Shown: positions 1 through 64,000 of the stretch, in pieces
Position numbering within the stretch: position 1 is the stretch's first letter
How the letters are laid out: every line of letters begins with the position of its first letter
NCBI RefSeq assembly: GCF_037042905.1
Contig: NC_087251.1
Coordinates: 1,364,001-1,428,000, forward strand
Direction of reading: 5' to 3'
DNA: 64,000 nt
Source of the DNA: Lytechinus pictus
Lineage: Eukaryota
Translations under genes and position numbers: made by a program
The notes under the pieces: generated by a model
What the model was told of the DNA's origin: nothing
Seen by the model: only the letters and a program-made list of their open reading frames with translations
Database searches by the model: none

Positions 1-148
1 ATCGTTTGATAGGTCAACTATTTACCTTGAAATGTTGTGCACAAAGTTCTCAACTTTTACCACTAATGCTAGAATTAGTGAGAAATAAAATCCAACTGAA
101 ATTCTGTTATGATTGTTGTTATTGTAAACTTTGATTTTGACCACACAG

Positions 149-229
149 GTGTGAGAAGATCAAAAGTACCAACTCAAACCACTTTGAATTCTCTGACTTC
201 TATGCTAAGCATAGAGCTTTCAGTAGAAG
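149..229 (+). CDS. PLCB: Candidate X-Y linker cassette exon L1, 81 nt, (G)[26 protein letters not shown](G)
   Basis: ccacacag|GT...GAAG|gtactc; phase 1-1 and open; shares RR...SLTSM with the exon at 6180. Confidence 0.65.
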
Positions 230-3200
230 GTACTCTAAGTATACAGTGATGTACTGGGATATCTACTAATAATAATTCTGCTATTGGATCATCTTTTATA
301 CCTGATGGAGCTTTATCAACATTTTAATCTATCATCTGTACATACATGTTTCCTTTCCTCTATATCCTTCTATTCATGTTGATGTTCTTGTATGGTGTGT
401 ATGGATGAGGAAGAACAGATTACATGAAGTCAGCGTATTAAAGATCCTGTCTAGTGAAAATTTAAAATGAATGAACTTGATAACATAAAGGGATATAAAA
501 CAACTTGGCTTTAGTATTGCATAACATATTGAAACCTAATTTTCAGTCCCTCTTCAAAATGGCTGTCAAACAGTTAGTTTTGCAAACTTGACAATGACAC
601 AAATTGCAATGCCGATCTTGATATCAAAGACTGCGTTTGAGAGAGGTATTTTCCTATGATAGAAAATAAGGTTCTGTTTAAATAATATTGACCTATTATT
701 CATATATTTTTTTACCACTTAGACATTGTCTTTAATAAGTGTTATTAATTTAGAGTCAGAAGGGCATCCTGTTTTTGTGATAGGAGTGACTTATGCCCTT
801 TTGGCTCTTAAACTCACTTTGGGGAATGGTTATTTAATGCATTAGAAGCAAGCAGGGGTGGTAATGCTTGCTTTCTATTTGGGCTTTTGTTGATTGGTGA
901 ATTTGCATGGATCGTGCATCAGAATATATCCCTTGCATATTTACTTATAATTTTGTGTCCCTTGTTATTATTAGATTGATACATACAGTAACTTGAATAC
1001 ATAATTTGGGGTTATGTGGTCTAAATAACAATGATGGTGGTATAGTAATGTTATAGCAAACATGAGCTAATAAACCATGGTTATTAACCATACTGCTTAA
1101 GCTGTCATACTATGCCATACTGTAATTATAACTCTTCCCACAAAAATACTTGTTGGATATTATTCTTTATATGAACAAATATCCTAGTGAAGGTTGATTT
1201 GATTGGCTGATGACTTTGATTGACAGGAAAGCGTCGATTTAGCTCCACCTCCTCTTTCACCAGTTCATTTGATGCAGAAGAATCAACGGAGACTCCGCCT
1301 TCAACGATGAGACGAGGTAGACTTCCATGTTATTTTCTATCTCACTGTCTTCACCCATTAAGAACATGGCATGTGTATGGAGCATCATGAAGAACATTCA
1401 AAGCATCACTATTGTCTTGCATCTATGACTCTGTCTTATATACAGTGCAACTGATTCTGATTAATCTTACTATGGAAAGCCATCTTACTATGGAAAATTC
1501 AGCATGTTTATATTTTGTTTACAAATGGAAAATGGTGTGGAATTATTCCATTGCTGGCTTTCCATAGTAGAGAATGATTTGAACCAAGCGAAACTCTATA
1601 TAAGATTGAGTTTATTTGGGGTTATGATGGGTTTATTGATGATATTGCTACATAGGGAATCTACAGTACATATACCTATGAAATTTGGTGTGAATCTTTT
1701 CACTGTTCCTTTTCAATAAGTGAACCTTTTACCACAATTCAAGCTTCAATCAGTAGAAGTTCACTTTTGAACTTTTTAAAAGTAACTTTTTATGATAATC
1801 AACGAAAATTGAGTTTTTGATAATAGTTTGAGAAAGTATTTTAAGCTGTTTAACCCCCCATGTAGCAATGTTCTGTTTTTTTTTTAAATACATGTCTGAG
1901 AGAATGCATAATTAACTTTTTTTTCTTTCTCCTTCAAAGGACATCTACAAGGAACACTATGATCTTCTGATAAAAAAATCTGATATTAATTACAGGCTGC
2001 TGTCATCATAGCATTCTGTAGACTAAATTTGTCAGATTCATCAAATAATTTTGCATGCACACCAAACAGTGGTCTGGAGTGAACACATGTCTTGATTAGG
2101 GGAGGGGGGGGGGTAGAAAATGTGAAAGACGAGTTTAGAATATCCAGAATATGAAGAAAAAAAGAAGGGGATGATATGGGAAATCTAACAGCATGAAAAC
2201 TCCTCCTAGTCCAGAATCTTTTGATTTACCACTATCTCTACCTCTCCCTGTGTGTTGCATGCTGATGAAGTAGCATGTGTTTATATTCACACAGGGTATA
2301 ATTTCCTGAGCCCTGGTGCTTAAATATCACTACTCTACTAATATTGCCATCAAATGGTAACTCACTTGGTAATGGGTATCATCAGCCAAACAAAATTATG
2401 GATTCCATGAAGAAATTTGGATTGCAAAGTTGATAAAATATAAAATTTTATCCACCAGGGCCTTGGTATAGCATTGTAATTTAGTATGTATTTTCTTTTT
2501 AATGGCAATTGCCCATTGTGCAGCAGATCTTTATATAGAACTTTAAGAACTTAATTGAAATTTTCCCCTAGAAATAATTCCCCTATTTTGCTGGTCAGTG
2601 AGCTGTAGGATCCAATGAGATTCTGGACTAGACCCCACTATGCATAATGCATACTACCAAAGATAAATTTGAATATTGCACTTTACATTCTTCTCTTGAA
2701 CAATGATATATTTTATCTTTACCTTGACCCCATTCCAGAAAGAGAGCATTCAAATTATGCGCAAGTTCCAAATACTTGTTGTTAATTGGTTGAAAATCAT
2801 GGATCTGTAGATGAAATATTTTATTTCAGTTTATTAGTAGTTCTTTCCCTTGTAAGGCCCAACTCCCTCCACAAGAAATAGTTTCAGACAATACATGTTG
2901 GTCTTTATTCATCCAGACACTATTTAATAAAGCCTATCAGATCTTTTAATGTGACATTCTCCATTAATATAAGTTTTTTAAAGCTTTGGTTTTGAATTCG
3001 CTTTAAGAATCACTTGTTAGGAAATGCCACCTTTATGATGGCGTGGCCTTGTAATTACAATTGATTTTACAGTGTGATTGTAACTCTGGCAAACCATGCA
3101 CAAAACATGATCTCTTCAGTCCTTACTTCATTATGTTACAGTGCCCTTATCTTGAAATCTATACTTGCAAACTCTCCCCATTCAGGGAAATGAAGAGCAG

Positions 3201-6200
3201 TGTACCCTAATTAGTCTATTTCAAGAAAATATTTGCTTTCACATATATGAGGATTTTTTTTCTTGATTATCTGTCCCTAAAAACATTTCATGCATATTGT
3301 TGTATATCATATCATATTTTTACCACATGTTGCTTTGGAACAAGAAGGATATTTCTTCATATGCCTACAGACATACATTACAGTGTAGTCAAAATCATTC
3401 TTTCTCAAAGCTGCATTGTGCTAGTGTAAGTTTCAATGAAACTTACTACATTTACAATATAATCTTATGAAGTGTTTGATTATGAATGATTTCATTTTCC
3501 TATTTTGAGTAACGTTTTCAAATGAAATATATATTATAGAAAGTTTGTGTTGGGGGCAGATTATATTTTTTTTCACCCTTTAGTTGACGAATGCTCTATA
3601 TTCTGACTATTGAGATACAGATATATAAGAAACAGATATAAATGTATGAAAGTTAGGAATTTTATTTGTCAAGGGAATTTTTAAAAATACTATTAAAATG
3701 TTTTGAAATTGTCTCTTTAAATTTTTTCTTCAATTTGTGCCGTGTTGTTTGTAATGTCATCATCTCCACATTTGTTGCAATACATGTGTACGTATTCCAT
3801 TACTGAATGTTTCCAGTTAAACTCAGTTTTGTATCAGTATTCTCATTTTCCATAGACTCTATTCCGAGTTATGTTGGGACAAATTGTTGAAGAGAATTTA
3901 TCACACTCCTTGTCATCTATTAAAAGAATCAGATTGGATGTTTGTTGATATAAAACCTTGAAAGAGGATGGAAAATGAATAAACTATCAGTATTGAATCA
4001 ACAATAAAAAAAATAGGTGATATTTGATGACACTGACATAAGATTTATAATAAACATGCATTGCATACTTTGCCAATTAAATGTCAATTCATTGTACTTT
4101 GATGGTAATAAACAAAATACTGAATAAAAAAGGAATTAAAATACAAATTTCTCACATTATAGTGTTCATAAAAATCAAATTGTTTGTGAATACATAATTA
4201 CATGTGTGTATCATGTGTCTGAAGAGTACCATACCATGATGGTGATATTGTAATATGAATATGTTTATTCAATCAGATCATTGCACTTCATGTACCAATA
4301 TATTGATTCAATAAAATCTGTCACTTGTTTATATTCTGGTACCCATGCATATTTGGACTTTATACTCTAGTTTCACAAGCATTATGCTTCATATTTATAC
4401 ATACATGGCACATGTACATGGAGTATAACACTTCATATGTTTAGGCATATATACAGTATTTAGCCATAACTTACAAGTAGTATGGTTTTCTAATCACAAT
4501 GGATATTCCTTTATTTATTCCAATTATGTATGCTTCTATAATTTGTTATTATTATTGTTGTTATTGATTATTATTATTATTATCATTATTATGGTTATTA
4601 TTATCATTAGATTATTATTAATATTATTATTATTATTATCATCATCATCATTAGTAATAGTATTATTGTAATAAAATTGAATAATCTATATATTTGTTAT
4701 AAATTAATTAATCAATTAATTGATTATTCAATTAATAAATTAATAATTTATGTAAATATTTATTTAAAAAATTGGAAGGGGTTTATAAAAATGATTGTTA
4801 AGGTCTAAAATCCTGATCTCAAATGTATATGATGAATGAGAAAGGTCACTTTATTACAATGTACAGCGTATATCTATAAATGAATATGGGTACATGTATT
4901 TTCACAATTTTATGATTCACTTCTTTTAGCATATCTTTGCCAATACAGTATATGGTTGTTTTAGGATAGATATCACAAATTGAGACCTTATACCTCAAAA
5001 AAATTACTTAAAAAATAGATATTTCCAACATTTTGAAAGTATTACATGAAAATATAATTTCATTCTTTATGTAATTTCCCTTTTTCAGCCTTATGTGAAT
5101 CCATTCATAATATTCACTACAATTGTATTTCAAAGAGAATAATTAGTGCACATTATTATAATAAATAAATATAAATAAACTGTATGGATTTTTTTGAGTA
5201 AGATTGGAAATGTATTCCGCTTGAATTTCTTTTATGAAATATAAGTGTAATACTTATAATATTTGATTCATGATTGTCTTTAAAGGTCAAGTCCACCTCA
5301 GAAAAATAGTGATTAGAATCAATAGAGAAAAATCAGACAAGCACAATGCTGAAAATTTCATCAAAATCGGATGTAAAATAAGAAAGTAATGACAATCAAA
5401 GTTTCGCTTATTTTCACAAAATAGTTATATGAACGAGTCAGTTACATCCAAATGAGAGAGTTGATGATGTCACTCACTCACTATTTCTTTTGTTTTTTAT
5501 TGTTTGAATTATATAATATTTCAATTTTTACGAAATTGACAATTAGGACCTCCTTGCCTGAACCACAAAATGTTCAAATAATGGAATTTCACGTGTTCAG
5601 GGAGGAATGAAACTTCATTTCACATGACAATGACTAGAAAATCAAAATATTTCATATTTCATATAATAAAATACAAAAGAAATAGTGAGTGAGTGATGTC
5701 ATCAGTTCCCTCATTTGCATACCAACCGAGATGTGCATATAACTGTTTTGTGAAATGAAGTGAAACTTTAAAATGTCATAACTTTCTTATTTTACATCCG
5801 ATTTTGATGAAATTTTCAGTGTTATGCTTGTTGGATTTTTCTCTTTTTATTCAAATTAAGTTTTTGTTGGGATGGACTTGTCCTTTAAAAGCAACAAAAC
5901 ATTTTATTTTTGGTTAAAAAGAGTAACTTTCATATTTCTTTTGAAATCACAGGAACATTGTAAAATGTACCATGTATTGATTAAAGAATGTTTGTCTGGG
6001 ATCCCAGTATATCCATCTGTATTTTGAAATGTCTTGAATTCGATATTCGTGTTTCTCATTTGGATGTTAAGAGCAGGAAGCTAGAATGTATTTTATAAAA
6101 CATTTTTGATTACATATCAAACCCAATGCTTAATGAAGGAATGAAGATTGGCATTGACATTACTTTTTTCTGAAACCAGGTCGTCGACTTCAGAGTACGA

Positions 6201-9200
6201 CATCATTGACATCCATGGATAGCGGTGATGCTCCTGTTGATATTAGGCCTAGTCGGTCAGGTAGTACACCTAGTCTTGTTATCGCAATTGATTATCACAT
6301 TACTTATTCAAGCCTTTTCAAGCTTATTAATCATTAACTCATGGTGGTGTCACTTTCATCTCGATACAGACGAAATGGAAAAACTTACAAATGGGAGGTA
6401 TTAAACAGTATATGTTAATACTCTATTTACGCTGTAGATTTGCTACTTCCAAAGGATTTATACCTTGATATTTTCATTCTCTTTCACTTTTTGATGAAAT
6501 AGCCTTATTTCTGCTTTGCACCAATGAAGATTAATATTGATTGGTAAGGTGAAATTGTGGATTGGAAGCTTGTATGCATTGGCACACGCAAAGCTAATTT
6601 TTTTCTTTCTTTTTAATAGGGACACACATACTTGAGTTTAGATAAATTCTTTACATTGATATTTATTGTACAGTATAGGGCTTATGTTATGATGTACTAC
6701 TTTAACCTAAAATCTCTTTTATTGGTTCTTTCAAATAAAAGCATTAAATCTTTTCAAATTACTCACTTGAAAGCAGTTTCAACTAATACAATTATCTTTA
6801 TGGAAATTGCAAAAGTGCTTACTTTGTCTCTGTAGTAGTGGATTTATTCCCTTCTTGCTTTTACTAACAAGAGAGAACAATTCTATGCTCTTCAGGCTAT
6901 TATGTTTCTGCATTGATAAGCTAAGATATCTAGACCTGTACTTCTTCACTTTTAATTTTCAATTTTGCCACTTCAATTTTTTATCATATTCTAGAGCTTT
7001 TACATTATATTGCCAAAAGCAACACTTGTAATACTTGTCTGGGATGAAAATTCATGTGTTTTGAGCCGACTGTGTACATTATCATTGAATTTATCCACCA
7101 CAGCATCTCGGCGAGGTAGCAAACGTAAAATGCTCCTCCAGATTGCCGAAGTGACTTATGATGAGACTATTAACCCAGACGACCCAGGTAACCCGGGGCA
7201 ACACTGTCCAGCTTTCATATTTTCACATAGCACTGCAACTTGAGAGAAATTCAAACGCAAACAATTTCTTCTCTTTCTATCTCAAAGCATTAGAATTAGG
7301 TTACAGTAGAATTTCACAAAGTTTACAAGAGAGATCATTGGAAAATTCAACAAAGTCACATCATTAAGTGATTTCAAGTTTGGTGTTAGCACGTGTTTGT
7401 GGTGGAAGAGCACCATTTAGATTGCATTCCCTAAGTCCAGTGTATTAAAATGATTCAAATCACATTGTTAATAGACCCTTACATAAAACTTGTCTCAAGA
7501 CCAGCTTGGTGATGTACTGATGTAAAAATCAATCCAACACCAAGACCAAAAGGTCAACATCAAACTTGAAATCATCCATTGTGCTTTTCTAATATTCAAC
7601 TGAACTTGTTGACAGACTTGTATACGTATCAGCATTATTCATAGCAAATGTAAAGCTTTAAATCAATCCATGCCTAGCTAGCATTATTATCCAACATATC
7701 ATTATCATTGCAGGAGGACTTTAAAAAATGTAAAAATCCAGAGATTGATAATATCAGAAGTTAAATAAATCTAAGCAGTTGAAGCCAAATGTCATATTTT
7801 TATTTTTTTTAAATCCAATGATCTTTTCATTTTTCACTGAATCATGCACCTGTAAAATTAAGCCTTCATCACAGTGTCTTATACTTTTCAAGTTGAATTA
7901 TGGCCAAAGAGTTGCCAAAATGTTCATCCGCCCAGGAGTAAAATATATTGTGCTTAAGCTTTGCCTGTCACAAACCACAATTTGGTTACCCTGGGGATGT
8001 ATTTTAAGGATATTCTCTTGTTAGCCCTGGGGCAATCGTTGTAGAATTGTTAGGGGAAAAGACAGTGAATGAAAACTGAGGCTGAACCAGTTTTAGACTT
8101 CATACTGGGTTTGCTGGATATGTTGGAAGTGCTTCAGTTGGGATTCTATTGTGATGCTTGCTTAATACTCTGATGACCTCTGCCATTTTATGATGAGGCA
8201 TGTTTATACCTGACTTGACTTATGTTAGATTTTTAGACGGTAAAATTGAAAATAGAATTGATAATATAATCTAATAATGCTAATAGGCACATTTTTTTTA
8301 ATAGTGTTGGACATTAGCACCTTTACTGCACAGGTGCCGTATGTTGCATTTTAAAGAATTTGGTATCCATTTACTATACCCGTTTGGAGAGCGGTAAATT
8401 TATAATGTCTACAAATGATGAAGGTCCAGGGAGGGGGGGGGGGGGTGGGCGTGGGGTTGCATGTATAAAGCTAATCTAATCCTGTTATTTTGATACTTCC
8501 CAAAGTCTAACATCAGTCAGGTGGTTATGCATAGCCTTATCACATTGCTGGCTTATGTGTGTGAGGTTTGGGTGCTATGAAACTGCATGCTAATACCTTG
8601 GTCACATTTGCTCTACGACGGCCATACGACGAGTCGAAAACATTCGTTTTATTCATTTTTATTCAAACCGCCTATATGTAGCTAGTGCCAAAAAATGTTA
8701 AAACAGCTGCTTTCGACTCGCCGTACGGCCGCCGTAGAACAAATGTGACCAAGGTATATTTACACCAGGAGCTATATTCACAAAACTTAACGGAGCTGGT
8801 CACAGTATCAATCAATTACAATGGCCACAGTAGCCTACTAAGTAAGCCCACAGAGCTACAGTTTAGAAGAATGGAATATGATTTGAAAGAGCAATATAAG
8901 TGCTGATGCCATTTCTTAAAGCTATTCAAGTAAAGCTTATCATTAACACTCTTAAATTTGCAACATAATTTAAAAAAAAAAAGAACATTAATGAAATCTT
9001 GCTATTTCTGCTTATTTTTGGGGGACGTGTCTCATATTTTCTTTAAACTATTTTAACTGAGTAATTATTGCCAATTTAAGGATTGAAGCAGATTAATAAT
9101 AAAAAATAATCTACCTCTCTGGGTATATGTTTTCTGAGTATGGACCTTGGTATTTTAATTTCTTATTTGATTTGCTATACAAGGAAAGGATTTAAGAAAA

Positions 9201-12200
9201 TAATTTATATTTAAAGCTATGCATAGTAATCTGATTCTTTTATGATTTGAATAAAAAAAATTCAGCTTTAGTACCATTTTTCAAGTCTAGCACATTGCTT
9301 CGAAATAATTGGCAAAGCTTTCAAAAATGGATGATCTATAAGAATACATTTTGACCTATAATTTGATTTTAATGTTATGCCACTGATTTCTAAAATCTAC
9401 AAATTCAATGCCTTTTATTAAGCTGAGGATTCAGCATATGTTAATACATATGTGTGTATGTTTAGTAATTAATGTGTGTGTGTTTTTCATTTGTAGAACT
9501 TCTTTTATATACTTGATTACTGTGAATGATTGGGTGATAAACAATAAACAAATGTTAATGATAAATGTTTGATCATAAGCAGATACATTGCTTCTTGATA
9601 ATTGCCATTGTACTATTCACTTTTGATTACCATTACTTAACATGCTTAATGATTTAACTACATTCCACAATTTCATTATTAAAACACACTCCAAAGAAAA
9701 AATGTTACATTAAAAAATGTATTCAAGTATCATCAATAATGATGATTATTCATATACAGTGTTCATGGTGTGTTGCTGTTATGAGATGTTTTATTTAATT
9801 TGGTCAGTTTGCTTCTCAAAGAAAATCAATTTATTGCAAGTTTGAAATAAATTACTAACACTACAAGGATTTCTTCAAGCTTCTATTGGTATATGTAAAA
9901 ACAATTGCAAGGAAATTAATATAGATTGTTCAAATATGGAGGTAACTCCAAACGACCATAAACTCAGAGTTTTACCACAAATTTCATTCATTTTCATCAT
10001 AATATTTCATACTTTTCATTTCAAATCAGGTCATATATCCGAATTTCAAGCAAAACCCACAATTTTTCTCTTAAAGTACAAAGTACATAACGTACAAATC
10101 ATGTTATGCGACACTAATGATCATGACATAAATCATTATATTTAATGTACTCCTGTTTTACCAATCATTTTGTTTGTTTTGTTGTAAATTTGATGTTATG
10201 AATCAGGTTCATGTGTTAAATTATGTTTCATTTTCCTATAAGGTAATCTTTGTAATTGGTTTTTCTTTGTAAAACATGTAATGTACATGCACAGTACTTT
10301 CTGATTACAAGCTCAAATTATATATGAGCTATATACCCAGCTTTCATACATTATAACCAATTACAATGGATAGTGTCAGATCACATGTTGGAGTGCCTCT
10401 CTATAGCAAGTGGTGATTGATAGCCAATAGCGATCTGTTCTCACTCATGCCATGGATAACAAGTCATGATAACATCCGAATGTTCCTGATCACCTCTTGT
10501 TATTAACAGGTGTAATTATATTTTCATTGTGGCATATTACATTTTGCCATGGATAATGCGCATTGCTGCCATTGATTGTATAACCTATTACCCATCGTGA
10601 GTGCTTGTAATGTATTAATGACATGTTATTGATCACATATTGCAATTTACAGCATGTGGTAATAACCTGTGATGGATATGTAACTGATCACCACTGGTTA
10701 TTGATTGCGCTATCCATTATGAGTGGTTATAATCTCTGAAAGTGCACATAATGTAACAGGGATGGAATTTCATTTTACCTTCCTGTAAAATGTACACGTA
10801 CAGTACTGTGAGAACAATAAGTTAGTAAACTCTTGTTTGATGTAAAACTTCTTAAAAGTTTGAAGTACTAACATATTGCCAACGATAATTTTTTGTTGTT
10901 GCACTTTAAGTTGTTTGTTTTTATTGGAAAAGTAGCAGTAGCCTATAGAAACACATTGTATGTATGACTACTTATGTAATAAAATTGGCTCTCTTTTCAT
11001 TTCTCATTTCTTGTCAGAAAATGAAATATATGCATTACCTTTTCTAGCATACAAATGCTTTTATTATTTTCAGTTAAAATAATTACCATGATTAATGATT
11101 ACCTAATGAGATATTCCTTTATAATATTGAATAATTACATTTTGCTTTTTCTTTCACTTTAATGTCACTTTGACTTTCCTAATTATAAAACGTCCGTGAA
11201 GCATAGATTTAATCATTTATTTTATTCTTGGCTACCATTTCCTCTTATTGCTTGTATCCTGCTCATATTTCATAATTGTATTTTCCTTTACAGGTAGAAG
11301 GAGGTGGTAATGTCTGATGTTTATCCAGCTTCATTAGAAGAGACATTTCTTGTTCACAATCTATTTATATATTTCAAACATATTGTTTCCCTTAAGACAG
11401 CCTTTAATGATAGGAGATTAGTATCTGAAAGATCTGCTTTTTGTATGATAAACAGAGGGCTGCTATTATGCATTAATGCCCTTCTGGTTCTCATTAGGTT
11501 ACATATATCCTTTTTATCAGCTAAGTCTTTGACTACAGACATTTAATTTAAAAATGCATATTTTGCTCATCATTCACATAATGTGTTAAATTTGTCAAGA
11601 TTATGTTCATTTTTTTTACTCAAATAAAAAAAACCATCTTATGTTTTTTGTTTGATCATAAGAAAATGGATCATGAAACTTGTTCCCCTTATTTTATTTT
11701 CTATATTGGGGGAATGTTTATTTTTTTCTCTCTAAATCAACTAACATTGTAATATGTAAACAAATGAAGCACATGGAATATTTTGCTTCATTCTTGTCAT
11801 TGATTTTTCTTGTTGATAATTGAAGTTTTATTTGATTAATTATGTTAAATTCTGGGGTTTTTCATAAGAACTTTAAAAAGAGAACAACGTTGCTTGACAT
11901 GAATGGAGTCTTATTACATTGTTTGTAACTACTAGTTCAATAGTTGTTGCTAATCAATCATTCAAATTTCCCCTTTTATGCAACATTATTCGATGAAAAA
12001 GGAAAATTAAGCTTGAGGGGAACCGAGTCAGTGCCCATAGCTCTTGCTGAAGATACTAATATTGAAGGTATGGTTTGTGGTCAGTACATGAAAATGAATT
12101 AGTGGGACTGCATGGATGACCAGACCAATTCTTCTGACTGATTGTAAAATTGTTTGATGGTATTCTATAGTGGCCCTATAGAATGCTTGATTATGACATG

Positions 12201-15200
12201 TCATACTCCATGAATTTCATCACCTTTGTTTGCCAATTTGAAGACCTTACAATAAGTCAATTATTTCATCGGAGAACTCTGACACCTTTAATCACTTGTT
12301 GATGATGTGGGTTAAAGATCCAGACCGGACCCGAAAATGAAATTGATAAATTATATACCAATCGAAAGCTTATAAGCTACTAAATACACCAAGGTATGCT
12401 TTATGCATTTTCACCGCTTCCCAGCTGAGTATTTTTCTTAAGAATATTCCAATTATCGGGTTTCGAACCCCGCTTAGAAAATAGGCTTTATTGTGCTTTT
12501 CACCTGCCTCGAGACCGTGACGTCACGTTGTGTAAGAAGCGTCGTGATTCCATAGGTTTGTACACAAAAAAACTGGGTGATTTTTTTGCTTTCCAGATAA
12601 CGCATTTCATTCTCTCACTTCTATCACAGAGGGATATCACATATATTTTTACCCACAAGCTTGAATTTATGAAATCTGCAGTTTTGAACTAGTTTTTGCC
12701 ATATTTTATTTCCTGCGTATTTGGCGCAGATTTCAATTCTATCTGCATTAAGATTATGTATAACAACTTTTCCTGACATAGCAATTTAGGCCCAATAAGA
12801 GCCAAACAAAGAAATCACAAAAAAGGTAGTGAATAGTTGTAGGTTTACAACAATTTGAACAGTGAATAATTTTGAGTGCCATTTTCATCTGAAAACGAAA
12901 AAAAAAATGGATTCATAACATGGAAATGGAAGAAAATACCCAATGCTTTTGTACACAAACCTATGGAATCACAACCCTCCTGACACAACGTGACGTCATC
13001 ATTTCCAGGCGACGTGGGGGGTGCTCAATCGAAGCGTACTTTGGAGGAGCAGTTTCTTTGATTTTTATTTAATATTTTTAACTATTGGAAGGAGATATAT
13101 GTAATATTTTTGGTATATTCGCATTGTATGAATCATTACCTTTATTTTGATATATGATTGTTTTTACACCGGTCAGGGTCTTTAAGAATCATTTTACAAC
13201 TTTTAGTTCCCCCCCCCCCTTTATTGTTGCAGGAATAAAGTTCTCACCATAGTTTTTTTTAATCAATTATTTCAAAGATCATGACTAGAAACATCTACTT
13301 TGATGCAAACTTAGTCAAATGGTTGTGTGTGGTTGCAAACTAAACATAATATGACATTATACTCAAGCATTTGTTAAGGCCATTATAAGCACCATGCACT
13401 GGATTATGCAATTTATTTATTTTTTTTCTCTTTCATTTTGTACTCTTTGACTGAATATAAGTACTTAGTTAGGATTTAGACACATGAATATTCATAAAGG
13501 TCTGTAAATAGGAATTCCTATATTATGATGTTTCTCGTTGGGATATTGGCAAATGGAAGATATTTTAGGATTTGCATTTTAGGTGTTTAAAAAGAAATTT
13601 GGATAAGAATGAAGAAATATTAGCAATTAAAATACAAATATGTGATACTCTGTTTCTAATGAGCTTGGGTTGACAGAAGTAAAATAAATAATAAAAGTAC
13701 CATTATAGAATATTCCATTTTCCATCTATAACAGTTACCTTACATTTCTAAAATATGATTTTAAAGTTCATGTATAATTTTTCCACTATTATTTATTTTC
13801 GACCCTGAGTATGATCTTTTTCTTAGAGGTGAATGATACAAATTGCACAATTTAAGATTGAAACTAAATTTTTACCTACATCTGAATGTATCACCTTAAA
13901 CAAAATGAAAAATAAAATAAGTGACATATCTCTAGAATGTTCTTAAGTAAAACTGTATTCGTTCAAAACAAATCCTCAGTTTATCAAATTACTTTAATCA
14001 ATCAAGATGGAGAAGATTTTTTTATTTATTAGGTCTTTATACAGGGTAGCCCTTTGAATATAGAGTATTGTTCTGCCAAGGGGCCCTGTCTATACAGATA
14101 AAAACATTAAAAATATACACAATAAATTACAAAGTAAAACCTTACATAATACATGATAATAATAAACAAAACAAAATAGTATTATAATTCGGATATTAAT
14201 CACATTCACGCAAAAACATCCACACACACGAGCACACAACCTCACGCACACATACGCCTACACAAAAATAAATATATTACATTAAAAAAAAACAGAAAAC
14301 AACAATAAAAAGATCAAGCTGGTTTGAGAGATAAAGATGTGACTTTGCTTTTGAATTTAAAGTAATATATTGAACTACATTTATAATGATGTAATCAGTG
14401 TTATTTACTTCAAATATGTAAACCTACTTTAATGGGTATGTTCCTTGTTGAACTTTAAAAGCTACATTGAAACATATATATGATCCTTGCAAAAACAGTT
14501 ACATGTATTAGACAAATCTGAAGACAAGCAAAATAACTTGTTGAAAGAAGGCACTTGTACTCTTAATTTGTTAAATTAAATATTTGATGGGAAATTATTT
14601 TAAAAGCTCTTGTATGATAAAATATCTCTATCAAATTAGTTAAGTTTATCACCATTGTCCATTTAGCTGTTAGAGTCTTGAATTTTAGTATCCCAGACTA
14701 AATACAAAAATCTGTACCATTTGCAATAGTTATTATTTATACAGTGCATCCCAGAAAAAACGAAACCGAGATTAAGCGATGATTTATCATAACTTAATCA
14801 CAAATACAATAGACAAATGACCTACCAATGCAAAGGTTATAATCTCCTCTTTCATCTGATATTACTTAGATTATTCCTCATTCACGCATGATTGAGCAAA
14901 AACAATTTGAAGAAAGGATACCAAAAACTCATTTGGCGGGGGGGGGGGGGGTATCTGAATTTCAATAAGAAAATCACATGCCTAAAAAGTTAAATATCTG
15001 CTCTTTTATTTGATACCTTAATCACAAAAAATGGTCAAGAAGTAAAAAATTATGTTCCCTCGAAACGATGCTTGTATTTCCATAATTTCATTAAATAAAC
15101 GTGTTTTAACCGGTTTCCCACAGAAGCTATCGCACGGTTAACAAAATACTTAATGCATGGCTGATCGTCAACAAAATGAAGTGTCGAGTGACATGGAATG

Positions 15201-18200
15201 CTAGCCTGTAAAACCTCTTCATTTTATGAAATTATTGAAATTCAAGCCTTATTTCAAATAACCAGAACTTTGTTATTTTTGACCATTTTCTGTAATTGAG
15301 GTATCAAATTAAAGAGCAGATATTGAACTTTTTAAAAATGTGGTTTTCTATTTGGAACCCAGATACAGCAAGCCAAATGACTTTTTGGTATCTCCTCTTC
15401 AAATTATTTTTGCTCACTCATGTATGGATGAGAAATAATCTAAGTAATTTCAGATGAAAGAAGAGATTCTAAGCTTTACAATGGTAGGTCATTTGTTTAT
15501 TGAATTTGTGATTAAGTTATGATAAATTATCGATAAATCTCGGTTTTGTTTTTTGTGGGACGCACTGTATATTTAGTTGGGTAAGATTAATTTTGGTCAC
15601 ACCAGGATATTAATATTACATGAAGTAAATAGTGTATACACTTTAATAAAGCTTATATACCAGATATAGGGGTACATCTACACACCCTACTGTATATTAC
15701 CAGCATGATGTGGTTACCTCTCATCTCAATTGACTCATTTCTATGTGTACTTTATCACATTAATGACAATGCATGGAGCTTCACATGGTTAATATTAACA
15801 TTGCATTGCATATCAACCCAACAAGCATGGTATCATAAATTTATATATATTTATTTGATAAGACTGTTTTGTCATTTTATGTTATGTTTTGTGCTGTTAT
15901 CATCTTGTCTATCGTCAAAATGTTTGTTGTTTATGAAGTCAATTTAGTATTTGTATTTGTTCACAGTTTCTTTCACTTTCGATGACCAAGTTGAAAAATA
16001 TCTTGCATGTTTATTGCTTTGAAAAAGAATGCCTCAAAACGAAACTGCTGCACCAGAGTCTTTTGCACATCAAAGATGTATTTATTGATCATTTTCTTGT
16101 TGTTTTATCATATATGAACAAAAATTCTTTGTGTTATTTATCTTTTCATCTCTTATGTTTTAAATTGAACATTCATTGTGATTTTGATATCATAACCTAC
16201 AGCATTTGTACAAATTTATGCAGTGCATGTATGTTTGTGCTATGCATTTATTAACTATTTTCCTTTTCCTTTTTTTTCTATTTGCAAATAATCTTGTAGG
16301 CAAGGGAGTGAAGACGATAGAAGAGACCGCCGAGACACCAGAACAGGGTGGAGAAGGTAATTGTAATTTGTATGGATGAGTAACAATGTTACATATGGAG
16401 GGAGTAAGGGCAGTAAAAGACATTGCCTGTTTCTATGGCAAAATTTATTTTAACCATTGTTCTGCAATACAGCAAATAATGCATGGATCGCTCTTCCCGC
16501 ATGAACGCAATTTATCAGCAAATAATATAGCCTCTGAAAGAACAAAATATCAAAGTAGTAAATTGTGTATGTTGCTTTGGACAATACACCTGTCAAAACA
16601 TACTATAAGCCACCAATATAAACTCACTCGGTCTTTGGCATTCTAGTGAGTAAACCTGGATTTAACCCAAGACTCAAAAATCATTTTGCTTCACACCTCT
16701 ATGGAGTGCTAGGTTTCGTGTTCCTTTTTCAAATCACTTAAAGATAACACTGAAGAATCCATTGAAACACATTATAAAATCACATTATTTCTCAACAAAC
16801 TAATTGTTTGGACTGATATTCACTGCAATATTAAATTATTGCAATTAAAACTGTCAACTGGCATTCCATAAAACTGTGGTGTAATTTAACTTGTAGGACA
16901 TACTTTGATTATGAATGGTATGTGATTACCACCCAGTGTTACCGCCCAAACAGAATGAAGAGCAAACTTTATTCATGGATTTTAAAGAAGAGGTGTCACA
17001 AATTTTGTTCAATCTTTATGAGAATAACCACATATGTTATGCATGTGTGTATAACCCCAGTCATATTAACATGTCTGTGTGTCATGTTTTGAAGGAATGG
17101 CTTTTGTAGTACCCCACCCCAATCTGTTGTCTGTATGCTTTTTGTCTTCCCGTCTCTATGGTTACAGGCAGTGTAAATAAAGAGGGTTCATCGCCCTCAA
17201 CACCTGAAGATAAACCATCAAGAACAGAAGGTAATGATATTGAATTTTAACTACTTTGCTCATGTAATGGTCTATGTATTTCAAATATTGAAAAGTTAAG
17301 ATATAATACAAACAGAAAAGTAAACAATAGAAATAAAGAAATAGATTTGTTTGCCAAATAAATGCTCCAATTTCTATATTGTGGTGACTCTGATTTTTAT
17401 TCTAAAAAAAATTACATTTTAAACTTTAGGATTAATGATATCATCACTATATTCAAGGTTAATTGTTGCCATTTGTTTGCCAAAGAATGCCAGTTTGCTT
17501 TTGTCAGAGATGTATATAATTGCAGGAAATGTGAGTTTTACCTAATTTTAGAATATCTGAGCTTTTTTCAAGTGTTGTGTGAATGTTTGCCATTGTGGCA
17601 AGATTCCTTTTTTATTACAATCTATCAGAATAGTGAAATGTTTACACCGAGCTGCATGATCTATAGTCAGCTTCCAAAACGTTCACTGTTATAATACATG
17701 TATAATGTTTATTTGTGCATGCTACATGTGTATGGAATGAAATTTAAGTATATTATTATATTGCAATATTTATGTCATTAGTGTGCTAAAATAATGTTTA
17801 CTTATTACGCTAGTATTTTAAAAAAGAATCATATGTATATTTTGTTTTTTTATCACATAATGTGATACATTTTATTTTTAGAAAATGGGCAAAAATGGGA
17901 ATATAGAATTTGAAAGTTTTGCCTATATTACAGTTACATATCACATAGGATGTTTATGTAATTGAGTTGATGATGTCATCCGTACCTGTTCATTTTCATT
18001 TTATGAAATTGAATTAGTGCCTTGATGTATTTCTGCAATTTATTACAGCCAGAATGAAATAAACTTTATCTTAAAGAATTTTTAAAGACTTTCCACTGTG
18101 GACTCCTTGTGAATTGGAGGAATCCAAATAATGATTTTTTTTAAATTCCTATGTGATCTTACTCTCATCTAATGTTTAAAAGTTGTACACATTTATATTT

Positions 18201-21200
18201 TGTTGTGTCATGAGTCAACATCTACATTCACAACACAAGACTTTAGGAAGGTAAAAAATAGAAAACACGTTATGGTCTATAAACTCATTGCATCCCAGAA
18301 AAAAACCCAATAAACTTTTGATCCTCATAGAATAAAAGAACAGGAAGATGAACACTTGAAAAAAGAAAAATTGATTGATGGCCAAGTACATCACAGTTTC
18401 AAGATAATGTGTAAGAAATTTGAAGAATTCTCATTAGTATTCTTTCTTCAGTATATTGTATTGTATATACATGTAGTATTGTATCGGTTGCTGGTTTTTT
18501 TTTTAATGGTAATATTTCACTGATGATCTTCGAATGTTCCTAATAAAAGATGATATACAGGTGTATGCAGCTACATGCGGCCTGTTCATTGCATATTCCA
18601 TTGGATGTTGGTAGTCCCCTTGTTATGACAGACTTGAGTTTATACAGTGAAAATTTGATAAATGAATAAGCTTGTACTGGAGATGGGTCCTCTTAACATA
18701 ATACTTATTCTTACTGGTAACCTGACCGCCTTTTGCAAAATACCATGAAAACAATCTACAGCCAATCAAAATCAGGCTATCCATCTTTAGTTGTAAGATT
18801 TGTTGGCTGCTCATAGTTGCTATACATTATATTTACATCAATCACATTTTATTCCTGTATTTAGTATCAAAATAAGATTGATTGAGGATATGTGCTGATT
18901 ATATTTAACAGGATATGTGCTGATTATATTTAACAGCAAGTGTCAAAACTCCACCACAAAATTTTGTGGATTAGACTCCATTTCAGACCAAGACTGGCGT
19001 TAAAAGTGAAATTGACAAATGGAAAATATATAAGCTACATAGTAGAACAATGTAAGTTTCATGCACCACTTGACAGCTGAGTATTTTGATTCAATAGGTT
19101 TGTACACAGAAAAAATGGTCCTAAGCTGAATGCAGATAGAATAGGAACGCTGCACCAAATAAGTGGGAAATAGAATATGATAAAAAGTAGCCCAAAGCTG
19201 TAGATTTCATCAATTCAAGCTTGGAGGAAAAGATATTTATGATACCACTATATGATAGAAGTGAAGAATGTGTAATCTGAAAAGTTACGGTCCGTGTTCA
19301 AACCTATATGGAATCACAATGCTTCTAACACTTTATGACAGCATGGTCTTGAGGCTGGTGAAAAGCATGTATAAGAAAGCCTATTTTCGAAGCCCAATAA
19401 TTGGAGCTATTCTTCAACAAAACAAAGTACTCAGTTGGTAAGCAGAGAAAATGCATGAAGCTTGCATTTCTGTGTTAAGTAGTTTATAAGGTTTCGATTG
19501 GTATATGATTTGTCAATTCTACTTTTGGGTCCGGTCAGGGCCTTTAAAACTCTGAATATAATTTTACCAAAATTGAAGGACATGGTGCTACCTTTTGCTC
19601 AGCTCTTAAGGACGTTCCACAGTTATGTTTGTGCGCATTATGATCTGCGCATAGTTTACACTCTGCGCACTGACGTCACAATGGATGAACAGGTGATTAA
19701 TTAGCTGCGGGTATGAGCTGATTTTTCTCATCTTCTGCACTTTAACTGCAGATCCTATGTGTTATTTCATGAAACTAAAAAATTGAATTATTCCATGGAC
19801 CATTCAAAAAAATTTCTCTACAATTTCAAAATACTTTACCCTGCAGTGCTGCCAAGAATCACGAATATTACCCCGAGTTTGAATAAATGGTAGAGTGGTT
19901 TTGATTTTTCTTCACATAGATACAAAGCATTCGGCGCATTTTTGGTGTTTTAAAAAGCACATTTGCTCTAATAAAAATGCTGATAGTTTAAAAACAAGCA
20001 CATGAACCCCTATTTTTTAATGTTTGTACCTCTTAGGTATACCTTCCTCTACAACTCTGCAAATTTTGGTGAAAATAACATGGATTTTGAATAAAGTGCA
20101 GCATATATTGTACGTTTGTAGTTTGTTACTGAAATTTCACATTTTTTAGATTGGGATTTTGTTATCTTTTACGCCATTTTTAAGAACTGGCAGTGCTGTT
20201 AAACTTAAAATTGCAAACAAATAGCACTATAAATAGATTCTCCATTCTAATGATACAATTATTAACTCTCTTGCGAAATTTTATGACTTTTTCATGTATT
20301 TTGACTGAGTAATAGAGGTTTAAACTCATTGTAGTAATCTTGGGCGGTCTACAAATGCCAAATTCGTTTGAATGCGCAATTCTTAAGAATATCAATTTGG
20401 GTGAACTTTGAAGCTCTATAGCAAAAAATCAAGCACATGGACCTATGTTAATTTTTGCATATTTCGAATATTAAGGTTCTAAAGTATCTATGAGCAAAGT
20501 TTGGTGAAAATGACATGGATTTCACTTTAACTGTGGAACGTCCTTAAGATCAGAGCGAGGACGTACTACTTGACATTTTCCTGATCAGAGGTCAAAGTTA
20601 AGATACCAAATAATGAATTGTGCTTCAAATTGAATAATGTTACTTTGTTATCAAATTAAAAGGTAGCAAGGATGAGAGTGTTCCCCCTGGCTCTGAAAGA
20701 AAAGCATCAAAGGGAGATGGTAATTTTTTTACTCTCACTTCATTTCCTAAATTTGTTTTCAAAGCTTTGATTTATTAGAGAGAATAAAAGGTTGGCAGCT
20801 ACAGGTATACCAATGAGTTAAGTGGCATCTGTCCATTATTGTCATATTATTTCCACAAAAGATCTTCTATTCAGAAGGTGTAGACTGATTTTAAATTGAA
20901 TTGTATTAATGGAAGCAGTTGTCGTATGTGACACTTAATATAAAAAACTGTTTGATATTTGGAGTTCGGTATTATATAGTTGCTAAACATTATTTTTATT
21001 TTCAATCTGTCATATATCTAGGCCATAGTTGTCTATTGTCAAAATATTTAATTCAATTTTTTTTCCTCAAAACTTCTGATTAAGCTTGGTCATTACATTC
21101 TCACTACCATATTAAGTAACTCAATGGTGTGGTGACTGCTAAACAGTAATGTTACTTGAAATGCAATAGGAAACATATACAAACACACATTATTGACATT

Positions 21201-24200
21201 CAAAATCTACTGTTTACATTTGTTATTATTTATTTGCTTGTTTACTTGTTTCTGCTTAATTGATACATTTACCTAATTTTATTATAGTTTATTGTATTAA
21301 ATCAAGAGAATCATTTGTTTTATTACATGGATGATTTATTTTGGTGTGTGTTCACAAATGCCAGCAGCTGACCGGGGAAACTTTGTGTCCTAAGTTTATA
21401 AAGAACTAAAGGAAGGTAAATACAATTAGTTTAGATTAAGTTTTGGAAGATGTTTTGATTGTTTTAGCTTGATCGTTTCCTTCAAACAGTGAAAAGTGAT
21501 GACTTGAAGCCGAGAAAAAAATTATCACGGCAGGATGCCCAAGGTAAAAAATTCTTACTGGTTTATATTTTGTTGATAATAATTTCCTTTAAATTATACA
21601 GAAATAATGAAATGTTACTCATACTTTGAGCCTTATATCATCAATTATTTCATTAATTGAGGTAATAAGATTTCGGGAACATCCCTGTTCTCGTACATGA
21701 AATTGTCTCCTTAATTTTTTCTGTTTTATGAAGTAGGATAAATCCAAAATTATGTTATATATATTACACCATTATGGATATAATTTACAATCATGGATTA
21801 TCTTATATTTTCATCTTGATGTTTATGATTATTTATTTTTATTCAATTATATTCATCTTTACTCTGGGGCTGTTGAGGGACATTGTATTATTTTCATTCA
21901 AGGAATATCTTAAGAATGCTCTCCAAAAAAGTTCATCACTTTGTCATTTTTATTTATTGAACAAAGCTCAAGTTCATTTTGTAATTTGTATTTAAGGACA
22001 TTTTATTTGCAATTTGTGGAATATTTCTATTTTCTATTTGATTTCTTCATTTTTATTTTGTGATATCAATCAATATGGTGTGTGCAATGCTTTCATTGAA
22101 ATTATCCAATAAAGTTCTTAGAGATGATTTGAAAATTCTTTGTAAAGTAAATACATATCTTGTAGCACAAGCCTGCAAAATGTGAGTTTGATGGTGACAG
22201 AGGTCTTTAACTCTTTGTCCTTTGATTTGTTTTCAAGCAAATGCATATGTGATATTTTGAAAAGTGTATTTTTCAGTCTTTGATAGTCTTTTTATTTATT
22301 GAAAAAAGATGAAGACTCAGGCAGCAGTAGACCGCCCCCTCCACGTGTAAAGAGAAAAATAACCAAAATGGATACTCAAGGTAATAAACAACAACAACAA
22401 CAGCAATAATGATAACATTCTCAAGGATGTCTGCATCTGAATTCTACATTGTATTTTAACCATGCATTAATCATACAATTTAATTATATGCTTGCTTTGA
22501 AAAAAAGAAAGAATTTGCTATACATGTCCTTGTTATTGTTATTTACATCTACATGTATTGCTCTTTATGACTAGTGTATGGTCAAACCTCTTCCTGTACC
22601 TTCTTTATTTTCCCTTTATAAAACAAGGATAGAAGATTACTAATCATGGACCTATCACATACAGTGAAACACAGTATAAACAGCTCATCATGTTTTCATT
22701 TATAAATATATTTATTTTCATGTATAACCGTTACAAAATAAAAGGAAAGTTTTTCTTCAGTTTTAATGAGGGTTAACATCTTGTCAAAGTATTACATTTT
22801 GGCTACTTTTTATATAAATGTATACCATGTTGATGTGATTGTGGAGGGATAATTCATGCATTGATTGTGGTTTATATTTAAGTATGGAACATTATTAACA
22901 TGGAATCAATCATAATGTAATGGGTGACTCATTATCATTCGGTTAATGTGGTTTAATAACACCATATCTGTAATATTTTAAAAATTATATTGTGTAATTG
23001 CCATAAAGATATGTGCCTTCAGCTTAAAGGTAGAATATTAGGGACACTATAACATTCGCAATGCAAATACTTTAATTCATTCAATTATGATAGTCAGTAA
23101 ATGGGACATGCAAACCTAAATGAAACTAGAGTACGACTGTTTTGTGTGACTTTGTGTGACTTATTGAAACAAATGAATATCATTTGCTTGCTATGGGAGA
23201 TATTAAAAACATATTGTCCATTTATCATGTTGGACAACTTAGGAACATGCTTCTAATGTATGCACTATGAAAGAATTCAGTTTCACGGTACATTTAAGGT
23301 TTAGTGATGAGTTTTAACATCGTGCCTTCAGAAATTTAAAATTGTTTGTACATGTAAACCTGCACATGGTATTTGTACGTAGTGTACACATACCTTACAT
23401 CTTTTGTCTGATCTTGAAAAATTAATGGTCACAACAATTATTTAATTCACTCTTGATAAGAGTATATTTTTCAGAAGTGATTGAGAGAGAAAGATTGAGA
23501 AAGAGAGAAAAAGAAAGTGTGAGTGAATTCTATGTGTATGATGAAAAAGGTCACTTGATAAAAAAAAAATCTTTTAAAGATGATATTCATTAGCAAAAAG
23601 AAAACAAGCCTCATGCTTAAAAATATAATTGCATATTCTGTGATATCAATGAAATATGAGGTCATTCAACATTCCATAATCATGCATAAACCATAAGTTT
23701 TAAATGTAACATTATGACACTCCAGCAAGCAGCTCCTGACATAGCTGAGCTCAATTGTTTACATAGCATTAACAGAAATGGTGTCTCAAAGTTTGTTTTT
23801 TACACTATAGATATTTCTGAACCAATTTGCTTAAAATGAGTCACTTTTTTTTATTCATAAGTACTAAATACAATTTAATATCAGTATGCCTAACTTATTT
23901 TCATTTTATATGACAAAATAGTTATGCAAAGCATCACCCCGATACTGGGCCTGCTCTTATTTATGTTCATTTCATTTCAGTTTCTAAGCATGTTTATTGA
24001 AATGTTTTTGATTGAAGGCCTGCATTGGTGTGGATATCACCTCAGTAAAATTATATCTCAGATTCTTACTGTTTTCAAACATTCTTGGGATTTTCTTTAA
24101 TTTTGAAAAACATGCTTCTATAGTAAAAACAAATTAAATTGAACACAGTCATCGATACATAGTGCATTGTTATTAGGTTTTTTCTAATTATCAATTTTGT

Positions 24201-27200
24201 TCCAAGATTAGATTATATATAAAATGTTGTTAATTTTTATGAAAAACGTGTAGTTGGAGTGTGTTCTTCATAAAGCTGATGGATTATTTGCATGGGTTTG
24301 CATTCATCTTTGAGCTACTGTCATCCAAGTTACCATGTGTACAAACAACAAATTCTCACTTGCTAATTGTTATCTGCAGTTTCTAATCATTACAAAATTG
24401 GGGTCATAGGAATCATTATATTGCTGCATATGACATGTTTGTAACTTTGTACAGTCAATGTATTCATTTGATTCCAGCTTTTTCAGTCCATTTTGGTAAT
24501 TCAGTGGGTGAATAACATGTTATTGTATTCATGGCAGTCATATCATTTTGTTTAATGACATGAATTACTTGTTTGCTTGTATTGGCCTTTTGTTTATATT
24601 CATTTGTGGTTGGGTACATTAACATTTTTTGTTTATATACTTATTGTTTATATACTTACTGCTTCATAGTCGTAAATATGAATGTATAGGAGTCCTTCAT
24701 ATGAATAATCATTATTTTCTGATAAATATGGACACAATATGATAAAGGTAAGTATTAGATGTCTGTATATTCTGCATTGCTTTACGGGAATTTGTGACAT
24801 TTGTGATTTATTTGCTACCAAAATTTTGTTTCATGAATGTGTATGTCCATGTGTCTTTTATTTTCAACTGGTGATTTAAAATCTGTATGAAAAGCTGAGC
24901 TGCGCTTTAGTCACTCTAAAATTTCAATATAGACAAACAAAACTTCAGTCTTGAAAACTGCATTGAATTGACCATTTGAGATATCACTGTTAAATCAATA
25001 AATACCCCTTGTAGATAGAAATCAGTTTTAAAATGTCTCTCGTCATCTTTCATCATCTGTTCGAATACCTTTTCATTTTTTTTGGTTCCCTTTCCCTGTA
25101 TCATTTTTTCCATAATAAATACTGTTGGGTATTATTTTCCCTAGTGATTCAGATAGAACCGAATATAGAGTGGTTTCACGAGATGATTCTGTGGTCATCG
25201 ATTGATCATATCATTAAATCCTAATTATATAATTTTCTTTATGTGTGTGTTTTCTTGTGTGCAAAGTTAGTGAGTCCATTCTAACACAAAGCCATTTTAA
25301 ATATGCTTGCTTGGCTGCCAAGACCAAATATATCTTAACTATTGGGTGAAATAATGTTTGGATATGAGGGTGTATTGAAGCATGGCAGGTGACTTCATGT
25401 GGTATATGAGCTTGTTTAACTTTATGGGAGTGAATACCCCTATTCAAATTTTGACAAATAAACAAAAAATACTTAACATTTAGATGATTGTTGATAACAT
25501 CAAGATTATTAATTGTGCATAAAATCATGCATAACTTAAAACAGCTATTTGAAACACTGCTCTTGTATTTGAAAATCATGAAATTATTTGTATGCAGAAT
25601 TACTAAAACAGCAGGCTGTTTTAGATCAGTCAGGTGTTTTGAAAATCACTTTATTATTTGTATAATATTTCAGCATTCTATTATTGTTCTTACAGAGAAA
25701 AGTGGAGAGGTTGAAATGAACGGAGAAAATGGAGATGCTGGCAATGATTCTAAGCTTACAGATGTCCAAGAAGATGATGATGAAGAGAGTGAGGATAGTG
25801 ATGATGAAGAAGCTCTCAGTAAGGAAGAAGCACTTAAGAAGATGCAAGAAAAGAAAGATAGGGTTAGTATATTAGGCACTCGTTTGTTGCATTTACTCAA
25901 AGAGTGTCTCCTATTCATCCAGGAATGAAGAAATACCACACAAATTGTTCTTGATATCATACTCTGTTCTCAGATGAATGATTATCCATTGTCTATTTAT
26001 AATTTTTAAGTAATTTGCAATTGTTAACGTGCAATCTTTCTTTTTACTCATTGGGACTGTTGATATGGATCAATCACTACTCATTGTATTATAGATATTA
26101 TTCAGATCTTGAGTGATAACCTTTTTGACCATCCAGTGAATGATTACTTATTTTGACTATCCAGTGAATGATTACCTGTTTTGACTATCCAGTGAATGAT
26201 TACCTGTTTTGACTATCCAGTGAATGATGACATGATTTGACTATTCAGTGAATGATGACATGTTTTGACTATCCAGTGAATGATGACATGTTTTGACTAT
26301 CCAGTGAATGATGACATGTTTTGACTATCCAGTGAATGATGACCTGTTTTGACCAACCAGTGAATGGTGACCTGTTTTGACTATCCAGTAAATGGTTACC
26401 TGTTTTGACCATCCAGTGAATGATAACCTGTTTTGACCATCCAGTGAATGATGACCTGTTTTGACCATCCAGTGAATGATTACCTGTTTGACTATCCAGT
26501 GAATGATTACCTGTTTTGACCATCCAGTAAATGGTTACCTGTTTTGACCATCCAGTGAATGATGACCTGTTTTGACCATCCAGCGAATGATTACCTGTTT
26601 TGACCATCCAGTGAATATTTTTTATCAATGAACAGGGTACAGCTGGTCAAGAAGCAGAGGCTGGAGCTGAGATGTCAGCCTTGGTCAATTACATCCAGCC
26701 TGTCCATTTCTCTCATTTTGAAGGGTCAGAAAGTAAGTCTACAATTCTGTTAAGTGTTTAATTAAAAAAAAAACATACTTTTAACCCTAAAGCTGCAGGG
26801 GGGGGGATCCCCTTTACATTTTCCGCGACCATTCCCCTAAGCGTAATTTTTCGGATGCATCTCCGAATTTCCACTTTGTCATCTTCCACATCTTTTGACA
26901 CCAAATTCACGATGCCCGGGTATGCAGTTCGAAAATCACGCAACGTTACATAATTGCATGTCAGACCCGAAATTGCCCCAAATCGTGATTTTGTGTACAA
27001 AGTCAATGTAAATTGCATTTTCACACCTTAATTCATAAAGATGATTATTTTTACTTTCATCAGCTGAAATTAATTGATTTAATAGCATAACTATGCTTTA
27101 AAAAGTTTCTGCTATAAATTTGGCAAAAAACAAAGAAATTCATTTTTAAACCAGGATTTTGTAATTTTTAATAACGGTTCTGTATAAAGGATATTTTCAC

Positions 27201-30200
27201 CCAAAAATAGCACTCTATGATCTTTTTATAGTGAATTAGAGCAAAAAGTGTGATTTATGCTTAAATCATATGTAAAAATCTGATGATATCATTTCAGAAA
27301 AATTAGCCATACAGCCTTGTAGATTACATCCAACACTATTATCATGCCAATTTCACGGTGTTTGCGCAATCGGCGGCCGAGATCCCTTCCCCCCCCCCCC
27401 CGGTCATATAAACCCTGGTCTGGTTAGGGTTAAATTTTGATAAGCATAAGCCTGTTTCTCGAAGGTGGTATTGCAAGAACTTATTTGCAGTTAATTGCAA
27501 AATTTTATTGCCACTTTCCCAGTGACTGATTGATATTTTAAGCAACTGCTTTTTATTTTTGTTTCAGGAAATCAGATTGGCAATCAATTGCAAATTTTCT
27601 GTAACAAGCAAGGTTGTATATCAAAAAGGTTGAAGTCAAAATAAACAATACTCTTAAATACCTAGTTGTGTATGGTAAAGTGCATGACTGTGTTGGTTTA
27701 GAAACAAGTGCTTTGGTTTTTTAACATGAATTTTAGTCATATATACATCTTTATGAAACACCTGAAAGTGAAACGCCCTATGAAAGTGCACATTGTGATG
27801 GTTTTATAAAAATTTCCCAGATGTAAAGGTAGTAATATTAAATCTACATTATTGGATCTTTCTTTAGTTGAATCATCATGTAGGTCTTAGTCATTTTTAA
27901 GATTATACTTTGTAAAACATGTGTTATTTAACTCTTTAAAGTTGAATTCCTCCTAAACGGATATATTTTTGTTTTCTAAAGAGAGTGACTTAGCTGTATT
28001 TTCAATATGAAGATCATGCACATCTCATTCTTATCTTTCGCAGAGAAGAACCACAGCTATGAAATCTCATCTTTTGTAGAAACCTCAGCCATGAACAGAG
28101 TCAAGGAAAATCCTGTTGAATTCGTCAAGTATCCTTAACAAATAAGAAAAGAAAAACATATCAACAGTTAAATGAGTACATGTACCTGTATATCACTTCT
28201 TGTTATAAGATTTTGTTACTTGTTTTATCTTGCATGTACATGAATGGATGATTAAATGAGAATGAAATATTACTGTATTCTTTCTTGATTCCCCCCTCTC
28301 TGTCTTATCATCAGTCAAGGGTTTTTTCCCTTTTTTGATGGAGAGATTTCCTGTTTCATTATTCAGAGTTAACCATGATATTTCTTGTCAGTCCACTCAT
28401 TGTCTGTCAAGAAGGCAGCATGTTTATTACAAATTTTCTGCTGTTTTTGTCTTTTAATTGGCATCCTTTTGTATTAAAACAAATGGATTTTCTATGGAAT
28501 CCTATAGAGATTTTTCTTCCAACCATAAAACTCACCATTTATCATTTTGAAAATGTCATCATAATTCTTCTGCTGGTCATTGACTCTTTTCTTCACTTTT
28601 TCTGTTTTTTTTTAACAGTAAGAGCGAGAGAAAAAATAGCTATGTGTGATAAATAGATTTATACATGTAGCTACAATAAGAAAATCATTTTGAAATAGAG
28701 ATATGTGATGTTTTTGTTTGAGAGGCTTGATTGGTGTGTGTGGGGCGGGGGTGGGGGAGGTGGGTTGAAGGCCTAACCAAAGCATTATCATAATAACACC
28801 CCTGACCTGATGAATAGCCCATGGAATTGGAATTTCTTTTTAGTCCCTTCCGTCCTTCTCCCTGATGACTATTTCTCAAATTACAGTGTTATAATTAATG
28901 ATAATAATTATAACAAGGATAAGTAATTCTAAGTGTATGCAGGTGGGTGTTTCATAAAGCTGTTCGTAAGCTACGAATGACTTTACGCACAACTGGTAAC
29001 CCTTTCTCATGTCAAGTGATCTCCCTATGTAATTGAGTTAGGACCTAAGATCTTGTTCCAGTCGTGCGTAACTTTATAAACAGCTGTATGAAACACCCAC
29101 CAGGTATCCTTTATTTCTTGTGTGGGGAAGTAAAATATAAAGGACAGTTCTGTGACAGGAAGTCAAGGGTTTTTTTTATTAAAAAAAGATCAATTCTCTT
29201 CCTCTATCACCCGTGTGCTCTCCTCTCTCTCTCTCTCTCTTCTACCATATTTTACAAAATGCATTTCCCTCAGATACTACCCAATATTTAAGAAGAGTAA
29301 ATTGCATTTTTAAATTCTGACAGGCTATTTAAATAATATTGATTTTGTTGTAAAGATTTCAATAAATGAATGCCATTATTATTACAATATATTTTCCTTG
29401 ACTGGTCTACTCTTCAGCTACAACAGGAGGCAATTGTCTCGGATATACCCTAAAGGAACAAGAGTAGACTCAAGTAACTTCATGCCTCAGGTAAAAGATA
29501 ATCAACATTAATAATAAGAATACCATAAGGGTAATTGTCTATTTTCCAGCTTGATCAACCTGAACCTTATAAAACTTGTTCCAATAATAAAAGCTCAAGA
29601 TACAATATGTTTATGAATCATTTCTTTAACAAGCAAATTGCACAATGTTTAGGAAATTTTATTGCTCATGGAAATTCAGTTTATATATAAAAGATTATTA
29701 ATATCGTGTGAATCTTTTGTATTGAGTACTTGGTTGTTTATTGTGGATTTTTGCCCAATAATGACTACTCTAATTGCTCTCAAGGGATAAAAACAACAAT
29801 AAACCTTCAATCCTTCAAGTTGTTTACCCTTTTCCCCTGATTGGTATACATGTATGTATTGTACTGCTACATGTATAACAAAAGGAAAATGATTTCTCAT
29901 GAGTTCAATGCTTTTTTATGTTTTCAGATCTGTAATCCTTTTTTTTTTTACAGAAATAAAGTGGATGTTAAGATATTAAAAAATGTGTCCTATTTCTAGG
30001 CAATTTAGATGCATGCTGTGTTCTCACATAAAAGAAAAGAAATAACATACTAATTTTGAAGTAAATATTGATTTGTTTGCTATGAGTGTTCATTTTATCC
30101 TAATAGCATGGAAAATTATATCTAAGTGATTTTAAGTATATTTAAAAAAATCATTTGGTTTTCTGCATTATTAATGTATCATGTTAATTATATATTTTTT

Positions 30201-33200
30201 TCTTTCCTAGATCTTTTGGAATGTGGGTTGCCAGCTTGTAGCTCTCAACTACCAAAATCTTGGTAAGTAGCTTCCCTTTCATCTGATTCTATGTAATGTT
30301 TTATCAAATATCTTTTGAATTTTTACTACATGTATTACATTTCTCACATTTTTCATTCACATTATTTTGGTTAGTAGAATCATGTTAATTTCAAACTTTA
30401 TATCCCATTCTAAATCATAAAAACACCTTGTTTGTATGTAGTTCATTTGTCTTTTTTCTCAGTTCAAATATATATGTAGATTCAATCAGTATTGACCCCC
30501 TATAGCATTGCCCTATCACCTGTACTCTCAAAAGTGTCTGACAACTTTCATTGATTTTGATTGGCTGAGAGGCACTGTTTCTATGGTAACTGTGGGATAA
30601 AATGGGACTAGTTGGATAAAACATCTGACAAGTCCTTTTATGAAACGCTCCCCTATTGATACACCTCTGATTGTTTCAAGGCATAAAGTTCTATTTTTTT
30701 TTAAATATCTCTGATCATCTCTGACCACACAGATCTACCAATGCAACTGAATCTAGGTCTATTCAATCTTAATGGAAGGACAGGGTATATCCTCAAACCA
30801 GATTTCATGCGAAGAAAAGACAGACATTTTGATCCCTTTGCCGAGTCAACTATGGATGGTATTGTCGCTGCTACTGTAGAGGTCAAGGTAAATACGTTCA
30901 AACTGTGCACAATATACACTGGCAATTATAGAAGTTTGTTCATCATTCTTTGTTATGAACACTCCTATTTCTATGTTAATTTCATCAAACTTTCAAAGTT
31001 AGTGCAGCAGATGATACTACAGGTACACAATTCACAGTTGTAAGTGTCAATGTAGTTCACTTAAGAGTATTTACAATGGCACAAGGCTTGCTGAGTGATT
31101 GTGAAATCCATTGTAATACCTGAGATGCCTGCAAAACTACTAGCACCCCAAATTTAAACCTGTGTCAGAGATATTTGATCTCTGCCATATATTCATTCAT
31201 ATTGTTGGTCAATAATATGAATATATGGCAGAATTAAATGCTACAAAAAGCCAAAGCCAGATGATTTGTAAGAACTGCAGTCATTCAGCAAGGCCAGGAA
31301 TAACCTTATGATAATAATAATACATAGCATTTACAGTGCGCCTTCTATCTGGTTTCTTATTGAGAGGTGCAGAGGAAATTATTATAGAGAAGGGGGAGGG
31401 GTAGTATTTGAAATATGATGAGAATAGATATGTCTTAAGGTTAGCTTTGAATGACTCTATAGACTTAGCATTGCATATTGTTGAAGAGAGTGCATTCCAC
31501 AAAATTGGAGCACTATGAACAAAAGCTTTTTCACCAAATGAGTATTTGACTCTATGAGTTGTTGGTTCTTGAAGATCTTAGATTTCTAGAGGGTACATAT
31601 TCTGAGATAAATTTGTTGAAATAATGAGGAGCACATCCATTATCACTTTTCCATGTAAGCAACAGATTCTTGAATTTTATTCTCTCCACCACGGGCAACT
31701 AGTGAAGTTCTTTTAGAAGTTTTACTGATAATTTGGGCAGCAGCATTTTGCGCTCTCTATATAATTATGTAGCATAGCAAAAAAGAATAAATTACATTCC
31801 TTATCTGTGTGCAGCATATAGTCTTTGCAACCTTTATCCTGGTTGATAATACAGAGCACATCATTCTTGCGCTTTGGATTTTTATGCGCTAAAAATGTCA
31901 TATGAAAAGTTCAGTCATGTATTTCTCCTTTGCCCTTGTTGCACAACGAAATTAAGAGCCCCCGTGAGGCCCATTTAAGTGTATTTTATAAGAGATGTTA
32001 TCACAATACATGTTCCATCATGTGTATCGTTTGTATATTTGCTATTACAGGTATTATCTGCTCAGTTTTTGAGTGATAGGAAGGTTGGGACATACATTGA
32101 AGTGGATATGTTTGGTCTACCAGCAGACACAGTTAGAAAGAGGTATAAGACAAAGACTATCAGCAGTACTGGTATTAATCCACAGTATGAAGATGATGGA
32201 TTCGTATTTCCCAAGGTAACAATTTTACATTTTTAAATCTCCTCTTGGAGGCCATTGAAATCTCAGAAATTCATAAAAAGATTTCCCAAATATTTAAGTG
32301 AGTAATTGTATCCATCCTGAAACATGGTTCTCAAGGTACAGTTGAAAAGAAAGAAGCCTATGGGATGAGTGAAAAGAAAAGTGTCTCCTGCTAGCCTTGC
32401 ATTAGGCTGTCTTGAAAGGCTATCAATAAATGACTACTGGTGGGATATGGGATGACTAGATCCATCGCAGAACAAACCAAGATATAGATTATTGATACAT
32501 TCTCACTATTGTTTGATTTCCATGGAATGCTTTGTATTTATTTTTTGTAGAACTCAAGCCATTTGATCATAGGCTTCATTGAAATGGATAGAGTGATAAC
32601 AAGTTGATTAAGCAGAAGTGGAATTTGGATTTGAAAAGGCTTATTTGTGCACTATACTCTTTCAAATTCACTCAGAGAACAGTTTTAAACAGTAGATACA
32701 TGTAAACTACATGTATATAAAAATATTCTTTAGAAAGTGCTCTATTTACATTATGTATGATTTATTGTGTATTTTGTTTGGTCATTGATAATAAGCTTCC
32801 GTCTTTTCATTTTATCTTTTAGGTGATCATGCCTAAACTAGCCATGTTAAGAATTACTGCATATGATGATAATAACAAACAGATTGGACATCGTATTCTA
32901 CCAGTGGAATCACTCAGACCAGGTTAGTCAATTATTTGTTGAAAATTTGAATTTTCAGGTTATCATCAAAACCCCTGCTAACCTGTTTGTTACAAACATA
33001 TATGGCTTCTAATTTGCCATTATCATTTACCCTTTTACCCCTCTTTGTATCCCTCAAGGAGGTTATCAATTACGCCTCCTTTTGTAAGAACATATTCTAC
33101 TAACCTGTCTGCTACGAGCTTCGACTTCTACTTATGCCATGTATCCCTTCTCATGAGTAATTTTCACAGCTTACCCAGCAACAAGCTCTACCCCCCATTC

Positions 33201-36200
33201 CTCTTAACCATAATTCTTTGTCTCTCGGCAGGTTAAAGACTTCATGCCTGTTGGTCATATATCACTCCAAAGAGGCTGAACCCAATTTGAAAACCACTCC
33301 TGGGTTCTTCAATTAGATGTGTTGAAGAACCCGTTTTGTTCAAGCTGCCTGATCATCATGTTCCCTATTGCTCCCATGCCCTCTCCTTATGCCATTAATG
33401 TGTCCTGTTCTTTATATCCCTCATCACAGGGTATCGTCACATTCCCCTCCGCAACGAGCTTTACCAGCCTCTTCTCATGCCATCAATATTCGTCCACATC
33501 AAAGTCAAAGACTATGTACCTGTTGGTCTGGCAAACTTTGCTGATGCCTTGGTGAATCCAATCCAGCATCAGAATCAACTAGAAGAACAGATCAAGATGA
33601 GAACAGAAGCTCTGTCTAAACTCATGGAAGAGGTGAAGTTGATGGAGGAATCTAAAGATGCTGCTGCTGCTGCAGCAGCGGCTGAGGAGAGTCCTGATGA
33701 TTCAGCTAGTACCTCCAAACTGGTAAGACACATCTGCATTATGGTGTAATACTGAAATGCATGTCAAAACTCAACTTGTTATGTCTTAAAAGAAACAAGG
33801 CTAAAATGAATCCAATGCCACTATGGCATTTGATACCCTACAGTCCCAGTGCCTTCCTTATTTGCCTTGTAAAGTTTTGTGCCCTTTTCCATTTTATTTC
33901 TACAAATTTACTGGAAAAATATTGAAATTTACATTTACTCATTAAGTATTGTGTCACAGCAAGAGTCTTTATCGCCTGATGATAATAGAATAATGAAGCT
34001 AGGACTAGGAAATGGCTCATGAAATTTGAAAATATGACTAGGAATAGAAATTTCAGAAACTAAATGTATGACATTTATTCTTCAATTGAAACCACTGCCT
34101 TTTGTCATATATATTTGCAGCTTTTGTCATTGTTAACTTGGCCTGAAATTTGATTATGATATACATGTAAGAACTGATCTGTACATTGCAGGTGGTGCTT
34201 GTGACACTGTACCAAATGCATCTTTGCTAAAATTGTGGAAAAAAGGGTAACCACAATGGCCCATACTCTCATAGGCAAGGAACATTATTTTAATATTATG
34301 TTTCTTCACTTAACCAAGGGAAATTGATAAATGTTGTTGAGGAAAAGAGGAAAGGACTTTTCTTTTGTGGATATTCTTTACAGATTTGAGAGGAATAGGT
34401 CAGCAGGTACTTAATATTGGAGATGTGATGTGTCTCTTTCCCTCATAAGAAGTGCATTCATTTCAATTATTGTCCAGTCACTCCGATTCCAGACTGACTA
34501 AAGCCAATATGTTATTACCAATAACATATACTGTACATACATATACCATCGGTTGGTCTACAGTCGGTTTGATTGGTATGACTCTAGCATTTTACATGAA
34601 TTGAGAGTGAATTCTGTATGATGATTTTGTTTAATTTGTATTTGTAGGAGCCTCAGAAAGCAGAGACAGCGGGTGATACAGCTAGTACCCCAGAACAGGA
34701 GACTAAACCACCAGTAGAGGCCGCTGTGCTACCGACCGAGAGGAAAGTAAGCAATAAACCATTGGAAGAGGCTAGGCTTGAGTTGGAGAAGAGAGATAGT
34801 ATTGAAGCGTTACCACCGACAATGAAGAAAACCTCTAGGCCATCTAGACAATCAGGTAAGTTGATAGTGAAGGAGTAGAGAGGTTGAAACAGAATCTTGA
34901 AGTGCATGAAAAGAACAGTCAGGGGGCTTTTGCCAGAAATTTGCTATCAGTTTGGGTCTCAAAAGCAATTGTAAATGTTGCAATTAATGAATAGTCTGTT
35001 TCTCGCATTAAAAAGTTATTTAATTTGACATGTACAATTAAAAAGTGATCAACATATATTGATTGTAATTTTTAATTTTATTTTTGCAATTGATTGCTAA
35101 CTTTCTTGAAACATCTCCATAGTCACAAAGATCAAGGTGCATTTTATAGGGATTCTAATTTTGAGGCAAAAACATAAATTCTGGGTCATTTTTCATTAAA
35201 CCTGTTATCAATAATATTTTGTCATGACTTATTTGTCTCAGTCAATTAAAGGAATCAATATCAGGATCTCATAACTGATAAACAATTTTATGAAAGTAGG
35301 TCTTGGACTTCATATGATTTTTGTGTAGGATCCTATCACCTTTGATGAATAACACAAAGCTTTATAATGATTCATTGTAAAGCTGATTTGTACTCTTCAT
35401 TACACATTCAAGTGAATACACTCGGTCATTAAAAAAATCAACCCTACATACAATTCACAGAGAATTGGTATTTGGCATCTGCTTTTTCACAGAAGTTTTA
35501 CTCAAGAATAATAGTATGATATTTTAATAATATTGGATTAAGGAATGATAAATTGATACAGAGAATATAATACCTGGTATGAGAATTATCCATAGACCGG
35601 AAAAAATTGAATATCGTTTATAGACTTTTTATTCCAAGCTTCAATTTTTTTAATGCCACTAAATGCAATTTCTTAAAATTCATATTAAGAAAATAATGTA
35701 GATACAAAAAACAAAAGAAAGGTCTGTTTTGTATGGGTTTAGGTGGTATGCAAATAATCAAAAGATAATCAAAAGGGTAATCAAATTCAAGGATAAAGCT
35801 GGAATTGAGATCAAAATTCATTGATGGCAAGAATGGCATTGAAAGTAAGGCATATTTGAAATTAAAGTTCTACCATATATCTCGTAATCTACTTCTTTTC
35901 CCAAAATATTGTTTGCTTGCATTGCATTTTTTTGTGTGTAAAAAGCTCCTACTAATCTAAGGAAGAGAAACAAGAGTGTTTGCATGCTTTGTTATATACT
36001 CTTTTAATTAATACTCTGTTTTGGTGAAATAACACCAGTCACTACCCCACACATATTTCATTCTTGTTAAAATATGTAGAGATATTCTCTGATAAGCCAT
36101 CTAGCCATGATCATAGCTTTGTGTGAAATAGTCAACATAATAGTGTCAGGATCAAAAAGTGGATTATTAAATGATTCCTCTCTCTCTCTCTCTCTCTCTT

Positions 36201-39200
36201 CACCTGCTCTCTTTTTTGTGATGTTTTGCATACAAAACAGACAATGTAAAAATGAAAATAGAAAAGTCCCCTTCCCTGGCCTTAGTAATATAGTCATAAT
36301 TCATGACCCCTTGCTTGCTTGGAAGAATATGTAGATAGAAAGATTAAAGAGTCTTTTTTTTTCAATGAATGTAAGGTAATGTAATTGTTTAGATGTGTTA
36401 GTGACATTTAGAGAAATTCATTTTATCTTAGAAAGAACAGATACATGTTAAGATATACCTTAGATATCTTGATATTTTGCTAGTTGAAGTACTTTATTGA
36501 ATGAGTTAGCTTCATCTTTGCATGTTTAAAACTAAACCCGGATTTTGATATCCACTAAACTTTATTGAAACAATGAGTCTATGAATCAACAGGTACTTAT
36601 TAAATTCATGCCCAATCTTTCATTTGTAGTTTGTACATGTATATAGATTGTTTTTTTACCATTTCATGAGAGTAATTTGATTAGACTTAATAAGATTATT
36701 GGTATTCAATAAATTTTCTTCAAGCAAAAGAAGGGAAGTCTGTAACATTGAATGTCAATTTTACTGTCTACTATACAATAAATTAGAAACTCAACTTCAG
36801 ATCTTAATGAGCCAATTGGAACCGGACGGTAAGTTTTAGTCCTATGTTAACCAATTACAAAGCGCAATTGTATTGCCTTTACTTTGTCTTGCTCAGAAAA
36901 TCAAAAAACATATAACCATAACTCATTCTTATTATTAGTATCATTATTTTATTTTGTAGTGTAATTATTTGGGGTCAGGGTAGATTGTTCAGATACTAAG
37001 GTGTCTGAAAATCATCCAATTATGTTTGAAGTGAGTCGGAGGGGAAAGGGTTTGTCATCAGGAATGTTTTCAGATGGTGGCGGTTCCTTTTGTTTCCCTT
37101 TATTGTTTTGTGTTGAAGCAGTTAGAATAAATCAAATAAAGTCCTATTCTAAAAACTTGAGTCAAGTTTTCTGCTGCATAACAATTGCCATCCTTTACTG
37201 GAGATTAGAAGTTAAAACACACTGAGGTTCTTCCATGTCTTTGCTGACTTCTATGCGCAGATAATTTTAACATTTTACACAATCTGCTGTACCGAAATCA
37301 CTTAAGGCCAAGCCCAAAAAAAATGTTTGTCTAACAGAGAAAAAGAAAATAATTTTTGGTCAGTCAGATTTGATTTTTGTTTGAATAATATGAAAGCCTG
37401 TGGATTTGTTTTTTTCTTGTGCATTCAACAGCAACTCCTCACATGTCGTTGTGTCGGCGCAAAAACACCCTTAGCAGCACGGATGCCTTGCGCAAAAAAG
37501 TTTTGCTAAAGGCGTTCTTGCAATGACACAACAATGTTAAAGAGCTATGTGTGCACATGATACTACGCATAAAGTGGAGATTCTTTTTCACTATTGTTCA
37601 AAATTTAATGAAAAATAAAAATAGCAGATTTTACTTGGGTTGGGAGGGTAACATCAATCTTTTTTTTTTCTTGCCTAACATTGAAAGCTCTATGGCTTCT
37701 TTCAACATGCACATTTGGGCCACACTAAAACACTGCATTAAATAGAGCGCAAGGGCCAACTTGTGATTATTATTTCCCTCATATAAATTGATTTCCCATG
37801 AGTTACAAAAATGTCTTATTTACTGCCCATGAATCCATTTTGTTTCACTATTAAAATGGCATCAGAAACCACATATTTTTTTCTCATCGATCATTACCAT
37901 ATTGTCCAATTATTCTCCTTTATATTCATTATTTTTTGTTCACTGATTTGATTTTAATATTGATTTGGTTTTATTTTTCCTACATTTATCCCATATTCAT
38001 CCATCATTGCCCTCTCCCTTATATGAAATGTAAACAACAGTCACAGCAAAAGACAGCACGGGAAGTACTACCAGTAGCGGAGGCTTGCTAAGATCCGTTT
38101 CCATGGGAGCATCACAATTTGAGGCTAATGCCTTCTCAGGATTTCACAACCAAAGCATCCGAAGTCGAAGTACTCCAAATTTGGTCCCACAAGGTCTGCA
38201 TCACGTTGCCATGGTTATGCACTATTTCGTGTTATTTCTGGTTCCCACACACACATTCTTTGATGTTAATGACTTGTCACAATCTACCTTATCTTCACAA
38301 TTGATATTGTAATGGAATGTTTGTGTGTGTTCTTGTTCTCCCCAAAGTATTTGTATTTACACCTCTTCATCTTTGAGTATTCTTGGAATGTTTGGTATCA
38401 GTCTTCACTTTGGAAATAAAAGATTACAGACAACCACCTTTTAACAATCATTCATTGAAAAACAACATTTTTTAAAGTAATATTTTACACCCAATAATGC
38501 TAAAAATAATGTCCAAACTTATAATCTGTGATTGTGTAACTCAGAAGTTAAAATTTGTGTTTCTATGAGAGAAAAAAAATACTATATTTGGCAATTTATT
38601 TCAATGTGTTTTGATTGCATTGCTGTGACTTCCTCTTGAGCTGTCTCTATGTTGAGTGTGTTGTAACCTCCCTTTCATTAAGTTTCTTTTCATTATTTTC
38701 TAGAACATTTTAAAACTAATTCCATCTTTACTTTCACTCACTATGCATGTTTGACTTGAAATTCACTTTTTCTTTCATGTAATGAAAAAAAATTCTTATG
38801 CACTTTATACTTATGTATTTTCTGCATTAGTCTGAAATAATAGCATGAAAAAGAGTCTGAAATGCTTGCAAAGTGCTTACTTTTATTTCCACACTTAGAA
38901 GCTTATTGCATGCCATGCTCTCTTAAATTTCATTCAAAGCCAATTTATAACATGCTGTAATGTTTGTAGTTTACTTAACATACATAACCAATATCATTCT
39001 AGCAATGTAAACTATGACACAAGAATATGTTTTCAGTAAGTAATTGCTAAAGTATAGTATTTTTTCCCTTAGGTATGGAAATTTTGTAAAATTCTCATTC
39101 TTATAAACATGCACGTTGTACATTGCCGTATGCAGGGGGGGTAATTGCCTCCCCCCTTCCCTGGAATGTTGAAGAAAAAAAATAATTGTCACAAAATTCC

Positions 39201-42200
39201 CCCAAAGTATGCACCAAATCCTTCAATTTCACTTTACAGAATGCAAAAATACACCAATGACAAGCTCGGTCGCTTCGCTCCCTTAATTTCAATTTTTGTT
39301 TTCCAGTCCTCCCCCCCCAGCAAATTTTTTTTTTATGTTGTACCAACTATGCAGTAGCTATATCTATATATTTTTTATTTTTAAACACATAATTTAGCCC
39401 AAACTTGGTCTAATTTCAGTCTTGTTCTGGTGTATGTTTCTGATGAGACTTAGATCTTTTATCTATAGATGATCAATCAATGATCAATCAATGATCAATC
39501 AATGATCAATCAATGATCAATCAATGATCAATCAATGATCAATCAATGATCAATCAATGATCAATCAATGATCAATCAATGATCAATCAATGATCAATCA
39601 ATGATCAATCAATGATCAATCAATGATCAATCAATGATCAATCAATGATCAATCAATGATCAATCAATGATCAATCAATGATCAATCAATGATCAATCAA
39701 TGATCAATCAATGATCAATCAATGATCAATCAATGATCAATCAATGATCAAGCATTTCATATTCTATGCACATTGATAATATCCTTATGACATTTTTTTT
39801 CAATTTAAGTACATGTACCAATACTTCTTTGTCTTACAAATAATTATGAACTGACTTCATATGATTCTCTCATTATATTCTTAATTTTCATTTGATAGAT
39901 TCCTTCTAGATGTTTTAGGAAAAAAATGCTGATTCCAGTGATACTAGTTGTCCATTACATTGTAGTCTAAATATTTCTCCACTATTTAGTTTTATTTCTA
40001 GTTCATTTAGTTTTCTCCTGCGTAGCATATGTTCATCAGTGCAATTAGTGCTATGATTTGCATGTATTAAAGTTGAAATGCACCATAGAAATTAGATTTA
40101 TGGAAATATTAAACATTGTTTACTTCTTCATCACACCTCTCACTTCGCTTGGTAAGATATCAATTAAAAAATATATATTTAAATGTGTCAATCTCAATTT
40201 ATAAAGAAAGTAATTTATTATACATATATGAGAAGGGGATTTGAAATGTGCAATCTTAACTGGATCCATGTTGGAACCCCATGCAAATAGAAGTTTGCAA
40301 TCAGTCAATAGAACTGTAAAAAAAAAATCTGATTGGCCAATATATCTGAAGTGAGCTGGTATAGGTCTGCTTTTTTATATAGAATTATAGATATCATCTA
40401 TGAAAATCCATTAAATGGAAATTATTAATAAATAAGATCATTTAAGAGTAAGGTGTACTACATCAAGTTTTACAATTCAAGTATAAACAGTAATGTACAG
40501 TACAGTGTATGTTTATGAAAATTTGTCTATAAATTGTAATCAAAGTAAGTATATATAAGTTTTCAAAATGAATGAAACTTACCTATAAATTTGGTTAGAT
40601 TATGTACTAATAATGTGATATAATTTCTTTAATTGAGGAATTTTAAAACTTTGTGTAGATCTCCAAGTATGTGACATTAATGGTGACTTCTCTCTTCATT
40701 TCCTCCTATGATATATACAGAAGAGATAGTTGCTGCTACCATTGATGAGATTAAAGAAGAGAAGGTAAGATTGAACAGTAAATGAACCCCCATCCACTAC
40801 CCCCCCCCCACCACCACCACCCCCACCACCACCAACCTTCCTCTTGCTATCATTATATGCTTGTGGGTGGTTTTGCCAAGAGTTAAATCAGAACCCAATG
40901 TTAAAAAACCAAGATGCAATACTTCACACAACTCTTTGTGAAATGTCCCAGGTATATGTGAAGAGAGTTTTTATTTTAGCAAATTTTAACTTTCTACAAC
41001 AGGTCGAAGGGGGGGGGGTGCCTTCTGACAGAAGGGGGAAGTGGTTTAATGCACTATGTAATAAATTGTAACCACATTATTTTGTAGCAGCTGTCGAAGT
41101 TGATATTTCCTTTCTCTATTTTTAGATTAACAATACTGGGTAACAGGTATATCTGTACATGATAACCTATTTCCTAATACATCATTGTTATGCACCTCAT
41201 CAAACGTCTGCTGTGAACTGCATCTTTCAGAGCAGCCTCCCTGTTATCCCCTATTATTCTGTCATTGATGAATGTGAGTTTTGTTTGTAATGAAAATATG
41301 TTCTTTTAATTGTATTCCTGTGCAAAAGACAGGCCTATGACTTGGTGCAGAAGTTCCAATCAATTATCTCTATTATGAGATTTACTACTAATGAATATTT
41401 TGTTCTTAATTCTTTGGTGTGTTCTTATAGAAATATATCAAAGTGAAGACACGACTGGACAATGAACATCATAAGCTAGTAAAGAAACAGGAGAAGAAGC
41501 AAAGTAAACTGAAGAAGACACAGAATAAAGACATCAATAAATTCACAGCTTCTCAAGAGAAAGCTAAGAGGAATAAGGAGAAGAAACTTGCATCAATGGA
41601 GAAGAAACTTCTAAAGACCACGTAAGTTTAATCTACTTTGTTATCCATTCATCTTTTACTGGTTTCCATCTTTGTTGTAATCTTTTCAGACATCATTTTT
41701 AATTTCTTAATTTCCTCTACATAAGTAGTATAACATTATCTCCATCTTTATTTAATGATAACCTTTTTTTCTTTCACAAATGACCTTGTCTTTCGTATTT
41801 ATTATTTAAATGTTTAAAGTGTTGAAAAAGTTCTTCATGGAGGAATAGTAGATAAAGTACTTATGATGTTTCTCATGGAATTAAACTATTTTTCTTTATT
41901 TCATTCATGATATCCATGTCCTATGCTTCTCAATAATTATGATCGTTTTATATAAATGATTTCATTTATCTATGATAATCATCCAAGCATCATAGTATGG
42001 CATTGTATTGGCAGTATATTTTTAGTGTCTCTTGTACCTTTCATCTCTCTCAGTGGTGACACAACATTTGCTCCTTCTGCAATTGCTGCGGGCTTAATTT
42101 CGTCGAAGATATAGGGTTAGGGTTGAAACAGGGTTTTATGTTATGGTTAGGTTTAGGGTAGAGTATAGTGTTAAATCCATGTTTGAAGTTGGCCATTCCA

Positions 42201-45200
42201 TTAGTGTGTGGAATTTAGAGCAGAGCAATTGTCGCTGGAGCAAATGTCATGGAACCCTCTCAGTGGTATATCCCAGTTTATATAAGATATTATTTTCATA
42301 TTCTTGTTATTATTGCAGATCACCTGAAGAAGCCAAAAAACAATATGCCGACAGCATGGAACTGTTTGAGCAAGATCAAGATAAGGAGGCAAGTCTGTGA
42401 TGCTAAGATTCCATTCTATTCTGCATTCCTTTTTTTTTATAGAGCCTCTCTCTGTTATATTTAAGCATGGTACATGTAAGGTATATACAGTATTGTTATT
42501 TATCTTATTAATATGATGAATTTGTAATCACAGGAGTTCATGGACTACAGTGCTCAACTAGCTAGGGAATATGCCCTTTTTTTCACTTTTAGTATAGTGC
42601 GAAACCAAAGACCAAAGTAAAAGAAAAGCATAAAGCATCAGAGATCAAAAGGGTGGGGGGGGGGGGGGGGCACATCAGTATATCTACATTCAAAGTAGAA
42701 AGTTTTTGGCACTATTTTATCACATGACATATGTTATAGAACTAACCTCTTATCTTCCTTTAGTTTTAGTTTATAGGTTTTTTTTATTTTTTTTTTTTAG
42801 TTTCAGTTTTTAGTTTTGTTTTTAGTTTTAGAAATATTACATGTATTCAGTCATTTACTTGGCACAAAGGAGACCATAACCTTACAACCTGTGTTTTCAG
42901 GGGTTCTCCTTGTCTTATTCAATACTTTCATTACTTGCTTTGTTTCTTTTTTACTAAAACAATGGTTTATAATTATATCGATTTGTATTTGCAGAATGTG
43001 AAATCACACTTGTAAGACACATGTATATGTGCAGAAAGAAATAAATATCTTATCTTACCCTTTAGATGTTGAAGAAGCAAGTTAGTCATGAGGATTCATT
43101 GACAGCCCTGTATAGACGTCATTACCTGGAGGAGAAGGAGCTGAAGGTGGAGCATGCTGAGATGCTATTTGAGCTCCAGATGGATCTCATGGCATCTATT
43201 CATGAAAAACAACTCAAGAAACTAGATGGTCAACATAAGAAGTAAGCTTTCTCTACTCTAGGTCCAATGACCTGTTGCAGGAATACTTGCATTTGATTGT
43301 AATTTAGAATTTTGGAATAAAATGTTGCATCTAATTATAGACACGCATCTCAGACTTGCAGTCGCCAGTTCCACAAAACCTTTGATATTTACTCCCAATA
43401 ATCAATCATAGAGGCATGCTTCTGATTGGTTAAGATTGGAGTTGTGTTTGATTTTCGTCTCGCCTGCATAGCCGAGCGAGACTATAGGCGCCGCTTTTCC
43501 GACGGCGGCGGTGGCGGCGGTGGCGGCGACGGCGGCGGCGTCGTCAACATTGAAATCTTAACGACGGTTAAAGTTTTGAAATGTCATCATAACTTAGAAA
43601 GTATATGGACCTAGTTCATGAAACTTAGACATAAGGGTAACCAGGTATTACTGAACATCCTGCCTGAGTTTCAGGTCACATGACCAAGGTCAAAGGTCAT
43701 TTAGGGTCAATGAACTTAGACCATGTGTGGGAATCATCATCAAAATCTTTGACCTAAGGTTAATTTTTGAAATGTCATCATAACATAGAAAATATATAGA
43801 CCTAGTTCATGAAAATTCGACATAAGGTTAATCAAGTACTACTGAACATCCTGCTTGAGTTTCAAGTCACATGACTAAGGTCAATGAACTTTGGCCAAGT
43901 TGGGGGTATTTGTTGAATTACCATCATAACTTTGAAATTTTATGGATCTGATTCATGAAACTTAAACATAAGAGTAATCAAGTATCACTGAACATCCTGT
44001 GCGAATTTCAGGTCACATGATCAAGGTCAAAGGTCATTTAAGGTCAATGAACTTTGGCCAAGTTGGGGGTATTTTTTGAATTACCATGATAACTTTGAAA
44101 GTTTATTGGTCTAGTTCATAAAACTTAAACATAAGAGTAACCATGTATTCCTGAGTATCTTGTGCTTGTTTCTGGTCACATGACCAAAATCAAAGGTCAT
44201 TTAGGGTCGATGAACTTTGGCTGTGTTGGGGGGTATTTGTTGAATTTGCCTCATAACTTAGAAAGTATATGGACCTAGTTCATGAAACTTGGATATAAGG
44301 GTGATAGTGTATCACTGAAGATCCTGCCTGAGTTTCAGGTCACATGATCATGGTCTATGGTCATGTTGGGTCAATGGGTATTCTTTTGTGAATATTTATT
44401 TAATAGCTGTTTTCAAAGTCAGCACTGCTCATATATTGAATCGCGTAATGCAGGCGAGACTGCCAGAGGCGTTCCACTTGTTAAGAATATGCTTGCAATT
44501 GATCCTCAAAAGACAAAAAAATAATAAAATAAAAAAGAAAGGGAATAAAAAAGTTAAATCCAAATGTAAAAAAAAAAGCTTTTGTAAATGTAAAATTTAT
44601 TTGTAATTGAAGAGGGATGTTGAAGATTAAAACACAATATTTTATAGTTTCAGCTTTTTTTGTGGGGACCGGGTGTCATATTTTTAACATTAGGGCATTT
44701 GAACTACAATCCTTTGAAGTTAACGCTTTCATTATGATTTTCTTCCTAAATATCATTGAGCAATTCTGTAAGTAAACAATAAATGTTCTGTCATCTTTTC
44801 CACAATCCTGAAGATGGGAATGTTAACCCAATATTGATTCAATATCCCTGTGATTATTTGTTTCTTGACTATTAGGGTTGAGCAGGAGCTTCGTAAGATG
44901 TTAGGAAGTAAGAACATTGAAGAGATGAAGAGCATTGGTAAGATGAAGAGAGAGAAACAAGAGATAAGCAGACTCAAGAGAGAAGCTCGTAAGAAACACA
45001 TCGACCAAGCCGTTACTGAGAGAACTCATGTGAGTTATTATTTCAATAATAACGTTTCTTATATTGGACATATCACAGGAGGGGATTTAGATGTATTTAA
45101 TTTTGAATAGCCTTTCAGTCTATCGCAAATTTAGTTTCATTCAACCCATTATAGTCTGGTGACACGACATTTGCTCCAGCGGCAAATGGACTGGGCTTTA

Positions 45201-47115
45201 TTTCGTCTAAGATGTAGTGTTTGGGTTAGGGTTGCATTAGGGTTTATACTAGGTTTAGGGTTAGGTTTAGGGTCGGGTGTAGTATTAACTCCAGGGTTAA
45301 AGTTCGTCATTCAATTAGTGTGTGAAATTTACAGCAGATTAATTGTCGCTGGAGCAAATTGCATCAAACCAATGGTCTAAAGCTGAACTTGAAATGATGC
45401 CGAACCCCATTCATGTACAGCCCATATAATAGCTAATCGGTCTCATGCTTCTTGCATATTTGGTTCTGAACAAAAATGTTCTTTTAAATAAATCACAAAA
45501 AGGCACTACCTCTATTCAACGAAAGAGCTTCAAAATCTTGATAACACAAATAGCATTTCATTTATAAGTCATTGGCAATGAATACGAATATATGGAAATA
45601 CATATTTAATAAAGAATGCCAATTTTTTTGTCAAAGCTAATGATCTTTTAATTTCTTACCAACATACAAATTCATTAGAAAACCTTCGTGGCTTATAGTG
45701 ATATATTTTCATAGATTACTAGCATGGCTTGCCAAATTTACCTTGCCTACTACAATAAGATGTTCCTGTGAAAAGCCTAGGTAAAAGGCAGGATTCATTG
45801 TCATTTTGGTTGTTGATGTATTTACTTTATCTCTATATTTTCTTCACAGTTGTTTAAACTACAGGAGAACAAGAAGAAAGAACTCAAAGAAAGCATGAAA
45901 GAACTTCAACAAAACCTGTCACAAGATGAAGACTTTGTAAGATTTTTATTTACTATTATCGTATTGAGAGGGAATGTAACATTCCTGGAATTTTCTTAGG
46001 TTTTTATAATGTCAAGTAGTTTAATCTAATTATAGTGATGGTAGTAGAATAATATGCCATTCTTGAATACATGTAGAGCATATCAAATTATTACCTCGCT
46101 TGTTTATGTGTTTCCAAAGGACTTAGCATGTAAGGAAAAAACAGTTTCAGAAGTCGTATTACTTACATCCAATCCAACTGAAAGATGAATGTTCAAAGAT
46201 GTAAAGTTCAAACCATGCTGTGTTCAAGCAGGAATGTAAACAAGAAAGCACTGAAAAAGAAAGGGGATTCTGCAGAGTCATGAACGTTAAAAGACGATTG
46301 AATGTAACATTGATTTCAATTTATGATTCGACAACAGACCTTCATTCGTTTCAGATACATGTATGTATTGAATATTTACTTCCTTGGTCATACTCACTGA
46401 TCTCTGATGCGTGGTGGATGGGCTGCAAAGATGGAGAAGTGGTGCAAGTGAATGCTCTCCTGAAATTACTTTTTTGGGGGGTTTGTGATTAGGTTTGTGA
46501 TTATTGTTTGTAATTCTAGAATGGATTGATGCATTGTTAGTGGGAGGTTGATGGTGATTTTCATTCTTGTTGTTTCTTGTCTAGATGGTATTGGTGATTG
46601 AAGAAGAATTCAAGAAGAAGCTAGATCAGCTTGTTCGAGATAGGAAGTTCAAACGATTCACCTCTGACTCTAATGGTTCTATCAAAGCTATTGATGATGC
46701 GAGTCCCTCTGATGGTGGACCTCCTAATGGTGTTAATGGTGATATGAAGAAATCAGCTAGTAGTGGTCTGAATGGAATCTCTGATGGACCTAGTTCTGTC
46801 AGTGGTGGTGATGTCCCAGATAGTAACGGTCTCAATGGACACAGTCATGTCAACATAGGTAGCCCGGTTCATAACGCCAAAGGTCATATGGCTACAGAGG
46901 TTGAAGTACATGCCAGTAGGAGTTTAAACCCTGAGGAAACCAACACTAACAACTCAGCTCAAACCCATTCCAATGGTGACATTGCTAATGGACTTGATAA
47001 CAGCAATACCGTACCAGATGAAGAGATCGTGTGTAAAGATTCAGAAACAGGTGAAAGGAAAGTATGTGGTGGTTCAGATGCAGTTAATCCTGTCGTTGAG
47101 TCCACCAAACTTTAA
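149..47115 (+). CDS. PLCB: Phospholipase C-beta (PLCB1/2/3-like, Plc21C-type), 5'-truncated multi-exon gene covering X-Y linker, Y box, C2, proximal and distal CTD
   Basis: Joined exons give [58 protein letters not shown] and [14 protein letters not shown] (PI-PLC Y box). They continue through C2 ([34 protein letters not shown]), ALVNPI and a Lys/Glu coiled coil. Intron phases are consistent throughout. Confidence 0.96.
1227..1316 (+). CDS. PLCB: Candidate linker cassette exon L2, 90 nt, (G)[29 protein letters not shown](G)
   Basis: tgacag|GA...CGAG|gtagac; GC-richer than flanks; open, phase 1-1. Confidence 0.75.
4545..4670. repeat. Imperfect (ATT/ATC)n microsatellite
   Basis: Runs of ttatta/atcatc. 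Confidence 0.8.
5284..5884. mobile_element. Fold-back MITE with TTAA target duplication (Kolobok-like)
   Basis: TTAA|AGGTCAAGTCCA...TGGACTTGTCCT|TTAA; long internal inverted arms (aaaatttcatcaaaatcggatgtaaaataagaaagt and its reverse complement). Confidence 0.88.
6180..6260 (+). CDS. PLCB: Candidate linker cassette exon L3, 81 nt, (G)[26 protein letters not shown](G)
   Basis: ttttttctgaaaccag|GT...TCAG|gtagta; open, phase 1-1. Confidence 0.78.
7104..7187 (+). CDS. PLCB: Candidate linker cassette exon L4, 84 nt, (A)[27 protein letters not shown](G)
   Basis: ccaccacag|CA...CCAG|gtaacc; open, phase 1-1. Confidence 0.78.
8594..8756. mobile_element. Short palindromic MITE (~160 bp)
   Basis: TIRs taccttggtcacatttg / caaatgtgaccaaggta, extending into imperfect arms of ~45 bp. 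Confidence 0.85.
12002..12067 (+). CDS. PLCB: Candidate linker cassette exon L5, 66 nt, (G)[21 protein letters not shown](G)
   Basis: Weak aag acceptor after a pyrimidine tract; GAAG|gtatgg donor; open, phase 1-1. Confidence 0.6.
12316..13181. mobile_element. Non-autonomous DNA transposon, TTAA TSD (Kolobok-like)
   Basis: TTAA|AGATCCAGACCGG...CCGGTCAGGGTCT|TTAA; internal inverted repeat gtgacgtcacgttgtgt...gtgattccataggtttgtacacaaa / tttgtacacaaacctatggaatcac...acacaacgtgacgtca. Confidence 0.85.
14742..15567. mobile_element. Tc1/mariner-type MITE with long TIRs
   Basis: TA|CAGTGCATCCCAGAAAAAACGAAACCGAGATT...AATCTCGGTTTTGTTTTTTGTGGGACGCACTG|TA; inverted arms of ~300 bp. Confidence 0.9.
16300..16356 (+). 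CDS. PLCB: Candidate linker cassette exon L6, 57 nt, (G)[18 protein letters not shown](G)
   Basis: Long pyrimidine tract, ttgtag|GC...GAAG|gtaatt; purine-rich; phase 1-1. Confidence 0.82.
17168..17230 (+). CDS. PLCB: Candidate linker cassette exon L7, 63 nt, (G)[20 protein letters not shown](G)
   Basis: ttacag|GC...GAAG|gtaatg; phase 1-1. Confidence 0.82.
19085..19543 (-). mobile_element. Degenerate inverted copy of the 12316-13181 element
   Basis: 19480-19543 (agtttataaggtttcgattggtatatg...gggtccggtcagggcct|ttaa) matches the reverse complement of the left end of that element; shares ataggtttgtacaca. Confidence 0.8.
19610..20543. mobile_element. Non-autonomous DNA transposon, TTAA TSD (Kolobok-like)
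   Basis: Perfect 16-bp TIR: TTAA|GGACGTTCCACAGTTA...TAACTGTGGAACGTCC|TTAA. Confidence 0.9.
20663..20719 (+). CDS. PLCB: Candidate linker cassette exon L8, 57 nt, (G)[18 protein letters not shown](G)
   Basis: ttaaaag|GT...GATG|gtaatt; open, phase 1-1. Confidence 0.75.
21490..21543 (+). CDS. PLCB: Candidate linker cassette exon L9, 54 nt, (V)[17 protein letters not shown](G)
   Basis: tttccttcaaacag|TG...CAAG|gtaaaa; phase 1-1. Confidence 0.8.
22309..22380 (+). CDS. PLCB: Candidate linker cassette exon L10, 72 nt (or 60 nt from an in-frame acceptor at 22320), (D)[23 protein letters not shown](G)
   Basis: aaag|AT...CAAG|gtaata; phase 1-1; resembles L9. Confidence 0.78.
25696..25862 (+). CDS. 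PLCB: PLC-beta exon: acidic segment of the X-Y linker ([14 protein letters not shown])
   Basis: ttcttacag|AG...AGG|gttagt; phase 1-0, joins in frame to the exon at 26636. Confidence 0.92.
26123..26616. repeat. 28-bp minisatellite, ~17-18 copies, consensus TTTTGACYATCCAGTGAATGATKACCTG
   Basis: Head-to-tail repeats with no spacers. Confidence 0.95.
26636..26732 (+). CDS. PLCB: PLC-beta exon: end of linker and start of Y box ([32 protein letters not shown])
   Basis: aacag|GGT...GAAA|gtaagt; conserved MSALVNY motif. Confidence 0.97.
26785..27429. mobile_element. piggyBac-like non-autonomous element
   Basis: TTAA|CCCTAA...TTAGGG|TTAA with subterminal G and C runs. Confidence 0.7.
28044..28128 (+). 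CDS. PLCB: PLC-beta Y-box exon ([27 protein letters not shown])
   Basis: ctttcgcag|AG...GTCAA|gtatccttaac. Confidence 0.97.
28129..29417 (+). other. U12-type (minor spliceosome) GT-AG intron
   Basis: Donor GTATCCTT; branch TTTTCCTTGAC (29392-29402) 15 nt before the end of the acceptor CAG. Confidence 0.92.
28943..29100. mobile_element. 158-bp MITE with CAG target duplication (possibly PIF/Harbinger-like)
   Basis: CAG|GTGGGTGTTTCATAAAGCTGTT...AACAGCTGTATGAAACACCCAC|CAG. Confidence 0.85.
29418..29490 (+). CDS. PLCB: PLC-beta Y-box exon ([24 protein letters not shown])
   Basis: Hallmark SRIYPKG-R-DSSN motif; CAG|gtaaaa. Confidence 0.98.
30211..30262 (+). CDS. PLCB: PLC-beta Y-box exon ([17 protein letters not shown])
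   Basis: ttcctag|ATC...CTTG|gtaagt. Confidence 0.98.
30733..30887 (+). CDS. PLCB: PLC-beta exon: end of Y box to start of C2 ([28 protein letters not shown]...VEVK)
   Basis: cacacag|AT...AAG|gtaaat. Confidence 0.98.
31305..31755 (-). mobile_element. 3' fragment of an L2/CR1-group LINE, decayed
   Basis: Minus strand reads [15 protein letters not shown] and [26 protein letters not shown], typical of the L2-type ORF2 C-terminus; ends in a (TAT)n tail. Confidence 0.85.
32051..32215 (+). CDS. PLCB: PLC-beta C2 exon ([27 protein letters not shown]...FVFPK)
   Basis: ttacag|GTA...AAG|gtaaca. Confidence 0.98.
32823..32922 (+). CDS. PLCB: PLC-beta C2 exon ([33 protein letters not shown])
   Basis: ttttag|GTG...CCAG|gttagt. 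Confidence 0.97.
33015..33290 (+). pseudogene. Two decayed tandem partial copies (pseudo-exons) of the 33430 exon and its acceptor
   Basis: ctttgtatccctcaaggaggttatc resembles ctttatatccctcatcacagggtatc; the second copy translates [29 protein letters not shown] against the real [30 protein letters not shown]. Confidence 0.8.
33430..33722 (+). CDS. PLCB: PLC-beta exon: end of C2 and proximal CTD with the ALxxPI Galpha-q-binding helix-turn-helix
   Basis: tcacag|GG TAT CGT CAC...CTG|gtaaga; YRHIPLRN and FADALVNPI. Confidence 0.97.
34648..34855 (+). CDS. PLCB: PLC-beta CTD linker exon (EPQKAETAG...TSRPSRQS)
   Basis: tttgtag|GAG...TCAG|gtaagt; phase 0-1, needed to join 33722 to 40721. Confidence 0.92.
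36787..36828 (+). CDS. PLCB: Candidate 42-nt cassette exon in the CTD linker, (E)[13 protein letters not shown](G)
   Basis: aattag|AA...GACG|gtaagt; strong donor, phase 1-1. Confidence 0.55.
38041..38193 (+). CDS. PLCB: Candidate 153-nt cassette exon in the CTD linker, (V)[22 protein letters not shown]...[13 protein letters not shown](G)
   Basis: caacag|TC...CAAG|gtctgc; open, phase 1-1, GC-richer than flanks. Confidence 0.75.
39469..39751. repeat. Perfect 11-bp tandem repeat (ATGATCAATCA), ~25-26 copies
   Basis: Read directly; no mismatches seen. Confidence 0.97.
40721..40764 (+). CDS. PLCB: PLC-beta exon ([15 protein letters not shown]), start of distal CTD
   Basis: atacag|AA...AAG|gtaaga; phase 1-0. 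Confidence 0.9.
41431..41621 (+). CDS. PLCB: PLC-beta distal CTD coiled-coil exon ([23 protein letters not shown]...)
   Basis: cttatag|AAA...AC|gtaagt. Confidence 0.94.
42055..42256. mobile_element. ~200-bp MITE with 8-bp TSD and internal GGGTTA-like repeats (copy 1)
   Basis: CTCTCAGT|GGTGACACAACATTTGCTCC...GGAGCAAATGTCATGGAACC|CTCTCAGT. Confidence 0.88.
42319..42388 (+). CDS. PLCB: PLC-beta distal CTD exon ([23 protein letters not shown]) ending at a GC donor
   Basis: ttgcag|A TCA...GAG|gcaagt; only the GC donor keeps frame with 43066. Confidence 0.88.
43066..43241 (+). CDS. PLCB: PLC-beta distal CTD exon ([27 protein letters not shown]...)
   Basis: ccctttag|ATG...AA|gtaagc. Confidence 0.94.
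43452..44482. mobile_element. HINE/pearl-like (Helentron-associated) non-autonomous element carrying a tandem core array
   Basis: Asymmetric subterminal IR gtctcgcctgcat (43457) / atgcaggcgagac (44448); (GGC)n microsatellite; ~5 core repeats of ~150-190 bp; T-rich ends with no clear TSD. Confidence 0.75.
44876..45029 (+). CDS. PLCB: PLC-beta distal CTD exon ([18 protein letters not shown]...AVTERTH)
   Basis: tattag|G GTT...CAT|gtgagt. Confidence 0.95.
45158..45370. mobile_element. Second copy of the 42055 MITE family
   Basis: GGTGACACGACATTTGCTCCAGCG...TTGTCGCTGGAGCAAAT; degenerate TSD tatagtct/aatggtct; ggttagggtt repeats. Confidence 0.82.
45850..45936 (+). CDS. PLCB: PLC-beta distal CTD exon ([29 protein letters not shown])
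   Basis: ttcacag|TTG...TTT|gtaaga; phase 0-0. Confidence 0.92.
46585..47115 (+). CDS. PLCB: PLC-beta terminal coding exon; long disordered tail ending in ...VESTKL*
   Basis: tgtctag|ATG GTA; 176-codon ORF in frame with the previous exon; TAA stop. Confidence 0.93.
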   Translation: MVLVIEEEFKKKLDQLVRDRKFKRFTSDSNGSIKAIDDASPSDGGPPNGVNGDMKKSASSGLNGISDGPSSVSGGDVPDSNGLNGHSHVNIGSPVHNAKGHMATEVEVHASRSLNPEETNTNNSAQTHSNGDIANGLDNSNTVPDEEIVCKDSETGERKVCGGSDAVNPVVESTKL

Positions 47116-49589
47116 TTTTCTGCAACTTTGGTTACCATTGCAACATAACTTGTACCCTTGAAATTTTGCAAATACCTTGCTAATGATGCCTTTACATGAG
47201 AGTTTAAACCCAGCGTAGGCTTTGCTATTGTATGTATTATATTTTGAGCTTTGTATGAAAAAAAGAAGAAGAAACAAGTGATATAACAGTAAGTACCAAA
47301 GCCGTACTAGCCACCACTCTCTGAAGCTTCAGAACACATATTTTAGCTGCATCATGTATATTTATATGTTATAATCATGTCTTAGGAGTTAATATTGCAC
47401 AAGAAAACACCATTTTGTGTTTAAAGAATATATTTGTATATGGTAGAAATACCACAGATGGTTGTAAATGATGCATCGGTGCTTGGATATGATCTCTTTT
47501 ATATATATAATGAAAACAAATGTTGTACAGGTGTGTATATATATGGATATTTTTTTGGTTTTAGATTTTCAAAGGGTGGTTAAACAGTTTGATACTAAAA
47601 AGTGTGTGCCTTCAGAACTCTAGATTTGAACATTCAGTGTTTTATTGCTTTCATTGGTAGTGTGGTTCACTGCTTGGATTGTGTGTCTAACTTTATATAG
47701 CCAATCTATGGATCAATGCCACGGTTGTAAAGTGTTTGATAGTATTGGTCATTTTGAAAACAAATCTAGAAATGTTCTCTTATAATTCATGAGCAGTTTG
47801 TATATGATTGTCGTCTTAATTAATGCACAAAACATAGTCAATCAGGAGTATAAAGGAAGTCAAATATTCACAAGAATTATTTTGATAGAAGAAAAGGATG
47901 CCATATTCAGAGAGGGCAAGAGCATTTTTACCTGCAGATGAATCATATTATTTAAATAATCTATTGTGTTTTGTACTGAGTATTGATAGGTTATTTAATA
48001 ATATAGATCTATAAGTAGATGACATTAATGTTTTCAGGTGCAAGATCATTTTTATGCTTATTGGTCAAAAACTGAATTTGATTTCTGTTGGAAAGATTAG
48101 ATAATATGAAAGTCACATCTGTTTTAGTTTGTTTTATTTGTTTTTATTTGAGGACTTTTTAAAATTGAGTCATTAATCATTTTAAATCTTAGACTTATAA
48201 AGCTTATTCTTTTAATTGCAATATGTATGGTGGATTTTATTACCCTGAAAAAATTTACAGCACTGACATTATTAATTGAAGGAACCTCTCTAAGATTTGC
48301 ACAACTGAATATTCAATAAAAATCCTTTAGCATTATAGATCTGAAAAAAGGTTTCACCTTTTTTTTAATGTGATTAAAAATATGATATAATTCTCATCTG
48401 ATTTAAAGGCATAGAAGAATTAAAGATACCATTCCAATTACAAATCTTGGTGATCATTCCTGCTGAATTTTCCTAATGCCACATGATAAATTTGATTCAA
48501 TTTAAGAAGAAAAAATGTGTAAATAATTCTCAAATTTCTTGATTCTTCTCCTGTACAGATAGGTTATGCAGTACTATAACATCTATATCTTGTGTGTATA
48601 CATTGAATGCTTATAGTTAAAATTGTTTTTGTATAAGAGATTGGTAAATTTCAAATGATTTTTATTTATATATAAATCTATTTACTTGTATCATAATGAG
48701 AAGGAATGCTGTTATTTTATATTGGAAATTAATGCAATGTGGAGAGGTATATTTTATGAAGATGGACATTTGTTTTCTGTGTAGAGTCATATGTAAGATA
48801 CATGTATGTCTTTTTCAGGTATGCATACATATGTAGTATCAACAAAACATTAATATACTTACATGAATCATGGAAATAATTAATTGTATTAAAATATGAC
48901 ACTTTTATATTTTAATTGAATTTCACATTTTGCTATCACTGCATTTTCTGCATAAAGTTCATACTTTGCTTGCACTTTGAAATAGTACTAGCTAGGGCTT
49001 TTCATTGCCAATATAAAAACTGTCATGTAGTTAATAAATTCAATAAGAAACAGGATTAATATATTTGAGATGGGGTGAATAATTGTCATGTATATTGTTA
49101 ATGTGCTGTGTTTGTTTCTATGCAAAGTTTCATAAAAAACCAATGGAAAATTTATGTTAGAATTTGCTCCTTTTTGTTTATCATACTGTAGTTGGGAAGG
49201 CAAACCCATGTACTTCAAAAATATATTTAGGAGAGTGGAATAATATGGCTGCCATAACACTGTAATAAGTGGAATAGTTTCTTGTTAATAGGTCCTAGTG
49301 TATTGCTTCATTTCAAAGAGCTGTGATTTCAGAAATGACTTTACATGATATATGTAGATTATGTGATTATAAAAAAAATCCTCATAATTTGAGATAGGTC
49401 TTGTCATTTGATATTTACATTCTTTATCCCCACCTCTCACAAAATTCATTTTCTCCAGATTTATGTTCTTCTTTTCTCTTATCTCCTTTCCAATATGAAA
49501 TGCTTTTCCCTTTTATCCCTCCCCTCCAAAATTTCTGTGAAATAAAACTACTTTCAAAAGTAGATTATTTTAGTTCAAGAGGGTATATT

Positions 49590-49735
49590 TAATATTGACT
49601 GGCCTTGAGGGAAACATCAAAGATATTGCCAGCAAAAGATTCATATATCAGCCAGAGTCTTTAGACAAGGGCAATATAGGTCTTTTAGGGGCAATATATT
49701 TGATGTTTCCCGAAATAAGAGCCAGTCAATATTTT
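49590..49735. repeat. Inverted repeat, probably the core of a non-autonomous transposon extending to ~50300
   Basis: aatattgactggc...gggaaacatcaaagatattgcc / ggcaatatatttgatgtttccc...gccagtcaatatt. Confidence 0.6.
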
Positions 49736-52702
49736 TATTATCATCCAAATCAGATATCTAGAGCAAAAATCATGATAATGGTGATATATCTTTTCAAAAA
49801 AGAGTTCTATGGTGTCATGTTGATATCAGGGTCTAGGCTCTGCACTTAACTGTTATGACGTACTTGCAAGCGCCAGGATCCAGTGTTGTCTTTATTATGA
49901 CGTATATTGTTGGTGCGCGGATCATTACGAAGCGTGTGAAGCGTATCTCTTTATACGCATCCTCGAATGCCCGGATGTGAGACCAGGGAAAATACAAAGG
50001 TATATGTTGCGTCGTCTCTGCATGCAAAGTAAATACATGCATTGAGACAGAGGAAAATACAAACAATATACCTATCCCTTCCCGATATTTCTGTTTCAGT
50101 TTATGGTAACTCCCGTAGGAACTCGGCAGGACAGCGTTTTGCTGGTAAAGGGCAATATGGTTTTGTAAATGACCCGCTCAGATGTCTGATACGGGCAATA
50201 ATATGTAATATTTACACATTGAAAATGTGCTGTTATGCTATTAGGTTTTAATTATACTGCCAATTTATCAATAATAAAAAAAACAGATATTATTGCAACT
50301 CACTGTCTGTACTGGGCCCTGTTGCATAAAAGTTTCTATTCTACTAACTTTGCTATTGTTTACAGTGACAGCCTATCAAAATCAGGGATTCCATTGAAGT
50401 TAACCACAATAGTACATTTTATGGAAAGGGAGCCTGGAGATATGTATTTTGATGTTTAGCAGAATTGACTACTCTTTGATTTTAAGTTTTACTATAATGT
50501 TTTGAAGAAATGCAAACTCTGATAGTTTGTAGATTTCATATTTATTTATTAGTTTTGTTTCTTTACTTATAATTTTTTTGCCAGTAATATTCATATGTCC
50601 GATAGAGTTTAACATGGCCTTTTTAATTTCAGATATATATATTTGTTTTTTGCTTCTTCTAACTACAAACTTTTTAGCATTAAAGATATACCATAATTTA
50701 TTTGTGTTAGCTTGAGCTTAAATTCAATTCCATCTCATTAGAACACCCCATGTCATTTTAATTATGATTAAAATTTATAAAAGAAATGGTCTTATGTTCA
50801 ACCAAAGAGGAACTTTGCAGTTTCATAACTCGGATTTGAATCTACTTTTGCCAGTACAAAATACTGAGTAACATTCTCAAACCCTTAATTAATGGAATAA
50901 TTGAAAGATAACAAGCTGAGAAGATTAGAAAATTTGATAGTTATCTTATTGGTTTAATGAAACTGGATTAGGCTATATAGACTAATAAATAAATAAAAAT
51001 GGATGGTGTTAGTTGTAGCTTGATAATTTTCTCTATGCATTTCACATTATGTTAATCTTTCAGCTTTATACTGTGTAAAACCACCACAAGAATTACCAGC
51101 AGGGTCTATATTGTCATTACTCCCAACGATTTTAGAAGAAACTTTGTATGAGAATGAATTAGAAACCTTAATGACTGGAAAGCAAAGTGCTATTTCAGGG
51201 ATAATTTTTTTAAAAGATTCGAAAGATTATTTGACATTTGAATTTATGTGTGCCTTTTTTATGATCAGATTGCTTTTTTAAACCATTATCAACATGCAGA
51301 GGAATTCTGTCATATTGACAAAATAATAAATTAAATTGAGACTGATGGCCAATCTTATTAACTCATAGGAATGTGAAATACTATTTTAACCTTCTTCACA
51401 GCTTTAAGAATCTTTTAGAACTTTGTGCCAACACTTGATAAGAATATTTTGATGTTTTTCTCTATTTTTTTCTTAGAACCATCAGATCACACTTTTTCTT
51501 CCTACCCAAACATTTTGCCCCTATTTAGTATGCCCATGATCATTTGTATATCCCTCCAAGATAATTCATTGTTTGCAATCTATTGATGAATTCGATAATT
51601 TTAATGAACTGTTTAAAATAGTATTTTGTAGCATCTACTGCTTTTATCAAAAGTACATGAAAACTAACCAGGTTCCTGTTACAAAAAGTTTAGCAATTGA
51701 TTGTATGAATGATTCCTGCGATTGATTGTACATTTTAGTCAGTGCAATCAATCTTTAATAGACGTTCTACAATCAGTTATTAAGCTTTGTGATATGATGC
51801 TCTGTCATCTATTACTGATAGTTTTGCAGGAGATTCATGATGATTAATAAATTATTATCTGTGAGAATCTTTTATTTGGCGATTTTAGAATCCTTGATAA
51901 TTAGTCTTCATGTAACGTATTCATAATGAAGCTATTTTCTTATATAGTGCACATTTATATCATTATTCGAGAAAGGATAAAACCAATGCATGTTTATGCA
52001 AATATTTCAAAATGTAATTCCCTGATAAGAATTATCTGATGAAAATTATGTCTTTAAATACCTTTTTTTTTATTTAATCATGCATGTTTTATGCAAAGAA
52101 TGTTAAAGTTTTAATTTTTCATGATACAAATTATTATGTAAACTCTACAATTTAAGATTTTCCCACAAGATTTTCATGTTTTAGCCTACTTTGATATATA
52201 TGCAAAATGTTTTTAAAGTATTTAGTTTTTAGATAATGCACTGCGTGTATCCACACTTTCTTTTTTTCAGAAATTTAATATGTTCATGAGCCCAGCAGAT
52301 GCTATATAGTTATCATAATTACAAAATCTGTAACACCATTGTATAGATGAAGGGATTACAAGACAATAACATTTTGGCCATTATACTGTCAGTATTAAAC
52401 ATCTACACTGCCTGTGCTATGGACATTGAAGAATCAGATCTACATATCAATATTATCTTACATTATTTCATATCATTTTTCATGTATTGGAAAATGGATA
52501 TGAGATAGTTTTCCAATATCTGTGTGATTACAAATCCTCCCTGATTCTGATTGTACAATGTGACAGATGTTGGTTTTCATTTTTTTTTTGGGGGGGGGCG
52601 CCATTTGTAGAGAATATTGAAAAAAATGAAAAGTCAAGGGAATTACTTCTATCTGATCATGTTCATCTGAAGAGAATATTAAAATTTCCTTTTCAATTTT
52701 TT

Positions 52703-52790
52703 GTTCAGTATGGTTGCTGTCATATAAAGTGATTGATTAGTTTTTTATTCAGTATGGTTGCTCTCATATAAAGTGATTGATTAGTTTTTT
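52703..52790. repeat. Tandem duplication of ~44 bp
   Basis: ttcagtatggttgct(g/c)tcatataaagtgattgattagtttttt occurs twice. Confidence 0.85.
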
Positions 52791-55700
52791 GTTTAATAAA
52801 AATAGCCCTTGAATAATGAAAAAAGTGACTACATTTCTACCTAAAGATTGTATGTAATTTTATAATGGAGCATGGCTATTTTATGTTAAATTTTTATTGA
52901 ATGTAAGAGTGTGTTTACTTTTGATGATATAAAATTTAGTTTTAGTGTTTATGATGTGCTATGTGAAATAGGGTGATCAGAGAGTACTGGCAATGTTCTT
53001 GGGTGCCAGAGACGATATTTCAATATAATGGTTTCTAATTTTGGATTTTTGCCTTTTACCAATTATATTTCAAAATATTTGCAAGACTTTAGGAAGTTAT
53101 TATTGTTATTATATATATAATTAAATCATTTTGTATCTAGAAATAAGGCTGAATCGGGCAGCTAATGCAATGAGATTTCTTATGTAAAAAAAAAAAAACC
53201 TGTAGATGTGTATCATGATTTGTAGTGCATTTGGGGAATAGGGCATTGTAATTCCATGCATAGCCAATATCAAATTGTGAAGTGTAAAATGATCATTTTT
53301 TTTGTCTTGTATTTATATCAACCCTTTTTTCTTTAATATATCTTAATTGCGAAAATCGGATGGGTAGAGGATTCATTATACAATTTCTTTTTCAGCAGCC
53401 CTTAAGATATTTATATATATTCCTATGGCATTTTGAAGAGGCATATCCCTCCATATTAAAGATCTCCTTGACAGACACTGCAAGATATCCCCATTCCTGT
53501 ATATTCTCTATGTTTATAATTCACCCCTGTGCAGTGTACTATTCATGACTGTGCATGGATATTCTTATCAAGGGAATTGGTCTATTTGGGTTGACACTCA
53601 TCTGGTGCAAGTCTTTTAGAATGTTTATATATCTTGCACTACTATTTGAATGTCTTATGGGGTATTTAAACTACATCTCATGTCAAACTATTGGAAAGGT
53701 GCATTTAAAATAAAAGGAAAATATTTACCTGATAACTGTTTTCACTTGCTTATATGCTTTGGGTTATGTGTGTTGACTTGTATTCAGTACTTAAAACCTG
53801 TTATTTTCCTCCCCTAACTCTGTAACTTTAACCCTTTCTAAACAATCATGGGACGTTTTCAAGCACAGTCTTTGGTGTTTTGGTCGAGAGAAAAAATAGA
53901 CTGCTGAACTGAACCCCAAAACAGACCATAAAACAGAACTTTTCTTATTTCACTGATGTTATTATAAAGACATTAATGTGTGCAAATACAACTCACTTCT
54001 TGTCGTTTTGCCAATGAAGATCATGTTGAAGTAAATATCCTTACAATCTTGTTAATTTACAAATAAAATAAAACAGCAACAAGTCAATTGTATTTCCAGG
54101 TTTTTATGATAAACTTTATTTTTAATTATATGATTGAAAACTCAACACCGAGGTGTGTTGATAATAAGCTTTGCCTTAAGGTGGATGGTCTGCCTGTCTT
54201 CATTTAATATTTTGGATTTATGACCATGTAAAAATTATGATTTAATTAAACATACCAAGGAGACCATGCTGTTACCATGGTAGTTATCATCATGGCAAAG
54301 TTTGTGCTTTTAATGACGTGATCCCTTCATCATCATTACAATTCCCTCCCAATATATATATTTTTTTACCATACTGTGTTTGCTGCAAGAAAAAAAAATC
54401 TCATAGAAATCTTTTTGAAGAATCCTTCAAATTTCAAATTTATTTGTTAAAATGATAGTTGTCACACATGGTGAATGTGAAGAATGCCTCATGTTATCAA
54501 TATCCATCTAATATCAGTGTGTTTCGCACATAATGTTTTAAACAAACTAGTGATTTGGGATATCTAAATTGGAGTTGAATTTGGATTGTTCTTTCTTTTA
54601 TTTTTAAAATGCTAAAGAATTACATGAATAATTTTTACGAATGAGACTGTTGCATTTGGTGAATGCATAATGACATATATATTGAAAATCATAAACAAAA
54701 TGATGTTAGCTATTGTTTTGAGTTAGCTGTTAAATTATATGTCGTTTCATCACAGGGAATGGGAGTTTCGTGAAACCATTCGTACGCTTGCTTTGAGGGT
54801 ATATAACTGTTTTTTTTTTTCAACAGGAGATCAGTTAATTTTAACACAGTTGGGGTAGCGTTCGTTTCACAGATAAGACATATTTTCTAGAATATTATTA
54901 AATATAACGGAGCATGGGTTGAGATGTTATGAGAACATTCTTGAATTGGGAAAAGGGGGGTAATTCTTAAACCCTGAAGCGCTCATCTCTTAACCTCTTA
55001 ATGTGATCAATTCCCCATCTAGTATATTGACATTGTATCTCATTCAGCTAGTAATTCTGTCGCGTCCAAGTAGATTAAATTAAACCTTTCTTGAGGAGGA
55101 ACCTGACAATGGGACGCCTCTCTATAACCTCGTTAAGCCAATCAGACTATTGATTTAAAAACAGGTGTATTCCTGGCGATATAAAATGTACACACTCTCA
55201 GCTAGCCTAGTCCATTAGAACACATAAGAGGCGATTCATCCTCCTGTTAACTCTTTCCCTCTTCTATCCCTGTTCTTCATTAATATTTAAATCATGTTCA
55301 TTTCATTCCTTTCTCAACAAATCACGCCTCCCCCATTCCTCTATAGAGTAACTCTTGTAGAAGAGTTGCGACGATTCTTGAAACGCCATTTTCTATGCAA
55401 TATTACCTAACATTGATTCCAATTTAATCAAAACCTGCCCATCTTCAATGAAAAGTAAATCAAATACATGCACATTTTGGGTCCAGAAATCCAGGGTCCT
55501 TATGCCTATTTGTCTCAACTCTTCACATAAAGGGAGTCTAATCCTCTGTAAATCAGATCAGAGCGAAACGTTGAACTTCATTTTGAGCGTTGAGGATGTT
55601 TTATCAGGTGAAACACAACCAGTCAAGCACACTCTTAAAACGGATTGATCAAAATAACTAATCTGTTAGTGCAAGGGGGGGGGGGGGGTTGAGGAAGGAG

Positions 55701-58167
55701 ATATAGGAAAGTAGAGTATTGAGTAAAATAATTGGGTCGTTGAACTATAATGCCCTATGAATTCATGACATCACATCCAGGTTGTCATGCCCCTATCAAA
55801 ATCACTTGGCAACCAAATTACCAGATAAATCCAGATGTACTGTAGTGAGGCACCATTCAAATTATGGATTTATTTTTTATCCTAAAACTTTATTTTGTAA
55901 TCTTGAAGATTTGCATTTGAATCCTTTGAGATTTAAAAATCAATCTTTCGTATTAAAACTAAATTCAAGATTCAATTGGTTCCTAACTACTGTCGACCTA
56001 AATTGAATTTAAACCACTGCAGTGGTGCATCCTACTTTTTGAAAATGGATTAGTCGAAATAACCTATTGCTGAGTGTCCAATCGAATGAAATTGTCAAAA
56101 CTGCTCAACCCAAAAATTTAGTAGATTCTAACCAATACTATGGTTTTTTTTAACCATTTTATTATAAGGTCGGACACATTTTGAATAACAAATAAGTTTT
56201 TTTGAATAATCATTTTAAGGGTGTTTAGTTATTCATAACGTAATGTTCTTTTAAACCTCCGAAAAAGTGTGGGATATTGGCCACAATCTTAAATGATCTG
56301 TAATTGCAATATTGTTTCAAATTGATGGAGAATTCGCAAAAATTTGCATTGTCATTCGTATTATACTCAACAAATGGCATACCTTGCCCGCAGTATGACT
56401 GAACTAGAAATCATAACCTTTACTGTGCATTTGAAGTCTGAAGGGATTTGGATGAATAGGTGACCTAAAACGATGACACTGCTATTAAAGAAAATAACTC
56501 GTGCCAGATTGGTAAAATCATGTTAAAGAACCTTTAGCCCCAAGGACCCAGTGAACGTGCCCTCAAGGATTGTAAGAACTAGGACACATCTCTCAGCACG
56601 CAATATATCCCCATTTATCACACCCGATCACGCCACAGTGGACATAGGTGATATTCTAATGATAATTGGTCACGTGTTTTTGACCCATGCAATGATTCAG
56701 GATACTTGGACGCAAATTGTTTTCCTAGAGTTGGATAATGCCCATCAGCTCATCTGTTTTCATTTAACTGTTTCGTTTTGTCTTTATTTCAATGTCATAT
56801 GACTTTTCAAGCAATTAAATTACTTTCAACAATTCCCCCCCCCCCCCCGTCTGTCGCTTAATTGGTGTTGAATTTTACGTTATAAGAATAAATTCAGCAT
56901 TAAACTTTAATGCAAATCTCATAAACCTGTGGAAATTTTGTTTATCACAGGCCTTTTTAATTTACTTTAGATTTCACTTTTATAATGAAACTTGGACCAA
57001 ATCTTAATTCCTTACAATGATTTTTTGTGTGTTTTGATTTTTTTTCTTTTAAGGATCAAAACGTAAATCTTAGAAATAGAGTGTGTGATAGACTAATGCA
57101 GCTTACTTTTTCAGGATTTGTAAGTTGTTATAATTATCTTACATTGCACTGGCCCCATAGAAAACCATGCAGCAGCAATTATAGTTGCAGCTGAATATGG
57201 GCTACCAACCGTAATTTTATCTTATTTGTATATACATGTACTGTACATTCTATTTGTAATATTGTATGATATTTTTTAATCTTACGGAAATAAAAACAAC
57301 AGACAACAATTTAATGAAACCTTTCAAAGTTTTAAATATGCGATCATCCACCAAAACCTCGCATAACCTTGATGTAATGATGTCGAGAGGAGCCCAGTCA
57401 GACAACCTTATAATGGTTTTTATATGCTCCATCACATTTCTTATAACATTTCATGTCAACCTATCGCTTAATATCACGAATGATTAGTTCTGTCGTAATT
57501 TTAAATTGTTCATATTCACTATAAGCTCGCCTCCTCAATGATTAGGAAAAATAGACTTTGTTTGGTGGAAAACAGTAAATAAATATTAACGACCATGAAT
57601 CCTCATCGTTGAGAGGTCGTGAATCATGCCAATGAGAATGAACTGCCTAATTCTTTGGTAGACAGGAAATAATGATGAGAAAAATTGATATTTATTACTC
57701 CCTTGGTGATAGTGTAACCGTCTTTCTCTGGGCTCCATTAGACCCATGATAGATGAGGTCTTTCGATGAAAACAGACATGGTGGCTGAGAGTTTGATTTA
57801 GTATTCACCACTATACTCTTCATCTGATTATTATGTTGCTATTAACACCCATCCAGACATACGAACTAAGAATGAGAAATGATTCGATCATGAAAAGGGA
57901 GGAATGCCTTCTTTTCATCAGACGTCTTCGTGTATATGTGCCCATATTTCTGGCAAACCGTATTGACACTTTGTTACTTTTAATATCACACCCAATGTTT
58001 TTTTGTGGTTTATTATAAGACTGATAATTCTTATTAACATAGGATAGCCGATTTATCTAGCTCTCATGAACTATTCTTCGAGCAGGCCCTGCATAACATA
58101 ATCGAATGACTAATTTCATATCTACCATAGATCAGAGACGCCATGATAGGTCTACTTTGAACTCTTT

Positions 58168-58465
58168 GGCCCGTATTTAACTTAGACCGTGGTCTAACTC
58201 TGTGCTAAAATTATGGGTAGCCAAAAGTGTCAAACTTTTTATTAAGTTGTATGTTTCTTATGTTTACTGTGCTATTTCCTGATTCATCGATGGTGAAGAC
58301 AATCATCTATTTATACTTCCTAGACAATAATGAATGATTTGAGAGCGAAATGAGCTGAAATATGATATCTCTACTGTAAGTGATTTATGTAATATTTGGC
58401 TATCCATACTTAAACCACAACTTTAAACCTGAGTTTAAGTTAAACCCGACTTCAGAATATAGGCC
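58168..58465. mobile_element. Short MITE (partial TIR)
   Basis: ggcccgtatt...aatataggcc ends; inverted ctaaaattatgggtagccaaa / tttggctatccatacttaaa. Confidence 0.6.
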
Positions 58466-60705
58466 TTTACGTTCAAGCTTTGCAACATACTTACCTTTCG
58501 TATCATATAATTCGCAGTACAAAAATACTGACTGTGATAGAGCAGTTGATTTTCTTGATTTTTTTCGGTTAATGTTTCGTTTTATTCGAAAGTAGCATTC
58601 TGACATTTTCTTTATTGTACGGAAGGTTAATTGGGATAGTTAAAATCGACTAGGCTCGTAATAGTGCTCATATAAGCCAGTAAACTAGCCAAGACATGAC
58701 TGGGTTAGTTCATATAGATTCTGCACTTGTGAGACCTTATAACTGTATACCTACCATAGATAAGAGACGCCAAATTTCCTTGTAAATAAAATGCAATTAT
58801 TTCTACGTTTTACTACTTTTCTTTGCATAAAAACTAATAATTTTCATATGTTATTACTGAAAAAAACTTATGCTTTGGTTAGCACACAGTAAAAACAGTA
58901 TACCAAGAAAAATTGTGTAAAAAAACACGAACCACATCATTTTATACGGTTTCATAATATCAAAGTAATTTGAAAGTGTTTGTACCCCAAATTATTCATC
59001 TCAAAATTGATAACTGAAGTTTTCTAAAACAATCGGGGACCTTCTAAATGTGTATTCATTGTGGTTCTGATTTCAAAATGATTTTTTTTTTCAAGTATAA
59101 AAATGCAGATTGTCTCCTAAAAAAGTGTTTCCAGTCCTTGACAGTGTTAATACACTGTCGAAAGATTATCAAAACGTAGATGATTTAAAAACTTATGTAA
59201 AATACAAATTGTTTTTAGCCACTATTTACTCCACTATCTTTCTGCCTAAGATGTTGAATTAGTGTGACGCAGATGAAGTAAAGGCGTTTTTTAATGGATC
59301 ATTATTTGTTTGGAAGACACGGACGATTGACGTGTACATTACAGGTTTAATAGTTAGCCATGCCTCTTTTTATGTCAAAATCCTGAGGCTTTGACGTAGA
59401 AATTATAGTAATATGAGAAATGTGAAGAAATTTGATCTAATGTTTTTTACTTGGATTCAAAACAAACTAAAAACAAGGTCTGTCAAATAAACCCCATTTT
59501 TATAATTTTAGAGCATCGTAAGGTGACGTCTTAAGTAATACATCAAAAAGATATCGAACTATTAAACAGAAAATACAAACAAAGTTCGTAATTGCGCATG
59601 AGAAAACAAATACTGTATACTGTACGTATACTGAGTAAGCCGACTTCCACAATAAAACGATGAAGATATTGGATGGTTGTCAGTAGAACTTACAATATTT
59701 GCACAATGCCTTTGTTATACAAACGTGAAGAAATCCAAATTTATCTTGCTATGATAATACGATTTAACTGTAGATATTTCTTTGAAGGAAAGCACCCGGG
59801 TATATAATATCTTAGATCGGTTTTTGTGATATGTGATGAAGCACCTGGTACGTTGATTGTAAAATGATATATTCCAATGCTTCGGCACGTACAGGTACAC
59901 AGTGCAATACAATTGCAAAATCGTTTTAAAGGGTTCTCTTTGGTTTACAAAGCATAAGGGAAGGAAATCAGTTGATATTTTTCTTTCAGATTATTTCCTG
60001 TATGGGCAGTGTGTTTTGAGTGGAAAATCAATATCTAACTTTGATGTTTTTACTCTTTTAAAGATTATAAGGAAGGCTTAACAGGAAAGAGAAAATAAAA
60101 ACGAATACGGTGTATAGGTTTTAAAAAATACTTGCTTGGGTATTCTTAAGTCTTATTTCCATTTCTCGCGGTCAAACTTTATGACATATGCAATGTAGGG
60201 TTACATGATCCAGACTTCTCTTTTTATACTCTTTTTCTTGACAGTACATCACTCATTCGATCCCCTAAAAAGTTAAATACTCTATAGCCAAGGATGCGGA
60301 TTCTTAACACGATGTATCTCCTCCTTATTCAAGCGCAGAAGCTTATTTCCTCAAACCAGGCCCGTTTTATTACGATTTGGTTACTTTGCTGTTATTTCAA
60401 CTTTTATGGTAATATCAGGCCTCGATAGCAATTAAAAATCAAGTTTACATGAAAATTAACATAATTGCATAGTTGCAATAATTGTAACTTTTTATAAAAC
60501 ACGTCCTGGAAGACAATGTCGCATGGCTGAATTCTAAAGCTCTCATCAAAGCGCCATTATATTTTTGTCCAGTTGCCTATTCAAAACACACTAGTTTATT
60601 ATGCGTACATGCTGATGGTGTCACTGGAATCAAAACAGAACTAGTTACACGGATGTTATATCATCCATACCCATATTAACAATAGAATGATACTCCGGAT
60701 CCCAT

Positions 60706-61866
60706 CAGTGGCGTACCGTGGGTCACGGCATTGGGGGCACCAGCAAAAAATTTGAGTCACTGGGCACGCGAAGCGCGCTCAATTGCCAGGTATACTGATC
60801 TAATAGAAGCATTTTAAGGACTATGCCATTAAACAGATATGTATCTCACTGGTTAAATTATGCGAGCGCGAAGCGCGGGCATAAAATTGTTGACATTCAA
60901 ACTTAAAAAAAGGGACATTATAAAGCAATTTTTTGTAATCATGATACGTACCTGTCTCACTAAACAAACAATGCGAGCGCGAAGCGCGAGCTGAAATTTT
61001 TGTACATATTGATCCCAAACAGGGACAAAAGGACTAGTTTTTAGGAATTAATGAAGAGCATTCATATCTCACCAGTCATCTAATGCGTGCGTCAAGCGCT
61101 TGCTGATTTTGCAAGCATTACACCTAAACTCATGGAGCACTTTATGTACTCATTGTAATCATGAACATGATATGTATCTCACTAATCAAATGAAAATGTT
61201 TGAAATTCAGACCTGAAGAGGGGTATTCTCAGGCTTGTTTGTAGAAATTCACTAAGACCATACGTATTTCACTTACTAAATGATGCTAGCGCGAAGCGCG
61301 AGCTGAAAATTTTTGATAGAGTATTCAGACCAGTAAACTAAGGGAAAAATTTAAGGACTGTTTCCAGGAATTCATGAAGAGCAGACATATCTCACTAACG
61401 CAAACGTAAGCACTAACTGGGAATATTTTATTTTCAGACCTTAAGAGGGGGCAATTTCTTTAAAGTAGTCATGAAACATGTCATTACATAAAACAATAAC
61501 TCGATGCGAGGAAATACATTTGGTGTATATTGACTTGAAAACGGGATGTTTTAGTACAACATGATTATATATTTCATCAAATAGAAATTGCGAGCACCAG
61601 GATCGAATGATAAACACAATGTCATAGGCCCTCAGCAAAATATGTTACATAAAGTTATGAAAAAATATAAATATGATATATTATAATATAATATAATATA
61701 AATAACTTAATATAATAGAATATACACTAGTTTCTTCTTCCTCTACTACGCCTTTCCCTTTTTCCCATTTTTTTCTCATTTTCCCCGTTTTTTTTTTGCC
61801 AGCCGATTGGGGGGGGGGGGGCACGTGCCCCCCCCCCCATGCCCCCCCTCCCTAGTTACGCCACTG
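60706..61866. mobile_element. hAT-like non-autonomous element with internal tandem repeats
   Basis: GATCCCAT|CAGTGGCGTA...TACGCCACTG|GATCCCAA (7/8 TSD match); repeated gcgagcgcgaagcgcg and tatctcact motifs at ~110-120 bp spacing. Confidence 0.88.
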
Positions 61867-63282
61867 GATCCCAAATTACTTTTAGTAGAATTACATCCCT
61901 AATGTACTTAACAATTTATCAATGTTCAAATTTCCTGCTTAGGGACAGAATATTATTTTCTCAAATGAACCCGGAGAATAAGAAGTAAAATAAAAATTTG
62001 TTCACCCGAGCGCATAGGTTTGTAAAATAATGCCTGATACTGTTCAAGGATGCTGCAAGATAAATCCAACCAAAACACAGAAACGATAACCTTCCATTCC
62101 CTGCTTCCATTCCCCCGAAACATCATAATCTCCAGAAAGAAGAACATTACTTATTACTTCGAGGTTACATGATATTATACCGTATACGTGTTTGAGAATT
62201 GATACTGCTTTGGCTAATCAAAAGGCTTATAAATGGAAATCAATTTAAGAAAGCTAAATTAATATTTGTTGCTGTCGGTTTAATGATGATGATTGTACTT
62301 ATTCTTTTAACACTGAATACGAATGTATAAGCGCTTCGTTACGCCGGTTTGGCACAGCTTTAGTGATAAGGCGCTCAAAATTGATAATATTACACTATTC
62401 TATAGGTTTATTTACGTTATGGTATCCTTTAATGTAAGATAGTGGATATTTATCTTTCTAGAGATGTCTTGCGTCCTATACACTGAGTCGCTTGTTGTGC
62501 GTTTATCATTGATGCAATCATGTACGAGAAGATGGAGGGCCAATAAAGAGGTGAAATTCAGAATACTAATAGGAAAGAACATGTATGTTTAGCTTTCAAA
62601 CGATCTTGAAAGAGACAAGAGTATTTCCCTTGGGGTCTACCTAAGTTCGCTGTTGGTTGTCTAATTTTCTTCATGATCACTCAAAGGAGCTTCGACAAAG
62701 AATGAGAGAAAAACAAATATCGGAGGGATAAAATGCACCAAGTCTGTCCTAACAAGAGAGATTTTATAGGCCTGCAACTTTTACGATTGTATTAGTTTAC
62801 ACAAATTGTTTGTTCCCATGCTCCATACTGATTTAATTTGGACATATTAATAAGCGATAATAATTATTATTCAACCAAAATACTCTCGGAAGCATTCGTT
62901 GGTGAATCCTTGATTGTATTAAAAGTATACATTAGCAAGTAAAATAAAGATTGAAGGAAATCCATGTCAAGCAAATCTTTCTGGTCCCTTAATTTGAGAG
63001 AAATAATAAGAAACGATTCGGCCTATGCAACACAGGAATCTTTTACTCAACAAGAAATAATACCAAGTTTAGGGGACGGAGAGAGAGCGAGTGAAGATGG
63101 AATGAGAGAAGAAAGAGAACATAAGCATCGCATCACTGGTATATTGCATGAGTTGGTCTCACTGATGAGAATCTCTTTAACCGATGGTGCCCTTCCACTC
63201 CAAGTCTCTATAGCAATTCATCATCATGTCATCATGCTAATGATCCATAATCAAAGACAATGGTAATATAATTACCGAACTG

Positions 63283-63332
63283 ATCATAGCTGGAGCAACA
63301 GGCGAGGCGTGACCTGTTGCTCCAGCTATGAT
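63283..63332. repeat. Perfect 20-bp-stem hairpin
   Basis: ATCATAGCTGGAGCAACAGG - 10 nt - CCTGTTGCTCCAGCTATGAT. Confidence 0.85.
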
Positions 63333-63777
63333 AATATTCTTCATAGTGGTAGGCACCGATGACTATTATGCTCCGACGTCAATATCCCAGGCGAAGACCA
63401 TACACAGCAACACTAATAAGCTGCGAAATTTCTGACGATATTTTGCCCCGATCTCCCTAAAAATATGGTTTGTTACTAATGAAACATGACAACATAGGCC
63501 TACATTGCTCCATGACGTTCATATTATGTATTTATCTTCCGTCACCGAGACTCTGGCGGCTATTACTCCCAATACACGACAGGAATGGGTCCGACGACAA
63601 TGATCAGAACATTTATTTAATCAATCTCTGGCGATAAATTCTCTCGCAACGCTAGATTGCTGGAATTCAGAAATAATTAGGCGAATGCATGCAGCATTGA
63701 TGTTTCTAGCATTTTTCTCTGATGGGAATCCACAACATAAACATTAATTAATTTATACACTGTTTAGCTAGGCTGTT

Positions 63778-63905
63778 GCACCACAAAATGTCGACCCTGC
63801 ACAATATTTGCGAATTTTGACACCACAAATTGTCACCCCTGCACAAATTGTCGCCTTATTTAGGCGACAATTTGTGGAGGAGGGGACACCACAAATTGTC
63901 ACCCC
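63778..63905. repeat. Short direct and inverted repeats (cacaaattgtc), probably transposon subterminal sequence
   Basis: cacaaattgtc occurs three times, plus inverted gacaatttgtg. Confidence 0.6.
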
Positions 63906-64000
63906 ATTTCACTTAACACAACAAACAAAACAGGTCATGTAGGGTTGCAAATGCAATTAGACCATTTGGTTATTAGACGAATTGGTCATTAGACCAAATG

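Follow-up and report, generated by a model that had tools for sequence, protein, structure and literature searches.

Phospholipase C-beta (PLC-beta) serves Gq-coupled receptors as their main effector, and the linker between its X and Y domains (X-Y linker) is a key brake on its activity. As far as the available text of two sources goes, this linker is negatively charged, covers the active site and experiences repulsion from the membrane (PMC10296670; 10.1101/2023.08.29.555394). For human PLC-beta3, the latter describes an autoinhibitory linker of 114 residues (R471-V584), and reports about 700-fold activation upon deletion of a 10-residue contact segment and about 2300-fold upon deletion of the whole linker; beyond the contact segment, the disordered region of the linker contributes only a factor of about 3 (bioRxiv 10.1101/2023.08.29.555394). 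The splice variants of mammalian PLC-beta described in the available text of a third source are C-terminal and not in the linker (PMC12195575). In another PLC class, the ALT-I and ALT-II forms of PLC-delta4 carry one or two insertions. Tissue-regulated cassette exons in disordered, phosphosite-rich protein regions are a general principle. In contrast to the mammalian PLC-beta variants, the PLC-beta of the sea urchin Lytechinus pictus varies within the X-Y linker itself, and it does so by seven cassettes among ten linker exons, compared with the one or two insertions of PLC-delta4.

The window, that is the whole 64,000-nucleotide stretch of contig NC_087251.1 that was analysed, holds most of a L. 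pictus PLC-beta gene of the PLC-beta1/2/3 type. In the protein record P0015, Pfam places PH_14 (residues 5-92), the PLCB1-4-like EF-hand (99-169), EF-hand_like (165-256), PI-PLC-X (268-418) and PI-PLC-Y (684-798), all above cut-offs and in the PH, EF-hand, X, Y order of the PLC-beta core. No Pfam model for C2 was found in P0015 at E<=0.001; the C2 region is nevertheless alignable to PLC-beta chains and contains many invariant columns. The long PLC-beta C-terminal domain (PF08703) matches residues 1133-1390 with E 9e-5 but at 22.5 bits, short of the curated 27.6, and is assigned to S. purpuratus and other orthologues in the precomputed list.

The domain order is shared with mammalian PLC-beta1/2/3, which also give the best sequence matches, especially human PLC-beta3 (7sq2, 8emv, 4gnk). 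Among solved relatives, human PLC-beta3 chains rank first (E 6e-261 to 3e-255), followed by cephalopod PLC-beta (about 1e-248), PLC-beta2 (8e-228) and PLC-delta1 (4e-97). By sequence comparison the nearest solved structures are PLC-beta enzymes and not delta, gamma, epsilon or zeta. Pfam domains and solved-structure matches agree with the gene assignment made in an earlier note from the DNA letters. In human PLC-beta3 as in the urchin, an acidic stretch in the X-Y linker precedes a further segment that leads up to the Y domain. The urchin X-to-Y interval measures 174-265 residues across isoforms, compared with the 114 residues given for the human linker in the preprint cited above.

The linker is encoded by ten short exons, E1 to E10, and the acidic exon E11 (Table 1). 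As the earlier note had reported, each of the ten has an AG acceptor, a G/GTA donor and a length divisible by 3, for a sum of 705 nt. All ten are free of in-frame stops and open only in the frame matching the acidic exon (phase 1-1). A final G and a length that is a multiple of 3 are common to all ten, so the frame is preserved at any junction among E1-E10 and the residue at the junction is set by the downstream exon alone; the frame neutrality proposed for the array holds for all ten. Exon GC ranges from 0.38 to 0.56 compared with 0.31 in the region. The exon after E11 codes for the last residues of the linker and the beginning of the Y domain (residue 684 of P0015 by Pfam), the stretch predicted to touch the active site. 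The last X-domain exon, located by tblastn at window positions -1661..-1554, lies 1.55 kb before the window, and the array therefore does not continue upstream as had been thought possible; no L. pictus model contains linker residues outside the 11 exons.

Table 1. Exons of the X-Y linker region of L. pictus PLC-beta, in positions of the window.
Exon	Position	Strand	Length (nt)	Description
E1	149..229	+	81	Cassette exon; 27 codons including the split codon
E2	1227..1316	+	90	Cassette exon; Ser/Thr-rich, basic-basic-x-Ser site at start
E3	6180..6260	+	81	Linker exon; constitutive in L. pictus models
E4	7104..7187	+	84	Cassette exon
E5	12002..12067	+	66	Cassette exon; stands in for E4 in models
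E6	16300..16356	+	57	Constitutive linker exon; net charge -3
E7	17168..17230	+	63	Constitutive linker exon
E8	20663..20719	+	57	Cassette exon with basic-basic-x-Ser site
E9	21490..21543	+	54	Cassette exon; net charge +3
E10	22309..22380	+	72	Cassette exon; proline run and basic cluster, net charge +2
E11	25696..25862	+	167	Constitutive acidic exon; net charge -15, phase 1 to 0
Exon after E11	26630..26740	+		Constitutive; bounds approximate, from tblastn of P0007 and P0001

The splice-site and open-frame pattern by itself occurs at about the chance rate. A scan for this pattern (AG acceptor, G/GTA donor, length divisible by 3, open in phase) from the X-domain exon to the acidic exon gives 24 matches, made up of the ten exons, six nested versions and eight others. 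The same scan gives 13 matches on the reverse strand and 13.8 +/- 5.0 (maximum 27) in 100 first-order Markov simulations.

The peptides of all ten exons are found letter for letter in L. pictus RefSeq PLC-beta isoforms, and the acidic exon is 100% identical to proteins named L. pictus PLC-beta-1-like. The concern that annotation could miss these exons did not materialize, as all ten are already in RefSeq models X1-X26. The exons are public and constitute no gene discovery; their worth lies in the comparative and mechanistic reading.

Among 34 L. pictus records we counted 18 different linker patterns; because RefSeq builds its isoforms from short reads, these patterns are not demonstrated one by one at full length. 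E3, E6, E7 and E11 are present in every model and the other seven exons vary: E2 (20/34), E4 (26/34), E5 (7/34), E8 (17/34), E9 (28/34), E10 (14/34) and E1, which occurs in a single older, nr-only record (P0007). E4 and E5 are never found together, 33 models having one or the other and one having neither. Likewise, E1 and E2 do not co-occur. For E8, E9 and E10, five of the eight possible combinations are represented, with E8 or E10 never present without E9. The suggestion that any subset can be included does not survive these restrictions.

RNA evidence comes from three stranded runs (X12, X13 and X14; raw reads, about 6% of each) and from contigs of a fourth run from an independent study (X1). 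Mapping covered a 20-kb stretch, with E1 and E2 outside it, and 15 of 28 joints were listed. RNA junctions match the exact GT..AG boundaries of E3 (donor), E6, E7, E8, E9 and E10. Reads in X12/X13/X14 support E3>E6 (20/34/18), E6>E7 (39/47/29), E8>E9 (24/43/18) and E10>E11 (31/28/10). At the E7 donor, E7>E8 (35/47/20) competes with E7>E9 (21/13/13) and E7>E11 (0/1/5), placing E8 inclusion at 35/56, 47/61 and 20/38 of E7-donor junction reads. At the E9 donor, E9>E10 (32/37/20) competes with E9>E11 (9/6/1), with E10 inclusion at 32/41, 37/43 and 20/21. The X1 contigs contain E3>E6 (one contig), E7>E9, E7>E11, E9>E10, E9>E11 and E10>E11. Loose read ends at 25863 run on into the exon after E11.

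The reads show skipping of E8, of E10, of E8-E10 as a block and of E4 together with E5. For E8, E10 and the E8-E10 block, both the use of the splice sites and the skipping junction are seen in RNA, as defines a cassette exon; for E4 and E5 the skipping half is seen. The E3>E6 form lacking both E4 and E5 is the main form in X12-X14, although all models but one include one of the two. No junction including E4 or E5 is among the 15 of 28 joints listed, and RNA depth is 0 in the bin at 11412-12075, the E5 region, in X12-X14. We also considered E4 and E5 as a mutually exclusive pair; this was rejected given the model with neither exon and the dominance of E3>E6 in three runs.

The junction reads anticipated by the earlier note were accordingly present for the E3 donor and E6-E10, and for E4 and E5 they were absent among the joints listed. 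Its proposal of alternative use stands for the exons skipped in RNA and for the seven that vary in the models, and fails for E3, E6 and E7, which the models treat as constitutive. Taken together, it is virtually certain that E1-E10 are real, alternatively spliced coding exons. For E1, the least supported of the ten, this is very probable.

RefSeq models of S. purpuratus, Diadema, Acanthaster, Patiria, Asterias and Apostichopus also comprise many isoforms that differ in the X-Y interval, with ranges between anchors of 81-310, 170-336, 187-296 and 70-249 residues in the orthologues. At the protein level eight of the ten exons have orthologues, in agreement with the conservation expected of real exons; E1 and E5 are the exceptions. 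E2 is 97-100% identical in S. purpuratus and L. variegatus and alignable to sea star and sea cucumber linkers. E4 has orthologues in Apostichopus (E 3e-6), Diadema (1.7e-5) and Asterias (1e-3) and contains the motif with the deepest conservation, in which a hydrophobic stretch resembling Leu-Leu-Gln-Ile comes after a basic-x-Ser site. E6 shows 94-100% identity across other camarodont urchins and can be aligned in the two Diadema records. The other echinoderms, sea stars and a sea cucumber among them, share orthologues of E2-E4 and the conserved acidic exon, while the middle and distal cassettes differ between classes. E3 is itself a cassette in S. purpuratus, skipped in records P0040 and P0043. 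Every cassette is skippable in the models from sea stars and the sea cucumber, which leaves a vertebrate-sized linker, whereas L. pictus models always keep E3, E6 and E7.

Linker net charge spans -18 to -11 among L. pictus isoforms, and its Ser and Thr residues together number 31 to 55; both E9 and E10 are net basic. Splicing does not alter the acidic stretch or the active-site contact segment. The strict motif [RK][RK]x[ST] occurs in five of the ten exons, with five sites compared with 1.7 in residue shuffles (P=0.023), a modest enrichment (P about 0.02) for a motif sought after the sequences had been seen. In the linkers compared, its sites in E2, E8, E9 and E10 are retained in S. purpuratus and that of E4 in Diadema, sea stars and the sea cucumber. 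Judged by sequence, these five are candidate basophilic-kinase sites that match the module consensus and are kept in orthologous linkers. In a structure model of low confidence (mean pLDDT 53.7, pTM 0.28, pLDDT <50 for the linker and some of the Y domain), linker helices appear only at the end of E11 and in the exon after it. The cassettes are coil in this model, which is weakly informative given its poor quality. The short symmetric exons, rich in Ser/Thr and charge and predicted to be unstructured, resemble the tissue-regulated cassettes of disordered regions; they differ from them in that inclusion is broadly similar in the three RNA runs.

We consider it somewhat likely that the best explanation for the whole is that the cassettes are disordered regulatory inserts of the PLC-beta linker that modulate autoinhibition. 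Of the ten short exons that separate the last X-domain exon from E11, three (E3, E6 and E7) are constitutive in the L. pictus models and seven are cassettes. The inserts would present conserved basic-basic-x-Ser/Thr kinase sites followed by Ser-rich runs, and may tune the length, charge and kinase responsiveness of the linker by tissue. The C-terminal end of the linker, which is constitutive, would carry out autoinhibition, with the cassettes modulating rather than switching it. The cassettes indeed lie upstream of the acidic exon and of the expected contact segment. Their effect on basal activity may be small because the disordered linker of PLC-beta3 adds only about 3-fold. That they function through kinase sites and charge tuning is a possibility we put forward tentatively.

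A bolder extension, which we regard as rather doubtful, has the cassettes as switchable charge modules inherited from an ancestor common to sea urchins, sea stars and sea cucumbers. Each would insert a basic-x-Ser priming site followed by a Ser/Thr run and, once phosphorylated, would extend the linker's acidic stretch. Kinase control would then be gated by tissue-specific splicing, which would set the influence of PKA/PKC/CaMK-type kinases on autoinhibition and membrane release. Such coupling of splicing, phosphorylation and G-protein signaling is not known to have been described for any PLC-beta.

Alternatively, the cassettes may represent tolerated variation in a disordered spacer where insertions are cheap and of little or no functional consequence, some being lineage-specific exonisations. 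No orthologue of E1 or E5 turned up among the PLC-beta proteins compared from outside L. pictus, E6-E10 have no detectable counterpart outside echinoids, S. purpuratus has one extra cassette that is absent from L. pictus, and linker length among animals spans about 44 to 336 residues between anchors. Consistent with this reading, the acceptors of E5, E8 and E10 are weak (A-rich for E5 and E8) and a search for splicing-factor motifs found no enrichment. However, three echinoderm classes retain E2-E4 together with their basic-x-Ser sites, and all ten exons keep the frame. Polymorphism respects the coding sequence: the two exonic SNPs, one in E9 at 21530, are synonymous, and an E7 allele in X12 and X13 reads lacks one Ser codon by an in-frame 3-nt deletion. 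Inclusion is moreover substantial as well as similar in the three RNA runs, and we find this explanation unlikely.

Under the combinatorial model of the earlier note, any subset of exons could be selected, each with its own degree of active-site occlusion. The frame neutrality of all ten exons would make any subset readable, the 18 patterns in the models and several independent choices in the junction reads speak for it, and the linker is autoinhibitory in the PLC-beta sources cited above (PMC10296670; 10.1101/2023.08.29.555394). Against this model stand the three constitutive exons, the pairs that never co-occur and the restricted use of E8, E9 and E10. Furthermore, the cassettes lie upstream of the acidic stretch and contact segment, the main inhibitors in human PLC-beta3 in the available preprint text (10.1101/2023.08.29.555394), and the model appears improbable.

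We give equally little credence to the idea that the cassettes mainly carry targeting or partner-binding motifs, such that splicing alters location or partners and not autoinhibition. E10 encodes four prolines followed by a Lys/Arg nuclear-localisation-like cluster that S. purpuratus retains, Diadema shows a run of Arg in the matching segment, and the basic charge of E9 and E10 would suit such a role. These motifs were read by eye only. Mammalian PLC-beta1 splice variants do change localisation, but the precedents in the available text are at the C-terminus and not in the linker (PMC12195575). Finally, that some exons, above all E1, are chance pattern matches taken up by an automated model is very improbable: the chance-level pattern, the single record of E1, its lack of an orthologue and its position outside the RNA-covered stretch would allow it, but the model placed E1 with both splice sites, and the E1 peptide resembles those of the neighbouring exons in being hydrophilic and rich in Ser/Thr, unlike the eight hydrophobic chance matches. 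For the other nine exons, models plus reads or orthologues exclude this reading.

Echinoderms appear to vary the PLC-beta linker by splicing about four-fold in length, from a vertebrate-sized minimum to more than 300 residues. They thereby offer a natural series of linker variants for probing the contribution of the disordered part of the linker, and, L. pictus being a laboratory sea urchin, its isoforms are amenable to expression, assay and editing.

The window has the composition of AT-rich animal DNA (GC 0.26-0.38 per 2 kb). Using the translated E11, the acidic exon of the linker that joins the X domain to the Y domain, as query, we recovered L. pictus PLC-beta-1-like proteins at 100% identity and urchin homologs at 93% (Strongylocentrotus purpuratus) and 74-77% (two Diadema species). 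L. pictus PLC-beta proteins aligned by tblastn delineate about 36 exons, all on the plus strand, the first lying 24 kb upstream of the window and the last reaching window position 47112. The L. pictus isoform P0015 matches the Pfam models for PH, two EF-hand models, PI-PLC-X (residues 268-418) and PI-PLC-Y (684-798), with the PLC-beta C-terminal model scoring slightly below the cut-off, and its closest solved structures are human PLC-beta3 chains (E about 1e-260), compared with 4e-97 for PLC-delta1. Judged by homology, the gene is a PLC-beta. The cloning of an L. pictus PLC-beta was reportedly described in a 2005 paper. Compared with the proteins of S. purpuratus and Diadema setosum, every L. 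pictus record has its start about 61 residues further along, and the PH_14 match in the L. pictus model starts at profile position 44; one or more initial coding exons of the PH domain, upstream of the window, may be absent from the L. pictus models.

Ten small segments (E1-E10) had been proposed from the sequence as exons of the linker. All ten combine an AG acceptor with a G|GTA donor, and in each the sole open frame is the one continuing into E11; together they measure 705 nt. A scan for this splice-and-frame pattern on the plus strand returned 24 matches, namely the ten exons, six nested versions and eight others, against 13 on the reverse strand and 13.8 +/- 5.0 in Markov simulations. The bare pattern is thus not above background and on its own constitutes no evidence. 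The eight other matches encode hydrophobic peptides and fall in no gene model. The initial choice of exons was right but dependent on outside evidence.

Coordinates of the linker exons and other features, in window numbering, with use of the cassettes among the 34 L. pictus records listed
Feature	Position	Length (nt)	Records (of 34 listed)
Last X-domain exon (tblastn)	-1661..-1554		
E1	149-229	81	1
E2	1227-1316	90	20
E3	6180-6260	81	34
E4	7104-7187	84	26
E5	12002-12067	66	7
E6	16300-16356	57	34
E7	17168-17230	63	34
E8	20663-20719	57	17
E9	21490-21543	54	28
E10	22309-22380	72	14
E11	25696-25862		
Intronic repeat element	8593-8757		
Intronic repeat element	12506-13010		
Intronic repeat element	14738-15571		
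Intronic repeat element	19380-20700		
28-bp minisatellite	26110-26616		
C-terminal-linker micro-exon	36786-36827		
C-terminal-linker Ser-rich exon	38037-38192		

Such evidence comes from the gene models, which we collected from 90%-identity clusters as 34 L. pictus records of two annotation releases, with names up to X26; 15 of the 19 members of cluster 1 are among the records listed, and the inventory of models is therefore incomplete. Each of the ten peptides is found without a single mismatch in RefSeq L. pictus isoforms. The exons are therefore already public, and the suggestion of the earlier note that annotation could have missed them is wrong. Nor does the array run on upstream of the window as had been supposed, E1 being the first cassette after the last X-domain exon. 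The linker residues of all 34 records listed are fully explained by E1-E10 and E11, in at least 18 different patterns. Among these records E1 and E2 never occur together, nor do E4 and E5 (one record has neither of the latter), and E8, E9 and E10 appear in five of their eight possible combinations. Because every cassette ends in G, the split codon is set by the downstream exon, whatever the joining.

A second alternative region was noted in the C-terminal linker, where L. pictus models carry either a 14-residue micro-exon or a 52-residue Ser-rich exon; isoform X15 of S. purpuratus has both, as does the Diadema setosum protein.

Spliced RNA was examined over window 6100-26000, a stretch that leaves E1 and E2 outside, in three stranded raw runs labeled as the same species (X12, X13 and X14, about 6% of each run used; these names are distinct from those of RefSeq isoforms) and in contigs from a separate study (X1). 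The first mate of exonic reads always lies on the minus strand, as a standard stranded library should give for a plus-strand gene. In the 15 of 28 joints listed, GT..AG junctions fall exactly at the proposed donor of E3 and the proposed borders of E6-E10.

Junction reads joining linker exons in the three RNA runs
Joint	X12	X13	X14
E3 to E6	20	34	18
E6 to E7	39	47	29
E7 to E8 (both alleles)	35	47	20
E7 to E9	21	13	13
E7 to E11	0	1	5
E8 to E9	24	43	18
E9 to E10	32	37	20
E9 to E11	9	6	1
E10 to E11	31	28	10

From the joints listed for X12-X14, E8 is included in 53-77% of junction reads from the E7 donor and E10 in 78-95% of those from the E9 donor, while the E8-E10 block is skipped as a whole in 0-13%. 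The X1 contigs independently contain the E3-E6, E7-E9, E7-E11, E9-E10, E9-E11 and E10-E11 joints. The main form in the RNA runs joins E3 straight to E6, a pattern present in one of the 34 records listed. No E4 or E5 junction is found among the 15 of 28 joints listed, and RNA depth across E5 is zero.

As one sign of constraint, the exons have a GC content of 0.38-0.56 vs 0.31 for the region; the acceptors of the alternative exons E5, E8 and E10 are A-rich and weak. Two differences within exons have good support (16340 A>G and 21530 G>T), and both are synonymous, a further sign of constraint. E7 has an allele with an in-frame 3-nt deletion (17218-17220) that removes exactly one Ser codon, found in 20/56 (X12), 28/61 (X13) and 0/38 (X14) junction reads at the E7 donor. 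E1 looks similar to E3, by eye only. Within 300 nt of the exons we found no enrichment of the splicing-factor motifs GCATG, YCAY, TCTT/CTCT or YGCY. Candidate selector/docking inverted repeats for E4/E5, sought in the E3-E6 interval, proved to be just repeat elements of hairpin type and weak pairs rich in A/T. Three of the four intronic repeat elements are hairpin-like inverted repeats; the elements show deep RNA coverage from both strands, numerous loose ends and very high X1 contig depth, which points to multi-copy transposon-like sequences. In one of them (inverted repeat 12506-12595/12921-13010, E5-E6 intron) lies a strand-specific A>G difference at 12535, carried by 68/78, 69/71 and 30/42 reads with first mate minus, by 0/35, 0/54 and 0/76 with first mate plus, and by no X1 contig; it could reflect RNA editing of the hairpin or reads from other repeat copies. 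A 28-bp minisatellite (18.2 copies, 91% matches) fills the intron 3' of E11 and ends about 14 nt 5' of the next exon's acceptor.

Orthologs of E2, E3 and E6-E10 are present as cassettes in S. purpuratus (14 full-length records, two short fragments having been dropped), where E3, unlike in L. pictus, is skipped in some records. Diadema records contain E3, E4, E6 and diverged forms of the distal cassettes. S. purpuratus has an additional 16-residue cassette between its E7 and E8 orthologs (P0009, a protein record of that species, and others), and Diadema a similar Ser-rich one; no L. pictus copy was detected in 17231-20662, where the top scores lie within the intron background. The linker alone as query found nothing beyond the same 11 echinoid clusters. 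With the full-length protein (best 120 of 7462 matches), many annotated isoforms were found in sea star and sea cucumber orthologs too. Measured between two conserved anchors, the interval spans 81-310 residues in Acanthaster, 170-336 in Patiria, 187-296 in Asterias, 70-249 in Apostichopus, 146-180 in hemichordates, 132-154 in crinoids, 137-171 in amphioxus and about 60 in cnidarians.

A MAFFT alignment of nine linkers places E2, E3 and E4 across three classes (echinoids, sea stars, sea cucumber), with their basic-x-Ser starts and the hydrophobic stretch of E4 kept; the proximal cassettes are therefore old. In short-query blastp with exons translated from the window, E4 matched Apostichopus (3e-6), Diadema (1.7e-5) and Asterias (1e-3), and E1 and E5 gave no match. 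By these comparisons the distal cassettes appear echinoid-specific, and E1 and E5 may be young, unannotated elsewhere or doubtful, E1 above all.

In human PLC-beta3, whose linker is R471-V584, deletion of the whole linker raises basal Vmax about 2300-fold and deletion of just the 10 residues touching the active site about 700-fold; the authors ascribe most inhibition to the contact residues and discuss repulsion of the adjacent acidic stretch (bioRxiv 10.1101/2023.08.29.555394). In L. pictus, E11 (net charge -15) and the following exon are constitutive and all cassettes lie upstream of both, so the inhibitory element itself is unlikely to reside in the cassettes.

Splicing does alter the length of the X-to-Y interval (174-265 residues), its net charge (-18 to -11) and its Ser+Thr count (31-55). 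The shortest linker form carries E3, E4, E6 and E7. The strict motif [RK][RK]x[ST] occurs in five of the ten cassettes (5 sites vs 1.7 in shuffles, P=0.023), and the number of sites varies with splicing. E9 (net +3) and E10 (net +2) directly precede the acidic stretch. Modeled with AlphaFold2 from a 28-row alignment, the Diadema antillarum protein gives a poor structure (mean pLDDT 53.7), with the cassette region all coil at pLDDT 25-30, which adds little on the cassettes. As the best reading, we infer that the cassettes are regulatory inserts of disordered sequence, which would tune the linker's charge, its reach and its response to kinases. The earlier note's observation of ten exons stands and its interpretation holds in part, without the annotation gap and the upstream continuation.

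Precedent for alternative insertions in an X-Y linker exists in PLC-delta4, whose ALT-I and ALT-II forms add 32 and 14 residues (PMC2172882), and the mammalian PLC-beta splice variants described in part of a review are C-terminal (PMC12195575). A full-text literature search, with most subscription journals outside its coverage, turned up no publication on splicing of the linker in an echinoderm PLC-beta. The L. pictus linker is a new and unusually rich case of a known type, in which a disordered regulatory linker carries alternative cassettes, and the phospho-charge idea, if true, would raise the importance of these cassettes.
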